From: an uncultured Clostridia bacterium | GTDB lineage: Bacteria; Bacillota; Clostridia; Christensenellales; UBA1242 | DNA: 64,000 nt | Assembly: GCA_930990975.1 (NCBI GenBank) | Contig: CAKNRR010000003.1 | Coordinates: 13,037-77,036 of the forward strand | Direction of reading: 5' to 3' | Shown: positions 1 through 64,000 of the stretch, one piece after another | How the letters are laid out: each line of letters begins with the position of its first letter | Numbering within the stretch: the first letter of the stretch is position 1 | Made by a program: the position numbers and the translations under genes | The notes under the pieces: model-generated | Told to the model about the DNA's origin: nothing | The model's database searches: none | The model's input: the letters and a program-made list of their open reading frames with translations, nothing else

Positions 1-390
1 AACATTGGCACAAATAAAGAAAACATTAATATTGAAGCTGGATACCCTTTTGAAAAATATACATTAAAGACAAGTCTTAAAGACTCAGCCGAAATTGAAC
101 AATATCAAGCCAAAAATGTTTATCCTCATTTTTCTAAAATAGCTAAAGATGAGGGCTTTGCGAAGATTGCCGAGGTTTTTGATAAAGTGGCATCTGTTAA
201 TCTTGAAAATGCCAATAAGTTGCTTAAACTGGCTGAAAAATTTGAAAAGAAGAAGTTGTATAAAAGTGATGTAAAAGAAAAATGGATTTGTTCTAACTGT
301 GGTTTTACAATGCAGACAAAAGAAGCATGGAAAACATGCCCTTTATGTGAATATCCTCAAGGATATGCAAAAATCACCTTTAAAAATTAG
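1..390 (+). CDS. rubrerythrin-like protein, C-terminal part (5' end outside window)
   Basis: Frame 1 is open from nt 1 to the TAA at 388-390. Translation gives ...YPHFSKIAKDEGFAKIAEVF... (ferritin-like helix pair), then a rubredoxin-like WICSNCGF-x12-CPLCEYP (CxxC...CxxC). The track ORF 187..390 is only the GTG-initiated tail of this frame. Confidence 0.75.
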   Translation, partial: NIGTNKENINIEAGYPFEKYTLKTSLKDSAEIEQYQAKNVYPHFSKIAKDEGFAKIAEVFDKVASVNLENANKLLKLAEKFEKKKLYKSDVKEKWICSNCGFTMQTKEAWKTCPLCEYPQGYAKITFKN

Positions 391-465
391 TTTTTATAAT
401 TGTTTCCTATGAAAATAACTGTAAAACTGTTTATTATTTGTCAAAACGATGATATGAATTTAAAA

Positions 466-495
466 TAAAAAAGCCTTTTGATAAAGGCTTTTTTA
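466..495. terminator. bidirectional intrinsic terminator between the rubrerythrin-like gene and hup
   Basis: Hairpin GCCTTT/AAAGGC (473-478 / 483-488) with loop TGAT. It is flanked by an A-run upstream and a T-run downstream, so it works on both strands. Confidence 0.7.
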
Positions 496-514
496 TTATG
501 ATAAATAAATTTAT

Positions 515-793
515 CTATTGTTCATCAACTGAATTTTTGAAACTTGACCCAAATTTGAATACTGGGACTGAGCATTCTGGGATTGAAACCTTTTCTTTTG
601 TCATAGGGTTTATTCCATCTCTAGCTGCTCTCTTTTTCATTTCAAAAGAGCCAAATCCAGCAATTTGAATTTTTTCTCCTGTTTTTAATGTTTCAGCAAT
701 AGTTGCCACCATTGCATCGAAAGCAATTCCTGCATCTTTTTGAGTAAAATTTGCTTTTTCAGCAAATGCTTTGATAAATTGTTGTTTATTCAT
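515..793 (-). CDS. hup: DNA-binding protein HU
   Basis: 92 aa. HU/IHF pattern: MNKQQFI..., GFGSFE, RAARDGINPMTKEKVSIP, PVFKFG. SD AAAGGAG lies upstream of the ATG. Confidence 0.95.
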   Translation of the reverse strand: MNKQQFIKAFAEKANFTQKDAGIAFDAMVATIAETLKTGEKIQIAGFGSFEMKKRAARDGINPMTKEKVSIPECSVPVFKFGSSFKNSVDEQ

Positions 794-878
794 TAATCAC
801 ATCTCCTTTTTAAAATTTGGCTTTCACCTTATTTATATAATACCATATTTCCCTTTATTTTCCAAGCGATTTTATAAA

Positions 879-1200
879 TTTATATTATCGGAAGCCGAAT
901 TTGCTCGCAAGGATGAGGCTTATGGTCATACATACTCTATGATAGGCATGCAAAAGCATACAAATTCACTAGAATTTTAAGAATTTTATGTAATAAAATT
1001 TTTACATCACATAGTTTATATTATCGGAAGCCGAACTTGCTTGCAAGGGTGAGGCTGATGTTTATACATACTAAGTGATGAGTGTGCGTTAGCACACAAA
1101 TTCGATAGAATTTATTAAAATTTTATGCTAATAAAATTTTAACATCACATAGTTTATAAAATCAAAAGTCGCCACCGAGCATGGTGAGGTCAAATTTACG
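879..1200. repeat. tandem repeat, about 136-138 bp unit: two full copies (879-1014, 1015-1152) plus a degenerate third
   Basis: Direct comparison: TTTATATTATCGGAAGCCGAA(t/c)TTGCT(c/t)GCAAGG(a/g)TGAGGC...CAAATTC(a/g)(c/a)TAGAATTT...ACATCACATAG appears twice in tandem. A third unit starts at 1153 (TTTATAAAATCAAAAGTCGCCACCGAGCATGGTGAGGTC). Each unit carries 2-3 small hairpins. Confidence 0.75.
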
Positions 1201-1290
1201 CAAAACTTATGTTTTGATATATTATGAGTTGTAATGCTTTGCTCCTAAATTTGTCATTTCTTTAAATTTTATATCAGAAAATTAAATTAT

Positions 1291-2205
1291 TTAATAAGTT
1301 ATATTAGCTCCAAAATATCTCAAAATTTCATCCCAAATTATTTTCAAATATTCGATTACTTTTGAAACCCAACCAAAAGCACTATTTTTTATGCTATATC
1401 CATTTCTTACAATAGAAACCACTTTTCCAACAACATCATCTTGGTCGACTGTTCCTATTTCTCGAGCATCTGTGCTTCCTGTTCTATTATCACCCATGAA
1501 GAAAACTTGATCGGCATCACTTTCTTCATCTTGTCCAACTGTATAAAACTCTATTGGGAAAACTTCACCATCAATCACAACATTGCGAGTTTCTGTTTCA
1601 TAATATCTTAAAAATCTTTGATAAAAATTATACTCATATTTTACGCCATTAATCGTATGTACATTATCTGGCAAATAATCATCATTGCTCCAATAATCAT
1701 AGCTCAAAATATAGTCTTCATAGATTACATAAGTGTCATTTTCTCCTTGATAGTAAATTGTGTCAATACTGTCGCCCTCTTTTATCCTTATAAACCTATA
1801 TTCATATTTGCCATCTTTCCCGACAGGAAGCTTTGCAATACTGATTTTGTCACCTTCTAAGCCAAGTGTTCTTTTTATAATGGTTTGTTCTTCTTCATCT
1901 GTGCCTCTTGTTACATCAATTATTATTATATCATCATAATCAATGTCTTGTGTGAGTTTTATGTATACTCCATCTTGATAGCTGCTTCCATCCACATAAA
2001 TTGGATTTGGGTTTAATGTTGGTTGCATTGAGCTTCCCTTGATAGTTACATATCTATACTCGGTCCTAAACCAAATGTTTGTTGCGAATAATATTGCATA
2101 AAAGATAAGAAGAATATATGTAAAAATAAAGAACAGCCTTGTTGCGACTTTCTCTGGCTTTATATCTTTATAATATTGATAATATGGTCTATCTTCCACC
2201 TTCAT
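1291..2205 (-). CDS. lepB: signal peptidase I (S26 family), long form
   Basis: N-terminal TM anchor. Ser box GSSMQPTL, Lys box IIKRTLGLEGDKI, and FFMGDNRTGSTDARE box. SD AAGAGG. Confidence 0.85.
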   Translation of the reverse strand: MKVEDRPYYQYYKDIKPEKVATRLFFIFTYILLIFYAILFATNIWFRTEYRYVTIKGSSMQPTLNPNPIYVDGSSYQDGVYIKLTQDIDYDDIIIIDVTRGTDEEEQTIIKRTLGLEGDKISIAKLPVGKDGKYEYRFIRIKEGDSIDTIYYQGENDTYVIYEDYILSYDYWSNDDYLPDNVHTINGVKYEYNFYQRFLRYYETETRNVVIDGEVFPIEFYTVGQDEESDADQVFFMGDNRTGSTDAREIGTVDQDDVVGKVVSIVRNGYSIKNSAFGWVSKVIEYLKIIWDEILRYFGANITY

Positions 2206-2216
2206 TACCTCTTTTG

Positions 2217-2765
2217 TTATCTATTATCTATAAAAAAGTTTTTTGAAAATTTGCAACCGCAATAATTTTGGCGATATAAATTATACTTTTTTGAAAACTC
2301 TATGCTTTTCTTATATCCATCTTGTTTTTTATAGTTCCCTTCCAAAAACTCAATACCTTCTTCTTGCTCTACTGCTTTTCCCACTTGATTTATTATTGTT
2401 GAATTTTTGTGTGGGCTTACTGTCAATGTTGTTCCAAACAAATCAAAGCCAAGTTCTTTCGCTTTTTGAGCTGTTTTTAAAAGTCTTAACTTGAAGCATA
2501 CTGGGCATCTTGCTCCGCCCTCTTTTTCTTCTTCTAAGCCTTTCACTTTGCAATAGAATTCTTCTGGATTATACCCATCTTCAACAATTGGAATGCCAAC
2601 AATCTTACAATACCTTTTTTGCTCGCTTAATCTGTGCAAATATTCCCCTTCTGTGTCTATGTTGGGATTATAATAATATATTGTTATGTCATAATCATTT
2701 TTTAAAAAGTCAATGACCTGTGTGCTACATGGGCCACAACAACTGTGCAATAAAAGTTTTTTCAT
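2217..2765 (-). CDS. queH: epoxyqueuosine reductase QueH (DUF208)
   Basis: LLHSCCGPCS, YYYNPNI, EGGARCPVCFKLRL, TTLTVSPHK, YRQNYCGCKFS: the Cys pattern typical of QueH. The ATG overlaps the stop of the upstream gene (ATAATG). Confidence 0.85.
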   Translation of the reverse strand: MKKLLLHSCCGPCSTQVIDFLKNDYDITIYYYNPNIDTEGEYLHRLSEQKRYCKIVGIPIVEDGYNPEEFYCKVKGLEEEKEGGARCPVCFKLRLLKTAQKAKELGFDLFGTTLTVSPHKNSTIINQVGKAVEQEEGIEFLEGNYKKQDGYKKSIEFSKKYNLYRQNYCGCKFSKNFFIDNR

Positions 2766-3229
2766 TATTCCACCGTCCTTAATATTTTTACTAATGTATT
2801 GAACAATGGCTCTCTTTTCATTAATTCTTTTGGAGAATCAACAAACTTGTTTATATAAATCATCAAGCAACCTAAGCAGTCCCCACAATTGATGAAAGCT
2901 TGAACTATGTATATAAGTTTATCTCTATAGCCCTTAATTACAAACACAGGAAATACAAAATCATTAAGTTTTAAGTTGAATTGTTCTTCAAGTTCAAACT
3001 TATCAGTAACTTGTTTGTAACTTTCAGCCAAAGACTGATAATTTTCCAAAAATTCATCAGGGTCTCTGTGAACTTCAAACAATGATATAACTTTTCCATC
3101 AGTTGAAAGATAGTTTTCTTTGTTTATAAAACCTTGGCCATTTGCCAATTCGTATCTATCTTTTGTAACTTGCCATCCCTCTGGCAATTCAAAAGACATT
3201 TCATTTAATGTATCTATCACTCTTCTCAT
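2765..3229 (-). CDS. hypothetical protein (154 aa), co-transcribed with queH
   Basis: Good SD (GGAAGGAG) and translational coupling to queH. No motif recognised. Confidence 0.6.
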   Translation of the reverse strand: MRRVIDTLNEMSFELPEGWQVTKDRYELANGQGFINKENYLSTDGKVISLFEVHRDPDEFLENYQSLAESYKQVTDKFELEEQFNLKLNDFVFPVFVIKGYRDKLIYIVQAFINCGDCLGCLMIYINKFVDSPKELMKREPLFNTLVKILRTVE

Positions 3230-3350
3230 AGACTTTCTCCTTCCTTAGTATGCCACTTGTGCTATAAAAAGTCAAGAAAGTTGAATGTTAACAATTAAAA
3301 AAAATTCTTTATATTTATTTTGGCAATAATAAACAAACAAAAATCTCGCA

Positions 3351-3686
3351 TCAAACAGCATTGATTGCATACATCATCATATCATTGACATTGTTGTTGG
3401 TCAAATAATAAACAAGAATCTTTCCATCTCTTTTATATGAAACAAGGTTTTGGTCTTTTAATTGCTTAAGCTGATGAGAAATTGTCGTTTGATTTATTCC
3501 TAATATAGTGGACAAATCATTGACACACATATTCATCATTGATAAACAGGTCAATATCTTTATTCTTGTTGAATCAGAAAAATTTTGAAAATAATCAGCA
3601 AGTTTTGATATTTCTCTCTCTTGTGGCAAAAGCGATAGTATCTCTTGCTTATTTCTTTCCGTCAATAATAAAAATTTATTTTGCAT
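3351..3686 (-). CDS. ArsR/SmtB-family transcriptional regulator
   Basis: Winged-helix core STRIKILTCLS...MCVNDLSTILGINQTTISHQLKQLKDQNLV..RDGK.V.Y.L. I prefer the ATG at 3686 (SD AAAGGGGA) over the track start at 3725. Confidence 0.85.
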   Translation of the reverse strand: MQNKFLLLTERNKQEILSLLPQEREISKLADYFQNFSDSTRIKILTCLSMMNMCVNDLSTILGINQTTISHQLKQLKDQNLVSYKRDGKILVYYLTNNNVNDMMMYAINAV

Positions 3687-3840
3687 ACTTTCCCCTTTAA
3701 TTAACATTTTTTTTAACTTTAACATAAATATTTATGTAATTTGTTACATTATCAATTGTTGCAAACACAGAAGAAAAATCAAAATAAAAATTTTATTTAT
3801 TTTGTCAGATTTACATGAAATTTGTTATAAGGAGGTTTTT

Positions 3841-4032
3841 ATGATTTCATCGCAAAGTATCTTATTTGTTCTTCTGCTGTCTGTAATTGCAAATGCAACA
3901 GATACTAATTTAAACACAAACACCAATTTCTTGCTTCTTTTGCTTCTTGCATTAAGCGGACAAAATAATTTTAATGGTGGTTGCTGTAGTCAAAACACTT
4001 GTCCAGGGCAAAGCTTTAATACATTTTTCTAA
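3841..4032 (+). CDS. small hydrophobic Cys-containing peptide (63 aa), divergent from the ArsR-type regulator
   Basis: Strong SD AAGGAGG 5 nt before the ATG at 3841. Signal-like ILFVLLLSVIANA, a second hydrophobic run FLLLLLLAL, then GGCCSQNTCPGQSFNTFF. Followed by a terminator. Confidence 0.5.
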   Translation: MISSQSILFVLLLSVIANATDTNLNTNTNFLLLLLLALSGQNNFNGGCCSQNTCPGQSFNTFF

Positions 4033-4079
4033 AATAGTGCAAATCTAATATCAACTTAAATAGTCAAATTAAGAAATCA

Positions 4080-4114
4080 AAAAAGGCATTAAATAAAAAT
4101 AAATGCCTTTTTTC
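4080..4114 (+). terminator. intrinsic terminator
   Basis: AAAGGCATT (4082-4090) pairs with AATGCCTTT (4102-4110), followed by a T-run. Confidence 0.65.
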
Positions 4115-4239
4115 ATAATCTATTTTAATACTATTTCTGTTTATTTTAAAGTTGAACAAATTAATTAAATCTTATTAAAATATATTTTATAAAGATTTCG
4201 TTTGTTAAAATTACTATTTAAGCCTTTCCATGCTTTTTA

Positions 4240-5319
4240 TTAATTAGATTCAGGTGGAAGAACCTTTAAATCAATACTTGCTCCTTCATGTATGAAATAC
4301 AAATTTCCATCTATATAACGAGTAAAATCTTCTTCATCATCACCTACTCCAGAGCCTGCTATTGTGTCATTTATTACAAATACTGCATCATAATCCCAAT
4401 AACCATCATCACCAATCTTCCCTGAGTAAACATTCACATAGTACGCGTGACCTGGAACATATTGAATATCTACCGTCACCTCTTCCTTATCTGGTTTTAA
4501 TGACACACTGTTGCTCTCTGTGCCATATTGTGAATTTCGATCACTTATAGAAATATTTATATTCTCATATCTATCATAAATAGATGACAAATCAAAATTG
4601 ATTGTATTTGTCCATGTGGTGACTTCTATTTGCCCATATTCAACAACTTCTATTTTTTTAGTGATTGTAGCATCAGTATAACCACCGCTTGATGTATGCA
4701 CATGGAATATTAAGTATGTCATGCCTAAATTGACTTTATCTAGTTCTATTGTAATAGAACCTCCAGATTTCATAGACCCCATATTTGCATCTTTAAAATA
4801 TACGCTCATAGCATCGTTTGGAATAACATTTTCATCGGTAGACACAAGTTCATATTGAGGTGAATTTACATTTTCAACAAAATCGAAATAAATATAATCA
4901 TTAGCCCATGTATCGCCTTCTTGTGCTTTTGCAATTTGATTTGGTGCACTTGTTGTCCATAAGACACCATCATCAGAATTTATTTCTTGTATTTGAGTAT
5001 TAACAATAATTGTCACATCTTCTTCTGGCATAGAAAATGTGTAAACCCCATCTGTTTTTTCACAAACAATATCATTTACCAAAACTTCTGTAATTGCATA
5101 GACTTTGTTTTCAAGTGTTATTGTAAGTGTTACTGTTTCCCCTACTTGTGCCATGGTATGACTTGAAGAAATTTCATACAAGTCAGATGTAGGCAAATTG
5201 ATGTTATACTGTACTGGCGAGGCTTGCTTTTTGTCACCACAACCAATCAACAGAAAGCCAAGCATCAACATCATTGTAATCACTATCAATGTTAAAGAAA
5301 TCTTTTTAGTCTTTGTCAT
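4240..5319 (-). CDS. putative lipoprotein, function unknown
   Basis: Signal peptide ending in the lipobox LLIGC. SD AGGGAGGGG. The remainder is beta-rich and acidic with no catalytic motif recognised. Confidence 0.75.
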   Translation of the reverse strand: MTKTKKISLTLIVITMMLMLGFLLIGCGDKKQASPVQYNINLPTSDLYEISSSHTMAQVGETVTLTITLENKVYAITEVLVNDIVCEKTDGVYTFSMPEEDVTIIVNTQIQEINSDDGVLWTTSAPNQIAKAQEGDTWANDYIYFDFVENVNSPQYELVSTDENVIPNDAMSVYFKDANMGSMKSGGSITIELDKVNLGMTYLIFHVHTSSGGYTDATITKKIEVVEYGQIEVTTWTNTINFDLSSIYDRYENINISISDRNSQYGTESNSVSLKPDKEEVTVDIQYVPGHAYYVNVYSGKIGDDGYWDYDAVFVINDTIAGSGVGDDEEDFTRYIDGNLYFIHEGASIDLKVLPPESN

Positions 5320-5745
5320 ATCCCCTCCCTATTATAAAAATTTTAACATTTGCTTTTAATTAAGTCAATAAATTAAAAAGTATTGTTTAAAAAAAATTGT
5401 GGAAAGACTCATAGCCTTTAAAATTAGCAAAAAAAAGATAGCAGGAATTTAATTCATCACTATTATTTGTATTAATTTGAAAAATACTTGACTATAGCGA
5501 ACTTCTTATAAATAAACTTTATTAAAACCATTTTATAAATTTAGACATATTATCGAATTAGCTATTTAATCTTAAAATATGCTTTCCTTCAATTCATTAA
5601 TATATAATTTGTAATTATTTTACGACCATATTTGTTTTTCTCTATAATTTTTATCGAATTTTTTGTTTTTTTCTTCACAATATTCTAAGATTTTGGGATA
5701 AATAAAAAAAATATAAAAAAAATATAAAAAAACATAAAAAACATT

Positions 5746-5773
5746 TTGCATTAATTTTTATTTATGCTATTAT
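5746..5773 (+). promoter_or_regulatory. sigma-A-type promoter for the 139-aa membrane protein gene
   Basis: -35 TTGCAT (5746-5751), 16-nt spacer, extended -10 TGcTATTAT (5765-5773). Confidence 0.45.
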
Positions 5774-5818
5774 AGACTTGTAAATAAAAAGCAAAGCTTT
5801 TAAAAAAGGAGGGGAAAA

Positions 5819-6238
5819 ATGTATTCTTTACTTAATGCAGTTGCTGCAAGTTGGCCAGCATTTATAAATGGTATGACAGGACTTGATGATTCACAAAGAG
5901 AACTTTTAGGATCTGTTTTCAACATCATTTCTATTGTACTTTGGGTTGCTTTGGCTCTCGTTGGAGCTATCGGTGGTATCTATGCTATTTATCTTGGTGT
6001 TCAACTTTCTAAAGCTGACGAACAAGGTAAAAGAGATGACGCAAAAAAGCACTTAATCACTGTTGTAATTGCTATCGGCGTTACACTTGCATTAATTCTT
6101 GTGTTCAACATCTTCTTACCAATGCTTCTTGATGCATTCAATGTTGGTGACTCTACAACACAAGGCGGAGATATTCAAGGTGGCGACGGAGAAGGCCTTA
6201 TAAAGCCATTTTTCAGCATGATTAAATGCAGAATATAA
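5819..6238 (+). CDS. small two-TM membrane protein, paralog 1 (VirB2/TrbC pilin-like topology)
   Basis: SD AAGGAGGGG. Core ...LVGAIGGIYAIYLGVQLSKADEQGKRDDAKKHLITVVIAIGVTLALILVFN... aligns with the ORF at 6486. C-terminal Gly/Asp-rich tail. Confidence 0.7.
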   Translation: MYSLLNAVAASWPAFINGMTGLDDSQRELLGSVFNIISIVLWVALALVGAIGGIYAIYLGVQLSKADEQGKRDDAKKHLITVVIAIGVTLALILVFNIFLPMLLDAFNVGDSTTQGGDIQGGDGEGLIKPFFSMIKCRI

Positions 6239-6262
6239 CCCCTGCCTATTTGAATGAATTTT

Positions 6263-6297
6263 AAAACACATCATAAATCATGATGTGTTTTATTTTA
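6263..6297 (+). terminator. intrinsic terminator
   Basis: AAACACATCA (6264-6273) pairs perfectly with TGATGTGTTT (6281-6290), then a T-rich tract. Confidence 0.65.
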
Positions 6298-6432
6298 ATT
6301 TTAATCTTTTTATATATTTTTAAAATTCTCTTTAATTAAATAAAAAATTCATTTTATATCCCCCTCTTATTATTTATTTTTTTTTACTATCAAATTAATT
6401 TTACAAAAATTAATAATTTGATTATCATTTTC

Positions 6433-6461
6433 TTGCAAATACAGTAAAAATGTGTTAGAAT
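6433..6461 (+). promoter_or_regulatory. sigma-A-type promoter for the 102-aa membrane protein gene
   Basis: -35 TTGCAA (6433-6438), 17-nt spacer, extended -10 TGtTAGAAT (6453-6461). Confidence 0.45.
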
Positions 6462-6485
6462 ATACCTAAGATAAAGGAGTAACAA

Positions 6486-6794
6486 ATGCAAATTTGGATG
6501 TCACTTTTAAATTATACTTATTTAGGACAGCTATCTTGGCTTCAAGAAGTTTATAATGTGTTGCCACCAATCCTTTACACCATTCTTGCAATCGTTGGCG
6601 GTGCTGGTGGTGTTTATGCCATCATGCTTGGAATAAATCTTGCAAAAAGCGAAACTGAGGATAAGCGCAAACAGGCTGCGGCAAGAATGAAAAATACACT
6701 TATTGGTGTTGCAGTACTTTTGGTTTTAATATTATTTGTCAATCTCGCGATTCCAGAAATTTTAAGAGCTGTTTATCCAGACCTCGTTGTTTAG
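6486..6794 (+). CDS. small two-TM membrane protein, paralog 2
   Basis: SD AAAGGAG. ...IVGGAGGVYAIMLGINLAKSETEDKRKQAAARMKNTLIGVAVLLVLILFVN... has the same architecture as 5819..6238. Confidence 0.7.
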   Translation: MQIWMSLLNYTYLGQLSWLQEVYNVLPPILYTILAIVGGAGGVYAIMLGINLAKSETEDKRKQAAARMKNTLIGVAVLLVLILFVNLAIPEILRAVYPDLVV

Positions 6795-6879
6795 TTTTCT
6801 ATTGTTAAATTAAAATCATAAATTTTTGTAAACATTTTTAAACAATTTTCATAAAACTTGTGTAAGGAGGGCAAAACCT

Positions 6880-7305
6880 ATGCGCAAGTTTTTTTGTAAT
6901 TATAATAGCTTAAGTGAAAAATATGAACTTAGTTTATCAAAGAATATGTTATTTAATCCTCATGTAAATGTTTTGGCGGAAAACACCCTGCTTCCTGAAA
7001 TAAAGCAATGCTTACAAAACATATATGACCTCACAACTTTGCTTAAAGATAAAATAACCAATGAAGAGCAATTGAAAATTTTAGACAATTGCGAGCTTCT
7101 CACTTCAAATCTCTTTTATTCCCTTTTTGCTTCACCGCTCAATCTTACAGAAAACAACAATCAAGCACAATTAACAATTAAGGATTATGTTGTCAAATGT
7201 GTTGAGTTTGCAAGCAAGATAGAAAGCATTGTAAACATCCCAGAATATAACAGAATTTGTGTCCAATTGAAAAACAACTATCAAAATTTGTTAAATCAGC
7301 TGTAA
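6880..7305 (+). CDS. hypothetical helical protein (141 aa)
   Basis: SD AAGGAGGG. No TM segment and no recognised motif. Confidence 0.6.
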   Translation: MRKFFCNYNSLSEKYELSLSKNMLFNPHVNVLAENTLLPEIKQCLQNIYDLTTLLKDKITNEEQLKILDNCELLTSNLFYSLFASPLNLTENNNQAQLTIKDYVVKCVEFASKIESIVNIPEYNRICVQLKNNYQNLLNQL

Positions 7306-7307
7306 AA

Positions 7308-7336
7308 CAAAAAAATAGACGCAAGGTCTATTTTTT
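7308..7336. terminator. bidirectional terminator between convergent genes
   Basis: AAAAATAGAC / GTCTATTTTT hairpin with loop GCAAG. Confidence 0.55.
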
Positions 7337-9245
<1,909 letters not shown>

Positions 9246-9253
9246 AATTTATA

Positions 9254-9286
9254 GAAGACAGCTTTAAAAAGGCTGTCTTTTATTTA
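9254..9286 (+). terminator. intrinsic terminator of the collagen-like gene
   Basis: AGACAGC (9256-9262) pairs with GCTGTCT (9272-9278), followed by TTTATTTATT. Confidence 0.6.
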
Positions 9287-9395
9287 TTGACTTTTATTAA
9301 AATTAATGCTAAAATATTTTTGTAAATCAAGATAAATTACGATGTTTTTTATCAATTATCAATACACTTTTATATCATAACTAAAAGGAGCATAA

Positions 9396-11033
9396 ATGTT
9401 TTTTGATATAACCTCAAATATAAATAATACCCTTAACCTTTTACAATCAAATAAAAATATTTTAGACCAAAATAATGTTAATGTTTCTGTTGAATTTTTA
9501 CTCAATAAAAATCTACTTGAAAAATTATGTCAATGTTGCCCAAATAAACTTATCAAAATAATAACTACACCGAATCACCTAGTTGATGACCTTGAGAATA
9601 GTGAACTTTTTGATAAAAAAAATCTCAAAATTGTACTAGAAAATGTTGAATATATGCAAAAAAAATATAATAATCAATTTGTTTTTAAAGAAGGTTTTTC
9701 TATTCAAGAAGCCATTATTGCCAGCAAAAAAGTTAATGATTGGGTTGATGAAATCAATAATGCTAAGATTAACAATGAAAAGCTTTCTCCATTAGAAAAA
9801 TATTTATATGCTTATCAAATTTGTACAGATTTTTATTATAATGAATCAAATGAAAAACTAGGTAAATCTCGTTTTTTATTTGGTGTTCTTAATTCAGATA
9901 ACATTGTTTGCGTTGGATATGCTGGACTTTTAACAGAATTGTGTAATAGGCTAGATATTCCCTGTGTCAGACAACAAGTTAAAATAAATAATTCAGGGTA
10001 TCATTTAAACTGCTGTGTTTCTATTGATGATGAAAAATATAATATTCATGGTATTTACTATAGTGATCCTTGTTGGGACTGTATAGGTAAATACTCACCC
10101 CCTACTTTAAAAAATTCCTTAATACCTTATGATGATGTAGATAAAATTCATCATGACATAAAAATACTAAACAAAACTAATTGCTTAACTAAAGTAACTT
10201 GCAAAAAAGAAGAAGAAGCAATCTATAAAAAAGTGCTTGAATATTATAACAACCTAAGAGGCTATGAGAAAATAAGTGAATTCCTTAAGGATTTTATTGA
10301 TCAATTAGATAATAACACTTATAAACAAACCCCTGCTTATAAATATGTTAAAGAAACTATAGATTCAATCATCATAGAATGCTTAGAAGATAAAAAAGAA
10401 GTTTTGACAAGTAAACCAAATAATGATATTGACACAAATTCCCTTAAAACTGCAATTATGATGCTCATTTCAGCAAATTTTGAAGATTTTTTCGCAAAAG
10501 ATGCAAATAAAAATAATAAAAGTAAAGTTATACCAGATAAAATTTATTTAGAAAAAACCATTTCATCTCTAAATTACTCCATCTCGTCTCTTTTAAGCCA
10601 AGGCTTAGGCAAAGATAAAATTAACAATCTAGCTAATCAATTTTTTAATAAAGAACTTATTGAAGAACAAGTATTAGATTTATATTCATACTATACTAAA
10701 CTTAAAAACAGAAAAGAACTTACAGAAAAAAATAAACTTAAGTCCTATATAAAATCAAAAGCCTATAGATTAGCAAAAAATTCTTCATATATTGATATTG
10801 ATACTATTCATAAAGCATTAATTGCTATTGAAAAAAGCAAAGAAACAAATGAAAATAAAGCAAAATTGAAAGCAAAATCAAAATTGGAATCTTCCATTTT
10901 CTCTGCATATATAAATAATTTTGCAGATTGTAATTGTGACTATGCTTTTGTTCAAGGAGCAAAAAATTATAAAAAGAAAAAGGATGAATTAAAAAAAGAA
11001 ATATTAGACGATAACCTATCAACTCAAAAATAA
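9396..11033 (+). CDS. transglutaminase-like (papain-fold) domain protein with a long K/N-rich helical tail
   Basis: SD AAAGGAG. Candidate Cys-His-Asp triad in NIVCVGYAGLLTELCNRLDIPC ... GYHLNCCV ... YYSDPCWD, matching the G-C-x-x-F/Y-A ... H ... D-P pattern of the transglutaminase core. Confidence 0.5.
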   Translation: MFFDITSNINNTLNLLQSNKNILDQNNVNVSVEFLLNKNLLEKLCQCCPNKLIKIITTPNHLVDDLENSELFDKKNLKIVLENVEYMQKKYNNQFVFKEGFSIQEAIIASKKVNDWVDEINNAKINNEKLSPLEKYLYAYQICTDFYYNESNEKLGKSRFLFGVLNSDNIVCVGYAGLLTELCNRLDIPCVRQQVKINNSGYHLNCCVSIDDEKYNIHGIYYSDPCWDCIGKYSPPTLKNSLIPYDDVDKIHHDIKILNKTNCLTKVTCKKEEEAIYKKVLEYYNNLRGYEKISEFLKDFIDQLDNNTYKQTPAYKYVKETIDSIIIECLEDKKEVLTSKPNNDIDTNSLKTAIMMLISANFEDFFAKDANKNNKSKVIPDKIYLEKTISSLNYSISSLLSQGLGKDKINNLANQFFNKELIEEQVLDLYSYYTKLKNRKELTEKNKLKSYIKSKAYRLAKNSSYIDIDTIHKALIAIEKSKETNENKAKLKAKSKLESSIFSAYINNFADCNCDYAFVQGAKNYKKKKDELKKEILDDNLSTQK

Positions 11034-11068
11034 AAGACTATCATGACTAAATTGATAGTCTTTTTTTA
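11032..11068. terminator. bidirectional terminator
   Basis: GACTATCA (11036-11043) pairs with TGATAGTC (11053-11060). A-run before, T-run after. Confidence 0.65.
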
Positions 11069-11073
11069 TTTTT

Positions 11074-11601
11074 TTATTTTAATTTTTGTTTATATCTTTC
11101 TATGCTTTCTTTTATTACTTTCTCCGCTTCCTCATGCCCTGCCAATGCTTCAACATGAACAACCTTATTTTCAAGTTGTTTATACACTTTTAAAAAATGT
11201 TGTAATTCATCAAATATATGTGCAGGAAGCTGGGATATGTCTTTATAACTATTATACTGAGGATCTGCAAATGGTATTGCAATAATTTTCTCATCATGCT
11301 CATTTCTATCAGTCATGGTAACAACACCAATAGGATAACATCTAACCAATGACAATCTTGCAAGAGGTTGACTGCAAAGCACAAAAACATCCAATGGGTC
11401 ATTATCTTCGCAATATGTTAAAGGTACAAATCCATAATTCATTGGATAGTTTGTGCTTGTATATAGCACCCTGTCCATAATAAGCATGCCTGTTTCTTTG
11501 TCAAGCTCATATTTTGTTTTATCCCCTTGTTGTATCTCTATGCAAGCTATAAAATCATTGGGCTTTATCCTATCAGAATTAATATCTTTCCAAATATTCA
11601 T
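11074..11601 (-). CDS. ppa: inorganic pyrophosphatase, family I
   Basis: IEIQQGDKTKYELDKETG, DRVLYTS..YP.NYGF.P.T..EDNDPLDV.VL. Confidence 0.95.
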   Translation of the reverse strand: MNIWKDINSDRIKPNDFIACIEIQQGDKTKYELDKETGMLIMDRVLYTSTNYPMNYGFVPLTYCEDNDPLDVFVLCSQPLARLSLVRCYPIGVVTMTDRNEHDEKIIAIPFADPQYNSYKDISQLPAHIFDELQHFLKVYKQLENKVVHVEALAGHEEAEKVIKESIERYKQKLK

Positions 11602-11622
11602 TTCTATACTCTCCTTTTTGTT

Positions 11623-12618
11623 CTATAATTTCTTCAATAATTCAGTTGCTTCTTTTGGTATATCTCCATTAAAATCTATACCTATGTTTATTAAAAAATT
11701 TGCACCAACATTATTTGCCTTTTTCATATATGTTCTCAATTCTCCAATATTCTTCCATATTGGATGCTTTGTATATCCCCATGACTGATTTAATGTACAA
11801 CAACATTCATACAACTTATTGGGACTTGGCTTTGAACCATTTATGTCATTATAACCGGTAATTTTGGTCTGTAATTCTTCAATGGAGTTTGGTATTTCAT
11901 TATCGCCAAATGAAACATAATCATAGTATGAGTTACCAAGTCTTGAATTAATCAAGCAATTTGGTTGATATTTTTTGACTACATCATATATTTCTTTACT
12001 TTGTTTTTCTGTTAGTGTAAATGGAATATCAAACCAAGCTATTGCAATTTCACCATAATTTGTCATAAGTTCCTTTATTTGCGGCAGTGATTTTCTATAA
12101 AAGTACTCATCAAAATTTCTTCCATCATTTTTAAAATCCCAATTATTATTCCATGCTGTTCCCGCACAATCTAATGGCTTCGTATTAAATCCACCTCCAT
12201 TTTTTTCGTGCCAATCTAAATCTTGTGAATAATATATCCCCAATTTTATCCCATATTTCCTGCAAGCGTCCTCAAATTCTTTCAAAATGTCTTTCTTATA
12301 TGGACTCTTATAAACTATATTGAAATCATCAACTTTAGATTCATACATGGCAAACCCCTCATGATGCTTTGCCGTAAAAACTATATACTTAAACTCATTT
12401 TCTTTTGCAAACTTAACTAAATTTTCTGCATTAAAATTTACTGGATTAAATTTTAAAGCAACTTTCTCCATTTCTGCATTCGATATTCTAAAAAAAGACT
12501 GTATCCATTCAGCATAATTACTACTATATTGTCCACTATATTCGCCTCCAAAATATGAATATAATCCCCAATGTATCATAATTCCTTTTTTTGCGTTTTT
12601 AAACCATTCAGCATTCAT
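11623..12618 (-). CDS. alpha-L-fucosidase (GH29 catalytic domain)
   Basis: WFKNAKKGIMIHWGLYS, YAEW, AKHHEGFAMYES, YYSQDLDWH. Confidence 0.85.
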   Translation of the reverse strand: MNAEWFKNAKKGIMIHWGLYSYFGGEYSGQYSSNYAEWIQSFFRISNAEMEKVALKFNPVNFNAENLVKFAKENEFKYIVFTAKHHEGFAMYESKVDDFNIVYKSPYKKDILKEFEDACRKYGIKLGIYYSQDLDWHEKNGGGFNTKPLDCAGTAWNNNWDFKNDGRNFDEYFYRKSLPQIKELMTNYGEIAIAWFDIPFTLTEKQSKEIYDVVKKYQPNCLINSRLGNSYYDYVSFGDNEIPNSIEELQTKITGYNDINGSKPSPNKLYECCCTLNQSWGYTKHPIWKNIGELRTYMKKANNVGANFLINIGIDFNGDIPKEATELLKKL

Positions 12619-12624
12619 AGTTAT

Positions 12625-12652
12625 ATTATATTACAATTAACACAAATTTCAA
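12625..12652 (-). promoter_or_regulatory. promoter placing the TSS at or next to the fucosidase ATG (leaderless candidate)
   Basis: Minus strand: -35 TTGAAA, 16-nt spacer, -10 TATAAT, then only 6 nt (ATAACT) before the ATG at 12618. No SD. Confidence 0.4.
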
Positions 12653-12739
12653 AACAACTTTTTGTATTTGAAAAATTAAACAATTATTTCTGTGTCGTAA
12701 ACCTAAACCTGAGATTAAAAAAATCTTTAAACATCATTC

Positions 12740-12768
12740 TTGACAACACCATTTAAATTAGATATTAT
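12740..12768 (+). promoter_or_regulatory. promoter placing the TSS at or next to the acyltransferase ATG (leaderless candidate)
   Basis: -35 TTGACA (12740-12745), 17-nt spacer, -10 TATTAT (12763-12768), then 6 nt (AATAAC) before the ATG at 12775. No SD. Confidence 0.4.
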
Positions 12769-12774
12769 AATAAC

Positions 12775-13749
12775 ATGAACAAAAGATATGCTTATTTTGA
12801 TATTATTAAATTCACACTCATTTTTTTCGTGGTTTTAGGACATGTTATTGAACCATTTATCAATAATCCATTTTTTAAATCAATCTATATGCTTATTTAT
12901 TCCTTCCATATGCCTCTTTTTGTTTTTATTTCTGGAATGTTCGCTAAGTATAATAGAAAAACCATAAAAAAATATTTAATATTATTTTTAATTTTCCATA
13001 GTATCCATACAACGATTAAACTCTTAACTAATACACCTCCAGAAACAACCACTGAAATTTTAAGTTTTATTTTTACTCCCTACTGGATTCTTTGGTATCT
13101 ATTATGTATGGCTATATGGACTTTTTCGCTGAAATTTATAAAAAATGTCAACATCAAGTTAATTGTTTTCTTCTTTATGTTATCATTTCTGTTTGGATTT
13201 ATTCCTATAAATGGCATTCTATCAATAAATAGACTTATATATTTTTACCCTTTCTTTTTACTTGGAAATCTTTGCGGAAAAGATAAAGAAAAATTTATGA
13301 ATTGTATAAAATCATTTAAAAAACCAATTCTTATCTTTATTTCTATTTGTTTTCTTGTTATTTTAATGTTTGTTTTTAGATATTTTGCTCCCAATATAAA
13401 CATAAGCTTCTTCTATGGCAAATCACACTACAGCTCACTGTCTGATTTCTTTGGGAGATTTATCGCCTATTTTTTGGGTATAGCCTGTGGTTTTGCAGTC
13501 CTGCTTATCATCCCTGATAGACATAGAACAAACTCCAAATTAAAAAGTTTTTCTTTTTCTCAAATAGGTTCAAGAACTCTATCTATCTATCTTTTGCATG
13601 TTGTCTTTATATCTTTAATCAAAAAAATTATTTCATTAATAACACCTGATACAGGTCTTCTTCTAGTCATATTCCTAACTTTTACTTTAATAATTGTCTA
13701 CTTAACATCACTGCCAATCTTTAATAAAGTATTAAATAAAATTGCATAA
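12775..13749 (+). CDS. membrane acyltransferase, acyltransferase-3 family
   Basis: About 10 TM segments. N-terminal YFDIIKFTLIFFVVLGHVIEP with the conserved His, typical of the family. Confidence 0.8.
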   Translation: MNKRYAYFDIIKFTLIFFVVLGHVIEPFINNPFFKSIYMLIYSFHMPLFVFISGMFAKYNRKTIKKYLILFLIFHSIHTTIKLLTNTPPETTTEILSFIFTPYWILWYLLCMAIWTFSLKFIKNVNIKLIVFFFMLSFLFGFIPINGILSINRLIYFYPFFLLGNLCGKDKEKFMNCIKSFKKPILIFISICFLVILMFVFRYFAPNINISFFYGKSHYSSLSDFFGRFIAYFLGIACGFAVLLIIPDRHRTNSKLKSFSFSQIGSRTLSIYLLHVVFISLIKKIISLITPDTGLLLVIFLTFTLIIVYLTSLPIFNKVLNKIA

Positions 13750-13771
13750 AAATAATAAAGTGTGCCTAAAT

Positions 13772-13806
13772 AAAAAATAAACACATTATATTGTGTTTAT
13801 TTTTTA
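13772..13806. terminator. bidirectional terminator (acyltransferase / tRNA-Ser)
   Basis: AAATAAACAC / GTGTTTATTT hairpin flanked by A- and T-runs. Confidence 0.6.
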
Positions 13807-13829
13807 ATATTAAATACTGCATATAGTAT

Positions 13830-13920
13830 TGGCGGAGACGATGGGATTCGAACCCATGTATCAGTTTCCTGATAAACGCATTTCGAGTGCGTCCCGGTAC
13901 GACCGCTTCGGTACATCTCC
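13830..13920 (-). tRNA. tRNA-Ser (anticodon CGA), CCA encoded
   Basis: Minus strand GGAGATG..CGTCTCC acceptor stem. Anticodon arm ACGCA-CTCGAAA-TGCGT. Long variable arm TATCAG-GAAA-CTGATA. T-arm ATGGG-TTCGAAT-CCCAT. Ends GCCA. Confidence 0.9.
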
Positions 13921-14153
13921 AGATTCGCGTTTTGACATTTTTTACTTGTTTCGATTATAATGATTTATAAGATTTACAGTAAAATTTTATTGCCTTTTTG
14001 CATTATACACAATTACATCTTTGCATTTTTATCTTTTAAATCAATAAAATAATATCATATTTTATTTTTTATTACAACTAAAATATCAAATCGTTTTGTA
14101 AATTAAACAATTTAGCATATAATATCTTTGTACTCACTTAAAAGGAATTTACT

Positions 14154-15080
14154 ATGAAAAAATATAAAGTTATTATTGATACAGACCCAGGTGTCGATGA
14201 CTCTGCTTGTCTTCTATTTACATTTTTTGACAAAAAACTGGATATAAAACTTTTTTCTACGGTTTCTGGGAATGTCCGTGTTGAAACGGGCACTAGAAAT
14301 ATGCTCCATCTTCTTGATAAGTTTAATGTAGATTTCCCAGTTGCTAAAGGATGTGCAAAAGCCATGGAGCGCACAACCCCTACCGCAGAAAATGTACACC
14401 AAAAAGAAGGCATGGGAGGATATATCCCCCCAAAAACAACCAAGCATAAAATTCTTGAAGAAGACGCAGTTGAAGCAATGTATAGAATTATCAGTGAAGG
14501 AGATGGGGACATCATTCCTATTATTTTAGGACCTCACACCAATATTGCAACTCTCATTGTCAAACACCCTGATGTTGTAAGCAAAATCCCTCGTATAATT
14601 TTTATGGGTGGTTCGCCTTATGGTTTGCCTGGCTTCCCTGATCACATTTCTTTCAATATTCGTTCTGACCCTGAAGCATTCAAAATTGTGCTTGATTCTA
14701 AAATACCTCTTGTCATGATTCCTAGTGACATGGGACGAAGAAAAGCCTATTTAACAGAAGAGATGGTATATCAAATCAGAGATACAAATGATGTTGGGAA
14801 ATTCATGTTTACTATGTATGACAAATACTGGGAAAGATTCTTCCCTGACAAGCGTATTGCAACAAATGACACTTGCGCATATTTCTATTTAATTCGCCCT
14901 GACCTATTTACTTGCAAGCGAATAAGCATGACTGTTGACCTTGATGAAACACCTGGAAAAACAATTGTGAATTATGACAAAAAAGGTCATATCTTATTGA
15001 CAGTAGCTGTAAAGCGCAAACAATTTTTAAATCTTTATATGAAAAAATTAAAAGAACTTGATTATATCAAATTTGATTAA
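14154..15080 (+). CDS. nucleoside hydrolase (IUNH family)
   Basis: N-terminal KVIIDTDPGVDDSACLL (DxDxxxDD Ca-binding motif); GPHTNIA. Confidence 0.9.
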   Translation: MKKYKVIIDTDPGVDDSACLLFTFFDKKLDIKLFSTVSGNVRVETGTRNMLHLLDKFNVDFPVAKGCAKAMERTTPTAENVHQKEGMGGYIPPKTTKHKILEEDAVEAMYRIISEGDGDIIPIILGPHTNIATLIVKHPDVVSKIPRIIFMGGSPYGLPGFPDHISFNIRSDPEAFKIVLDSKIPLVMIPSDMGRRKAYLTEEMVYQIRDTNDVGKFMFTMYDKYWERFFPDKRIATNDTCAYFYLIRPDLFTCKRISMTVDLDETPGKTIVNYDKKGHILLTVAVKRKQFLNLYMKKLKELDYIKFD

Positions 15081-15098
15081 AAAACATCAAAAAACACA

Positions 15099-15128
15099 AA
15101 AAAAGCACAAAAAATTGTGCTTTTTTAT
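15099..15128. terminator. bidirectional terminator
   Basis: AAAAGCACAA-AAAA-TTGTGCTTTT. It overlaps the stop of the convergent GT2 gene. Confidence 0.6.
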
Positions 15129-16213
15129 TTATTTTTGTCTTTTTTATCTAAATTATTAAAAAATTTCTCGTTATACAAAACATTTTCATCATTTGGATTA
15201 AAAGATTTGGCAACCTCATGATAATGCCTTGATTGAATCAAATCTCCAATCTGATAGTAGCACACACATAGTTGAATGGCTGGCAACAATTGATAACAAT
15301 TCAAATTCACAAACGCCCCACTTTCTAAATTTGGCGATGAGGCAAGTGCCTGTTTATACCAATATATCGCTTTGGGATAATCTTTGATTGTTTCAAACAC
15401 ATTTCCTATTTCAAACAAAATCTCCCCCTTCGGTACGCCATACATAAAAGAGCCAAACAATGCAGTCAATGCGTTTTCATATTCTTTCTTATATTGATAG
15501 CATTTTGACAGGTTTAAACAAGCTTCAATATTATTTTCGTTCCACCCTTTTCTGCTTGAAAGAAATTTTGAAAATTCATGTATAGCCTCATCATAAAGAT
15601 TATTGAAATACAATTCTCTTGCATAATAAAATTGTTGGCGAGGAGAAAAATCAACTTTATCATTCAACATCTTTTTGTAAATATCAAGATTCCTTGTTGT
15701 GTAAGGTTTTGGTTTCTTATCATGATAAATCACAATTTTGTTGTTATAAACAACCTTTCCCCATGGTATTATGACCTCATGTACAGGGTCTTTCCATCTT
15801 AGGACAGGAATATTTTTCATTATTCTTTCTCTATAATATTCAAATATCGGCTTATGATTTTCATCAAAAGATGTTGCATAACTGCACATCAAAGTGTCGC
15901 AACCTTCTTCACTCTTTTTCCATTTTTTGATTTCTTTCACAGTTTCTTTGCTTGCCACATCATCTGCATCCATCCACATTATGTAAGGGCAAGACGCTTT
16001 ATCAAATGAATAATTCCTTGCCTTAGAAAAATCGTTGCACCACTCAAAATCATAAATTTTGTCAGTATAATTGCTGGCAACCTCTTTTGTTTTGTCAGTT
16101 GAGCCTGTATCCACTATTATAATTTCATCGACAGCGTCTTTTATGCTGGTCAAACACTTATCCAAATTTTTCTCTTCATTTTTAACTATCATACATAAAG
16201 ATATTTTTTTCAT
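15125..16213 (-). CDS. family-2 glycosyltransferase with a C-terminal TPR-like domain
   Basis: ISLCMIVKNEEKNL...IIIVDTGSTDKT...MWMDADD (GT-A fold with DxD), followed by a helical-repeat half. Confidence 0.85.
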   Translation of the reverse strand: MKKISLCMIVKNEEKNLDKCLTSIKDAVDEIIIVDTGSTDKTKEVASNYTDKIYDFEWCNDFSKARNYSFDKASCPYIMWMDADDVASKETVKEIKKWKKSEEGCDTLMCSYATSFDENHKPIFEYYRERIMKNIPVLRWKDPVHEVIIPWGKVVYNNKIVIYHDKKPKPYTTRNLDIYKKMLNDKVDFSPRQQFYYARELYFNNLYDEAIHEFSKFLSSRKGWNENNIEACLNLSKCYQYKKEYENALTALFGSFMYGVPKGEILFEIGNVFETIKDYPKAIYWYKQALASSPNLESGAFVNLNCYQLLPAIQLCVCYYQIGDLIQSRHYHEVAKSFNPNDENVLYNEKFFNNLDKKDKNK

Positions 16214-16492
16214 AATAACCTCTTAATTTTATATGAAATATTATGAAAAAATGACAAAATAATTAAATAATTCATTTTTTTAATATTATTTTAATTAAAA
16301 AATAATATTTTTTTATTTTTTATTCTTTTTATTTTATTTTTTAAAATATTTTTAATGTTTATTTTTTATACTTATGTATATATTAAATATAAATATTTAT
16401 ATATATTCTTATATATATTTCGTCAAAATATTTTGTTTTTTTTCTCTGCTATGTTAAAATCATTATATATGAAATTTATTTCGAGGTGGAAT

Positions 16493-19400
16493 ATGTCAAA
16501 AGCTAAAAAATTGTTTAATTCACTTGTTTTATCTTTTATTTTGGTAGGCATGCTTTGTGCTGGTTTTTTCTTGCCTAAAAACGGCTCGATAAAATCACAA
16601 TTGGAAACCTTTGCGGCTGGACCTACATACGGACAAATTGCAAATGATTTGCCTGAGTATTTTTCTTCGCTTCCAAATGAAAAAGTTTCTGGGTATGTCG
16701 GCAAGGAAATATTCTTAATGCAAGGAGGCTCAGCAGAATCAGCCAGTCAAATCAATGCCACAATTGCAGCAAATCCAGAACACTTTGTTTCAAACAACAA
16801 CCCTAAGCCAGAAGATCCAGAAAATCAAAAGAACTATGCTTATATGCCAAATGTAAACAACAAAGATGAATACTATTATTTTAACTTCCAAAACAACCTC
16901 TCATTATACTATAACTTAACAAACGAACAAATTGCTTCAGGACAAGTTGGAGAAAACTTAATGCAAGGTCAAGGTATTTCAAACTATGCCTCAAGCAACG
17001 GCGATTATGCCTTCGTTCCTGATTCTCTTAATATTACACCTCAAAAACTTGACATCGTCTTCAAACTTGACACTTTAAAATCAGATGAAGATATGTTTGA
17101 AAACAATATTGTATACCTCAACAAAGAAGGTTGCTACACTCTTACTGTTACAGTAAACTATTACTACACAAACAATGGCGGAGTTACATACACTCCTGGC
17201 TCAGAAACCTTCAACTACACTTTCATGGTGTTTAATTCAAATACATATTTCAATAATTCTACAGGACTTCCAAACATTTCTCCTTCATCAAATATTCAAG
17301 ACACTTCACTCACCTCATCAGATACATTCTCAAGATATTATTTCTATAACTACTCTTATGCTGGAGATAATGTTTCCCCAATAAATTCTTTACCTTATTT
17401 CACATACAACCCAAATCTATATCAAATCACTGTTACTTTCACCGACCTCAATCAAACAACTCATGAAAGCACAATTGTTTATAGAGATGGAACTTTCTCT
17501 CAGCTTGATGAGACTGGCGCTGCTATCTCTGAAGAAGATTTCTTCTTATACACTACTTTAGACGGAGAAAATGCTCGCATAACTTTACTTGATTTAGGCT
17601 ATTATGACATGTCTTTCCAATATCTTTACAAATCTACTTTAGATGGAGTAGAAACTATCTATGAATTACCTTTTGAAAGCAGTCTTCAAGGAAATACTAC
17701 CCTTCAAAATAAAGATCAAAGAATTTTCGTATATGGATACCAAGCAGTTTATAGCGACTATTCAAAAATAAATGAAATCACAAACCAACCAGAATCTGTT
17801 GAACTTAAAACTTTTGATTTAGAAAACTCTATTTATGTAAAATCTGCAGATATCACAAGCGCGTTTAATAAATATATCAAAGATAACAAAGATAATGATA
17901 TAGGTGGTAAAAATGCTCCTGCGGGAAGTTCTGACGGAAACCCTGCAATTACAATAGACATGAAGAGCCCCTCTTATAGCGTAAACTACAACTTAGATTC
18001 ACTTAAAAACTGGGCAGTTGACTATATCAATGGTGTAAAATTAGAAGATGGAACTGAGATTAATGGAACTCTTGTTGAACCAGTTTCAACAAACCAAACT
18101 CCTATAAAATTCTTAACAAATGCAACATTACAAACTGGACAATCAGAAAGCAATCCCACTGGATTTAGCAAAGTATACAAAGTTTCAAAAACTGACCATG
18201 GTTATGTTCTTGATAACGGAACAATTTTTGATGGTTTCAACCAAAATGAGCCAGGAACTTATCTTTATATAGTACAATACACATATGATAACTATTTATC
18301 TGAAACAGGAACTTTGCAAAGTTCTTACTATCACTATCAAGTGTTCTTCTTTAATATTACAAATTCAACACCTTCAGTAACTGTACTTGATGAAAACTTC
18401 AATGAAGTTTATACATCTGGCTTTACAAACAAAAATGTCTATATCATAAATGACTCACAAAGCAATGAATTTGATGCTGATGTTAAAATTACTTTAACTG
18501 CAAGAAATTATGCGACTGGTCAATATTTCTTCCAAGATAGAGATATCATGGGCGGACTTGAAGAATATGGCATCACATATAGAAGATTTGAAGAAGCTGA
18601 AGATACTGAAGAAAATAAATTATACAACGAAAAAGTTGCTGGCAAATATGGTATTTTAATTGAAAATACAAACAGCATCGCAAACGCATTCTTTACAATC
18701 AAAATTACTTCAGCAAATTCTGACAAACCAAGTACTAGAACATTTACAATAGACACAAATGAAATTAGCGGAATTAATGCTAGAAATGTTAGTTTCTCTT
18801 CTAATACAACTTACAGAATTCTAGAAAATATCCCTTCTTATAATTCAAATCAACCTTTAATCTTCTCTTGGAATGAAAAAGCTAGCGGAGCAACAACTTA
18901 TGGATATGTTAAATTCATTCCTATGACAGGCATTAACTATTATTCATCTCAAACAAATTCTGCTACACTCTCTTCCCTTTTAGGGCATTGGATTGAAAAT
19001 TATTCAACCTTGCCTGTTTCTTACAAAGTTGACTTATCAGTCAATAATCCATGGACTGAATATAAAAACTCTTTGAATTTTACATCCACTGTTGATGCAA
19101 CTTATGTTAAATCAAGCGATGGCTTCTACATTCTTGAAATTTATGACCAAGCAGGAAACTCAAGTTTTGCTTTATATATGATTGATAGCAGCAGCCCTGT
19201 ATTCGTGTTACATACAATTTCTAGCGAAGAAACAAGAAAACTTATAAATAATAGCGAAAGCATCTCTGTCCCTGAAAACAACACTCAAATGTGGATTGAA
19301 TGGGCAAACAACAAAGCAATCTATCTCGACAAGTATGATTCGTATTCAAACCTCACTCCTTATGAATACGGAATTGATGTAGAAAATGCACAAGAAAAAT

Positions 19401-22400
19401 TATCAGAAACTTTAAATAACTTCTTTAACATCGGAACTGGCAATATTAAATATGTTTCAGACATCACAATTGCAACAAAAGGACAAAATGAAGGCGAAAT
19501 CTCAACAGGTATTTCAAGTTACAATGGTTATTACCTCTCTGTTGGAATTAACAATGTAACATATATCAAAGATGCACTTTCATCTCAATTTACTAGATAC
19601 CAAGACATCAACAGTTATCAACTTCAATTTATAAATGAAGATAATGAGGCTATTGAAGGTACTTACAAATTCTTATTAAGAGACAATGCAAATACAATCT
19701 CTTATGACAATGAAGAATTCAACTTTAAAAATCATCCTAGTGCTTATCTCACATTTAATGTAACGAGCGATGACTCTAAGCTTACTGTCTATAGAGGCGA
19801 AGCAGAAGGCGAAGGTATGCCTCCTTCACTTGAATGGGCAAGCCACAGCATTACAGGAAACCTATATTATTACACAGAAGATGGCGAAAGAATTTACACT
19901 CATAAACCTTCTTTAGAAGATAGTGATATAGAATTAACAGAAAGCACTATGACTTATAAATTTGCTTACTACACCCCTGTTAATGCAGATGAAAAATTGA
20001 CACTCTCATTTATTCCATTAACAGAAAATGGTTCTGTTCTTGGCTTGGTAATTTTAAAATACTACCCTTATATCAAAGATTATATAAAACTTGATGACGG
20101 AAATTATTATTACTTCTATGATATTTCTGATGAATATCAAGAAATTGAAGTTTATTCTTATTCTGCTGACAATAACTATGAAGCTGGGGAAACTTTGACT
20201 TTTGATATTGTTTTGGGTTCAAGTCAATATCCTAGTGCTGGAAGATATGTTATTGAAAGACAGTATCTTGATTCAGAAGACACAAAAGTTGATCAATACG
20301 ATTATTTCAAACGATATATAACATTTGATGTTGACGATTTTGGTTTAATTAGCGGACTTGAATCAGTAAACAACAAAGATGACGAAAATGGCAGCTCTTC
20401 TCTTGAAAGTATTGTTGGTGGCGATATTCTTCTTAGTATGTATAGTGGCGAAGGCAATTCAAGTATTCAAGTTTCATTCCCTAAATACAACGATTCTGGA
20501 TTGAACTCAGGCTCATTCTATACAAAGGATAGTTTCACTGATGAAAATGAAATTTTAAGTGTTTACTCAGTAGAAAGCAATAAACTCCCTATAAGTTTAT
20601 ATATTCCTCAATATAAATATACTATCAACACCGTTTATGATGAAGCTACAAATAGTTATAGTGTCGTATCAAATAACAATCTTTCTTATTATGGTAACAC
20701 AACAATAAAGCAAGAAGAAAGTGACGGTTTCTGGCACATCTATAGCGAAGGCATTGAAATCTCTGAGCCTGTTGCTACAATGGCTGAAGCTCTTGAAATC
20801 TTAAGTGAAACATCTATAGCTGACTATGAAATTTATGCAGAAGTTCAAGCAGATGTCACTGAAAACGGAAGAAATGTGACAAAACACTATGTAACCAATG
20901 GAAGCACAACAAACGGATATTTGAATCTTTATGAAGTATCAAGTTTGCATGGTGTTCCTGCCCCAGGTGCTACACCTGCTGAACCATTCTACTTGACTGG
21001 TAATTATGTTGTAACTCTATATCAAGCCTATGCTGGTGGAAGTCAAGGAAGTTTCTATAGTGTTTATAAATTTGGTTTTAAAATAACCTCATCAAAACCT
21101 GAATTTACAATCATTGATGCCAATGGGTATCAACTTGGAGGCACAGATGTTAACTCTGGAATTCAAATAGGTAACAACCCTAACGATCCATATACTTATT
21201 ACACAAATTCTGACACCCTTACTATTCAATGGGAAGTGCCTACAAGCGAATATCAAGCTAAAATTGACACTTCTAAAATAGTAATAAACTCTTATCCACA
21301 ACCTACTATACCTTCTGAAATTACACCTGATAATATAATCGTAAATGATGATAACACAATGCAATTTACTCTTGACTGCTCAAACATCATTATTGCCGAT
21401 GGTGGTTATGTTGAAATTACAATGCAATATGAAGGTTATAATAGTGCTTACTACGGTGCTCCAGTTACTAAACGAATTTACTTTGACAGGTCTGCTCCGC
21501 TTGGTAACTTACAAAAACTTATGACAAGCACAGAGCAAGCTACAAATATATTTACTAAGAATTATCAAGAACTTAACATGCGCAGCTATTACAACTATAA
21601 AAACGAAGCTCAAGAAAGTGTATCTATAGATGATATTCCAAACATGAGCTATTCTTACTCAGTAAATTCTGGATACTACAAATATTATAGTTATAATGTA
21701 ACAACCGATTTTGTCAATAAAACCTTGGTTGAAACATTGAATAATGCTTCAAACTTTGTTTATGATACTCAATATATTTATTATAACTATATTCCTGCAA
21801 TTGATTCTTACACTCAAACAGACAAGAATTCACTTTCTGGAAGTCACACTCCTCTTGAACCATCAGGCACTGATGATTTACAATGTGGATATTATGAAAT
21901 TATTGAAATGGATTATGCAGGAAACATGACAGTTTATGTCATTTATATCATAGATTCTATGATTGAAGATGACCAAAACTTAAATGATAATGCTCTTTCT
22001 TATACAAATACACTTCATCCTGAAGAAAACTTTGTAAAATCAAGTGATATTAAAGAAGGATTTAACATCTATTCTAATAGCGGATTTGAACTTAAGTCAT
22101 TAAGCTATCTTTCTGACCCTTGGAGCTTAATTTATATTAAACTTGCAGGACAATCTTCAATTAGATATATGACTTCACCTTGGCTTGAAGATGGTTACAT
22201 TTATAAAATAACTATAAGCTCAACAAGCGTAAACTTTGAACAAGTAACTTTATTATCATTGTTTGAAAATGTTGAGTCTTCAGCAAATAAACATACATTG
22301 ACATTCACTGATAGAATCAACGGACTTTCTTATAACACATACCTTTCAATCATGGATGCATCTATAACCACTCAAAAAGTTGAAGACCCTAACAAAACTT

Positions 22401-25069
22401 CTGCTATCTTAAACATTTCAATACCTACTCAAGCTCAACACGATAGCACTACAACAACATACATCTTCCCTACTAAAGTTTCTATCTATCAGTTTGACCC
22501 AAATAACATTGATGAACCTTGGGTGCTTCAAATGGTTGCAGCTCAAGAAGTTTATGGAACTTGGGTCGGCTCTCCTGAATCAGCATGGTCATTTATATCT
22601 TTCAATATCATTAATGGCGGAACAACTCTTCAAATTGTAATCAATCTTGGGGCTACTTCTGCACAAAAAGTAAAGTATGAGATTGAAGATAACTTTGGAA
22701 ATATGACAACTGTTATACAACTTGCAAACGAAGTGTCATACCAAGAAATCAGCGGTAATTCAAATGTTTATCAATTGTCCGAAGGTGATGGAAGCACAAC
22801 TTACTTATCTGATGATACAATAAGATTCTCTTACAACACATTATTATATAGTATTGAAATTTATGACAGGGATAGTCAAAATGTAACTGATTATTATATT
22901 CCTAATCAACAACCAAACAATATCAATGTTTACTCATTCTCACCTACCAATGAAAACATCTATGATGATTATTATAAAATTATCGTATATGACGCCGAAA
23001 ATGGTGAAGAAATCAAGACCTTGCATATAAGAATCTATTATCAATTACCATATCTTGCATACAACACAAGCGAAGTAAATAATGGAGGAATAGTTTTTGT
23101 TGATAAGAACTTGCAACCTCTTGAAAGACTTGATTTTGCTGAAGTTCCAAACACTACAGTAAACTTTAACGGAACACCTTACACAGCCACTGCTCAAGTT
23201 GCAACAACCTACTCTCAAACAATAAGAATCCGTTTTAGAGATGGTCAAACTCTTGATTATCAAGGTGCTTTTGCTCATCAAGATGGCTACTCTTACAGCG
23301 TTTACCTATCCTCTGATAATGGAACAACTTGGCAAAATATCAATAGTGATGATTCTTCAACAAGCGGATACACTATCTCTGGTACGGGTGAATACATCAT
23401 ATTGATTAAATATGACTCAACTGACATTTTCACAAATCTATGCAAAATCTTCAAAGTAAATATTCTTGATTCTTCTACATCTTATTACTATATCACAGTT
23501 GACGGACAACCTGTTGAACGCAGTGATATGAAATATTCTGATAGAAATGGAACAGAGTATGAAGTCAACTATATTGTAAGTGTTGATTATGAAGATAGAA
23601 GTAACAGAATAAATATCGTTTCAAACGAAGACCTCGGAGTTATAATAACTGGACCAACTGTTGAACAAACAGGAACAAATGTATTTGTTGAAATTTATCA
23701 CTATGAATGCTCTGAATCAAGGGGAGATTTCACAATTATCTATATTGCAGAAACTGACAACATAGTTTCAGAATTCACTTATGAAACAACTTCTGGTACA
23801 ACAAATTCTATAAAAGCTCAATCCTCTGTTGTTATTGTTGCAAATAAAGAAACTGAAAGCTCTTTTGACAAGCTTAAACTTAACTTTACATCTTATTATG
23901 GAATTGAACAAAATAAGATTAATATTGAAGTGCTTAAACTATTCAATGGGCAATATAGCAAGATAAATCCAACTGTATATAAAAATGGAAATATGTCTTA
24001 TATCTATCTTGAAAGATCTGGCTCATACAGAGTTAAGTTATATGACTCTTGTACCCCTGCCAATGTTCAATCATTTAGAAACAACGACTATATTGATATT
24101 GTATTCTTAAATTCAGTTCCTTTTGAAATCACTTATATTGACACAATAACTGGTGAAGAAGTAAAATCAGAGAAAATTAATAACGCTGTTTATAATGGCG
24201 ATGTTATCCTATCTCTTTACAACTTGTCATCATATTATCAAGCTTCTGGCTACCCTACTATTTCAGTAAAATTAAATGGCAGAAATTACACAGGCTTCAC
24301 AGGCAGAAATTATCAATACACATTCTCTCAACCTGGATACTACTCAGTAATATTCAGCGCTACAAGTTCAACTGGTATTCCTATCAGAGAAGAAGAATTC
24401 AATTTCACTATTGTAAATGAAAATGAATCAAGATACGCATACGAGTTTGTACAATATAAGAATTATTATATTGAAAGCGTAATAAAGGATGGAATTGACA
24501 TAACACAAGACTTGATTGAAATTGGTAACTTCTCTACTATAAGAATTAATGGCACAACATACCTCTCTGAGCTTTTAATTAACTATCTTGATGAAAAAAC
24601 TGGAAGAGGCAAATATCAAATCACAATAAATACTTATGACAGCACTTATACAGAAAATGGTGTAAACTCATTTACATTTGAATTCTGGCTCAATATGCAA
24701 ACCCCTCCTCTATCAATATCTTTGGCAGAGGGCGACAAAACCACTAAGACTATCACAATAACATTCAATGTTGAAAACTTCTATAATGCAATGGGAGATT
24801 GTTATATTAAAATTGGTTCTACATATTTCTACTTTACTGCTGACGAACTTGAAAACTTAGGGACAAATTATACTATAACAATTGAAGAAACAGGAACATT
24901 CTTTATTCAAGTTTATACTATGAGTAATAACTTGCTCTATTCTTATAAGGTAATAAAGACTGAGCCTTTAAATACATTTGCAATTATAGCAATTGTTCTT
25001 GGTGTTATTGCTGTAGGTGCTATTATTGGTATAACTATTGCTTTAAGAAAGCGTCAAAAAGTTAAGTAA
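16493..25069 (+). CDS. giant surface protein (2858 aa): N-terminal signal/anchor, multiple divergent Ig-like modules, C-terminal TM anchor
   Basis: SD GAGGTGGA before the ATG at 16493. The track start at 16355 translates the A/T-only promoter region. At least 10 recurrences of the module end motif G-x-Y-x-hydrophobic-x-hydrophobic-x-D/Y-x-AGN (for example GFYILEIYDQAGNSSFALYMIDSSSP and CGYYEIIEMDYAGNMTVYVIYIID). C-terminus FAIIAIVLGVIAVGAIIGITIALRKRQKVK. Confidence 0.85.
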   Translation: MSKAKKLFNSLVLSFILVGMLCAGFFLPKNGSIKSQLETFAAGPTYGQIANDLPEYFSSLPNEKVSGYVGKEIFLMQGGSAESASQINATIAANPEHFVSNNNPKPEDPENQKNYAYMPNVNNKDEYYYFNFQNNLSLYYNLTNEQIASGQVGENLMQGQGISNYASSNGDYAFVPDSLNITPQKLDIVFKLDTLKSDEDMFENNIVYLNKEGCYTLTVTVNYYYTNNGGVTYTPGSETFNYTFMVFNSNTYFNNSTGLPNISPSSNIQDTSLTSSDTFSRYYFYNYSYAGDNVSPINSLPYFTYNPNLYQITVTFTDLNQTTHESTIVYRDGTFSQLDETGAAISEEDFFLYTTLDGENARITLLDLGYYDMSFQYLYKSTLDGVETIYELPFESSLQGNTTLQNKDQRIFVYGYQAVYSDYSKINEITNQPESVELKTFDLENSIYVKSADITSAFNKYIKDNKDNDIGGKNAPAGSSDGNPAITIDMKSPSYSVNYNLDSLKNWAVDYINGVKLEDGTEINGTLVEPVSTNQTPIKFLTNATLQTGQSESNPTGFSKVYKVSKTDHGYVLDNGTIFDGFNQNEPGTYLYIVQYTYDNYLSETGTLQSSYYHYQVFFFNITNSTPSVTVLDENFNEVYTSGFTNKNVYIINDSQSNEFDADVKITLTARNYATGQYFFQDRDIMGGLEEYGITYRRFEEAEDTEENKLYNEKVAGKYGILIENTNSIANAFFTIKITSANSDKPSTRTFTIDTNEISGINARNVSFSSNTTYRILENIPSYNSNQPLIFSWNEKASGATTYGYVKFIPMTGINYYSSQTNSATLSSLLGHWIENYSTLPVSYKVDLSVNNPWTEYKNSLNFTSTVDATYVKSSDGFYILEIYDQAGNSSFALYMIDSSSPVFVLHTISSEETRKLINNSESISVPENNTQMWIEWANNKAIYLDKYDSYSNLTPYEYGIDVENAQEKLSETLNNFFNIGTGNIKYVSDITIATKGQNEGEISTGISSYNGYYLSVGINNVTYIKDALSSQFTRYQDINSYQLQFINEDNEAIEGTYKFLLRDNANTISYDNEEFNFKNHPSAYLTFNVTSDDSKLTVYRGEAEGEGMPPSLEWASHSITGNLYYYTEDGERIYTHKPSLEDSDIELTESTMTYKFAYYTPVNADEKLTLSFIPLTENGSVLGLVILKYYPYIKDYIKLDDGNYYYFYDISDEYQEIEVYSYSADNNYEAGETLTFDIVLGSSQYPSAGRYVIERQYLDSEDTKVDQYDYFKRYITFDVDDFGLISGLESVNNKDDENGSSSLESIVGGDILLSMYSGEGNSSIQVSFPKYNDSGLNSGSFYTKDSFTDENEILSVYSVESNKLPISLYIPQYKYTINTVYDEATNSYSVVSNNNLSYYGNTTIKQEESDGFWHIYSEGIEISEPVATMAEALEILSETSIADYEIYAEVQADVTENGRNVTKHYVTNGSTTNGYLNLYEVSSLHGVPAPGATPAEPFYLTGNYVVTLYQAYAGGSQGSFYSVYKFGFKITSSKPEFTIIDANGYQLGGTDVNSGIQIGNNPNDPYTYYTNSDTLTIQWEVPTSEYQAKIDTSKIVINSYPQPTIPSEITPDNIIVNDDNTMQFTLDCSNIIIADGGYVEITMQYEGYNSAYYGAPVTKRIYFDRSAPLGNLQKLMTSTEQATNIFTKNYQELNMRSYYNYKNEAQESVSIDDIPNMSYSYSVNSGYYKYYSYNVTTDFVNKTLVETLNNASNFVYDTQYIYYNYIPAIDSYTQTDKNSLSGSHTPLEPSGTDDLQCGYYEIIEMDYAGNMTVYVIYIIDSMIEDDQNLNDNALSYTNTLHPEENFVKSSDIKEGFNIYSNSGFELKSLSYLSDPWSLIYIKLAGQSSIRYMTSPWLEDGYIYKITISSTSVNFEQVTLLSLFENVESSANKHTLTFTDRINGLSYNTYLSIMDASITTQKVEDPNKTSAILNISIPTQAQHDSTTTTYIFPTKVSIYQFDPNNIDEPWVLQMVAAQEVYGTWVGSPESAWSFISFNIINGGTTLQIVINLGATSAQKVKYEIEDNFGNMTTVIQLANEVSYQEISGNSNVYQLSEGDGSTTYLSDDTIRFSYNTLLYSIEIYDRDSQNVTDYYIPNQQPNNINVYSFSPTNENIYDDYYKIIVYDAENGEEIKTLHIRIYYQLPYLAYNTSEVNNGGIVFVDKNLQPLERLDFAEVPNTTVNFNGTPYTATAQVATTYSQTIRIRFRDGQTLDYQGAFAHQDGYSYSVYLSSDNGTTWQNINSDDSSTSGYTISGTGEYIILIKYDSTDIFTNLCKIFKVNILDSSTSYYYITVDGQPVERSDMKYSDRNGTEYEVNYIVSVDYEDRSNRINIVSNEDLGVIITGPTVEQTGTNVFVEIYHYECSESRGDFTIIYIAETDNIVSEFTYETTSGTTNSIKAQSSVVIVANKETESSFDKLKLNFTSYYGIEQNKINIEVLKLFNGQYSKINPTVYKNGNMSYIYLERSGSYRVKLYDSCTPANVQSFRNNDYIDIVFLNSVPFEITYIDTITGEEVKSEKINNAVYNGDVILSLYNLSSYYQASGYPTISVKLNGRNYTGFTGRNYQYTFSQPGYYSVIFSATSSTGIPIREEEFNFTIVNENESRYAYEFVQYKNYYIESVIKDGIDITQDLIEIGNFSTIRINGTTYLSELLINYLDEKTGRGKYQITINTYDSTYTENGVNSFTFEFWLNMQTPPLSISLAEGDKTTKTITITFNVENFYNAMGDCYIKIGSTYFYFTADELENLGTNYTITIEETGTFFIQVYTMSNNLLYSYKVIKTEPLNTFAIIAIVLGVIAVGAIIGITIALRKRQKVK

Positions 25070-25119
25070 TCATCAAAAACATTTCTTCTAAAGTTCTAAA
25101 ATTTTGAACTGGCTGTAGA

Positions 25120-25158
25120 AAAAAAAGATGCTCATCTAAATAGATAAGCATCTTTTTT
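25120..25158 (+). terminator. intrinsic terminator of the giant gene
   Basis: AGATGCT.ATCT / AGAT.AGCATCT hairpin followed by TTTTTT. Confidence 0.65.
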
Positions 25159-25337
25159 AATTTATTTCAAAAATACAAATACAATTATGGTTAATATATG
25201 CTATAATAAACATATAAGAAAAAATTTAATGTTTGTGTTGTTAAGAAGCACATAAAGTAATCTAATAAACAAAATTTATAAGTTTTTGTTTTCTGCTCAC
25301 AAAATTTAAAATTTCAAAGATATAAAAGGGAAAAAAC

Positions 25338-25880
25338 ATGGAATTTGAATTAATAAGTAAAGAAAATTTAGATATTGCTATTAAAATTCAAAATGAAATA
25401 TTCCCGCTAGAGAATGGTAGCGAAGACTATAAAGAATCGATTAGTGGAGAGTTATCTTGCCATCGATTTTTGCTAAAATATTGGCTTGCAAAGGTTGATA
25501 ACAAATATGTTGGTATTTGTGGCTTGTATGCTTATAAATTTGCTCCAAAAGACGCATGGCTTGGTTGGTTTGGTGTCTTAGAAAACGAAAGAAGAAAAGG
25601 TTATGCAACTGAAATTTTAAATTTTTCAATGCAGTTAGCAAAAAAACTTGGCTTTGAAACTTTAAGATTATACACAGACGAAATAGACAATGCCAATGCT
25701 GTAAAACTTTACAAAAAATTTGGCATGACTTGTGAAATATATGACAATCCAAAAGATGTACATTATGAAATAGGTAAAACTTTAATCTTTTCAAAAAGTT
25801 TATCAACCAAACCAATAACTTTATGGAATAACAAAAATTTATATTTGAATGACCATGACAAAAAGAATAATATAATTTAA
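25338..25880 (+). CDS. GNAT-family N-acetyltransferase
   Basis: Acetyl-CoA motif A region VLENERRKGYATEILNFSMQLAKKLGF ... NANAVKLYKKFGM. Confidence 0.85.
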   Translation: MEFELISKENLDIAIKIQNEIFPLENGSEDYKESISGELSCHRFLLKYWLAKVDNKYVGICGLYAYKFAPKDAWLGWFGVLENERRKGYATEILNFSMQLAKKLGFETLRLYTDEIDNANAVKLYKKFGMTCEIYDNPKDVHYEIGKTLIFSKSLSTKPITLWNNKNLYLNDHDKKNNII

Positions 25881-26432
25881 TTAAGATTTGACTGAAAATT
25901 TGTCTTAATAAATTAAAAGTATATTTCTTCGTCTTTAAAAAATAAACAAATACTGCTCACAATAAATTAAATAAACAAAATACTAAAGGTTGCAGGCTGT
26001 CAGTTAATTTACTTTATAAATAAAACAGAAGAACGAAATTTAAACTAAAATATTTTATTTTTCGTTTTTCTGTTTTTTATTTTTTTCTTAGTAAATCACC
26101 TGTTGAAGTATAAATATAAACAAAAAATTATGTTTCTTTATTTCAACCTTAAATAATTTTACAACTTTAAACAAGCAATTAAAGATGGCTTCTATTGTCA
26201 TATTTGAAATTAAATTAATTACATTGTTAAATAACCTCAAATGTAAAAATATTTAAATATTCAAAGTCTCATTTCGTCAAATTTTGGGTTCATTATCTCT
26301 AATGGTCAAGCTAAAAAAATTGCCTTATCAGTCTTTATATATTCCTTATTTTCATAATAAAATACTTTCATTTGTTCCTCTATATTTTTTAGTAAGTTTT
26401 TCAACAGTTGTAAAATATTCATCAATATTAAG

Positions 26433-27026
26433 TTAATCTTGTTTAGATTTTTCTATTTGAAGAATTTTATCATAAATATCATACCAACTGTAAACTCGTG
26501 TTACATTAGGATAATTTATATCTTGATTATATCTGCAATCAAAACAAAATACATCAACATAATCTTTAAAAACCGGTATTGTTTGGGGGCTATCTTCAAT
26601 CATTATATCAAGCTTGAGTTCTTGAATTTGAACAACTTTATTTTGGGAAAAATAAAGTCCATCATAAGGTATTTTGAATTTTTTAAGCCATTTCTTTACT
26701 GTCCGCCTCATTTTTTCGCCCTCTTCAGACTGGTAATATGAGGTATATCTTGATGTTATTATATAAATTTTATGTCCTTCTTCTTTCAATTTGTTTAAGA
26801 CTTCACTACAATGATGTCTTGGTCTTTCTTTTTTGCAATAAGTCCAAAAATATTTGTTTATATAATCATTGAATATTATATTTGACCAATCATACTTTCT
26901 TGTATCAAAAGCATTCGGATATTTAAGTCTGCCAGCATTATTTTCAATGCAATATTTTGTAGCATAAGCCAAAATAAAATCATCATCATTTGTTAATACA
27001 CCGTCAATATCAACTCCAATATTCAT
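26433..27026 (-). CDS. HAD-superfamily 5'(3')-deoxyribonucleotidase-like protein
   Basis: Start at ATG 27026 (SD AGGAGA). MNIGVDIDGVLT (DxDxT/V motif I), IITSR, IMIEDSP. Confidence 0.7.
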   Translation of the reverse strand: MNIGVDIDGVLTNDDDFILAYATKYCIENNAGRLKYPNAFDTRKYDWSNIIFNDYINKYFWTYCKKERPRHHCSEVLNKLKEEGHKIYIITSRYTSYYQSEEGEKMRRTVKKWLKKFKIPYDGLYFSQNKVVQIQELKLDIMIEDSPQTIPVFKDYVDVFCFDCRYNQDINYPNVTRVYSWYDIYDKILQIEKSKQD

Positions 27027-27175
27027 CTTATCTCCTGTAAAAATAGTATCTATGATAAATATTATAACATACAAATATTGTCTTAATCAATAAAATTTAA
27101 TTTTTTTTCCCTTATATAAATAATACAAATAAAAAAGCTATGGACAAAATCCATAGCTCTCTTTACATATGTTTA

Positions 27176-27856
27176 TTACATAACAACATTGATTTTAATT
27201 CCAGGTCCCATTGTTGAAGCAATAGTAATATTTCTAAAATATTGTCCTTTTGCTGCAGCTGGTTTAGCCTTAATCAAGGCTTCAATAACTGTATTGAAGT
27301 TGTCAATCAATTTTTCTTTTCCAAAGCTAACCTTTCCAATGATTACATGTACATTGTTTGTTTTATCAAGTCTATATTCAACTTTACCAGCTTTAGCATC
27401 GTTGATAGCCTTTGTAACATCCATTGTAACAGTTCCACTCTTAGGGTTTGGCATTAAGCCTTTAGGTCCAAGAATTCTAGCAACACGACCTACAACACCC
27501 ATCATGTCTGGAGTTGTGATACATACATCAAAATCAAGCCATCCGCCTTGAATTTTGCTTACGATTTCTTCTCCGCCAACATAATCAGCTCCTGCCTTTG
27601 TTGCATCATCAGCTTTATCGCCTTTAGCAATAACTAAAACCTTTAATTCTTTTCCTGTTCCGTGAGGTAATATACATACACCTCTAACTTGTTGGTCTGC
27701 ATTCTTTCCATCAACACCGAGTTTTACATGGAGTTCTACAGTTTCATCAAATTTTGCTTTTGGAAGTGACAACAATGTATCAAGTCCACTTGCTATATCA
27801 TATGATTTTTGTGTAACAGCTTGGGAAGCTTGTGTATATCTCTTACTTGCTTTCAT
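27176..27856 (-). CDS. rplA: 50S ribosomal protein L1
   Basis: Typical L1 sequence: [41 protein letters not shown]. Confidence 0.97.
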
Positions 27857-27867
27857 ATTTTCCTCCC

Positions 27868-28296
27868 TTAGTCTACTACTGTAACGCCCATTGAGCGTGC
27901 AGCACCTTCAATCATAGACATAGCTGATTCGATTGATGTACAGTTAAGGTCTGGCATCTTTGTTTCAGCAATTTGTTTGATTTGTGCTTTTGTAATACTT
28001 CCGACTTTTGTTTTGTTTGGTACTGCTGACCCTTTTTCAAGTCCAATAGCCTTCATAATTAGAATAGCTGCTGGAGGAGTCTTGAGTACGAATGAAAAGC
28101 TTCTATCTGCATAGATAGTAACTACTACAGGAATCTTAAGTCCTGCTTGAGAAGCTGTCTTCTCATTAAATTCTTTTGTAAAGGCACCAAGGTTGATTCC
28201 ATGAGGTCCTAAAGATGAACCTACTGGAGGTCCTGGAGTGGCTTTACCTGCATCGAGTTGTAATTTAACAACTGCAGCAATTTTCTTTTCTGCCAT
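27868..28296 (-). CDS. rplK: 50S ribosomal protein L11
   Basis: Start at ATG 28296 (SD AAGGAGGA). [31 protein letters not shown]. Confidence 0.97.
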
Positions 28297-28375
28297 TTTG
28301 TCCTCCTTATAAGTGGTTTTTATTGGGCGGTTGCAGTTCCGCCCTCCCACAACTTATCGCAGTTTTATGTCATGC
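28297..28375 (-). promoter_or_regulatory. structured rplK-rplA leader (possible L1-responsive translational operator)
   Basis: Minus strand: TGTCCT...GTGG-GA-GGGCGG-AACTGCAA-CCGCCC-AATAAAAA-CCAC...AAGGAGGACA. There is a perfect GGGCGG/CCGCCC stem, and the leader 5' TGTCCT is complementary to AGGACA at the SD. Confidence 0.3.
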
Positions 28376-28475
28376 AGGACAATATATTAAACATTTTCAT
28401 GTTTATATATCAATCATTTAAATTTTTTAAGCTTCTTTTATTTAAAATAATTTTAAAAGCTGTTTAATTTGACAA

Positions 28476-29162
28476 TTAGTCATTTATTCTTCTTATTTGA
28501 GACATTTCAACTTCAACTGTTGTTTCTCTGCCGAACATTTCAACAACAACAGATACAACATTTGTTTCAGTATTCAAAGCCGTAACTGTTCCAACCATTC
28601 CATTTAATGGACCATCAACAATTTCAACTTTATCGCCTTCTTTAAGGTCTACATCAACTTTTATCTTTTCAAGTCTCATTCTCATGATGTCCTTATCTGT
28701 TAACGCAAGAGGACGACCGTTTGGCCCACAGAAACCTGTGATTCCTCTTGTTCTTGTAACATTATGCCAGAGGTCATCTGCATATTTCATTTTTACAAGT
28801 ATATAACAAGGCATAGATTTGCGTTGAACTAAGACTTTTTTCCCTCGTTTTTCTTCAACAACATCTTCCATAGGGATTACTATATCAAAAATTCTATCTT
28901 GAAGATTAAATTTCTCTATAACAGTTTCCAAATTTTCTTTTGCAACATTTTCATATCCTGCAAAAGTGTGCAAAGCATACCACTTTGTTGGCAAACTGTC
29001 AACAAACTCTTTGTATCCTTTTTCATCATCATACTCTTCATTTATTTGAGCCAATGAATCTTGATTTGTCGCATCATCATTTGCTTTCTGTGTGTTTTCT
29101 TCAACTTTTTCTTCAACATTCTCTTGATTTTGATTTAAAGTGATATCTTTTTCTTCCATCAT
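28476..29162 (-). CDS. nusG: transcription termination/antitermination factor NusG with an acidic N-terminal extension
   Basis: KWYALHTFAGYENVAKENLE (NGN domain), KOW motif GDKVEIVDGPLNGMVGTV. About 55 extra N-terminal residues rich in E/N/Q/D. Confidence 0.95.
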   Translation of the reverse strand: MMEEKDITLNQNQENVEEKVEENTQKANDDATNQDSLAQINEEYDDEKGYKEFVDSLPTKWYALHTFAGYENVAKENLETVIEKFNLQDRIFDIVIPMEDVVEEKRGKKVLVQRKSMPCYILVKMKYADDLWHNVTRTRGITGFCGPNGRPLALTDKDIMRMRLEKIKVDVDLKEGDKVEIVDGPLNGMVGTVTALNTETNVVSVVVEMFGRETTVEVEMSQIRRIND

Positions 29163-29171
29163 AAGCCCTTA

Positions 29172-29651
29172 TTATCCTTTTAATAAATTCATAAGTAAAC
29201 CTAAGCAATAGTCAATACCAAAAATAACAACTGCGAACACTAGAACAACAGTCAAAACAACGCCTGTCTTTTTGCAGACATCGCCAAAAGTAGGCCAAGT
29301 AACCTTTTTAAGTTCTGACAAAGTTTCCTTTGCCTTTCTTTTAAACTTGCCCTTTTCTTTTACTTCCTTCTTTGATTTTTTATTGTTTTTGTCATTCTTG
29401 TCTGATTTTTTGTCGCCTTTTGTCTTCTTAGATTTATTTTCGCTTTCTGTTTCTGCAGTTTCTTCTGTTTTTGCTTCTAAATTTTGTTCAGCATTTTCAG
29501 CTTCATCATTTGCAACAGAAACATCTTTTTCTTCAACAACATTTTCATCATTCAATGCTTCAGTTTCTGAATTTGTGGTTGCAGAAGAAGCCAAAGTTTC
29601 AACTTCAGCAATTTTTTTATTATTTTTTTGCGACTTTTTCTTTTTTGACAT
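29172..29651 (-). CDS. secE: preprotein translocase subunit SecE with a roughly 100-aa K/E-rich N-terminal extension
   Basis: C-terminal LSELKKVTWPTFGDVCKKTGVVLTVVLVFAVVIFGIDY is the canonical SecE TM unit. Position between rpmG and nusG. Confidence 0.85.
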   Translation of the reverse strand: MSKKKKSQKNNKKIAEVETLASSATTNSETEALNDENVVEEKDVSVANDEAENAEQNLEAKTEETAETESENKSKKTKGDKKSDKNDKNNKKSKKEVKEKGKFKRKAKETLSELKKVTWPTFGDVCKKTGVVLTVVLVFAVVIFGIDYCLGLLMNLLKG

Positions 29652-29672
29652 AAAACCCCCTATACAATCGGT

Positions 29673-29834
29673 TTATTTGGTTTCTTTATGAACGGTTCTC
29701 TTTCCACAACGAGGACAGAACTTCTTTATTTCCATTCTTTCAGGATTTGCAGAAGTGTTTTTGCTTGACGCATAGTTTCTTTCTTGACATTCTGTGCAAG
29801 CTAATATTATATTTTTACGTTTTGGTGCAGCCAT
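29673..29834 (-). CDS. rpmG: 50S ribosomal protein L33 (53 aa; below the ORF-track cutoff)
   Basis: Hand translation of the minus strand: [61 protein letters not shown]. Zn-ribbon CxxC...CxxC form. Confidence 0.9.
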
Positions 29835-30037
29835 TTTCTTTCTCCTAACAAAAAACTAACACCCCTTTGCAGAAGTGCTAGCATTATATTATCATAATTT
29901 GTTTTTATTGTCAACAATTTTATAATATATTTTCAATTTATTTTAAAAAGATTGTTGATTTTTGTTTGCTGTGCTTTACAGAATTTTTTGTTCAATTTAA
30001 TTTTTAAAAACAATTTATAAAGCCCTTAATTTTTCTA

Positions 30038-30328
30038 TTATTTTGCTGTCTTTTCCAAATCTTTTGAGGTTACAGTAGCATCTACTAACAAAACATAATC
30101 TTCATTTTTTGAAGATTTTTTCACTGTTTCAAAATCTGTAGGCAAATTAAAATCAAAATCATATTTTTCTACATAAACAAAATAGGCTTTCAAACACTCT
30201 TTCGCATACAAATAAGCCTCTTCTACTATAGTGCCATCTGTTGTCAATTCCAAATCTGGGAAAAAAACACGATATACACCTTCTTTGTCATCTTTTATAA
30301 ATACTGCAGGATAAATGTAATTTTTCAT
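30038..30328 (-). CDS. HicB-like antitoxin-family protein (orphan)
   Basis: MKNYIYPAVFIKDDKEGVYRVFFPDLELTTDGTIVEEAYLYAKECL matches the HicB N-terminal (RNase-H-like) fold pattern. SD AAGGAG. No HicA-sized ORF in the flanks. Confidence 0.65.
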   Translation of the reverse strand: MKNYIYPAVFIKDDKEGVYRVFFPDLELTTDGTIVEEAYLYAKECLKAYFVYVEKYDFDFNLPTDFETVKKSSKNEDYVLLVDATVTSKDLEKTAK

Positions 30329-30492
30329 TTAATGCTTACTCCTTAACCCTAGACTTATGGAAGTAAAATTCTTTTACCTTTATGTTTTTATCAAACACTA
30401 ACAAACATTATTATATGTATTATTATTTTTTCTAATCGTTTTTTGGGTGATTTGATAAAATATACAATAATTGCTCCCTAGATTATCTTATC

Positions 30493-30525
30493 ATAAAAAA
30501 AGTGTTTTTCAAAACAAAAAACACA
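30493..30525 (-). terminator. intrinsic terminator of secA
   Basis: GTGTTTTT / AAAAACAC stem (30502-30509 / 30517-30524), followed by a T-run on the minus strand. Confidence 0.65.
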
Positions 30526-30595
30526 ATTTTTATTTAAAATAAACACTTTCTTTTTATATGATTTTCATTGACATATCGTTTTAAGCTTTCACAAA

Positions 30596-33325
30596 TCAAC
30601 GATTATCCTTATCCCAACAACAATTTTTATACTTTTTGCCACTACCGCAAGGACATGGATCATTTCTTCCAGCTTTTGGTTTGTCATTATATACAGTTTT
30701 TTGAACTTGCAATTTTTGTTTTTGCTTTTGAGCTGCTCTTTCTTCTGGTGTGAGTTCCTTCCCTGTGAAGATTATTTTAGCAGGCTCTGGTGCTGGAGCT
30801 TGAGGCTCTTGTCTTATTCTAGCATTCAATAGAATTTTACATGTGCTTTCTCTAATTTTCTCAATCATTGCATCAAACATGTCAAATCCTTCCTTCTTAT
30901 ATGCAAGAACTGGGTCTTGTTGACCAAATTGACGAGCAAGAATTTCATCTTTCATGATTTGCATATCTTCAATTTGGCTCATCCAGTTTATGTCAACCAT
31001 TCTAAGAAGAACATTCCTTTCAATATCCTCAAAGTTTATGCCGATTTCTTCCACTTCTTTATGGCGTTCTTCAAATTTTTTGAGAACTATATCAAGCACT
31101 TTTTCTATCACATCTTTTGTATCACACCCTTCAACAAAATCTTCTGTGATTGTGTTGCTGTCCTTATCCAAAAGTCCATTCTCAAGTTCCTTATTAAGTG
31201 CTGCCAAATCCCATTCATAATATGGCTTTTCATCACTTATAATCTTATATACACTTTTTGCAACAATATCTGGGAACATTTTAAGAATTTGGTCGTGGAC
31301 AGGTTCGCCATCCAAAACCTTATTTCTTTCAGAGTAAATGATTTCTCTTTGTTTGTTCATAACATCGTCAAATTGAAGAACTGTCTTTCTTATGCTGAAG
31401 TTTTGCAATTCAATCTTTCGTTGTGATGCCTCAACTTGTTTTGCAACAGTTTTCATTTGTATTGGTGTTGTATCATCTATTTTAAAGAATGCCAAAATCT
31501 TTTTCAATTTTTCAGTAGCAAATCTTTTGAATAAATCATCATCCAAAGACAAGAAGAACACACTTGAACCTGGATCTCCTTGACGACCAGAACGACCACG
31601 AAGCTGATTGTCTATACGGCGTGATTCATGTCTTTCAGTTCCGACAATATGAAGTCCGCCTAAAGCCTTAACCTCTTCTTTTTCCTTATCTGTGATTTCC
31701 TTATGCTTTGTATAAAGCTTGTTGTATTCCTCTCTTGCTATGTTCAATTTTTCATCGTCAACATAGTTAAAAGCTGTTGCGTAAGAAATTTCCTCATCGG
31801 TGTATCCCTTATCTTTCATTTCTTTTTTTGCGATGAATTCAGGGTTTCCACCAAGCAAAATATCAGTACCTCTACCCGCCATGTTGGTTGCTATTGTAAC
31901 TGTGCCTTTTCGACCAGCTTGAGCAACGATTTCGCTTTCTCTTTCATTATTCTTAGCATTTAAAACCTGATGTTTTATTCCTGCATGCTTTAAAGCTCTT
32001 GAAATAAGTTCTGATTTATCAATGTTTATTGTACCAACAAGAACTGGTTGCCCTTTTTCTTGACATTCTTTTATTTCTTCTATTATCGCTTGAATTTTTC
32101 CTTTCTCAGTGATGTACATTATGTCAGGATAGTCAATTCTTTGTTTTGGAAGGTTTGAAGGTATGATAACTACATCCAAATTATAAATAGTTCTAAATTC
32201 GCCTTCTTCTGTCTTTGCTGTACCAGTCATACCAGAAAGCTTTTTGTAAAGTCTGAAGAAGTTTTGGAATGTTATTGTTGCATAAGTTGTGTTTTCATCT
32301 TTGATGTCCACACCCTCTTTTGCTTCTATTGCTTGGTGAAGACCAGAACTAAATCTTCGCCCTGGAGATAAACGACCAGTAAACTCATCGACAATAATAA
32401 CTTCCCCATCTTTTACAATATAGTTTTCATCTATGTGCATGATGAAATTGGCACGCAAAGCATTATTTATATAATGGTTTATTTCAATATTGTTTATATC
32501 TGACAAATTATCAATATGATAGAAAGCCTCTGCCTTGCTTATACCTTTTTCTGTAAGATTGATTTGTTTTGTTTTTATATCAATCTCAACATCCACATCT
32601 TTTTTCAAACTTTTTGCAAACTTTTGTGCAATAGCGTAGCCATCTGTAGATTTTCCACCACGACCACTTATGATAAGAGGTGTTCTTGCTTCATCAATCA
32701 AAATACTGTCGACCTCATCGACTATCGCAAAGTTAAGTCCTCTTTGAACTCGTGCATTTTTATTGTTTGCCATATTATCACGAAGATAATCAAAGCCAAG
32801 TTCGTTGTTTGTTGTATATGTTATATCTGCCCTATAAGCTTTTTTCTTATCTTCATCACTTTGTCCATTTAAAGAAACACCAACAGTAAGACCAAGGAAT
32901 TTATATACCTTACCCATCCATTCAGCGTCACGCTTTGCCAAATATTCATTGACAGTGACCACATGGACACCTTTCCCAGAAATTGCATTCAAGTATGCAG
33001 GAAGTGTCGCCACCAAAGTTTTTCCTTCACCTGTTGCCATTTCAGCAATTCTTCCTTGATGAAGTGCGATCCCACCAAGAATTTGCACATAAAAATGACG
33101 CATATTCAATACTCTTGAAGCGGCCTCTCTTACAACCGCAAATGCGTCTGGCAACAAATCATTCAATGATTCGCCAACATTATATCTATTTTTAAACTCA
33201 TCTGTACAAGCTCTCAATTGCTCGTTTGTATATTCCTTATATTTATCTTCTAAAGCTATGACTTTGTCTGCTATCTTACGAAGTTTTTTGATTTGTGATT
33301 TATTCTCATTGCCAAAAAGTCCCAT
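30596..33325 (-). CDS. secA: preprotein translocase ATPase SecA
   Basis: 909 aa. Walker A MATGEGKTL, DEVDSILIDEARTPLIISG, C-terminal Zn-finger CPCGSGKKYKNCC. Confidence 0.98.
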   Translation of the reverse strand: MGLFGNENKSQIKKLRKIADKVIALEDKYKEYTNEQLRACTDEFKNRYNVGESLNDLLPDAFAVVREAASRVLNMRHFYVQILGGIALHQGRIAEMATGEGKTLVATLPAYLNAISGKGVHVVTVNEYLAKRDAEWMGKVYKFLGLTVGVSLNGQSDEDKKKAYRADITYTTNNELGFDYLRDNMANNKNARVQRGLNFAIVDEVDSILIDEARTPLIISGRGGKSTDGYAIAQKFAKSLKKDVDVEIDIKTKQINLTEKGISKAEAFYHIDNLSDINNIEINHYINNALRANFIMHIDENYIVKDGEVIIVDEFTGRLSPGRRFSSGLHQAIEAKEGVDIKDENTTYATITFQNFFRLYKKLSGMTGTAKTEEGEFRTIYNLDVVIIPSNLPKQRIDYPDIMYITEKGKIQAIIEEIKECQEKGQPVLVGTINIDKSELISRALKHAGIKHQVLNAKNNERESEIVAQAGRKGTVTIATNMAGRGTDILLGGNPEFIAKKEMKDKGYTDEEISYATAFNYVDDEKLNIAREEYNKLYTKHKEITDKEKEEVKALGGLHIVGTERHESRRIDNQLRGRSGRQGDPGSSVFFLSLDDDLFKRFATEKLKKILAFFKIDDTTPIQMKTVAKQVEASQRKIELQNFSIRKTVLQFDDVMNKQREIIYSERNKVLDGEPVHDQILKMFPDIVAKSVYKIISDEKPYYEWDLAALNKELENGLLDKDSNTITEDFVEGCDTKDVIEKVLDIVLKKFEERHKEVEEIGINFEDIERNVLLRMVDINWMSQIEDMQIMKDEILARQFGQQDPVLAYKKEGFDMFDAMIEKIRESTCKILLNARIRQEPQAPAPEPAKIIFTGKELTPEERAAQKQKQKLQVQKTVYNDKPKAGRNDPCPCGSGKKYKNCCWDKDNR

Positions 33326-33490
33326 TTTTTCTCCTCAAATTAATTTCAATACTTATATAATTTTAACTATTTTTAAATAAATGTCAAACAATTTAGATTG
33401 ACAAGTCCTTTTTTTATTAATATTTGATTTAAAATTGCCTGAAAAATTATTTTATTTTGTAAAAAATTGTTGATTTTTTTAGATTAACTA

Positions 33491-33519
33491 TTGACTAATT
33501 GTGCAAAATATTATAAAAT
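33491..33519 (+). promoter_or_regulatory. sigma-A-type promoter of the 772-aa ORFan
   Basis: -35 TTGACT (33491-33496), 17-nt spacer, -10 TAAAAT (33514-33519). Confidence 0.4.
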
Positions 33520-33567
33520 ATACTAAGTAAAAATTCAGCCAGTTTGATGGCAAAAAAGGAGTTCGTT

Positions 33568-35886
33568 ATGGGAATTTTTTCTAAAATAGGAGAAAAACTT
33601 AAAAATGTTGTAGGCGCTATTAAAAATACTGTCGTTTACAAAAAAGTCGATACTTCAAAAACCATGATCAACAAAGGCGGCAATATTATGTCTGTTGACC
33701 AAAGTGTTAAGGAGAAAAAGAGCCAAATTGCAAGAGAATCAAGAGAACACTTTGAATTAAGTTTCAAAAACAAATCAATTGATGATATTATTGCTTATAT
33801 CAGCGGAGAAAACTTAATCAAAAACTTCAGCAACTCTTCTGAAATCAAAAGGATGAAACGCGACATCGCTGATGCAAACAGAGAAATAAGTCATGACGAT
33901 TCTTTAAATGAAAGAACTCTTGACAACTTATATGGTTTTATGGCTGGTGGACAAAAACCTAATGGAGAAGCTTTTACTGAAGATGAAGTAGCTACTTATT
34001 CAAGAATCGCTGAAAATTGCCAAGCAAGATCAAGAGCCTTATCTTTTGTTAAGGCAAATTTTGCTGCTATTGTAAACAAAGTTGACTTCACTAAAGAAGA
34101 AGACAGAAAGAGCTTTGATAGACTTATGGAAGTTGTTAAAGACTACTGCAAAGTTGCAAACAACTTCTCTGTTGCAGAATTTAGTGCAGCTCAAATTAAT
34201 CCATCACTTGTAGCTAAAGATTCTAGCAACCTTAAAAATGCTTCAAAACTTGCACAAACAAAGACTGACGAAATTGTCATTGATAGAATTCAAAAAGAAA
34301 GTGATACAGCTTTTAGCATCGCCATTTTCGCTAATGGAGATAAAACAAGCGACACAAAAGGTGTTATTGACTATGTGAAAGAATATGATGAAAAAATCCA
34401 AGCTGGTAAAGAATTAACTAAAAATATTAACGACCTTGAAGAAGGTAAAAAACACCTTGCTCAAGAAAATAATCTTTATGCAGCTGGACAAGCTTTCTTA
34501 GATGCTCAAGAGGAGATAGATCCTTATTCAAAAGAAGATACTTTAAGAAGCCAAACTTGGGCTAAACACTTTGGTTTAAACAAGAAAATTCGTGAAAGAC
34601 AAGGCGATTTTCTTGCCCAATTCTATGAAATTGCAAAAAATACCAAGCTTTTCACCGTTGATGACAATTTAGTTGTTAGAGATATTAATGGAAATGAAAT
34701 TCCTGTAACCCTTGATGAAAATGGAAAGGCAAGCGTTGGCAATTTTGAACTTGACATGTTCTCTAATGGAAAAACTCCTGACACAAGAAGCAACCTTGAA
34801 AAATTGATGGATGCAATACAAAGCTACAACTCTAACCCTGAAATCCAAAATCGCCCTGGCACTTTGAAAGTTAAAAGAGATGCTGGCAAAGGCGAAGATG
34901 GACTTATTTATACTGGTCGCCAAGAAAGAATTATGGAATCTGTATTCTTAAAAATGAGAGACTATGCAATTGAACATTTGGATGATGCAGATTGCGTATC
35001 CCCTCTTGATGATTTCTCATTTAAAACTGTAATCCGTTCTTTAAAAACCAAACAAACAACTAATATATACAAAGCAATTTTTGAAGCTCATGCCAAAGAT
35101 CTTAAAAACTTTACATTTAGCAACCTCTCTACCGCTGAAATGAAAGATTTATATGATTTTATAAATGAAAATCAATCTGTTGGAATCAACGCAAGAAAAG
35201 AATTGCAAGATTGGGCAATTGATAACGAATTGATAGAATCATTTACAATTCAAAAGAAAAACAATAAATTAAACAGCATTGTTGACTACATGAAAGATGC
35301 GGCTGTTAATGCAAATAACAACAGAATCAGAAATAGACAAGATGAAAACAATCAACTCGCTGAAGAACTCAATGCTGAACAAACTGAAAAAACTACTGAA
35401 AGAGAGCAAACTTATGCTGGATTAACAGAAGTTAAAAAAGCTCTTGAAGAAATGTTGCCAAAAGTTGAAGCTATAAAAGTTCCTGCAAAAGTAAAAGGTG
35501 TTAAAAATCAAAATTCAAAGAGCAAGAAAGAACTCACTTCTTTAATAAAAGCAATTCTCTCTGATATAGAAAAAATTATGCCAAAATCAGCTGAAGAAAT
35601 TGTTGCTGACACTAAAGAAATTGAACAAGGCGAGACTACCTACACTGATAAACTAGAAAAATTGGTTGAAGAAATAAATTCTTACAACACTCAAGTGCTT
35701 GATGACCTTGCAAAATTGACATCTCAAGACAGAAAAGAAAGAGCTGAGGCAAGAACTAGAATTTATAAAGACTATCTTTCTGCTGAAGATCAAAAAAATT
35801 TGAAAAAATTCATGAATAAAGTTGTTGAAGACATTAAGGAAATTGATGGTTCTGCATTAGCAAATGATGAAACTGAAAGAGAATAA
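33568..35886 (+). CDS. large soluble hypothetical protein (772 aa), K/E/N-rich, partly coiled-coil
   Basis: SD AAGGAG before the ATG at 33568. No TM segment, no signal peptide, no recognisable catalytic motif. Has its own promoter and terminator. Confidence 0.7.
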   Translation: MGIFSKIGEKLKNVVGAIKNTVVYKKVDTSKTMINKGGNIMSVDQSVKEKKSQIARESREHFELSFKNKSIDDIIAYISGENLIKNFSNSSEIKRMKRDIADANREISHDDSLNERTLDNLYGFMAGGQKPNGEAFTEDEVATYSRIAENCQARSRALSFVKANFAAIVNKVDFTKEEDRKSFDRLMEVVKDYCKVANNFSVAEFSAAQINPSLVAKDSSNLKNASKLAQTKTDEIVIDRIQKESDTAFSIAIFANGDKTSDTKGVIDYVKEYDEKIQAGKELTKNINDLEEGKKHLAQENNLYAAGQAFLDAQEEIDPYSKEDTLRSQTWAKHFGLNKKIRERQGDFLAQFYEIAKNTKLFTVDDNLVVRDINGNEIPVTLDENGKASVGNFELDMFSNGKTPDTRSNLEKLMDAIQSYNSNPEIQNRPGTLKVKRDAGKGEDGLIYTGRQERIMESVFLKMRDYAIEHLDDADCVSPLDDFSFKTVIRSLKTKQTTNIYKAIFEAHAKDLKNFTFSNLSTAEMKDLYDFINENQSVGINARKELQDWAIDNELIESFTIQKKNNKLNSIVDYMKDAAVNANNNRIRNRQDENNQLAEELNAEQTEKTTEREQTYAGLTEVKKALEEMLPKVEAIKVPAKVKGVKNQNSKSKKELTSLIKAILSDIEKIMPKSAEEIVADTKEIEQGETTYTDKLEKLVEEINSYNTQVLDDLAKLTSQDRKERAEARTRIYKDYLSAEDQKNLKKFMNKVVEDIKEIDGSALANDETERE

Positions 35887-35888
35887 TT

Positions 35889-35921
35889 TAAACATGACCG
35901 ATAACAAGGTCATGTTTTTTA
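35889..35921 (+). terminator. intrinsic terminator
   Basis: AAACATGACC (35890-35899) pairs with GGTCATGTTT (35908-35917), followed by TTT. Confidence 0.65.
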
Positions 35922-36136
35922 TATGTTTAAGCTCAATGTGTTTTATATTATAATTATTTACCTTTGGTTTAACTTACATCATTTATTTTTATATCTTTAT
36001 ATGTATTAATAACATTCATTTAGGTAAAATTTAAATAAATATTTAGCTAGCTTTTATAAACGCTTCAAAATTTACTTCTTGAATTGAATCCCCCCCTTAT
36101 TTAAAGGAAAATTTTAATGTTTAAATTCCCCTTTAC

Positions 36137-36165
36137 TTGACAATACACTTTTATAATGATATTAT
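36137..36165 (+). promoter_or_regulatory. sigma-A-type promoter of the 1815-aa ORFan
   Basis: -35 TTGACA (36137-36142), 17-nt spacer, -10 TATTAT (36160-36165). Confidence 0.4.
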
Positions 36166-36198
36166 ATATTATAAGTAAAATAATAGTGAGGTAATTTT

Positions 36199-39100
36199 AT
36201 GGTTGAAACAAAAAAACCTAACACAAGATCTGTAGATAACACAGTCTATAGAAGAAATGGAAAAGAAAGAATCAATACTTTGCATCAACATGTCGAAATG
36301 ACAAGCAAAAGGACTTCTAAGCTTTTTGACTTTACAGTTACAGAGCCAACAACCGATGGCTCTAGCACTAAAAAAACATCTGTCATGACTGTTTCACAAA
36401 AGGACAAAAAAACCTATGTGAAAATTTCGCCTGAAATGTTGAAGGAATTTAAAGGACCTAATGGAGTTCCTCTTTTTGATAATGAAACATTAAACAAGGT
36501 TTTTAATGGCGATGGTCTTTTGATTGATAAAAACAGCCAAGGTATAAGTATAAATAGTGTTGGCGACGAAATCATCATTGACATTAAAGGGAAAAATGAA
36601 GGAGAAAACTATAGAATAACAGCTGGACCTACAAACATCTCCCTTGAATATGGAAATGGAGATAATGTCACTCAATATGAATACCACCCTAAAAATCCAG
36701 AAACAGCGATTGACTTGTCTATGAAACGCAGTATTATTGAAAGTATGCTTGACAAAAACAATCCAAACCACAACCTTTTTAATCCTCCAAAACGTGTAAG
36801 AGATGTACCTCAATTCCTTGTTGGTATGTATTTGCAAGATGTAGAAGACAATACAGTTAAACAATTTGGCGATTTTACAATCACTCGTTGCAACTTTGGT
36901 GGAGAAAACTCTTCCCCTTATTGTTTCATTAAGCAAAAAAATGCTAGTGGAAAAGATGAAGTTATCTTATTTGCGAACGGCGGATATCATAAGTGTACCG
37001 GCGAAATTAAAGGACAATATATAAAAGATAAAAACAATAATGAATACTATTTGGCTGTCGGTATAAGATCAGGAACTAAACCATATATACCTATTAAAAT
37101 ACCTATGGTTGATGGCAAGCCTAGTCCAGAATTTGCTGAGGGATTTAAAACTTTAATGGATGGAACAGCTAGAGATGATCAAACCCCTATCCTTGAAGTC
37201 CGTGGTAAAGAAAGAGCTGGGAAAAGCAAAAAACTTGATATTAAAGATGAAGGCATTACTATTGAACATTTGCACTCTTTTGAAATAAAAGATACAAGAG
37301 AATATTCAGATTATCAATTCCAAGTTAAAAGCAAAAAGTTTGATGTTTACGATCAATTTGGTATCACTAGTGAGCGTCCACTTGTTGATCCAGGTCCAGA
37401 TGATGACGGAGATGACTCTGGTGAAAATGGCGGAGGTTCAGGAGATCCTGGTGATTCTGGAAGTTCTGGCGGAACAAATGTTCCTGGCGATGGTGGCGGA
37501 AATCCTCCAACAGACCCAACACAACCTGAAAATCCTCAGCCTGAGAACCCTCAACCTGAAAATCCAGAGCCAGAAGAGCCTGAAGTAGATGAAGCTCAAA
37601 AGAAATTGGATGAACTCAATAAGGCCCGAGAAAAAGAAGCTGAAGAAGCTGAACAAAAGAAATTCGAAGAACAGCAAAAAGCTAAGGGTGAAGCATTTAA
37701 ATCTGGAATGACTTTGGTAAATACGGTTATGGGAAATTCCCTTTCTACTATTGGAGTTTTCCTTATGATTTGCTCAATGATTCCTGGAGTGAATTTTATA
37801 TGTATTCCTGCAGCCATTATGGCTGGCATTGGCTTATTTCAATCAACTTTTGCTGACAAATTGGTATTTAATCCTTATAGAAAGATTAAGCAAAAAGTAA
37901 AAGAAGCTGAAAAATTGCAAGATATTGAATTTGAAGCCAGAGATCAATTCATTGAAAATGAAAGAGAACTCGACAAACTTGTTGCACTTTCTAAAGAAAA
38001 AACTGCTGTTCTTGATAAAATGATGTATGAATCAGCTGAAAATGGTGGAAATAAATTTGCCAAAGAATTCGCTGAAATATTCAATACAAATGGCGTTGGA
38101 TTTATACGCGGTCAAGTTGATGGCGCAAAACAACTTCAAGATATTGGAAATCTTGACAATAGAATCGATATGACCAAAATGCTTGACCAAATTTCTAAAG
38201 CAAAAGATGAAACTCAAAAACAACAACTTATTGAACAATTTAAAACCAACTTTTTCCAAGATTTAGATACAGCAGGACAAGAAAGAGTTGACAATCTTTT
38301 CAGGGCTGAAAATGCTGAAAACCTAAATCAATTTGTAACAGCCTTAAATCAAGCAAACCTTGCCCAATCAAATGAAAGAGCTTTATTTACAACTCAAAGA
38401 GATGCAATTTTAACTGCTGAACAAAATAGGCTTCTATATTTGGCTCGTACAGATAAATTTAGCGAACAACAAAGAGTTACTTATTTTGAAAGATATTCTC
38501 CTGCAATTATTCAAAATATCACTACCCGTCAAAATGGTTCTACAGAAAAATTGAATGAAATTATAAATAGCGTGCCTGAAGCAACGAGAAATAATGCAAT
38601 TATTGAACTTAATAATGCAAGTCAAAAAATGCAAACTCAGGTTGCAAATATTGAAGCACAAGCAAATGAAAATGTTGAAAAACAAAAGAGCATAACCCCT
38701 CTTGTTCAATACAAACAAGCCTTAAGCGCGCTTGCTGATAAAGAAATTTCAACAAGAGAACAATGCTTAGATGCTAGCAAGGATTTCATTAACAACTATA
38801 CCCTTAGCTATTATCAAGGTTATTCTGACAGATTTAAGCAAGGATTGGTTGCAAGTACTAATGGACTTTCAAATGTCAAAGAAAATGATAGTGTAAAAAC
38901 AATAGCTCAACAAATTAATGGCTTTGTTGAAGGTATTTCAGGAGACAAACCTTCTGAAAAAACTCAAAAATTGGCAGAACAACAAAAAGCCATCCAAAAG
39001 ATTATCGAAGACGGCAAATTTGTCGAAGAAATCGGCGACACCTATGTATCTTATCAAGGCTTGAATGATGGCAACACACCTGCTACTGGAAGCCTTGTTG

Positions 39101-41646
39101 CAGATCCTAAGAAAGGAACTAGAAAAAAAGAATTTACTTTGCAAGCTCAAGCTTTGGGCATTGCAAAGAATAGAATCATCGGCTTCATTAAAGAAAAAGA
39201 TAACACAGCTAACGAAACAACTTTGGCTGAATACACTACAGAAAAACTTTTAGAAGAAGTGGCAAAATATTCTGATGCTTCGAAAAACAAATCTGTTCAA
39301 TCATCAATTGACCTTATTAAAGCACATAATAAATATGAAACTTTAAAAAATAGTCTTGATATATCTGATGATTTATACAAAGCTATTACTGGCAGTGATG
39401 TTAAATACGACGCAGCAAAGAAACAATTTATTGTTCATGATTATAAGTCTGATAAAAAAGCAACAAATGCAATTGATGAAGCTGAGGAATATAAGAAGTT
39501 CAACAAATATCCTGCTTTCAGAAAAATGTCTGATAAAGACAAACAAAAAGTTGTAATGATGAGTTTGGGATTGTCTGTTCTTAAAGAAAAAGCCGAATAC
39601 TTCAAAGATCCTACAAGAAAAGTAATTAGTGAGGAAGATTATCAAATCCACATTGACAACTATAATAAGATGGAAAGTTTGCTTGACAAAATCTTGACAG
39701 GAAAGTTAAATTCTGCTTATGACGAACTTGCCATCAGAACTGCCATGGTTGGTGCAGAAAATGTTAACACAAACTATGACGAACAATCTAAAGCGGCAGC
39801 AAGAACATTAATCCACACATTACAAGGTTATAGAACTCTTGATAAAGTATTTGACTCAATGGAATTAAGCGAAGAACAAAAAACAAACATAAAAGCCGAA
39901 GTTTCTCGCAGAGCTAAAGAAACTGGCGAAGTTAACTTCAACAAACTCTTCTCTCGAGTTTTACAAGAGCAATTTGCTGATAAGAAAGTTGACGGAAAAA
40001 CAATTGATGAAATTATGTTTAAACATTTTGATTATGAACTTATTAATTCTTCAAACATTGATAGTCTATGCTCTACTTATGGAATTGCAGCAAAAGATTT
40101 AAAAGAAAACATAATGAGAGCAATGCAAGCCAACCCTAAAATTTCTGTCAAAGAGCAGTTGAATCTTCTTCTTGAAGATGCTATTGAGGGACTTAAAGCT
40201 GAAGGTAAAACACCAAAAGAACTTGCATCTCAAGCTGACATTATTAAAAAAGCTGTTGAAGAACTCTCATCCCCTAAAAATAGAGATTATATTGTTCCTC
40301 AAAAAAGCAAAGATTTTGACGCGTTCGTTAAAGACCTTCAAGCAACATTTGATAAGAGAACTAAGCGTAATCTTGGAGCCACAAGTTTTGAACTTGGTGA
40401 AGCTTTTACAGATAAGGAATTAGCTCGTAAGAAGAAATTAGCAAGAAACGGCGAAAAGGAATATGATGATTATATTGATTTATTCGCTAGCAGAGGTGTT
40501 GCAAGAGAAGAACTTGAAACCGCTTTTGGAAACGCAAAGAGTAAAAAAGAATTCAATGCTGTTATAGATAAGTATATGTCAAGAATTGGAATTGATAAAG
40601 AAGAACTGAAGAAAATTAAAAAACATATGGCTCGCAGCGGAAAAACAAATGAAGTTGATAGAGAATATTACGCTAAAAATAGCAAGCTCAAAGCAATGAG
40701 AAATCTTTTGAATAATCCTAGCCCTGAGCTAAATGAAACTAATATAAAACTTTTGAAAGAATTAGGATTAAGTGAAAAGGTTCTTCAATCTTTGCAAACA
40801 TTACCAACAGCAGAAGAAAAATCAACAAAACTTAAAGAACTTATTGATAAAAATACTATAGCTTTGGATAGAAACTTCTACAAACTCGCATTAGAAGTAA
40901 ACCACCTCGACAATGTTAGAGTGGGAAATACCGAACTTGATAGAAACAATTTGGATGCTAAAGACAAATATATATCTTACCAAAAATCGGCTAGAGAATT
41001 TAATGTTAAAATTAAGACATTGCAAGAATTTATTAAAAACAATCCTGAATGCACATACACTCAAGAAATTATCAATGCCTTTGTCAAAGGTGATGCTGAT
41101 TTCTTAAAAAGACAAGGTATTTCTCTTGATGAATATGAATTTAGCCATCTAGACACAGTTATGTATGATGAACTTGGCATTGATTTAGACTCTCTTGTAG
41201 CTCAAGCTGATGTTTATCCTGATCTTGAAGGGCTTTCTCCAAGAAAGAAAGAAAAATTAAAGAAAAAAATCAGAGATAAAAATCAAAAACTTCTTGAAAA
41301 GTTGGAGAAAAAAGCTAAAGCTATAGCTCCTAAACTTGAAAAAGAGACAAAGAAAAGAGAAGAAATAGCTGACAAGAAAGAAAAAGAAGTTCTTGAGGCT
41401 AAAGAAAAGAACAAGAAAGGTCTTGAAGAAATTAAACCACCTGCTATACTTACAGCCTTCAAATCAATCGGAAATATGCTTAAACGCAGAAAAGAACAAG
41501 AAATTGATGCTCCAGAAGCTGCACGTGCTGCGGCTGAAGCTGAAAGAGCTCGCCAAGCTGAAGCTGCAACTGAGGCTACTGCAGAAACTGAAGCTGAAGC
41601 GACAACTCAAGAGAACGAACATTCTAACGAAGGACGAGATATTTAA
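36199..41646 (+). CDS. giant hypothetical protein (1815 aa): N-terminal globular domain, acidic Gly/Pro-rich linker, central TM hairpin, roughly 1250-aa helical C-terminal region
   Basis: SD GTGAGG. Linker PGPDDDGDDSGENGGGSGDPGDSGSSGG...PTQPENPQPENPQPENPEPEEPE (nt ~37380-37590). Two adjacent hydrophobic helices IGVFLMICSMIPGVNFICIPAAIMAGIGLF (nt ~37750-37850). No N-terminal signal. Ala/Glu-rich C-terminus. Confidence 0.7.
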   Translation: MVETKKPNTRSVDNTVYRRNGKERINTLHQHVEMTSKRTSKLFDFTVTEPTTDGSSTKKTSVMTVSQKDKKTYVKISPEMLKEFKGPNGVPLFDNETLNKVFNGDGLLIDKNSQGISINSVGDEIIIDIKGKNEGENYRITAGPTNISLEYGNGDNVTQYEYHPKNPETAIDLSMKRSIIESMLDKNNPNHNLFNPPKRVRDVPQFLVGMYLQDVEDNTVKQFGDFTITRCNFGGENSSPYCFIKQKNASGKDEVILFANGGYHKCTGEIKGQYIKDKNNNEYYLAVGIRSGTKPYIPIKIPMVDGKPSPEFAEGFKTLMDGTARDDQTPILEVRGKERAGKSKKLDIKDEGITIEHLHSFEIKDTREYSDYQFQVKSKKFDVYDQFGITSERPLVDPGPDDDGDDSGENGGGSGDPGDSGSSGGTNVPGDGGGNPPTDPTQPENPQPENPQPENPEPEEPEVDEAQKKLDELNKAREKEAEEAEQKKFEEQQKAKGEAFKSGMTLVNTVMGNSLSTIGVFLMICSMIPGVNFICIPAAIMAGIGLFQSTFADKLVFNPYRKIKQKVKEAEKLQDIEFEARDQFIENERELDKLVALSKEKTAVLDKMMYESAENGGNKFAKEFAEIFNTNGVGFIRGQVDGAKQLQDIGNLDNRIDMTKMLDQISKAKDETQKQQLIEQFKTNFFQDLDTAGQERVDNLFRAENAENLNQFVTALNQANLAQSNERALFTTQRDAILTAEQNRLLYLARTDKFSEQQRVTYFERYSPAIIQNITTRQNGSTEKLNEIINSVPEATRNNAIIELNNASQKMQTQVANIEAQANENVEKQKSITPLVQYKQALSALADKEISTREQCLDASKDFINNYTLSYYQGYSDRFKQGLVASTNGLSNVKENDSVKTIAQQINGFVEGISGDKPSEKTQKLAEQQKAIQKIIEDGKFVEEIGDTYVSYQGLNDGNTPATGSLVADPKKGTRKKEFTLQAQALGIAKNRIIGFIKEKDNTANETTLAEYTTEKLLEEVAKYSDASKNKSVQSSIDLIKAHNKYETLKNSLDISDDLYKAITGSDVKYDAAKKQFIVHDYKSDKKATNAIDEAEEYKKFNKYPAFRKMSDKDKQKVVMMSLGLSVLKEKAEYFKDPTRKVISEEDYQIHIDNYNKMESLLDKILTGKLNSAYDELAIRTAMVGAENVNTNYDEQSKAAARTLIHTLQGYRTLDKVFDSMELSEEQKTNIKAEVSRRAKETGEVNFNKLFSRVLQEQFADKKVDGKTIDEIMFKHFDYELINSSNIDSLCSTYGIAAKDLKENIMRAMQANPKISVKEQLNLLLEDAIEGLKAEGKTPKELASQADIIKKAVEELSSPKNRDYIVPQKSKDFDAFVKDLQATFDKRTKRNLGATSFELGEAFTDKELARKKKLARNGEKEYDDYIDLFASRGVAREELETAFGNAKSKKEFNAVIDKYMSRIGIDKEELKKIKKHMARSGKTNEVDREYYAKNSKLKAMRNLLNNPSPELNETNIKLLKELGLSEKVLQSLQTLPTAEEKSTKLKELIDKNTIALDRNFYKLALEVNHLDNVRVGNTELDRNNLDAKDKYISYQKSAREFNVKIKTLQEFIKNNPECTYTQEIINAFVKGDADFLKRQGISLDEYEFSHLDTVMYDELGIDLDSLVAQADVYPDLEGLSPRKKEKLKKKIRDKNQKLLEKLEKKAKAIAPKLEKETKKREEIADKKEKEVLEAKEKNKKGLEEIKPPAILTAFKSIGNMLKRRKEQEIDAPEAARAAAEAERARQAEAATEATAETEAEATTQENEHSNEGRDI

Positions 41647-41664
41647 GCAAATTCAAATAAAACA

Positions 41665-41697
41665 AAAAAGTTTAACACATCTTGTGTTAAACTTTTA
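41665..41697 (+). terminator. intrinsic terminator
   Basis: AAAAGTTTAACACA / TGTGTTAAACTTTT 14-bp stem with a 3-nt loop. Confidence 0.6.
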
Positions 41698-41904
41698 AAT
41701 TGTTTTTAAAAAATGAAAAATTAAATAAAAAATTATTATTTAATTTTATTTAAAATTAGAAAACATTTTGATTTTAGATTTAATAAAAATTAAAATTAAT
41801 AAAAAATGTATTTTTAACATTTTTATATTATTTTTTGATATTTTTTAATTATTATTTTAATTTTAAACATATTTTTAACTCATATAAATAAAAGGATAAA
41901 ACTT

Positions 41905-42999
41905 ATGAAAATTGGTGTTGTTGGCCTTCCTAATGTTGGGAAAAGCACATTATTCAATGCAATAACTAATGCTGGTGCAGAAAGTGCAAACTACCCTTTC
42001 TGCACAATTGAGCCAAATGTCGGCATCGTCGATGTGCCTGATGAGCGTTTGCAAGTTTTGGGCAAACTTTATAATACTCAAAAAATCACTCCTGCTTCAA
42101 TAGAATTTGTTGATATTGCGGGACTGGTTGCAGGAGCAAGCAAAGGTGAAGGACTTGGAAACAAGTTTTTGAGCCATATCCGCGAAGTTGATGCCATTGT
42201 CCATGTTGTAAGATGTTTTGAAAATGAAAAAATTATACATGTAAACGGCAGCATTGATCCTTTAAGAGATATTGAAATCATTAATTTGGAATTGGCTCTT
42301 GCTGACCTTGAACAAGTCAATAAACTTTATGAAAAAAACGCAAAACTTGTTAAAACTGGGGATAAAAGTCTTATCTTGACTGTTAATCTTCTTGAAAGAA
42401 TTAAAAACGCACTTGAAAATAATTTGCCTGCAAGAAGTGTTGCAATTGAAGATGATGAAGAAATCAAGATTATGAAAAATCTTCAACTTTTAACTGCAAA
42501 GCCTGTGATTTATGTTGCAAATATAAGTGAAAATGATATTTCAAAGCCAGAAAACAATTTTGTCAAAGCTGTAAGAGCATTTGCCGAAAAAGAAGGCTCA
42601 AAAGTTATTTCACTTTCTGCCAAGATTGAAGAAGAACTTGCTGGCTTATCCCCTGACGAAAAGGAAATGTTTAAAGAAGAACTTGGAATTAAAGAAAGTG
42701 GTCTTGAAAAATTGGTTGCAACAAGTTATGATTTATTAGGGCTTATGTCTTTCTTAACAGCTGGCGAAAAAGAAGTAAGAGCTTGGACAATCAAGAAAGG
42801 AACTAAGGCACCTCAAGCAGCGGGCAAAATCCACACAGACTTTGAAAAAGGATTTATTAAAGCTGAAGTAGTTTCATATAGTGATTTAGTCGAAGCTGGC
42901 TCTTTCCTTAAAGCAAAAGAAAAAGGAAAAGTTCGAATGGAAGGCAAAGAGTATGTCGTACAAGACGGAGATGTCATGCTGTTTAGATTCAATGTTTAA
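41905..42999 (+). CDS. ychF: ribosome-binding ATPase YchF
   Basis: MKIGVVGLPNVGKSTLFNAIT, YPFCTIEPNVG, C-terminal TGS-like ...VQDGDVMLFRFNV. Confidence 0.97.
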   Translation: MKIGVVGLPNVGKSTLFNAITNAGAESANYPFCTIEPNVGIVDVPDERLQVLGKLYNTQKITPASIEFVDIAGLVAGASKGEGLGNKFLSHIREVDAIVHVVRCFENEKIIHVNGSIDPLRDIEIINLELALADLEQVNKLYEKNAKLVKTGDKSLILTVNLLERIKNALENNLPARSVAIEDDEEIKIMKNLQLLTAKPVIYVANISENDISKPENNFVKAVRAFAEKEGSKVISLSAKIEEELAGLSPDEKEMFKEELGIKESGLEKLVATSYDLLGLMSFLTAGEKEVRAWTIKKGTKAPQAAGKIHTDFEKGFIKAEVVSYSDLVEAGSFLKAKEKGKVRMEGKEYVVQDGDVMLFRFNV

Positions 43000-43083
43000 T
43001 AAATGATTAACCATTTTTAAACATTCTGACAAACAATAAACTTTGACCTGAACAAGCAAAATCGAGAAATTTAAGATTAAATA

Positions 43084-43149
43084 TAAAACCTCTTATATTA
43101 AAAAGCTGAGCAATAAGTTAAAGCTGAGCAAATATAAGAGGTTTTTATT
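43084..43149 (+). terminator. terminator with a long loop containing a direct repeat
   Basis: AAAACCTCTTATAT (43085-43098) pairs with ATATAAGAGGTTTT (43132-43145). The 33-nt loop contains AAGCTGAGCAA twice. T-rich tail. Confidence 0.55.
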
Positions 43150-43297
43150 ATTCTATCTATTCCCCCATACCCATGCAATTCATAATGAATCACAATTTAA
43201 ACATGTAAAAAATATCAATCATTACAATTTTACATATCTTCTTTTTATTTTGTTTAAAATCATTTATAGTATATACTATTTTTATAAGGAGATTTAG

Positions 43298-43744
43298 ATG
43301 TTTGAAATAAAAGAGAATAAAGAATTGCTTAATCAGATTTTGAAAACCAATTTGCTCCCACTTGCTTTTATTGGCGACAGTGTGCACACTCTTTATATAA
43401 GAGAGCATTGTCTTAAAACATCTCTTGCCAAAATGGAGAACTATCACAAGGAAAGCAGTTTTTATTGCAAAGCATCGGCTCAAGCAAATGTCATAAAAGA
43501 ACTGGCAAATGCCAATATATTAAGTGATGAAGAAAAAGAAATTGTTAGGCGTGGTCGCAATGCAAAACCAAAACATACAGCCAAAAATGCAAGTTCCAGC
43601 GACTATTCTTATGCAACCGCTTTTGAAGTCTTGATCGGATATCTTTATCTTAAAGGCGACGGCAACAGGCTTGATGAAATATTGAGATATTCGATTGAAT
43701 GTTTAAGTTTAAAAAGCTGGAAACAAACTTTAAGCAAAATTTAA
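43298..43744 (+). CDS. mrnC: mini-ribonuclease III
   Basis: LPLAFIGDSVHTLYIREH, RRGRNAKPKHTAKNAS, YSYATAFEVLIGYLYL. Confidence 0.9.
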   Translation: MFEIKENKELLNQILKTNLLPLAFIGDSVHTLYIREHCLKTSLAKMENYHKESSFYCKASAQANVIKELANANILSDEEKEIVRRGRNAKPKHTAKNASSSDYSYATAFEVLIGYLYLKGDGNRLDEILRYSIECLSLKSWKQTLSKI

Positions 43745-43745
43745 T

Positions 43746-43782
43746 GAAAAAGCTAAACTTGTAATATAGTTTAGCTTTTTTT
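43746..43782 (+). terminator. intrinsic terminator between mrnC and rlmB
   Basis: AAAAAGCTAAAC / GTTTAGCTTTTT stem followed by a T-run. Confidence 0.65.
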
Positions 43783-44012
43783 CATCTTTGTCTTTCTCAT
43801 GTTTTTTAAACAATCATCACTTATGCGATTACCAATTATTCACAGAAAGACTATAGCAAAAAAAATTGTTCAAACTTCTGCTTAGTTTTCATTAAATCCA
43901 TTAATCATTTGAAACAATCGTAATTCTTTTATTGATTGCCAATTTGAGCTCCCCTTATTTTGCTTGTTTTTTTTTACAGATTGTGCTAAAATTTAAGCCA
44001 TGAGGTAATACT

Positions 44013-44738
44013 ATGTTTATTGAAGGAAAAAATGCCATTAAGCAAGCCATTGATGAAAACATCACGATAAACAAAATCTTTGTTGACAAAAATTATCAAG
44101 GTCGCAAGGATGACATCATTGAAATGGCAGTGCAACATAAAATAAAGTTTGAATTTGTGCCTAGAGTTTTTTTAGACAAAAAATCAAAAACAGGACATCA
44201 TCAAGGCTATATCGCTGACAGTGTGGATTTCAAATACTGCGAAATTGACGACATATTGAATAAAGCAAGAGAACAAAATCAACATCCTTTTATCGTCCTT
44301 CTTGATGGGATTGAAGACCCTCACAATTTTGGTGCCATTATTCGTTCTTGTGAATGTGCTGGTGTCCACGGAATAATTATTCCTAAAAATAGAGCTGTAC
44401 AAGTCAACGAAACGGTGATAAGGACAAGCACAGGAGCTATTTCAAATATGCTTATAGCAAAAGTTACAAACCTTAAGGACGCCGTCAACTATCTTAAACA
44501 AAATGACATTTGGGTCTTTGCTTGTGAGGCGAATGGAGAGAATATCTATAATAAAAAACTTCCACAAAACATAGCTGTCATTATTGGCGCGGAAGGTTTT
44601 GGAATTAAAAAAACTTTGATTGATTATTGTGATGGAGTGATTTCCTTGCCTTTGATGGGAAAAGTCAACTCATTGAATGCTTCTGTCGCCTGCGGAGTCA
44701 CCATCTTTGAAATATTGCGACAACGCCAGCAAAATTGA
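44013..44738 (+). CDS. rlmB: TrmH/SpoU-family 23S rRNA 2'-O-methyltransferase (RlmB/YacO-like)
   Basis: LDGIEDPHNFGAIIRS, VIIGAEGFGI, IPLMGKVNSLNASVACGV. Conserved position between mrnC and sigH. Confidence 0.9.
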   Translation: MFIEGKNAIKQAIDENITINKIFVDKNYQGRKDDIIEMAVQHKIKFEFVPRVFLDKKSKTGHHQGYIADSVDFKYCEIDDILNKAREQNQHPFIVLLDGIEDPHNFGAIIRSCECAGVHGIIIPKNRAVQVNETVIRTSTGAISNMLIAKVTNLKDAVNYLKQNDIWVFACEANGENIYNKKLPQNIAVIIGAEGFGIKKTLIDYCDGVISLPLMGKVNSLNASVACGVTIFEILRQRQQN

Positions 44739-44783
44739 CTGGCAAAATAATTTCTAAATTTAAAATCAACATTAGGAGAAAAT

Positions 44784-45374
44784 ATGACAGATGAAGAACT
44801 TTCAATCAAAGCTCAATCTGGCGATGAAAATGCTGTAAATACCCTTCTTTCAAAATATAAATCACTTGTAAATCAAATTGCGAGAAGCTATTTCCTTACT
44901 GGCGGAGATATGGAAGATATTGTTCAAGAAGGCATGATTGGGCTTTATAAGGCGATAAAACACTTTAATAACAGTAAAACAGCTTCGTTTAAAACATTTG
45001 CTAGCACATGTATAAAACACCAAATTCAAAGTGCTGTAAGAATTGCTAGCTCTGCTAAAAATCAAGTTTTATCTACCGCAGTGCCAATTGTAGACAAAAT
45101 CAACAACGAAGAAGACGACGAGAAAATTGAAATAATATTTCCTTCCGACCTTCCTTCCCCTGACGACAAGTTGCTGGAACAAGAAAGAATGCAAGAAATC
45201 AAGGATAAGATTAAAAAATCTTTGTCAACTTTGGAACTTAAGGTTTTAAGTCTTTATCTAAAGGGATATAGCTATAATGAAATATCTTCAATTGGAAACA
45301 TTTCAAAAAAGAGTATAGACAATGCCCTTTCTCGAATCAAGAACAAACTGTCTTTTCTTAAAAATGATTTCTAA
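44784..45374 (+). CDS. sigH: sigma-70-family sigma factor, SigH-like
   Basis: Region 2 DMEDIVQEGMIGLYKAIKHFN, SFKTFASTCIKHQIQSAV, region 4 HTH YSYNEISSIGNISKKSIDNALSRIK. Synteny with mrnC-rlmB. Confidence 0.85.
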   Translation: MTDEELSIKAQSGDENAVNTLLSKYKSLVNQIARSYFLTGGDMEDIVQEGMIGLYKAIKHFNNSKTASFKTFASTCIKHQIQSAVRIASSAKNQVLSTAVPIVDKINNEEDDEKIEIIFPSDLPSPDDKLLEQERMQEIKDKIKKSLSTLELKVLSLYLKGYSYNEISSIGNISKKSIDNALSRIKNKLSFLKNDF

Positions 45375-45423
45375 AAATAAAAAATAAATAATCAAATAAA
45401 TAAAATAATCAAATTAAATAAAT

Positions 45424-45483
45424 AAAAAATAAATTAAATAACTAAAAAATAAATTAATTAAATAAAAAATAAAATAATTAAAT
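45424..45483. repeat. three tandem 20-bp A/T-only units inside a 255-bp A/T-only spacer
   Basis: AAAAAATAAATTAAATAACT / AAAAAATAAATTAATTAAAT / AAAAAATAAAATAATTAAAT. TAAAAAATAAA recurs at 45423, 45443 and 45463. Confidence 0.8.
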
Positions 45484-45635
45484 TTTTTAATTAATTCAAT
45501 TAAATAAATATTCAAGAAATTAATTTTAATTTAATAAAATACAAAAATAAATAAAAAATTAAATTAATTTTTAATTTAATAATAATTTTACTAAATAAAT
45601 TATTGAATTTAAATATCAATTAGGAGTATATGAAA

Positions 45636-47648
45636 ATGAACGAATTTGTTAAACCTAGACCACAATTCCCTAAAAGAGTTGTCATAACATCAGGGATGCC
45701 TTACGGAAACAAGCTTTTACATTATGGACATGTTGGCATGACTTTGCGTGCAGATGTTTTTGCTCGATTTATGAGAGATCGAATCGGCAAAGACAATGTC
45801 ATCTTTGTTTCTGGAACTGATTGTTATGGTTCCCCTGCTATAGAAGCTTATAGAAAGCTTGAAGAAAGTGGGCAAAATAAATATAATTCATTGGTTGAAT
45901 ACATAACAGCCAACCATTTGAAACAAAAAGAAATATTTGATAAATTTGAAATAGGTTTCAATTTTTATGGGGCTTCAGCACTAGGTAGAGCTGGAGAAAT
46001 CCACAATGAAACAAGCAAATGGTTTATTGAAACATTGTATAAAAACAACATGGTTTCAAAGCACTCATCACTTCAATTTTATGATGCAAAAAATAAGTGT
46101 TTGTTGAACGGCAGACAAGTCATTGGCAAATGCCCTATTGAAGGATGTCAAAGCGAAAAAGGCTACGCTGACGAATGTGACCTTGGGCATCAATATCTTC
46201 CTCAAGATTTAATCGACCCTATCAGCACATTGAGTGGCGAAAAACCTGAGCTTGTCAAAGTTGAAAATCTATACTTTAACCTTGAAAAGTGCACTGATAT
46301 ATTAAACGAATGGATAAATTCTATTGACAGAAAAAGTGACACCCCTCAATTTATGGTTAAAGAAATACGCGAATTCTTTAAAAACCCAGAAATATATATT
46401 AAAAGAGAGTTCTTTGGACAATTCGACGACATCAAAAATCTTTTGCCGCATTTTGAAGAAAGTGTGCGCAATGAAAAATCTCCAAGCATAACTATTGTTT
46501 TTGACAAATTGGAAGACCGAGAAAAAGCCTGTGAAATTCTTGCAAAGAACAATATTCGCTATAGAACAGGAAAAACTCTCACACCTTTCCGCTTGACTGG
46601 AGATATTTCTTGGGGTATGCCTTGTCCTGAAATTGATGGGCTTAAAAACCAAACTTTCTATGTTTGGCCTGAAAGTCTTTGGGCGCCTATTACTTTCACA
46701 AAAACTTATCTTGAAAGCATTGGCAAAGATGAAAATGAATGGAAAAAGTTTTGGTGCGACCGAGATGCAACTGTATATCAATTCTTAGGCGAAGATAACC
46801 TATACTTCTATGGTCCTGCTCAACAAGCAATGTGGCTTTATACACAAGAAGGTACACCTGTTTTAAATCCTGAGAATGGAAATCTTCGACTTACTAAAAT
46901 TTGTCCTATAAAGTCAATTCTTTATATGAACAAAAAAGCAAGTTCTTCTGGAAGTTTGAAACCACCTATGGCTGAAGAATTCTTAGATCACTACACCGCT
47001 GAACAATTTAGAATGCACTTCCTTGCAATGAACCTTGGAAACAACAATGTAAGTCTTTCTCCCAAGGCTTTTGACCCTGACGCAAATGCTGATGAAATTG
47101 ACCCTATGGTTAAAGAAGGAAATCTTCTTACAAATGTTTATAACAGAATTTTAAGAACAGTGTTCTATTCAACTCAAAATCATTTTGACGGAATCATCCC
47201 TCAATCTGCAATTGAACCTGAAATTTTAAAAATCTGCGAAAAAACAATTCTTGATGTAGAAAGATTTATGTACGACAAAAAATTCCATCAAGTTTTCAAT
47301 GCTCTTGATGTGTTTATAAGAAATATTAACAAATATTGGGTTAAAGAAATTAACAACGCAGTTACTGAAGAAAAGCTTGCTCATCTTATTGTCAACACCC
47401 TTCAAATGATTTTTGTCGCAAATACCCTTCTTCATCCTGTTGCTCCAAGCGGAACAGAGAATGTGGCAGACTATATTGGTTTTGACAAAGACAAATGCTT
47501 TGATTGGAACAATATTTTGGGCAAATTTGAGTCAGTACTTGACAAGAACAAGAAAAGAAAGCTGAAAAAACTTAATGCCAAGGAAGACTTTTTCAAAAGA
47601 CATCAAAGTCAACTTGATGAACTTGCTAAGAAAAACGAAGAAAACTAA
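45636..47648 (+). CDS. metG: methionyl-tRNA synthetase-like class I aaRS with a non-canonical KMSKS loop
   Basis: GMPYGNKLLHYGHVG (HIGH), GTDCYGSPIE, knuckle CPIEGCQSEKGYADECDLGH, YVWPESLWAPI, FLGEDNLYFYG. The KMSKS position reads KASSS. The second ATG (45636) has better SD spacing than 45630. Confidence 0.7.
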   Translation: MNEFVKPRPQFPKRVVITSGMPYGNKLLHYGHVGMTLRADVFARFMRDRIGKDNVIFVSGTDCYGSPAIEAYRKLEESGQNKYNSLVEYITANHLKQKEIFDKFEIGFNFYGASALGRAGEIHNETSKWFIETLYKNNMVSKHSSLQFYDAKNKCLLNGRQVIGKCPIEGCQSEKGYADECDLGHQYLPQDLIDPISTLSGEKPELVKVENLYFNLEKCTDILNEWINSIDRKSDTPQFMVKEIREFFKNPEIYIKREFFGQFDDIKNLLPHFEESVRNEKSPSITIVFDKLEDREKACEILAKNNIRYRTGKTLTPFRLTGDISWGMPCPEIDGLKNQTFYVWPESLWAPITFTKTYLESIGKDENEWKKFWCDRDATVYQFLGEDNLYFYGPAQQAMWLYTQEGTPVLNPENGNLRLTKICPIKSILYMNKKASSSGSLKPPMAEEFLDHYTAEQFRMHFLAMNLGNNNVSLSPKAFDPDANADEIDPMVKEGNLLTNVYNRILRTVFYSTQNHFDGIIPQSAIEPEILKICEKTILDVERFMYDKKFHQVFNALDVFIRNINKYWVKEINNAVTEEKLAHLIVNTLQMIFVANTLLHPVAPSGTENVADYIGFDKDKCFDWNNILGKFESVLDKNKKRKLKKLNAKEDFFKRHQSQLDELAKKNEEN

Positions 47649-47652
47649 GAAT

Positions 47653-47688
47653 AAAAAAGAGTTCGTGAGCAAAAGAACTCTTTTTTAT
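47653..47688 (+). terminator. intrinsic terminator
   Basis: GAGTTC (47659-47664) pairs with GAACTC (47675-47680). A-run before, TTTTTT after. Confidence 0.65.
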
Positions 47689-47797
47689 TTCACAATTTTT
47701 TATTTAATCAATCAAATTCTTTTTAAGTCAAATATAATTACGTTTTTATTTTTATGTCAAAATTAAAAAAAAAATGAAAAAATTTAAAAAAAAGATA

Positions 47798-47826
47798 TTG
47801 ACAAATAAAATAATGTGTGATTTAAT
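47798..47826 (+). promoter_or_regulatory. sigma-A-type promoter of the ABC-exporter leader
   Basis: -35 TTGACA (47798-47803), 17-nt spacer, -10 TTTAAT (47821-47826). Confidence 0.4.
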
Positions 47827-47875
47827 AAAGATGTCGATTGAAATAAAATATTTTAACAAAAGGAGAATCATTCAA

Positions 47876-47938
47876 ATGATAGTAAGAACTATTACAAAAA
47901 AACTTAATAACGGCCATGCGAATGGTTCTGCTGATTAA
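47876..47938 (+). CDS. 20-codon leader peptide ORF (MIVRTITKKLNNGHANGSAD)
   Basis: Strong SD AAAGGAGA 8 nt before the ATG. Stop at 47936-47938, 36 nt before a terminator hairpin. Not in the track (too short). Confidence 0.4.
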   Translation: MIVRTITKKLNNGHANGSAD

Positions 47939-47973
47939 TTTATAGATTTTTAAACAACTTGTATAATTTAATT

Positions 47974-48010
47974 AAGCCTTCGCATGCCAAATTTTGCGAA
48001 GGTTTTATTT
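47974..48010 (+). terminator. leader terminator (attenuator hairpin 1)
   Basis: CCTTCGCA (47977-47984) pairs with TGCGAAGG (47995-48002), followed by TTTTATTT. Confidence 0.6.
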
Positions 48011-48079
48011 AATTTTTCCCTTAACAAGCTTAAGCTAAGCGAAAGCTCCTGCTTTCATAAGGTTTTAAAACAATATACT

Positions 48080-48117
48080 AAGCCTTCGTAAACAAAATTT
48101 ATTACGGAGGTTTTATT
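48080..48117 (+). promoter_or_regulatory. attenuator hairpin 2, sequestering the SD of the ABC exporter
   Basis: CCTTCGTA (48083-48090) pairs with TACGGAGG (48103-48110, includes the SD GGAGG). Then TTTTATT and the ATG at 48118. Near-duplicate of hairpin 1. Confidence 0.5.
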
Positions 48118-49941
48118 ATGAAAAAAAGAAAAGATAAAAACAAAGTTAGTATAACAAAATATTTATCAAAATATAAATTTGGCATTTCTTTATACATCCT
48201 TGTATATTTGATTGCTGGCACTTGCACTATCTTGCAAACCATAGCCTTTGCAAATGCCATAGAAAAAATCACCCTTTCAAATTTCATGAGTGCAATCTAT
48301 GTTATGTGTTTTATTGCAGGACTTATTTTGATTAAAAGGCTTTGCTGGTATTTCTCTGGACTTATTTATTACAAATATTCCAACAAAATTATGGCAGAGA
48401 TGAATCTTGACCTCGCTAAACAAGCATTTAAGCTTAACTCAAAAACCTATTCTGACCATGACACTGGCACTTTTGTACAAAGAATTGTCTACGATCCTGA
48501 AGTTGTAGTATCAAATCTCTCTGATCTTGTTGATATTATTACAGACATAATCACATCCTTTGTCATTGTTATCTATATTGCAACTTTAAATATCTATATT
48601 GGACTTATTCTTGTAGCTATTATTGCTGTTTGCTTGGCTATTGAATACTTCAGAGTAAAAGTTAAAAGAAGGAACAGGAGAATTAGTCGTTTTAAAAACG
48701 ACAAAATCAATTCTTTAACCACTGAAATTGTAAGAAGTGAAAAAGATATAAAGGCATTGGGACTTGAAAAGAAATTAAGTGAAGTTTCAAAACATTACTA
48801 TGAAGAATACAAAAAATCAGCTTACACTTTGGAAGTGACCGATTTTAATTATTGGTCAAGTCGTAACTTCATAATTGAATTTTGTGGTGTTTTGATGCTT
48901 ATTCTTGGTGTTTATCTCATTGATATAAGCGTGCTTACACTTGCATCATTTATGATCATATACTCAAACAATGGCAACCTTTACAACTTTATTTGGGGAC
49001 TTGGAAATATATCTAACATATATGCCGAAGTTAAAGTTTGTTCTGAGAGAATGTTTGCGCTTTTCAATAATGATGAATTCGTTTGCGAAAAATTTGGGAA
49101 TATACATTTAGACGATGTCAAAGGCGAAATAACTTTCAAAAATGTTTCCTATTCTTATATCGAATATGAACAAATGGACAAGGAAAAAGAATTTGAAATG
49201 TCTTTAAAACAAAAGAAAAAAGATAAAAATGCTAAAAAAGAACGAAAAGTTGCTTCTGTCAATAAAATATTTGATAACCTATCTTTCAAAATCAATCCAA
49301 ACACAACAGTTGCTTTTGTTGGAAAATCTGGTAGTGGAAAATCGACAATCTTAAATTTGATGTCTAAAATGTATGAAGTAGACAGTGGTGAAGTTTTAAT
49401 CGACAATGTAAATATAAATTCTTTAGATAAAGAAACTTTGAGAAAATCAATTTCTCTTGTAAATCAATTCCCTTACATCTTTGACATGACAATAAAAGAA
49501 AATTTACTTCTTGCCAAAGAAGACGCAACAGACGAAGAAATAAACGATGCAATAAACAAAGCTTCTTTAAGAGAATTTATTGATTCTCTTCCGAATGGGC
49601 TTGATTCTAAAGTTGGAGAAAGTGGCATTAAATTGTCTGGCGGTCAAAAGCAAAGATTGGCAATTGCAAGAGCTTTGCTTAGAAGTTCTCCTATAATCAT
49701 ATTCGACGAAAGCACAAGCTCTCTTGACAACTTTGCTCAAGGAGAAATCAAAAGAAGCATTGATAATCTAAAAGGACAAAGCACAATAATTATTGTTGCT
49801 CACAGATTATCAACAATAAAAAATGTCGACAAAATTTTCTTCCTTGATGAAGGCAAAATTGTTGATATTGGAACATTTGATGAACTTTTTGAAAACAATG
49901 TCAAATTTAAAAACATGTTCTTTGCAGAAAATATACAATAA
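48118..49941 (+). CDS. ABC exporter, fused permease-ATPase (MsbA/MdlB type)
   Basis: Six-TM N-terminal half. Walker A GKSGSGKST, signature LSGGQKQR, Walker B IIIFDESTSSLD, H-loop AHRLSTI. Lys-rich insertion (KQKKKDKNAKKERK) at the start of the NBD. Confidence 0.9.
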   Translation: MKKRKDKNKVSITKYLSKYKFGISLYILVYLIAGTCTILQTIAFANAIEKITLSNFMSAIYVMCFIAGLILIKRLCWYFSGLIYYKYSNKIMAEMNLDLAKQAFKLNSKTYSDHDTGTFVQRIVYDPEVVVSNLSDLVDIITDIITSFVIVIYIATLNIYIGLILVAIIAVCLAIEYFRVKVKRRNRRISRFKNDKINSLTTEIVRSEKDIKALGLEKKLSEVSKHYYEEYKKSAYTLEVTDFNYWSSRNFIIEFCGVLMLILGVYLIDISVLTLASFMIIYSNNGNLYNFIWGLGNISNIYAEVKVCSERMFALFNNDEFVCEKFGNIHLDDVKGEITFKNVSYSYIEYEQMDKEKEFEMSLKQKKKDKNAKKERKVASVNKIFDNLSFKINPNTTVAFVGKSGSGKSTILNLMSKMYEVDSGEVLIDNVNINSLDKETLRKSISLVNQFPYIFDMTIKENLLLAKEDATDEEINDAINKASLREFIDSLPNGLDSKVGESGIKLSGGQKQRLAIARALLRSSPIIIFDESTSSLDNFAQGEIKRSIDNLKGQSTIIIVAHRLSTIKNVDKIFFLDEGKIVDIGTFDELFENNVKFKNMFFAENIQ

Positions 49942-49996
49942 TATTTTTAATCAATTTCCATCCTTAAAACATTGTTGTCTTAAAAAGTGGATATCT

Positions 49997-50068
49997 AAAA
50001 AAGGCTACCTTACAGTGAGCCTCCTAAAGTTTGTCTGGCTTAGGAAGTACACTTAGGTAGTCTTTTTT
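49997..50068. terminator. long imperfect bidirectional hairpin between convergent genes
   Basis: GGCTACCT (50003-50010) pairs with AGGTAGTC (50055-50062), with inner pairing CCTCCTAA/TTAGGAAG. A-run before, T-run after. Confidence 0.5.
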
Positions 50069-50086
50069 ATTAATTTTTTCAACCTC

Positions 50087-50713
50087 TTACATTTTCTCAA
50101 TGCCGTTATTTTTCTGATAAACTATTTTAGGCAAGATTGTATTGTCTATCTCGTAATATTCATCACTGAGCTTCTCTAAGGCTTCTTTAAGGCTATGGCT
50201 TCTTTTAAACCTTTTCTCTATCTTATCTTCAGGGACATCATGTCCACCCTCTTGCACCCTTTTAGCCACGCGCTGAATATTTACTTTAAAATCTTTTGGA
50301 GAAATAAAAACAGAAACAACTTTATACCCTTGTTTTTTATAGAGCTCAATCAATTCAAGCTTGCTTGGATGTGACAAAACCGTTTCATAAATCACCGCTT
50401 GATTTGTCTTCGCCAATTCTTTAAACAGTCCCATTGTGTAATACATGGCCTGCATATTTCGCTCTTTATCTGAAAGCACATCTTTGAACATTGTCTTGGC
50501 AAAGATGTCTGCATTGACATACTTATGCGAAGAAAGTTGATTGTTTTTAAACATGTTGGCTATCAATGTTGACTTTCCGCTACCATTAGGTCCAGCAACA
50601 ACAAACAACTCTCCTGTTTCGCCCTTGTGCCCTAGACCTTCTTGCAAATACTTGTCTGCCTCGCTGTTTGTCAATATTTCAAAAGTGGATATTATTTTTG
50701 ATATTTCAAACAT
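50087..50713 (-). CDS. zeta-toxin-like / AAA-33 P-loop kinase-fold protein
   Basis: Walker A VAGPNGSGKST, YETVLSHPSK, GGHDVPEDKIEKRFKRS, typical of the zeta-toxin/COG4185 ATPase family. SD AAGGAGGAGGGGG. Confidence 0.55.
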   Translation of the reverse strand: MFEISKIISTFEILTNSEADKYLQEGLGHKGETGELFVVAGPNGSGKSTLIANMFKNNQLSSHKYVNADIFAKTMFKDVLSDKERNMQAMYYTMGLFKELAKTNQAVIYETVLSHPSKLELIELYKKQGYKVVSVFISPKDFKVNIQRVAKRVQEGGHDVPEDKIEKRFKRSHSLKEALEKLSDEYYEIDNTILPKIVYQKNNGIEKM

Positions 50714-51087
50714 CCCCCTCCTCCTTAATTCTATATTCTTATGTTAAGTATATCAAATAAAATGACAATTTTCAATTTTATTTTTTGTTTTTAAATTTAA
50801 CTGTGAATTCATCTTTTTTAACCATAATAATGAAACACTGATTGGATGTTCGCTATGATACAGTTATACAACTTCAGTATATATTGAACCTCCACAAAAA
50901 AGCATTTTCTTGGATAGAACTTAAGCTGGTTTATACTATGCAATACATGATGCTTACGCAAGATAAAAATGTGCATCCGTCAATCTTAAAATGTTTGAAA
51001 GACAACAAATAGGTGTTTGTTTCTATTGCATATCACAATATTTTGACAATTTGCAACAATTTATACTAAAAAAATTTTAAAAAAGTA

Positions 51088-51116
51088 TTGACAAATTGAG
51101 CGCAAGAGCATATACT
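51088..51116 (+). promoter_or_regulatory. sigma-A-type promoter of tRNA-fMet
   Basis: -35 TTGACA (51088-51093), 17-nt spacer, -10 TATACT (51111-51116), 11 nt before the mature tRNA 5' end. Confidence 0.55.
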
Positions 51117-51127
51117 ATATATGTCAT

Positions 51128-51204
51128 CGCGGGATAGAGCAGCTCGGAAGCTCGTCGGGCTCATAACCCGAAGGTCGTTGGTTCAAATCCAACTCCCGCA
51201 ACCA
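51128..51204 (+). tRNA. initiator tRNA-fMet (anticodon CAT), CCA encoded
   Basis: CGCGGG...CCCGCAACCA with the C1:A72 mismatch. Anticodon stem with three G:C pairs, GGGCTCATAACCC. Near-identical to the E. coli initiator core. Confidence 0.92.
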
Positions 51205-51209
51205 TATTT

Positions 51210-51241
51210 GATAGGCTTTGAAACAAAAGCCTATTTTTTTA
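51210..51241 (+). terminator. intrinsic terminator after tRNA-fMet
   Basis: ATAGGCTTT (51211-51219) pairs with AAAGCCTAT (51226-51234), followed by TTTTTTT. Confidence 0.65.
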
Positions 51242-51569
51242 TTTTGAATATAGTTTATTTAAAATTTTATTTGGTTTTGTTTTATTTTTTTTAACTTTTT
51301 ATTTAATTTTGTTTTAGACTTTATTTAAAGTTTTCTATTTAATCTCTATATTGCGTTTAAGGTTTTTATTCAAAATTTAGTTACCCCATGATTTTAATTG
51401 AGAATTAACTTGACCTTAAATTTAATTTAGACTTAATTGTTATTTGTCATTAAATTAATTATTGGTTTATTATATTTTTATTTATTTGAAACAAAAAAAG
51501 ACTAAAGATTAAACTCCAGTCTTTTATTTTTGCAAGTTTATATTTTTGCTTAATTTATAAAGTCAACTT

Positions 51570-52241
51570 TTAATACAAATATATTGAAACTACAAGAGCG
51601 ATGAAAACTAAATTCTGTAAAATTGTGCAAAGTATTTGTTTTAGTTTACCTTCCTTTAAAAATTCATTCAACAAATTGCTTGTAAGCAACAGAACTCCAG
51701 CTATGATTGAAATTATTGCGCTTATCAAATGTTTTGTATTCACTATTGCATTGATTCCAAATCCTAAAACAAAACCTAAGCTCACAAATATTAAAATTGT
51801 CGTAATAACATCTGCTACATTATTTTTCTTTTTCACTTGAATAGCCAATATTAGCAATGCTATTGCCCCACCAAGCAACAAGCCACCGACGAGAGCAAAT
51901 ATGTTGAATGGCGCAAGTGAAATTATGCCAAGTCCTATTGCAAAATATACCAAACTTTCACTTATTCCACATACCAATTTTTTTGCTTGGTCGTTTTCTA
52001 TTTTGCTTTTTGTTGCACTGGTATAAAATAAGTTTATCATCATAGCTATTGCTATAAAAAGTGAGAAAGCATTGAATGTCGACAACAAATTGATTGTTAT
52101 AAGCGCATAAATCGCCAAAAAAAGCGATGTGAGCGACCTTACGACAAATCCCACCCAATTATCCTTATCTCTAAAAATGGCGTCAAATACGCCCAAAATT
52201 AAGCACACAACACCCAATAGTGCCATTGAAACTATTATCAT
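51570..52241 (-). CDS. polytopic membrane protein (223 aa, about 7 TM), function unknown
   Basis: Continuous hydrophobic helices separated by short polar loops. No SD seen. Confidence 0.6.
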   Translation of the reverse strand: MIIVSMALLGVVCLILGVFDAIFRDKDNWVGFVVRSLTSLFLAIYALITINLLSTFNAFSLFIAIAMMINLFYTSATKSKIENDQAKKLVCGISESLVYFAIGLGIISLAPFNIFALVGGLLLGGAIALLILAIQVKKKNNVADVITTILIFVSLGFVLGFGINAIVNTKHLISAIISIIAGVLLLTSNLLNEFLKEGKLKQILCTILQNLVFIALVVSIYLY

Positions 52242-52318
52242 AGTTTTATTTTAACCTAAAATTCAAATAAAACAAAACATTTTAAATAAATTTTAAAAAA
52301 ATAACCAAAATAACTTAT

Positions 52319-52888
52319 ATGAACAAAGCAAAAGACCTTCTTTTATACATAAGTGTTTTTGTCCCAATGTATATGCTGCTTTTGATTAGAATTGTCATTG
52401 ACATTATAAATGACAATCTTTCTTTTAATGTCCTAAACATTCTCAACATAATAACTCTAATTATTTTAATTTCTTTGGGTATTATTGGCTTATTGATAAA
52501 TATAAAGCACAGCAAGCAATCTTCAAAAAAAATCATCATTCTAAGTAAAGAGAATATAACAGACAGGCACTTCTTAGGATACTTTTCATTGCTGGTTTTA
52601 TTTGCACTGCAACTAGAGCTAAGTTTAGTAAGTGATTATATTTTATACATCCTCATTTTAATCTTGATTGGAATTGTATATATAAGAAACTCGCTTTATT
52701 ACATAAATCCCCTCTTAAACATATTAGGATATAGTTTTTATGACATCGTCTATACAGAAGAAGGGAAAGAGGATAAACTGCGAGCTAAAATTTTCTATAA
52801 AGGAGAGCTTGTTGAGAACAAAATTTATTGGGTAAAAATCAAAAATGAGAATTTTGCATTTATTGATAAAAATTACGACAATGATTGA
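52319..52888 (+). CDS. membrane protein (189 aa, about 4 TM plus a small C-terminal soluble domain), function unknown
   Basis: Hydrophobic segments at aa ~8-30, 40-62, 85-105 and 110-130. Divergent from 51570..52241. Confidence 0.55.
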   Translation: MNKAKDLLLYISVFVPMYMLLLIRIVIDIINDNLSFNVLNILNIITLIILISLGIIGLLINIKHSKQSSKKIIILSKENITDRHFLGYFSLLVLFALQLELSLVSDYILYILILILIGIVYIRNSLYYINPLLNILGYSFYDIVYTEEGKEDKLRAKIFYKGELVENKIYWVKIKNENFAFIDKNYDND

Positions 52889-52913
52889 TATTTATTGATT
52901 TTTTCTTTCTTTT

Positions 52914-53576
52914 ATGTTAAGATTTATTCATAGGTTTTTTATGAATAACAAATATTATAATCATTATAAATTTGAGGATATTGAAAAAGATCCCAATTTT
53001 GATACAAGTGGTTTTACATACCTTAAAAACTTTAAGGCATATCTTCAAGAGAAGGACAACACTTGTGCACCTTGCTGTGCGCTCATGATTTTGAATTATT
53101 ATAACGATTTTAGGTATAATGAAGAAGAAATAGCCGTCATCATGAAAACAAAGCCATGCCCTATTGGGACTGACTTTATTGATATAATAAATTTCTTCTC
53201 AAATGCTTGCGATGAAAAGCACAAATATCAATGCTTTTCAAATTTAGATTTAAAAACAAATGACAATGGAAAATATTTTTCAACATTTGATGACTTTAAA
53301 GCCTTTTTACTTGAAAACTTAAAGCAAGGCTATCCAATCATTCTTGAAAATGTTGATTATGGCGGACATTATAAAGTCTTAATTGGATATGATGAAGTCA
53401 ATGACAACTATGAAGAAGACATGCTTATTTTTGCCGACCCTTCCGACTTGAATGACGGATTGAAAGATGGATATAGCTACTTCCCTGCTGATAGATTTTA
53501 TTTTATGTGGTTTGACGATCACTGTCTTTCAAAAGAATATAGAACGCAACCATTTATTGTAGTAAAAAAGCTATAA
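52914..53576 (+). CDS. papain-fold cysteine peptidase, C39-like (Peptidase_C39_2 type)
   Basis: KDNTCAPCCALMILNYYN (nucleophile Cys region) and GGHYKVLIGYDE (His), then IFADP. No signal peptide. The start is ambiguous (52914 or 52941). Confidence 0.55.
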   Translation: MLRFIHRFFMNNKYYNHYKFEDIEKDPNFDTSGFTYLKNFKAYLQEKDNTCAPCCALMILNYYNDFRYNEEEIAVIMKTKPCPIGTDFIDIINFFSNACDEKHKYQCFSNLDLKTNDNGKYFSTFDDFKAFLLENLKQGYPIILENVDYGGHYKVLIGYDEVNDNYEEDMLIFADPSDLNDGLKDGYSYFPADRFYFMWFDDHCLSKEYRTQPFIVVKKL

Positions 53577-53709
53577 GAAATAGAGTCATATTTTTACGCA
53601 AACAAATTGGCGAATGTAATTTAATGGGCATCGGCTTCCCAAATATATAGCATGATACTCAACTTAATCAATAAGTTTATGAAAAAATTAAAACAACTTT
53701 AAAACAAAT

Positions 53710-53768
53710 AAAAAAGCCTTCAACATAAAGTAACTTACAAAAGTTTCTTTCATTGAAGGTTTTTTATT
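53710..53768. terminator. bidirectional terminator with a large loop
   Basis: CCTTCAA (53717-53723) pairs with TTGAAGG (53753-53759). A-run before, T-run after. Confidence 0.5.
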
Positions 53769-53819
53769 TTAATTTTGATATTTTGATTTAGATGCTTTTT
53801 AGTCTTTAAATAAAAATCA

Positions 53820-54425
53820 TTATTCAGCCTTATCTTTATTTTTGTTTTTCAAAATCTTATTCATCAGTTTCTCATTAAAGACAATATATTTATCCCAGAA
53901 AAATTCTGAAATGAAATTTATTACCATCATAAGCATTGTAACCAATGTTCCATTCCACCCTATTGCTTCCAATGCGTCGCCACCAAATACTGAAGCTGGA
54001 ATAAACATCGCATAGAATATAAGCACAAATATCATTGCTAAAGGCACATTGTTTGCAGACTTGAATGTAAATTTGCGGTTGAATGTAAAATTCCAAATAA
54101 CGGACAATAATACGCTTATAAGATAGGCTGGCCACCAAGGTAAACATTTTGTCCAAGTATATAAAAGTTCAAATGATACAAGTTGTATAAAACCTGCAGA
54201 CAATGAAAAAACCAAAAATTTTAAAAATTGCATAAATTGTTGTTTCTTTGTCAAAGGGTTTTCTTGCTTTGCATCATGATTATTTTGACCATCTTCTTCT
54301 GCCGCAGCAACGCTATCTATGGAAGAGGCGTCGCTTTTCTCTTTATTCTCATTTTGAGTTGGTGACATTTCACTGCCCGCTACAACTTCTTTTTCTTTTT
54401 CTGCAAGTTTGTTTTCCTTTTTCAT
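53820..54425 (-). CDS. GtrA-family membrane protein with an acidic N-terminal extension
   Basis: FLKFLVFSLSAGFIQLVSFELLY...WNFTFNRKFTFKS (GtrA signature), 4 TM. About 60 extra N-terminal residues. SD AGGAGAAG. Confidence 0.8.
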   Translation of the reverse strand: MKKENKLAEKEKEVVAGSEMSPTQNENKEKSDASSIDSVAAAEEDGQNNHDAKQENPLTKKQQFMQFLKFLVFSLSAGFIQLVSFELLYTWTKCLPWWPAYLISVLLSVIWNFTFNRKFTFKSANNVPLAMIFVLIFYAMFIPASVFGGDALEAIGWNGTLVTMLMMVINFISEFFWDKYIVFNEKLMNKILKNKNKDKAE

Positions 54426-54577
54426 TTATCTTCTCCTATCAATCAAGATTGTTTGATTATATCATAGATGTTGAAAAAATTCAAACATATTTAATCTTAA
54501 AATTGACAAAATATTCACATTTTTGTCGCCTTGAATATGGGCTAATTTTAAAAATCACTTGCTTTTTCCCTTATTAT

Positions 54578-54599
54578 TATATATAATATATTATATATA
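54578..54599. repeat. perfect 22-nt A/T palindrome inside a 41-nt pure A/T tract upstream of gyrB
   Basis: 54571-54611 contains only A and T. 54581-54596 ATATAATATATTATAT is self-complementary, and the flanks extend the palindrome to 54578-54599. Confidence 0.8.
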
Positions 54600-54682
54600 T
54601 AATATATATATGTTTTTTATTTTTGTGTAATATTTTTATCGCAAAAAAATCAATTTGAAAATTATTCATCAAGGAGAATTGT

Positions 54683-56785
54683 ATGGAAAAAGATACCCAA
54701 AATATTGAACTTGAAAATGATAGCTTAAACGAAAAAAACATCGATGAACAAAAAGTTGAGAATTCAGAACCTTCTATAGAAAATAAAACTAATCCTAAAG
54801 AAGCTGAAAGCCCTGAAAATGATGTCCAAGCTCAAGAAGAAATCAAAAAAAATGAAGAAGAAATTGGAAAATCAATAAAATATGATGCTGGTGATATTCA
54901 AGTTCTTGAAGGGCTTGAGCCTGTAAGAAAAAGACCAGGAATGTATATCGGCTCAACTGATGAACATGGTCTTCACCACCTTGTAACCGAAGTTGTCGAC
55001 AACTCAATTGATGAAGCTTTGGCTGGATATTGTACAAACATTGAAGTCACAATCAATTTTGATGGCTCTTGTTCTGTCGCAGATAATGGAAGAGGTATTC
55101 CAACTGGAATTATACCTAAAGAAGGGAAAAGCGCTGTTGAAGTCGTTTTAACAAAACTGCATGCCGGCGGGAAGTTTGGTGGAGAAGGATACAAAATTTC
55201 TGGTGGTTTGCACGGGGTTGGTGTTTCTTGCGTCAATGCTCTGTCAAAATATATGAGAGCTGATGTTTATCAAAACAATCAACACTATAAAATCGAATTT
55301 TCTCGTGGAAAAGCCATCACTCCCCTTGAGATTGTTGGCTCTACAAACAGAAGAGGTACAACCATCACATTCCTGCCTGATGAAGAAATTTTTGAAACCA
55401 CTGAATTCAACTTCGACACAATGAAAAACCGCTTTAGAGAAATCGCATTTCTAAATAAAGGTCTTGTCATCTCACTCGAAGACAAGAGAGAAGGACAAGA
55501 ACGCAAAGAGGTGTTTGAATTTAAAGGTGGTATTGTTGAATTTGTTGACTATTTGAATAAGAATCGTGACACTTTGCTTGCTGCGCCTGTTTATTTTAAT
55601 AAATTCAACAGAAATGAAAAAGGCGAACTTGAAAACGAAATTGAAGTTTGCTTCCAATTCAATGAGGGATACAGTGAAGTTATAAATGCCTATGCAAACA
55701 ACATCAACACAGAGGAAGGCGGAACACATCTTGACGGTTTTAAAGCTGGGCTTACAAAAGTCATAAATGATTATGCTATCAAAAATAAAATCATAAAAGA
55801 CAATGAAAAGTTGTCTGGCGAAGACTGCCGTGAAGGTATTACAGCTGTCATAAGTGTTAAACTTCGAAATCCTCAATTTGAAGGACAAACAAAAACTAAA
55901 CTCGGCAATAGCGAAATGAGAAACATTGTTTATAAAGCTATGGTTGATGAGTTTGGAGATTATCTCGAACAACACCCTGTTGAGAGCAAAAACCTTATTA
56001 TGAAAAGCATAACCGCTCAAAGAGCGAGAGATGCTGCAAGAAACGCAAGAGAGTTGACAAGACGAAAGAGTGTCCTTGAAAATACTACCCTTCCAGGAAA
56101 ACTTGCTGACTGTAGTGAAAAAAATAGGAAATATTGTGAAATCTATATCGTCGAGGGAGATTCTGCGGGTGGTACTGCAAAAACAGGAAGAGATCGAAGA
56201 TTTCAAGCCATTTTGCCTTTGAGAGGTAAGATTTTGAATGTTGAAAAAGCAAGACTCAATAAGATTCTTGAAAACAACGAAATCAAATCTATGATCACCG
56301 CTTTTGGATGTGGAATCGGAAGTGAATTTAATGAAGATAAACTTAGATATGACAAGATTATTTGTATGACCGATGCCGATGTCGATGGTGCACATATTAG
56401 AATATTGCTTTTAACATTCTTCTTCAGATATATGCGTCCTTTGATTGAACATGGCCATGTATATGCCGCAAAACCACCTCTTTATAAGGTTACAAAAGGC
56501 AAAGAAGAATATTACTTCTATTCCGATGAAGAACTTAACGCATGGAAAGCAAACGGAAATGATCGTGGATATCCACAACAACGCTACAAAGGTCTTGGTG
56601 AAATGAGTGCCGATCAGCTTTGGGAAACCACAATGGACCCAGAACATCGTATTCTTATTCAGCTGACTATGGAAGATGCTATTGAAGCTGAAAAATACTT
56701 CAATGACCTTATGGGAGAAGATAGCGAACTGCGTCGTAAATTCATTGAAGAAAATGCTACACTTGTCGATGACCTTGATATTTAA
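54683..56785 (+). CDS. gyrB: DNA gyrase subunit B (with a roughly 60-aa E/N/K-rich N-terminal extension)
   Basis: LEGLEPVRKRPGMYIGST, GGLHGVG, EIYIVEGDSAGG, PLRGKILNVEKA, MTDADVDGAHI. Confidence 0.98.
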   Translation: MEKDTQNIELENDSLNEKNIDEQKVENSEPSIENKTNPKEAESPENDVQAQEEIKKNEEEIGKSIKYDAGDIQVLEGLEPVRKRPGMYIGSTDEHGLHHLVTEVVDNSIDEALAGYCTNIEVTINFDGSCSVADNGRGIPTGIIPKEGKSAVEVVLTKLHAGGKFGGEGYKISGGLHGVGVSCVNALSKYMRADVYQNNQHYKIEFSRGKAITPLEIVGSTNRRGTTITFLPDEEIFETTEFNFDTMKNRFREIAFLNKGLVISLEDKREGQERKEVFEFKGGIVEFVDYLNKNRDTLLAAPVYFNKFNRNEKGELENEIEVCFQFNEGYSEVINAYANNINTEEGGTHLDGFKAGLTKVINDYAIKNKIIKDNEKLSGEDCREGITAVISVKLRNPQFEGQTKTKLGNSEMRNIVYKAMVDEFGDYLEQHPVESKNLIMKSITAQRARDAARNARELTRRKSVLENTTLPGKLADCSEKNRKYCEIYIVEGDSAGGTAKTGRDRRFQAILPLRGKILNVEKARLNKILENNEIKSMITAFGCGIGSEFNEDKLRYDKIICMTDADVDGAHIRILLLTFFFRYMRPLIEHGHVYAAKPPLYKVTKGKEEYYFYSDEELNAWKANGNDRGYPQQRYKGLGEMSADQLWETTMDPEHRILIQLTMEDAIEAEKYFNDLMGEDSELRRKFIEENATLVDDLDI

Positions 56786-57225
56786 TAAATTAAATTTAGC
56801 AATATTCTTATTTTACAATGCAATTAATTTAAATAATTCAAAGTTAAAATAAAAATATAAGATTATGGAAGAGAAATCCCCATAAAAAAATTGCTAAAAA
56901 ACTTATTGACACTTTTGACAAACAATCTCAAATACTATGTAGTGAAAAATGCTTGAACTTATTAAAGAGTTTTTTAAATATTATAATGTCAAAAGCAATG
57001 AAAACAACCAAGATAAACTTGAAATAGTTAAAGCAAACATCATTGAAAAAACTGCCACTATTAATAACTGCTGAGCAAAATAAACTTTTGTCTGCAAGTT
57101 GATGAAATGATGGATAGTTTAAGCGTGATGCAAAACAAACTGCAAAAATTGTTTTAAGAATTATGAAAATAAAAATCAAATGTTTTTTAAAAATTACACC
57201 TTTAAAACATAAATAGGAGCGAAAA

Positions 57226-59859
57226 ATGGAGCATGAAAGCAAAAAGTCTTTGGAAGAAATTTTCCAAGACACTAAAGTTGAAAAAGTTGATACAGTAGAC
57301 AACCTTAAAAGGTCGTTTATTTCTTATGCAATGGCAGTCAATGTGTCGCGTGCTATTCCCGATGTGCGTGACGGACTTAAGCCTGTGCATAGACGCATAC
57401 TTTATGCTATGGGTGAAATGAACAACTTTTATGACAAGCCTACCAAAAAGTGTGCAAGAATTGTCGGCGATGTTATGGGTAAATATCACCCACATGGTGA
57501 CAGTTCAGTTTATGACGCTATGGTTCGTCTTGCACAAGACTTCTCAATAAGATACCCTCTTGTTGACGGGCAAGGTAACTTTGGTTCAGTTGACGGTGAC
57601 CCTCCTGCTGCTATGCGTTATACAGAAGCAAGACTTTCAAAAATTGCTGGACTTATGCTAGAAGACATAGACAAAAATACAGTTGACTTCTACCCTAACT
57701 TTGATAACACTCTTATGCAACCAGCTGTCCTTCCAGCAAAAATACCAAATCTGCTTATAAATGGTTCTGATGGTATTGCCGTTGGTATGGCAACAAATAT
57801 CCCACCACACAATCTTACTGAAGTTTTAAATGGCCTGCAAGCTCTTATTGACAACCCTGATATTGATATTGATGAGCTTATTAAAATCATACCTGCCCCT
57901 GATTTCCCTACTGGTGGTATCATCATGGGACGAACTGCTGTTAAACACGCATACAAAACAGGTCGTGGCGGAATTGTTGTTCGTGGAAAGGCTGAAATTG
58001 AAGAAACTGCAAGTGGACGAAGCAGAATCATTATTACAGAGCTTCCTTATCAAGTAAATAAAGCTCAGCTTATCGTACAAATGGCTGACCTTGTAAAAAA
58101 TAAAAGACTAGACGGAATAAGTGACATAAAAGAAGAATCTGACCGCAAAGGTATGAGAATTGTTATTGATATCAAAAAAGATTTCAATGCTCAAGTTGTG
58201 CTTAACTCTCTTTATAAGCAAACTCAACTTCAAAAAAGCAGTGGTATAATATTCCTTGCTCTTGTAAATGGAACTCCACGAATTTTAAACCTTAAGGAAA
58301 TGCTTTATTATTACCTTGAACATCAAAAAGAGGTATTGACAAGAAAAACTCAATATGAACTTGAAAAAGCAAAAGAGAGAGAACATATTGTAAGAGGTTT
58401 GGTCATTGCCCTTGCAAATATTGATGAAGTTATCCAAATAATCAAATCTTCTGAAGATAAACAAGAGGCTTCTATAAAACTTACACAAAACTTTGAACTT
58501 GACGAAATTCAAGCTAATGCAATACTTGAAATGAAATTGTCAAGATTGACTTCTCTTGAAGTTGAAAAACTTAATGAAGAACTCCGTCAACTTAACGCAC
58601 TTATAATTGACCTTGAAGATATACTTGCAACACCTGCACGCGTTCTTAAAATCTTAAGAGACAACTTTGAAGAAATCAAATATAAATTTGGTGATGCAAG
58701 AAAAACCGAAATCAGTCTTGATGCTGGCGGAATTGATATTGCAGACCTTATCGAAAAAGAAGATGTTGTAATCTCAATGACTCACCAGGGATATATCAAG
58801 CGTATGTCTACAAGTGAATATAAATCTCAAAACCGTGGAGGCGTTGGTGTTTCTGCCCACAAAACTAAAGAAGAAGACTTCATTGAAAACATGTTTGTAA
58901 CATCTACGCATGACGACCTGCTCTTCTTCACCAATAAAGGAAGAGTTTATTGCATAAAAGCTTATGAAGTGCCTGAAGCTCAAAAAGCTGCTAAAGGAAG
59001 AGCTATCATAAACTTGCTTATGCTTAGCGAAGGCGAAAAAGTCACAACTATGATTCCTCGCAAAGAAAACGCTTCAGGAAATCTCATCATGGCTACAAAA
59101 AATGGACTTATTAAGAAAACTCGTCTTGAAGAGTTTGAATCAATAAGAAAAGTTGGTAAAATTGCAATTAAATTGCTTGAAAACGATGAACTTATTGGTG
59201 TTGAGGTTTCAAGTGGCGAAGATGATATTTTGGTTGCTTCTCATAGTGGAAAATGCATAAGATTCAACGAAAAAGATGTCCGTAATATGGGAAGAGATAG
59301 CCAAGGTGTGCGTAGTATGAAATTAAGCGATGATGACTATATCGTTGATATGGCTATTGTTAAACCAAATACTCAAATAATCACCATTTCTGAAAATGGC
59401 TATGGCAAACGCTCTGATGTCGACGAATACAGACTTCAAACTCGTGGCGGAAAAGGTGTAAAAGCTGGCGTGTTTAACAAAAAGACAGGAAACCTTGTTG
59501 CCTTAAAACAATCAGTCCTTGAAGATGACATCCTATTGATTGCTGACAATGGTATTGTGATTCGAACACCAATTGAACAAATAAGCTCTATCTCAAGAGT
59601 AAGTCAAGGTGTCAAAGTTATGCGTTTGAAAGACGAAAACAAGATTGTCGGTGTCGCTTTAGTCAAAAAGGAAGAAGAGAACAACGAAGAAAATGTTTTA
59701 AGTGAAAATGCTGGAAATATTAATGAAAATGAACAGACTTTGGCTACTGAAGCTAGCGAAAGTGAAAATAACTTGACAAATGTTGAAAAAAGTGATATGC
59801 TTGACAATCAAAACGACAATTATCAAGCTGATGATAGTGATAATGAAACTGATGACTAA
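57226..59859 (+). CDS. gyrA: DNA gyrase subunit A (with an acidic C-terminal tail)
   Basis: [44 protein letters not shown] (catalytic Tyr). beta-pinwheel CTD. Roughly 60-aa E/N/D tail. Confidence 0.98.
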
Positions 59860-59954
59860 CCTAATTAAAAAAAGAGTGTGCTTGTAAATTTATTTTGGAT
59901 TTTTATTAAAATGCTCTTAACAACTTTATGATTTTAGTTTATTTATACCAGCTT

Positions 59955-60050
59955 GGGCTGTGAAGGAATTTTTAACCATGTTAAAAATTATCAAAACAAC
60001 ATGTTGTTTTGATTTGGAGCGAGGCGCTCCAACTTCACAGCCCTTTTTGT
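59955..60050 (+). other. perfect four-way-junction element (11-bp closing stem plus three hairpins) followed by a T-run; complex terminator or structured RNA
   Basis: GGGCTGTGAAG (59955-59965) pairs with CTTCACAGCCC (60033-60043). Inside: H1 59967-59989 (10 bp), H2 59990-60013 (10 bp), H3 60014-60032 (8 bp). All stems are perfect and abut one another. Then TTTTTGTT. Confidence 0.7.
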
Positions 60051-60098
60051 TGCGTATGTCACTACACTACTTAAATTATCGTGAATAGGGAGGAAAAA

Positions 60099-62153
60099 TT
60101 GGATATAAAAGAAAAAGAACATCTTGAAAAAACATTAAAAGTCATTGATAAAAAGATAATAGAAAGCCAAGAAAAACTTAAAAATATAGGAGATAAGTTA
60201 AAACACGAAGTCAGCGACCTTGCTGAAAACTTTCATGACAAACGATCTGACCTTTCTTCCATTTATAGCAACTTGGCAGTTATCGAATCACTTGAGAGAG
60301 ATATCGCAAAAGAATCTAAGCGTCTTAACTTACAAAAAGATCACCCTTATTTTGCCCGTATTGATTTTTTACCTAAAAATAAAAAAACAGCACAAAAGGT
60401 TTATATCGGTATTGGAAATCTTATAGAAGATAACAAATTATATGTTGCCGACTGGCGTGCACCTATTTCTTCTATGTATTACGACTTTAATCTAGGCCCT
60501 GCCAGCTTCAAAATTGGAACAACAGAATATAGTGGAGAACTTCAACTCAAAAGACAATATAAAATTGAAGATGGGCAACTTATATCATATTTTGACACTG
60601 ATATGACCATCAATGATGAAATCTTGCAAGAAATTTTGTCACACAATGTTTCTGTAAAAATGAAACAAATTGTTTCAACTATTCAAAGAGAACAAAATAT
60701 TATTGTCCGCAAAGACAAAGCTGAAAATATGCTTGTTCAAGGTGTTGCAGGCTCTGGCAAAACTTCAATAGCCCTGCATAGAGCTGCTTATTTGCTTTAT
60801 AAACATAGAGGTCAAATAAAAAGCAATGATATCTTAATTATTTCCCCTAACAACATTTTCTCAAGCTATATAAGTGAAGTTTTGCCACAGCTTGGCGAAG
60901 ATAATCTGGTTGAAACAACTTTTGAGCAAATTGCAAGAGCAGAATTAAAACGCCCTATTCAATCTCGTGAAAATATGCTTGATGAAATAGCTTCAAATCC
61001 TAATCAAGAAATGCTTAATGAGATTTCTTATAAGTCATCGTATGAATATCTTGATAGTTTATTAAGATTTTTGAAAGGTTCGTTTTTGGAAACATTTTCC
61101 CCTCAAAATCTTTCTTATGTTGTTTATGAAGATATTGACGGAAATAAAGAAACCATTGATTTTCCTGCAGAGCAAACAAAAAATTTATTCTTCAAAACCT
61201 TCAAAGGTCTTGATTTGTATGAAAGAATAAATAAAATCGCATGGCAATATGCTATGGTATTTACAGAAAAGCGCCATTATACAAAAGAACAAAACAAAGG
61301 CTTAAGAGATAGATTTAAAAAAATCTTATACCGTTTCCTTCCTATAAGAGATGTTGAAAAAATACATCAAATTTTTATGGCAAGAGAAAACTTGAAAATA
61401 AGCAAAAAATCCACCATAAATTATATGGATAAAGGAACTTATCTTGCAATTAAGTATTTCTTGTATGGCTTTGATCATGATTTTTCTGCAAAATATCTGA
61501 TTATTGATGAAATGCAAGATTTTACTCCTGTTGATATCTACCTTTTCAGAAAATTATGGAACTGTCCTTGCATTGTTCTTGGAGATGTCAATCAATGTAT
61601 TGAAAAGAATGTATCAGATGAATACTTGCAATTGACTGCTGACTTTTTGGGCTGTAAACTTGTCGAACTCAACAAAACTTATCGTTCAACAAAAGAAATT
61701 GCAGAATTTGCAAATAATATTATTGGTCTTAAAGGTGTTGAATTTGTAAATAGAAGTGGGCAAGAACCTATATTATATAAAACACAAAATCAAGAAGAAA
61801 CCATCAAAGATATAATCAACAGCCAATGTCAGGATTATGACCACATAGCAATCATTTGCAAATGCAACAGCGAAGCAAAAGAATTGTATAAAAAACTATC
61901 ACCTATTTTAGATTGCACAATGATAGAAGAGCCTGAAGATTATAACAACAGAATTTTAATAACAACTTGCGCTACTGCTAAAGGAATTGAATTTGACGCA
62001 GTTATCATACCAAATGCAAGCCGAGAAAACTATAAAAACACCATTGATAAGAATATTTTATATGTTTCATCGACTAGAGCGCTTCACAAACTATTTTTCA
62101 CAACGAGTGATGAACCAACACATTTGCTAAAGAATATTTATACAAAATCATAG
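60099..62153 (+). CDS. helD: UvrD/Rep-superfamily helicase, HelD (helicase IV)-like
   Basis: Probable TTG start at 60099, 7 nt after AGGGAGGA (the track GTG at 60081 overlaps the SD). N-terminal coiled-coil, YFARIDF...VYIGIGNL...VADWRAPISSMYYDF. Walker A GVAGSGKTS, DEMQD, YRST, C-terminal GIEFD...LYVSSTRA. Confidence 0.75.
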   Translation: MDIKEKEHLEKTLKVIDKKIIESQEKLKNIGDKLKHEVSDLAENFHDKRSDLSSIYSNLAVIESLERDIAKESKRLNLQKDHPYFARIDFLPKNKKTAQKVYIGIGNLIEDNKLYVADWRAPISSMYYDFNLGPASFKIGTTEYSGELQLKRQYKIEDGQLISYFDTDMTINDEILQEILSHNVSVKMKQIVSTIQREQNIIVRKDKAENMLVQGVAGSGKTSIALHRAAYLLYKHRGQIKSNDILIISPNNIFSSYISEVLPQLGEDNLVETTFEQIARAELKRPIQSRENMLDEIASNPNQEMLNEISYKSSYEYLDSLLRFLKGSFLETFSPQNLSYVVYEDIDGNKETIDFPAEQTKNLFFKTFKGLDLYERINKIAWQYAMVFTEKRHYTKEQNKGLRDRFKKILYRFLPIRDVEKIHQIFMARENLKISKKSTINYMDKGTYLAIKYFLYGFDHDFSAKYLIIDEMQDFTPVDIYLFRKLWNCPCIVLGDVNQCIEKNVSDEYLQLTADFLGCKLVELNKTYRSTKEIAEFANNIIGLKGVEFVNRSGQEPILYKTQNQEETIKDIINSQCQDYDHIAIICKCNSEAKELYKKLSPILDCTMIEEPEDYNNRILITTCATAKGIEFDAVIIPNASRENYKNTIDKNILYVSSTRALHKLFFTTSDEPTHLLKNIYTKS

Positions 62154-62308
62154 TCAAAAATGAATAATTTAGTCTATAAATTTGCATAAATTTGATTATG
62201 TAAAAACTTCGATTTTCGTTTGTCAAGTTTTTGAAAAAGTTTTTTATATCAATTTCAAGATTTTTCCTTGAAATTGAACCGCAAAAACCTCTTTCCACAA
62301 AATTTTAA

Positions 62309-62325
62309 TGTGGAAATGTGGATAA
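62309..62325 (-). promoter_or_regulatory. DnaA-box pair 1 (imperfect plus perfect)
   Basis: TGTGGAAATGTGGATAA. 62317-62325 is the reverse complement of the consensus TTATCCACA (9/9). 62309-62317 matches 7/9. Confidence 0.7.
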
Positions 62326-62366
62326 CTTATGCGGAAAAGTGGTCTGAACTGCCAATATTCAGCATT

Positions 62367-62395
62367 TTGCATAAAAATAAGTAGTTCTGTATAAT
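62367..62395 (+). promoter_or_regulatory. near-consensus sigma-A promoter bracketed by DnaA boxes
   Basis: -35 TTGCAT (62367-62372), 17-nt spacer, -10 TATAAT (62390-62395). Confidence 0.5.
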
Positions 62396-62403
62396 TATTT
62401 ATA

Positions 62404-62420
62404 TGTGGAAATGTGGATAA
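62404..62420 (-). promoter_or_regulatory. DnaA-box pair 2 (identical 17-mer)
   Basis: The same TGTGGAAATGTGGATAA, 95 bp downstream of pair 1, beginning about 9 nt after the -10 element. The perfect box is at 62412-62420. Confidence 0.7.
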
Positions 62421-62870
62421 CTCACTGTGGGCAACTTTTATTGTCTTTTGCAAAATTTTGTCTAAATTTTGTAAAAAATGGTAAATTTCAATCTTCTCTT
62501 TTATTAATAATTGGTTGATAATTTTTTAATAACTAACTTACGATTTTTGCCACTTTTCACTTTTGTCTTGAATTAATTAAGACTCCCCTATTCATTCAAA
62601 ATATTTATGTTGTAATTTTATAATTATGCTGTAATCATTTTGTTTTTATACGATTTTTATTTATCATATTATTGTAATAAAAACATTTAAAAAATTATAA
62701 AGAAAACATGTTTTAAGCAAAGAAAATGCTTATTTTCTAAATTTTATATGAATTTGCAAGCTTTTTTGATTTTTTTATAGATCCATCATGCACATAAAGC
62801 TTGTATCATCAATTTAACAAAATTCAGCTATTTTCTTTATACTTTAATCTATTATTTATAAGGAGCTATT

Positions 62871-64000
62871 ATGTCTAACAACAAACTTATAACACCACGA
62901 AAATTGTCAGGTTTTATGGAATTGCCTCCATATAAACAACTTATACTTGACGAAATGATATCAAAAATCAAAAATGTATATGAAAAGCACGCATTTATGC
63001 CTCTTGACACCCCTGTTCTTGAATATAGTGAGATTCTCATGGCTAAGTCTGGCGGAGCAATTGATAAAGAAGTATACAACTTTAAAAAAGGCGACACTGA
63101 CATATGCATGAGATATGACCTTACTGTACCTTTAGCAAGATATGTGGCAATGAATGCAAATGAAATCTCATTCCCATTCAAAAGATATCAAATCGGAAAA
63201 GTATATCGTGGAGAAAAAGCACAAAAAGGTCGTTTTAGAGAATTTATACAATGTGATGCAGATATAGTTGGACTTGATGAACTTCCTATTGTTGCCGATG
63301 CAGAATGCCTCGCCCTTGTAGACAAAGTCTTTGCTGCACTTAATCTCAAAATACTCAACCATATCTCCAACAGAAATATTTTGTTTGGCTATTGCGAGGC
63401 TTTAGGATATAGCGACAAAGTCCAAGATATTCTTACTATTCTTGACAAAATAAACAAAATTGGCAAAGATAATGCCATAGAAGAACTTATAAAACTTGAT
63501 GTAAAAAATGAGGATTGTGATAATTTGATTAATTTAACACTCAAAGCCGGCTCTTTTGGACAAATTTTAAAGGAAATTGAGAATTTGACTGATAATGCCA
63601 CCTACCAAAAAGGTGTCAGTGAATTGAAAGAAGTCTACTCTTATTTGACTGCTATGGGCGTAAATGAAGACAACTATATTCTTGATATAGGAATAATTAG
63701 AGGACAAAACTATTATACTGGAACAGTGTTTGAAGCAATGATTCCACAACATCCTGAATTTATGACAGTTTGCGGTGGTGGAAGATATGACAATTTGGCA
63801 GGATATTACACTGATAAAAAAATGCCTGGTGTTGGACTAAGTATTGGTCTTACAAGATTGTTTGACCTTTTGGACCAAAACAATATGTTACCAGAATTTA
63901 AAGTCACAAATATTGATTTGCAACTTATTCCTATGGGTGATACCCTATGCGAATGCTTGACTCTTCAAAAATTTTTCTCTGAAAAATGCGTTTGCGATGT
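62871..64000 (+). CDS. hisS: histidyl-tRNA synthetase (3' end outside window)
   Basis: SD AAGGAG. Hand translation stays open to nt 64000. MRYDLTVPLARY, FKRYQIGKVYRGEKAQKGRFREFIQCDADIVG (motif 2), CGGGRYDNL (motif 3). Absent from the track because there is no stop in the window. Confidence 0.93.
   Translation, partial: MSNNKLITPRKLSGFMELPPYKQLILDEMISKIKNVYEKHAFMPLDTPVLEYSEILMAKSGGAIDKEVYNFKKGDTDICMRYDLTVPLARYVAMNANEISFPFKRYQIGKVYRGEKAQKGRFREFIQCDADIVGLDELPIVADAECLALVDKVFAALNLKILNHISNRNILFGYCEALGYSDKVQDILTILDKINKIGKDNAIEELIKLDVKNEDCDNLINLTLKAGSFGQILKEIENLTDNATYQKGVSELKEVYSYLTAMGVNEDNYILDIGIIRGQNYYTGTVFEAMIPQHPEFMTVCGGGRYDNLAGYYTDKKMPGVGLSIGLTRLFDLLDQNNMLPEFKVTNIDLQLIPMGDTLCECLTLQKFFSEKCVCD

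Follow-up and report, generated by a model that had tools for sequence, protein, structure and literature searches.

The window, 64,000 nucleotides of DNA from an uncultured Clostridia bacterium, contains a giant gene, ORF-B, located between secA and ychF. No likeness to the encoded protein in sequence, profile or predicted fold was found in the libraries searched. To judge from sequence comparison, ORF-B can be regarded as the founding member, in this window, of what appears to be an undescribed family of giant proteins. Its place in the chromosome is fixed within a single narrow clade of uncultured, low-GC Clostridia from animal guts. Both ORF-B and ORF-A, the gene preceding it, are under purifying selection. 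Our best guess as to function, argued from architecture and held tentatively, is that the ORF-B product might serve as a scaffold or hub.

Two intact genes between secA and ychF

ORF-A occupies positions 33568-35886 (772 aa counted from the ATG) and ORF-B positions 36199-41646 (1815 aa); these and all other features described here lie on the plus strand unless stated otherwise. Both genes are intact and together make up about 12% of the window, ORF-B alone being 5.4 kb long. An AGGAG is located 6 nt upstream of the ORF-A ATG, and both ORFs have ribosome-binding sites. The TTG at 33544 is improbable as the start of ORF-A because homologues start with MG(L/F/I). On the left the two genes are flanked by the divergent secA (30596-33325, minus strand), identified by its translation and by Pfam SecA domains on the syntenic genes, and on the right by ychF (41905-42999), identified by translation and synteny.

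An earlier reading of this DNA, made from sequence only, had described two consecutive genes, each with its own promoter and terminator, and this arrangement was confirmed. ORF-A is preceded by a candidate sigma-70-like promoter, TTGACT-17-TAAAAT (33491-33519), identified as a 10/12 consensus match only. Immediately upstream of ORF-B lies the top-scoring promoter-like site of the region, TTGACA-17-TATTAT with an extended -10 TG (36137-36165; 11/12). A sequence scan located intrinsic-terminator-like hairpins downstream of ORF-A (35890-35917) and of ORF-B (41666-41696). The promoters had been called strong; promoter-like sites are no more numerous in the region than expected from shuffled sequence, and only their position supports these two.

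GC content of the ORF-A/ORF-B region is the same as that of its surroundings. GC- and AT-skew change sign at about 33-34 kb. A replication origin in the divergent secA/ORF-A intergenic region was considered and rejected, as no DnaA-box cluster is present there; the switch in skew is thus explained by the change of gene orientation.

Architecture of the ORF-B protein

The N-domain (residues 1-390; 36199-37368) had been taken for a mixed alpha/beta domain. This description has to be corrected: the AlphaFold2 (AF2) model, built on five sequences only, is globular and predominantly beta, with about 28 strands (pLDDT 76.8, pTM 0.76). A possible Walker A motif in this domain, GxxxxGKS at residues ~336-343, was rejected, being present in the window protein only and unconserved in orthologues.

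The N-domain is followed by a low-complexity linker (residues 391-470; 37369-37608), whose composition (20% Pro, 19% Gly, 26% Asp+Glu) and C-terminal end, QPENPQPENPQPENPEPEEPE, agree with the acidic Gly/Pro-rich linker described previously. Orthologues differ in the length of this linker, which ranges from about 75 to 350 aa. A K/E-rich helix (residues 471-505; 37609-37713; AF2 helix H2-55) is predicted to run unbroken into the first arm of a hydrophobic helical hairpin (residues ~506-552; 37714-37854), defined by KD19 hydropathy and AF2. This is the only hydrophobic cluster in the protein (maximum KD19 2.23), and there is no hydrophobic segment at the N-terminus; the single pair of close hydrophobic helices and the lack of a signal peptide noted in the sequence-only reading were both borne out. 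Two short arms, the second of them Gly/Ala-rich, are separated by an IPGVN turn, and AF2 models the segment as helix-turn-helix.

Invariant columns mark the adjoining juxtamembrane motif FADKLVFxPYRKIK and, after it, the acidic EFExRDQFIENE (37855-37968). This segment is the best-conserved stretch of the family in alignments A1 and A3 and in the family-wide alignment. It leads into a conserved core (residues 559-1150; 37873-39648) of long predicted helices plus a single small beta element around 1068-1093. The AF2 model of residues 471-1150 is all-alpha, with several helices of 52-54 residues and a pLDDT of 82; within the core pLDDT is mostly 85-95 when a 35-sequence alignment is used. The C-terminal third (residues 1251-1815; 39949-41643), which is hypervariable among conspecific variants, holds a K-rich region and an Ala/Glu tail (residues 1701-1815: 21% Glu, 19% Ala, 17% Lys). 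The C-terminal ~1250 aa are helical with an Ala/Glu tail, as had been noted, but they do not form a simple coiled coil or repeat array, high-confidence bundles being predicted instead. No internal repeats were detected in ORF-B by hhalign (best probability 27%), and models with spectrin-like repeats or a repeat array were abandoned for this reason.

The ORF-B family and its chromosomal position

An exhaustive search of 1.84 billion representative proteins, with the spliced window sequence alone as the query, returned just 42 relatives of ORF-B, which fits the proposed lineage specificity. Nearly all of them are giants, the family size being about 1350-2700 aa, and one is annotated at source merely as a hypothetical protein. 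The exact ORF-B protein is present on 35 contigs, and the organism recurs in many public samples.

All 34 long relatives have one hydrophobic hairpin cluster of 31-46 aa and no N-terminal hydrophobic segment; in 33 of them no further hydrophobic cluster was found. The structure of the hairpin motif, with small-residue packing motifs in the hairpin, recurs across the family alignment together with the juxtamembrane motif. In some relatives the N-domain is reduced or does not align. Two distant members, P0031 and P0025, carry confidently assigned LRR_5 repeats (PF13306) at the extreme N-terminus, and none are present in the window protein. We propose to define the family (B-type giant hairpin proteins) by a beta-rich N-domain, an acidic low-complexity linker, one 31-46-aa hairpin with a P/T-G turn, an FADKxxFxPY(K/R)K juxtamembrane motif, a helical C-region of 1000-1650 aa and location of the gene between secA and ychF. 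All of these features are present in ORF-B of the window.

In all relatives the locus is anchored by the conserved secA, whose identity across loci is 79-100%. ORF-B adjoins secA and/or sits directly 5′ of ychF in about 20 loci, wherever the contig reaches these neighbours, and does so even in relatives that are only 22-25% identical. Gene order from nusG to metG around ORF-B is also conserved, and in genomes without ORF-A ychF begins 73-158 bp after ORF-B. No relative of either ORF was found among the 2.9 million viral contigs of IMG/VR. This placement and the lack of viral relatives uphold the view that the genes are chromosomal and vertically inherited rather than mobile.

Searches for known families and folds

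Profile scans of both proteins against Pfam, NCBIfam, PHROGs and PADLOC gave sub-threshold noise only. A PHROG 'head-tail joining' match of ORF-A (E 2e-4, 48 residues, K/E-rich helix) was judged compositional. PADLOC has no family for ORF-A, ORF-B or a neighbouring 2904-aa ORF, and no profile of the known anti-phage systems in PADLOC-DB matches either protein of the pair. In searches of the PDB by sequence (phmmer) and with family profiles, the best matches had E-values of only 0.05-0.9.

A Foldseek check on the AF2 model of the N-domain, as had been advised, yielded no confident fold match: nothing was found at E<=0.001 against PDB and BFVD (best 0.017 and 0.037), with TM <0.15. For the model of residues 471-1150, the PDB contained no match at E<0.2 and none with TM>0.15. 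Weak top matches (rotavirus VP4, phage phi11 receptor-binding protein, PCNA, MscK and importins) were dismissed as noise. Matches of ORF-B to tape-measure or SMC-like families, which the sequence-only reading had named as evidence against its proposal, were looked for in Pfam, NCBIfam and PHROGs, and none was significant. ORF-B differs from SMC/Rad50 proteins in that it has no SMC_N or AAA match, an unconserved GxxxxGKS and a beta-rich N-domain. A full-text literature search found no description of such a protein.

Selection and variation within the species

When computed against a relative 88% identical in both proteins, dN/dS was 0.23 for ORF-A and 0.16 for ORF-B. This purifying selection agrees with the earlier argument that the ORFs are not chance products. 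Within ORF-B, values were 0.09 for the N-domain, 0.07 for the hairpin plus core, 0.07-0.14 along the core and about 0.9 for the linker, which is 52% identical where the remainder of the protein is about 90% identical.

ORF-B is only 22-36% identical across genomes whose SecA keeps 79-88%, and its dN is about 70 times that of secA (0.064 vs 0.0009). Among 12 conspecific variants, 14-23% of sites are variable in the C-terminal third vs 1-6% in the rest of the protein, and indels occur at 1550-1556 and 1780-1794. In the same third dS relative to L011 rises from 0.02-0.04 to 0.26. Within the species, recombination has made a mosaic of the C-terminal third, the raised dS suggesting imported alleles. 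With dN/dS of 0.12-0.16 in the variable third, selection there is purifying rather than positive.

The fast evolution and the C-terminal mosaicism of ORF-B had not been foreseen, and a plain housekeeping scaffold offers no obvious explanation for them. Mosaics within a species are more typical of phage/host-conflict or surface-exposed proteins than of housekeeping scaffolds.

ORF-A accompanies ORF-B in a subclade

ORF-A encodes a K/E/N/D-rich protein, supported as a gene by orthologues in place and by its dN/dS. It has no TM-like window (maximum KD19 0.88) and no N-terminal hydrophobic segment, in line with the expectation of a soluble protein without a signal peptide. Orthologues 23-27% identical are found at the same position in L001, L004, L005, L007, L008 and L017-L021. 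ORF-A is confined to a subclade and, where present, is always immediately 5′ of ORF-B.

The two genes had been presented as a pair whose co-occurrence should be checked in relatives. ORF-B follows ORF-A in all 11 A-bearing loci with enough contig, and in this respect the pairing stands. It is not obligate: in at least eight loci, which represent six or seven distinct relatives (L006, L012-L016, L023/L024), secA, ORF-B and ychF follow one another with no intervening gene, and in L022 an unrelated 173-aa gene occupies the place of ORF-A. Since several genomes are without it, ORF-A is not essential to ORF-B function. ORF-B, present throughout, is the ancestral gene of the locus and ORF-A the later one. 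The possibility that ORF-A is a paralogue or fusion partner of ORF-B was rejected by BLASTP and hhalign.

Alignment and hydrophobic moment identified a conserved amphipathic segment at the N-terminus of ORF-A (MG-F/L-x-x-I-x-x-K...; 33571-33624). M1, I7 and K10 are invariant in alignment A2, and Gly2 is present in 6/7 sequences. Four of five orthologues have a hydrophobic moment of 0.48-0.60 here, and L001 one of 0.04-0.17; the value for the window protein is within its top 5% of 18-mers. This segment is a candidate membrane-targeting helix, through which ORF-A may bind the membrane. Its conservation and the invariable position immediately 5′ of ORF-B hint at a partnership between the two proteins, in which ORF-A might be a later, subclade-specific soluble partner.

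Membrane topology and proposed role

ORF-A and every domain of ORF-B contain 29-36% K+R+D+E (46% in the Ala/Glu tail) and 24-33% S+T+N+Y+G. This is the composition of the cytoplasmic enzymes encoded in the window; signal-peptide proteins of the same clade contain 15-18% and 40-44%, respectively. Of 33 members, 26 carry a net positive charge on the downstream flank of the hairpin and 19 on the upstream flank, where the positive-inside signal is weak. The lack of a signal peptide, the cytoplasmic composition and the weakly positive hairpin flanks favour anchoring at the cytoplasmic face. With moderate support, ORF-B is probably a giant held at that face of the membrane with both large domains inside, and the orientation given in the sequence-only reading is plausible, there being a single hairpin and no signal peptide in any of the 34 members. 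Hairpin arms as short as these would also allow a monotopic protein that does not span the membrane.

In the explanation that we prefer, ORF-B would be anchored in the cytoplasmic membrane via one short hairpin, in which a Pro-Gly turn connects two arms of about 15-20 residues, the second of them rich in Gly and Ala. This would leave an N-terminal head and a C-terminal platform in the cytoplasm. The beta-rich head, lengthened in some relatives by leucine-rich repeats, would sit on an acidic, flexible tether whose length varies; the helical platform of ~1250 aa would begin with the strongly conserved juxtamembrane segment. The protein could then act as a membrane-tethered organising hub that recruits or positions other proteins on the inner membrane face, resembling HubP/FimV, EzrA or ZipA in principle. 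ORF-A may join it at the membrane via its own N-terminal amphipathic helix. The added LRR_5 repeats, the variable tether and the large, confidently predicted helical core hint at such an interaction platform. Taken as a whole, a hairpin-anchored cytoplasmic hub with ORF-A as its membrane partner has, in our opinion, somewhat less than an even chance of being correct. Slightly more doubtful is the wider proposal that ORF-B is the core of an undescribed membrane-associated organising or cytoskeletal system, with novel folds, a recombining C-terminal third and ORF-A as a recently recruited peripheral-membrane partner.

Comparison with known systems

HubP of Vibrio and FimV of Pseudomonas, which are cytoplasmic recruitment platforms, resemble ORF-B in being very large, membrane-anchored, highly acidic and fast-evolving and in having low-complexity regions. 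They have a periplasmic LysM domain, a single TM helix and the FimV C-terminal motif, whereas Pfam and NCBIfam scans found none of these in ORF-B, which has a mid-protein hairpin instead and belongs to a Gram-positive-type lineage. The likeness does not go beyond architecture. EzrA, a Firmicutes division regulator, and ZipA, an FtsZ tether with a Pro/Gln-rich linker, are likewise membrane-anchored cytoplasmic helical proteins, and ZipA holds its globular domain at the inner face of the membrane by a flexible, Pro-rich tether. Both are 330-570 aa long with one N-terminal TM helix; ORF-B has no such helix and matches neither Pfam model, its fold search of the PDB gave nothing at E<0.2, and no repeats, spectrin-like or otherwise, were detected in it.

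The sequence-only reading had drawn a comparison with HMW1, HMW3 and P65 of Mycoplasma pneumoniae, which are structural proteins, likewise lineage-restricted, and combine acidic Pro-rich low-complexity sequence with long helical regions. An acidic Pro/Gly-rich segment is present in ORF-B, but the likeness is compositional only: compared at profile level, no Pfam family at all, those of Mycoplasma cytadherence included, reaches E=0.01 for ORF-A or ORF-B. Moreover, the Mycoplasma proteins have no membrane hairpin and come from a mollicute, whereas the host of ORF-B is a Clostridium-type bacterium.

Two close hydrophobic helices joined by a very short turn are also found in chlamydial Inc proteins (the bilobed hydrophobic domain), reticulons, caveolin and the 'paddle' of bacterial dynamin-like proteins. 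Such hairpins place the flanking domains on one membrane side, as proposed for ORF-B, and its short arms would fit wedge-like insertion. None of these proteins is homologous to ORF-B, and Inc proteins are secreted effectors. Dynamin-like proteins combine an N-terminal GTPase with the paddle; ORF-B has a beta-rich N-domain with no Dynamin_N or GTPase match and no conserved P-loop, and only the layout of a hairpin between helices is alike.

Alternative explanations

It is unlikely that ORF-B is surface-exposed or released by a non-classical route, as an adhesin or a host- or phage-facing antigen whose head and linker span the wall and whose C-terminal third diversifies. Very fast evolution relative to the neighbouring genes would suit such a protein, as would the hypervariable C-terminal third with raised dS suggestive of imported alleles. 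Linkers rich in Pro and Gly are reminiscent of the segments with which Gram-positive surface proteins span the wall, and the N-terminal repeats of P0031 and P0025 are of the BspA type, known mostly from surface proteins. However, neither the signal peptide or N-terminal anchor nor the extracellular-type composition of Sec-exported surface proteins was found in ORF-B, the former being absent from all 34 family members checked. The hairpin sets both ends on one side, so that export of over 1700 aa would have to proceed with no signal. The clade's own LRR_5 proteins typically have signal peptides and a very different composition, and the variable third is under purifying, not positive, selection.

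Fast evolution and the within-species C-terminal mosaic could also point to a role in genetic conflict, for instance as a sensor or effector of phage defence or abortive infection, with the variable C-terminus recognising the invader and the hairpin acting on the membrane; some defence proteins do combine giant size with a membrane-active element. We consider this improbable. There is no PADLOC match and no NTPase, nuclease or other effector domain, the Walker-A-like string being unconserved. Defence genes are typically accessory and sporadically distributed, whereas ORF-B occupies the same core locus in every B-bearing contig examined, over about 20% SecA divergence, and is possibly co-transcribed with ychF.

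The constant neighbourhood of divergent secA and same-strand ychF, separated from ORF-B by a short gap where ORF-A is missing, could mean that ORF-B works with SecA and YchF, either as a membrane tether for translating ribosomes or secretion machinery or, given its hairpin with small-residue packing motifs, as a membrane-shaping element organising secretion sites. This is more improbable still. The whole nusG-metG region is syntenic among closely related genomes, and the adjacency therefore says little about function; in the window ORF-B has its own promoter-like site and terminator; and a partner of the well-conserved SecA would not be expected to fall to 22-36% identity.

A prophage or mobile-element remnant, such as a tape-measure-like or SMC-like protein, is effectively refuted: length, helical content, an internal hydrophobic segment and the one weak PHROG match of ORF-A give the pair a superficial resemblance, but there are no viral relatives, no significant PHROG or Pfam match for ORF-B, no nearby phage genes and no shift in GC, and the gene is under purifying selection in a place fixed between core genes in about 20 loci, with secA, ychF and ribosomal genes as neighbours in all of them.

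Implications

Purifying selection on a 5.4-kb gene that has kept its place over long divergence indicates that ORF-B has a use. For an apparently cytoplasmic protein it is unusual to combine a fixed core position with extreme divergence, and strain-level mosaicism of the C-terminal third is unusual as well; taken together, these features might uncover a new interface at which gut bacteria adapt or meet conflict. If ORF-B is surface-exposed with no signal peptide, an unrecognised export route would be implied. If it is instead a membrane-tethered organiser, it would represent a new way to organise the inner membrane face in Firmicutes, together with two new protein folds; exchange of the C-terminal third would then make it either an intracellular giant in evolutionary conflict (for example, targeted or sensed by phage) or a component of strain-specific cell architecture. 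ORF-B is a tractable target in microbial 'dark matter'.

Two large genes between secA and ychF

Translation confirmed the two intact large open reading frames noticed earlier in 33491-41697. ORF-A (33568-35886, forward strand) encodes 772 aa and ORF-B (36199-41646, forward strand) 1815 aa. Their left neighbour is secA (30596-33325, reverse strand) and their right neighbour ychF (41905-42999, forward strand), which is followed by Mini-RNase III, SpoU/TrmH methyltransferase, SigH-like sigma factor and metG genes. The GC content of the A/B region, 32-35%, equals that of the flanks. An alternative start of ORF-A, a TTG eight codons 5′ of the ATG, is unlikely, given the AGGAG 6 nt ahead of the ATG and the MG(L/F/I) with which orthologues begin.

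Promoter-like sites on the forward strand precede ORF-A (33491-33519) and ORF-B (36137-36165); the latter (11/12 plus an extended -10 TG) is the top match across the whole 9-kb region. Terminator-like hairpins follow on the same strand at 35890-35917 and 41666-41696, respectively. Promoter-like matches are no more numerous overall than after shuffling; hence their placement alone carries weight.

Between secA and rpmG lies a gene for a 96-aa HicB-like antitoxin-fold protein (30038-30328, reverse strand). It is kept at the same position in relatives (87-96 aa in L010-L014 and L023), and no adjoining HicA partner was seen. GC skew and AT skew both switch sign at ~33-34 kb, where gene orientation diverges: secA and the ribosomal genes point leftward, and A, B and ychF rightward. 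An origin of replication at this point is disfavoured, as the intergenic regions contain no cluster of DnaA boxes, and the switch is probably an effect of orientation. The gyrB and gyrA genes occupy 54683-59859, and perfect DnaA boxes occur twice, at 62317 and 62412.

Architecture of the encoded proteins

ORF-A is abundant in K, E, N, A and D and has no hydrophobic segment (maximum hydropathy in a 19-residue window, KD19, 0.88). ORF-B contains a single hydrophobic cluster at residues ~506-552 (KD19 2.23). The segmentation proposed for it in the sequence-only reading was borne out: an N-domain (residues 1-390), an acidic Gly/Pro linker (391-470) with QPENPQPENPQPENPEPEEPE at its C-terminal end, a K/E helix (471-505) leading into the hairpin, ~1250 residues of helix-type sequence after the hairpin and an E/A/K-rich tail (1701-1815). 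There is no tryptophan among the 1815 residues and only seven cysteines; C231, C242 and C266 of the N-domain are kept in close relatives, not family-wide.

AlphaFold2 predicted the N-domain to be mainly beta (five-sequence alignment, pLDDT 76.8, pTM 0.76). For residues 471-1150, modelled from a 35-sequence alignment, pLDDT was 82 and mostly 85-95 past the hairpin. In this model a 54-residue helix continues into hairpin arm 1, the turn is formed by IPGVN, arm 2 is 16 residues long and a break occurs at FADKLVFNP. Beyond the break long helices succeed one another, several of them 52-54 residues in length, with one small beta element near residues 1068-1093. Comparison among segments of the family profile with hhalign found no internal repeats in B, which argues that its C-region consists of unique helical domains and is neither a plain coiled coil nor a spectrin-like array.

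The B family and its distribution

Neither A nor B matched any family in Pfam, NCBIfam, PHROGs or PADLOC, or any PDB sequence by sequence or profile, and neither AlphaFold2 model (N-domain; 471-1150) had a fold match. The B family is outside all described families and folds by every test applied. Tape-measure, SMC-like and dynamin-like proteins, EzrA, HubP/FimV and Mycoplasma HMW/P65 were each rejected on at least one of the defining features tested, and a Walker-A reading was rejected because the single Walker-A-like string in B is not conserved.

Word-indexed searches returned only a handful of B relatives. An exhaustive search with phmmer, in which the N-domain plus residues 480-1150 of B were the query against 1.84 billion representative proteins, yielded 42 at E≤1e-3 and 36 at ≤1e-10, nearly all 1350-2700 aa long. 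A scan of 185,579 species genomes gave six loci, all labelled 'uncultured Clostridia bacterium', and one family member is named 'hypothetical protein [Clostridia bacterium]' at NCBI. Complete MAGs with B include GCA_017625505.1, GCA_017466725.1, CALVPQ01 and CALVOK01, and a 693-kb contig of the window's own organism has it too.

The plan is common to all 34 long members: the N-terminus lacks a hydrophobic segment, and the hydrophobic hairpin cluster spans 31-46 residues. A second, short hydrophobic cluster occurs in one of them. Conserved features of the hairpin are a P/T-G turn and a Gly/Ala-rich second arm, and C-terminal to it come a FADKxxFxPY(K/R)K motif and then an acidic stretch. The hairpin is preceded by anything from 227 to 1082 residues; the C-part is steadier (1030-1650). 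Two distant members, P0031 and P0025, carry confident BspA-type LRR_5 repeats at the extreme N-terminus with no signal peptide. No other Pfam domain was detected in the 14 members scanned.

In P0031 (L012, 4919-13024) and P0025, acidic linkers separate the LRR_5 repeats from the family N-domain. Separate LRR_5 genes with signal peptides occur near the locus in L001, L007 and L022, which suggests domain capture from neighbouring surface-protein genes.

Location in the cell

Four independent lines of evidence speak for a cytoplasmic location of A and of both large parts of B. A signal peptide was found in none of the 34 B-family members. With a two-helix hairpin the two flanks lie on the same side of the membrane, and they are net positive in 26 of 33 members downstream and in 19 of 33 upstream. 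In A and every B domain K+R+D+E amounts to 29-36% (46% in the Ala/Glu tail of B) and S+T+N+Y+G to 24-33%, a composition resembling that of SecA, YchF, MetG and GyrA/B of the window. The corresponding values for signal-peptide proteins of the clade (the 2904-aa neighbour at 16355-25069, two LRR_5 proteins and a Flg_new protein) are 15-18% and 40-44%. That B is a surface or released protein would fit the LRR_5 repeats and its variability; topology and composition speak against it, and we consider it unlikely.

With arms this short (~15-20 hydrophobic residues), the hairpin might equally well be inserted monotopically, like a wedge, or cross the membrane fully in a double pass. At the conserved N-terminus of A, MG-F/L-xx-I-xx-K, four of five orthologues show a hydrophobic moment of 0.48-0.60; for the window's A this ranks in the top 5% within the protein. 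The segment may resemble the membrane-targeting helices of SepF or MinD.

Conservation of the locus

In every locus with sufficient contig (L001, L003-L016, L019, L020 and L022-L024) B adjoins the divergent secA and lies directly upstream of ychF, and this holds even for relatives only 22-25% identical. A B-ychF gap of 73-158 bp in several genomes makes co-transcription possible.

Orthologues of ORF-A, 23-27% identical, are present in L001, L003, L004, L005, L007, L008, L010, L011 and L017-L021, and B comes directly after A in all 11 loci with enough sequence. There is no ORF-A at the locus in L006, L012-L016, L022 and L023/L024; B is then the gene next to secA, except in L022, where a small unrelated gene comes after secA. 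L006 lacks A despite a SecA 88% identical to that of the window. Sequence comparison found A unrelated to B, and A is not fused into P0031, the longest B protein from an A-less locus and the only one tested. As A is present in part of the loci and B throughout, B is the ancestral fixed gene, and A a later addition or repeatedly lost.

The interpretation given in the sequence-only reading stands in part: the proteins are lineage-specific, chromosomal, of the membrane-hairpin type and probably cytoplasmic, and they form a pair only in a subclade. Its analogy with Mycoplasma HMW/P65 is unsupported, and so is the cytoskeletal reading of A and B.

Selection and recombination

The close relative L010 was used as the reference for dN/dS (SecA 99.8%, A 88.6% and B 88.4% identical). 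A gives a ratio of 0.23 and B one of 0.16. The regions of B give 0.09 for the N-domain, 0.07 for the hairpin plus core, 0.12-0.14 for the sequence beyond and ~0.9 for the linker. Thus the folded parts of B are clearly under purifying selection, and the linker is constrained in composition only. In the same comparison dN is ~70 times that of secA (0.064 vs 0.0009). Across loci, identity to the window is 79-100% for SecA and 84-99% for YchF, whereas it drops to 22-36% for B and 23-27% for A. The clade is thus narrow, with A and B among its fastest-evolving genes.

Among 12 conspecific B variants (94-99% identical), variable sites make up 1-6% of residues 1-1250 vs 14-23% of residues 1251-1815, and small indels occur at 1550-1556 and 1780-1794. 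The species has at least 18 B alleles. Against strain L011, dS rises from 0.02-0.04 to 0.26 in the C-terminal third, with dN/dS of 0.13-0.16 there. This third of an apparently cytoplasmic protein looks like divergent alleles imported by recombination, not relaxed or positive selection. Residues 1251-1815 correspond to 39949-41643; within the species their polymorphism is 3-5 times that of the rest of B, and their dS vs L011 is about tenfold higher.

Such variability could also mark a conflict or defence sensor. B, however, occupies a fixed core position and has no effector domain whatsoever, which makes this role quite improbable. We give only slight credence to a function tied to SecA or YchF, since adjacency is weak evidence where genomes are so syntenic. 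A mobile or phage origin of A and B has next to no probability; neither family was found in IMG/VR viral contigs.

Other features of the window

The 2904-aa neighbour (16355-25069, forward strand) is a second giant orphan, abundant in S, Y, N and T. An N-terminal hydrophobic anchor or signal at ~52-75 and a C-terminal TM segment at ~2867-2890 make a surface protein probable. Neither Pfam nor PADLOC gave a match for it, and it is related to neither A nor B. Its homologues in L013 and L023/L024 (2790-2869 aa) likewise lie at this position upstream of rplA, and fragments occur in L004 and L006.

A 429-aa collagen-triple-helix-repeat protein (7956-9245, forward strand) is encoded within the window's GC peak (8001-10000, 40.5% vs ~30% elsewhere) and could be a BclA-like surface filament or of phage origin. 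The long antisense ORF overlapping it (7337-8482) probably arises only from the GXY repeats. A gene for a 208-aa Zeta-toxin/AAA_33-like kinase (50087-50713, reverse strand), also present in L011, adjoins tRNA-Met (51128-51204) and is possibly a toxin-antitoxin or UNAG-kinase-type element.

Possible role of ORF-B

The best-supported reading of B is a giant protein that its hairpin anchors to the membrane at the cytoplasmic face. It would offer two interaction surfaces: a beta-rich head, sometimes extended by LRRs and held by a flexible acidic tether whose length varies, and a large helical platform starting at the highly conserved juxtamembrane segment. The Gly/Ala-rich arm 2 might allow several copies to pack side by side. 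From this architecture, and by analogy with HubP/FimV, EzrA and ZipA, a role as hub or scaffold can be put forward tentatively, as a possibility that falls short of being probable. B makes a worthwhile target, being a giant at a fixed locus that is extremely divergent and mosaic at strain level.
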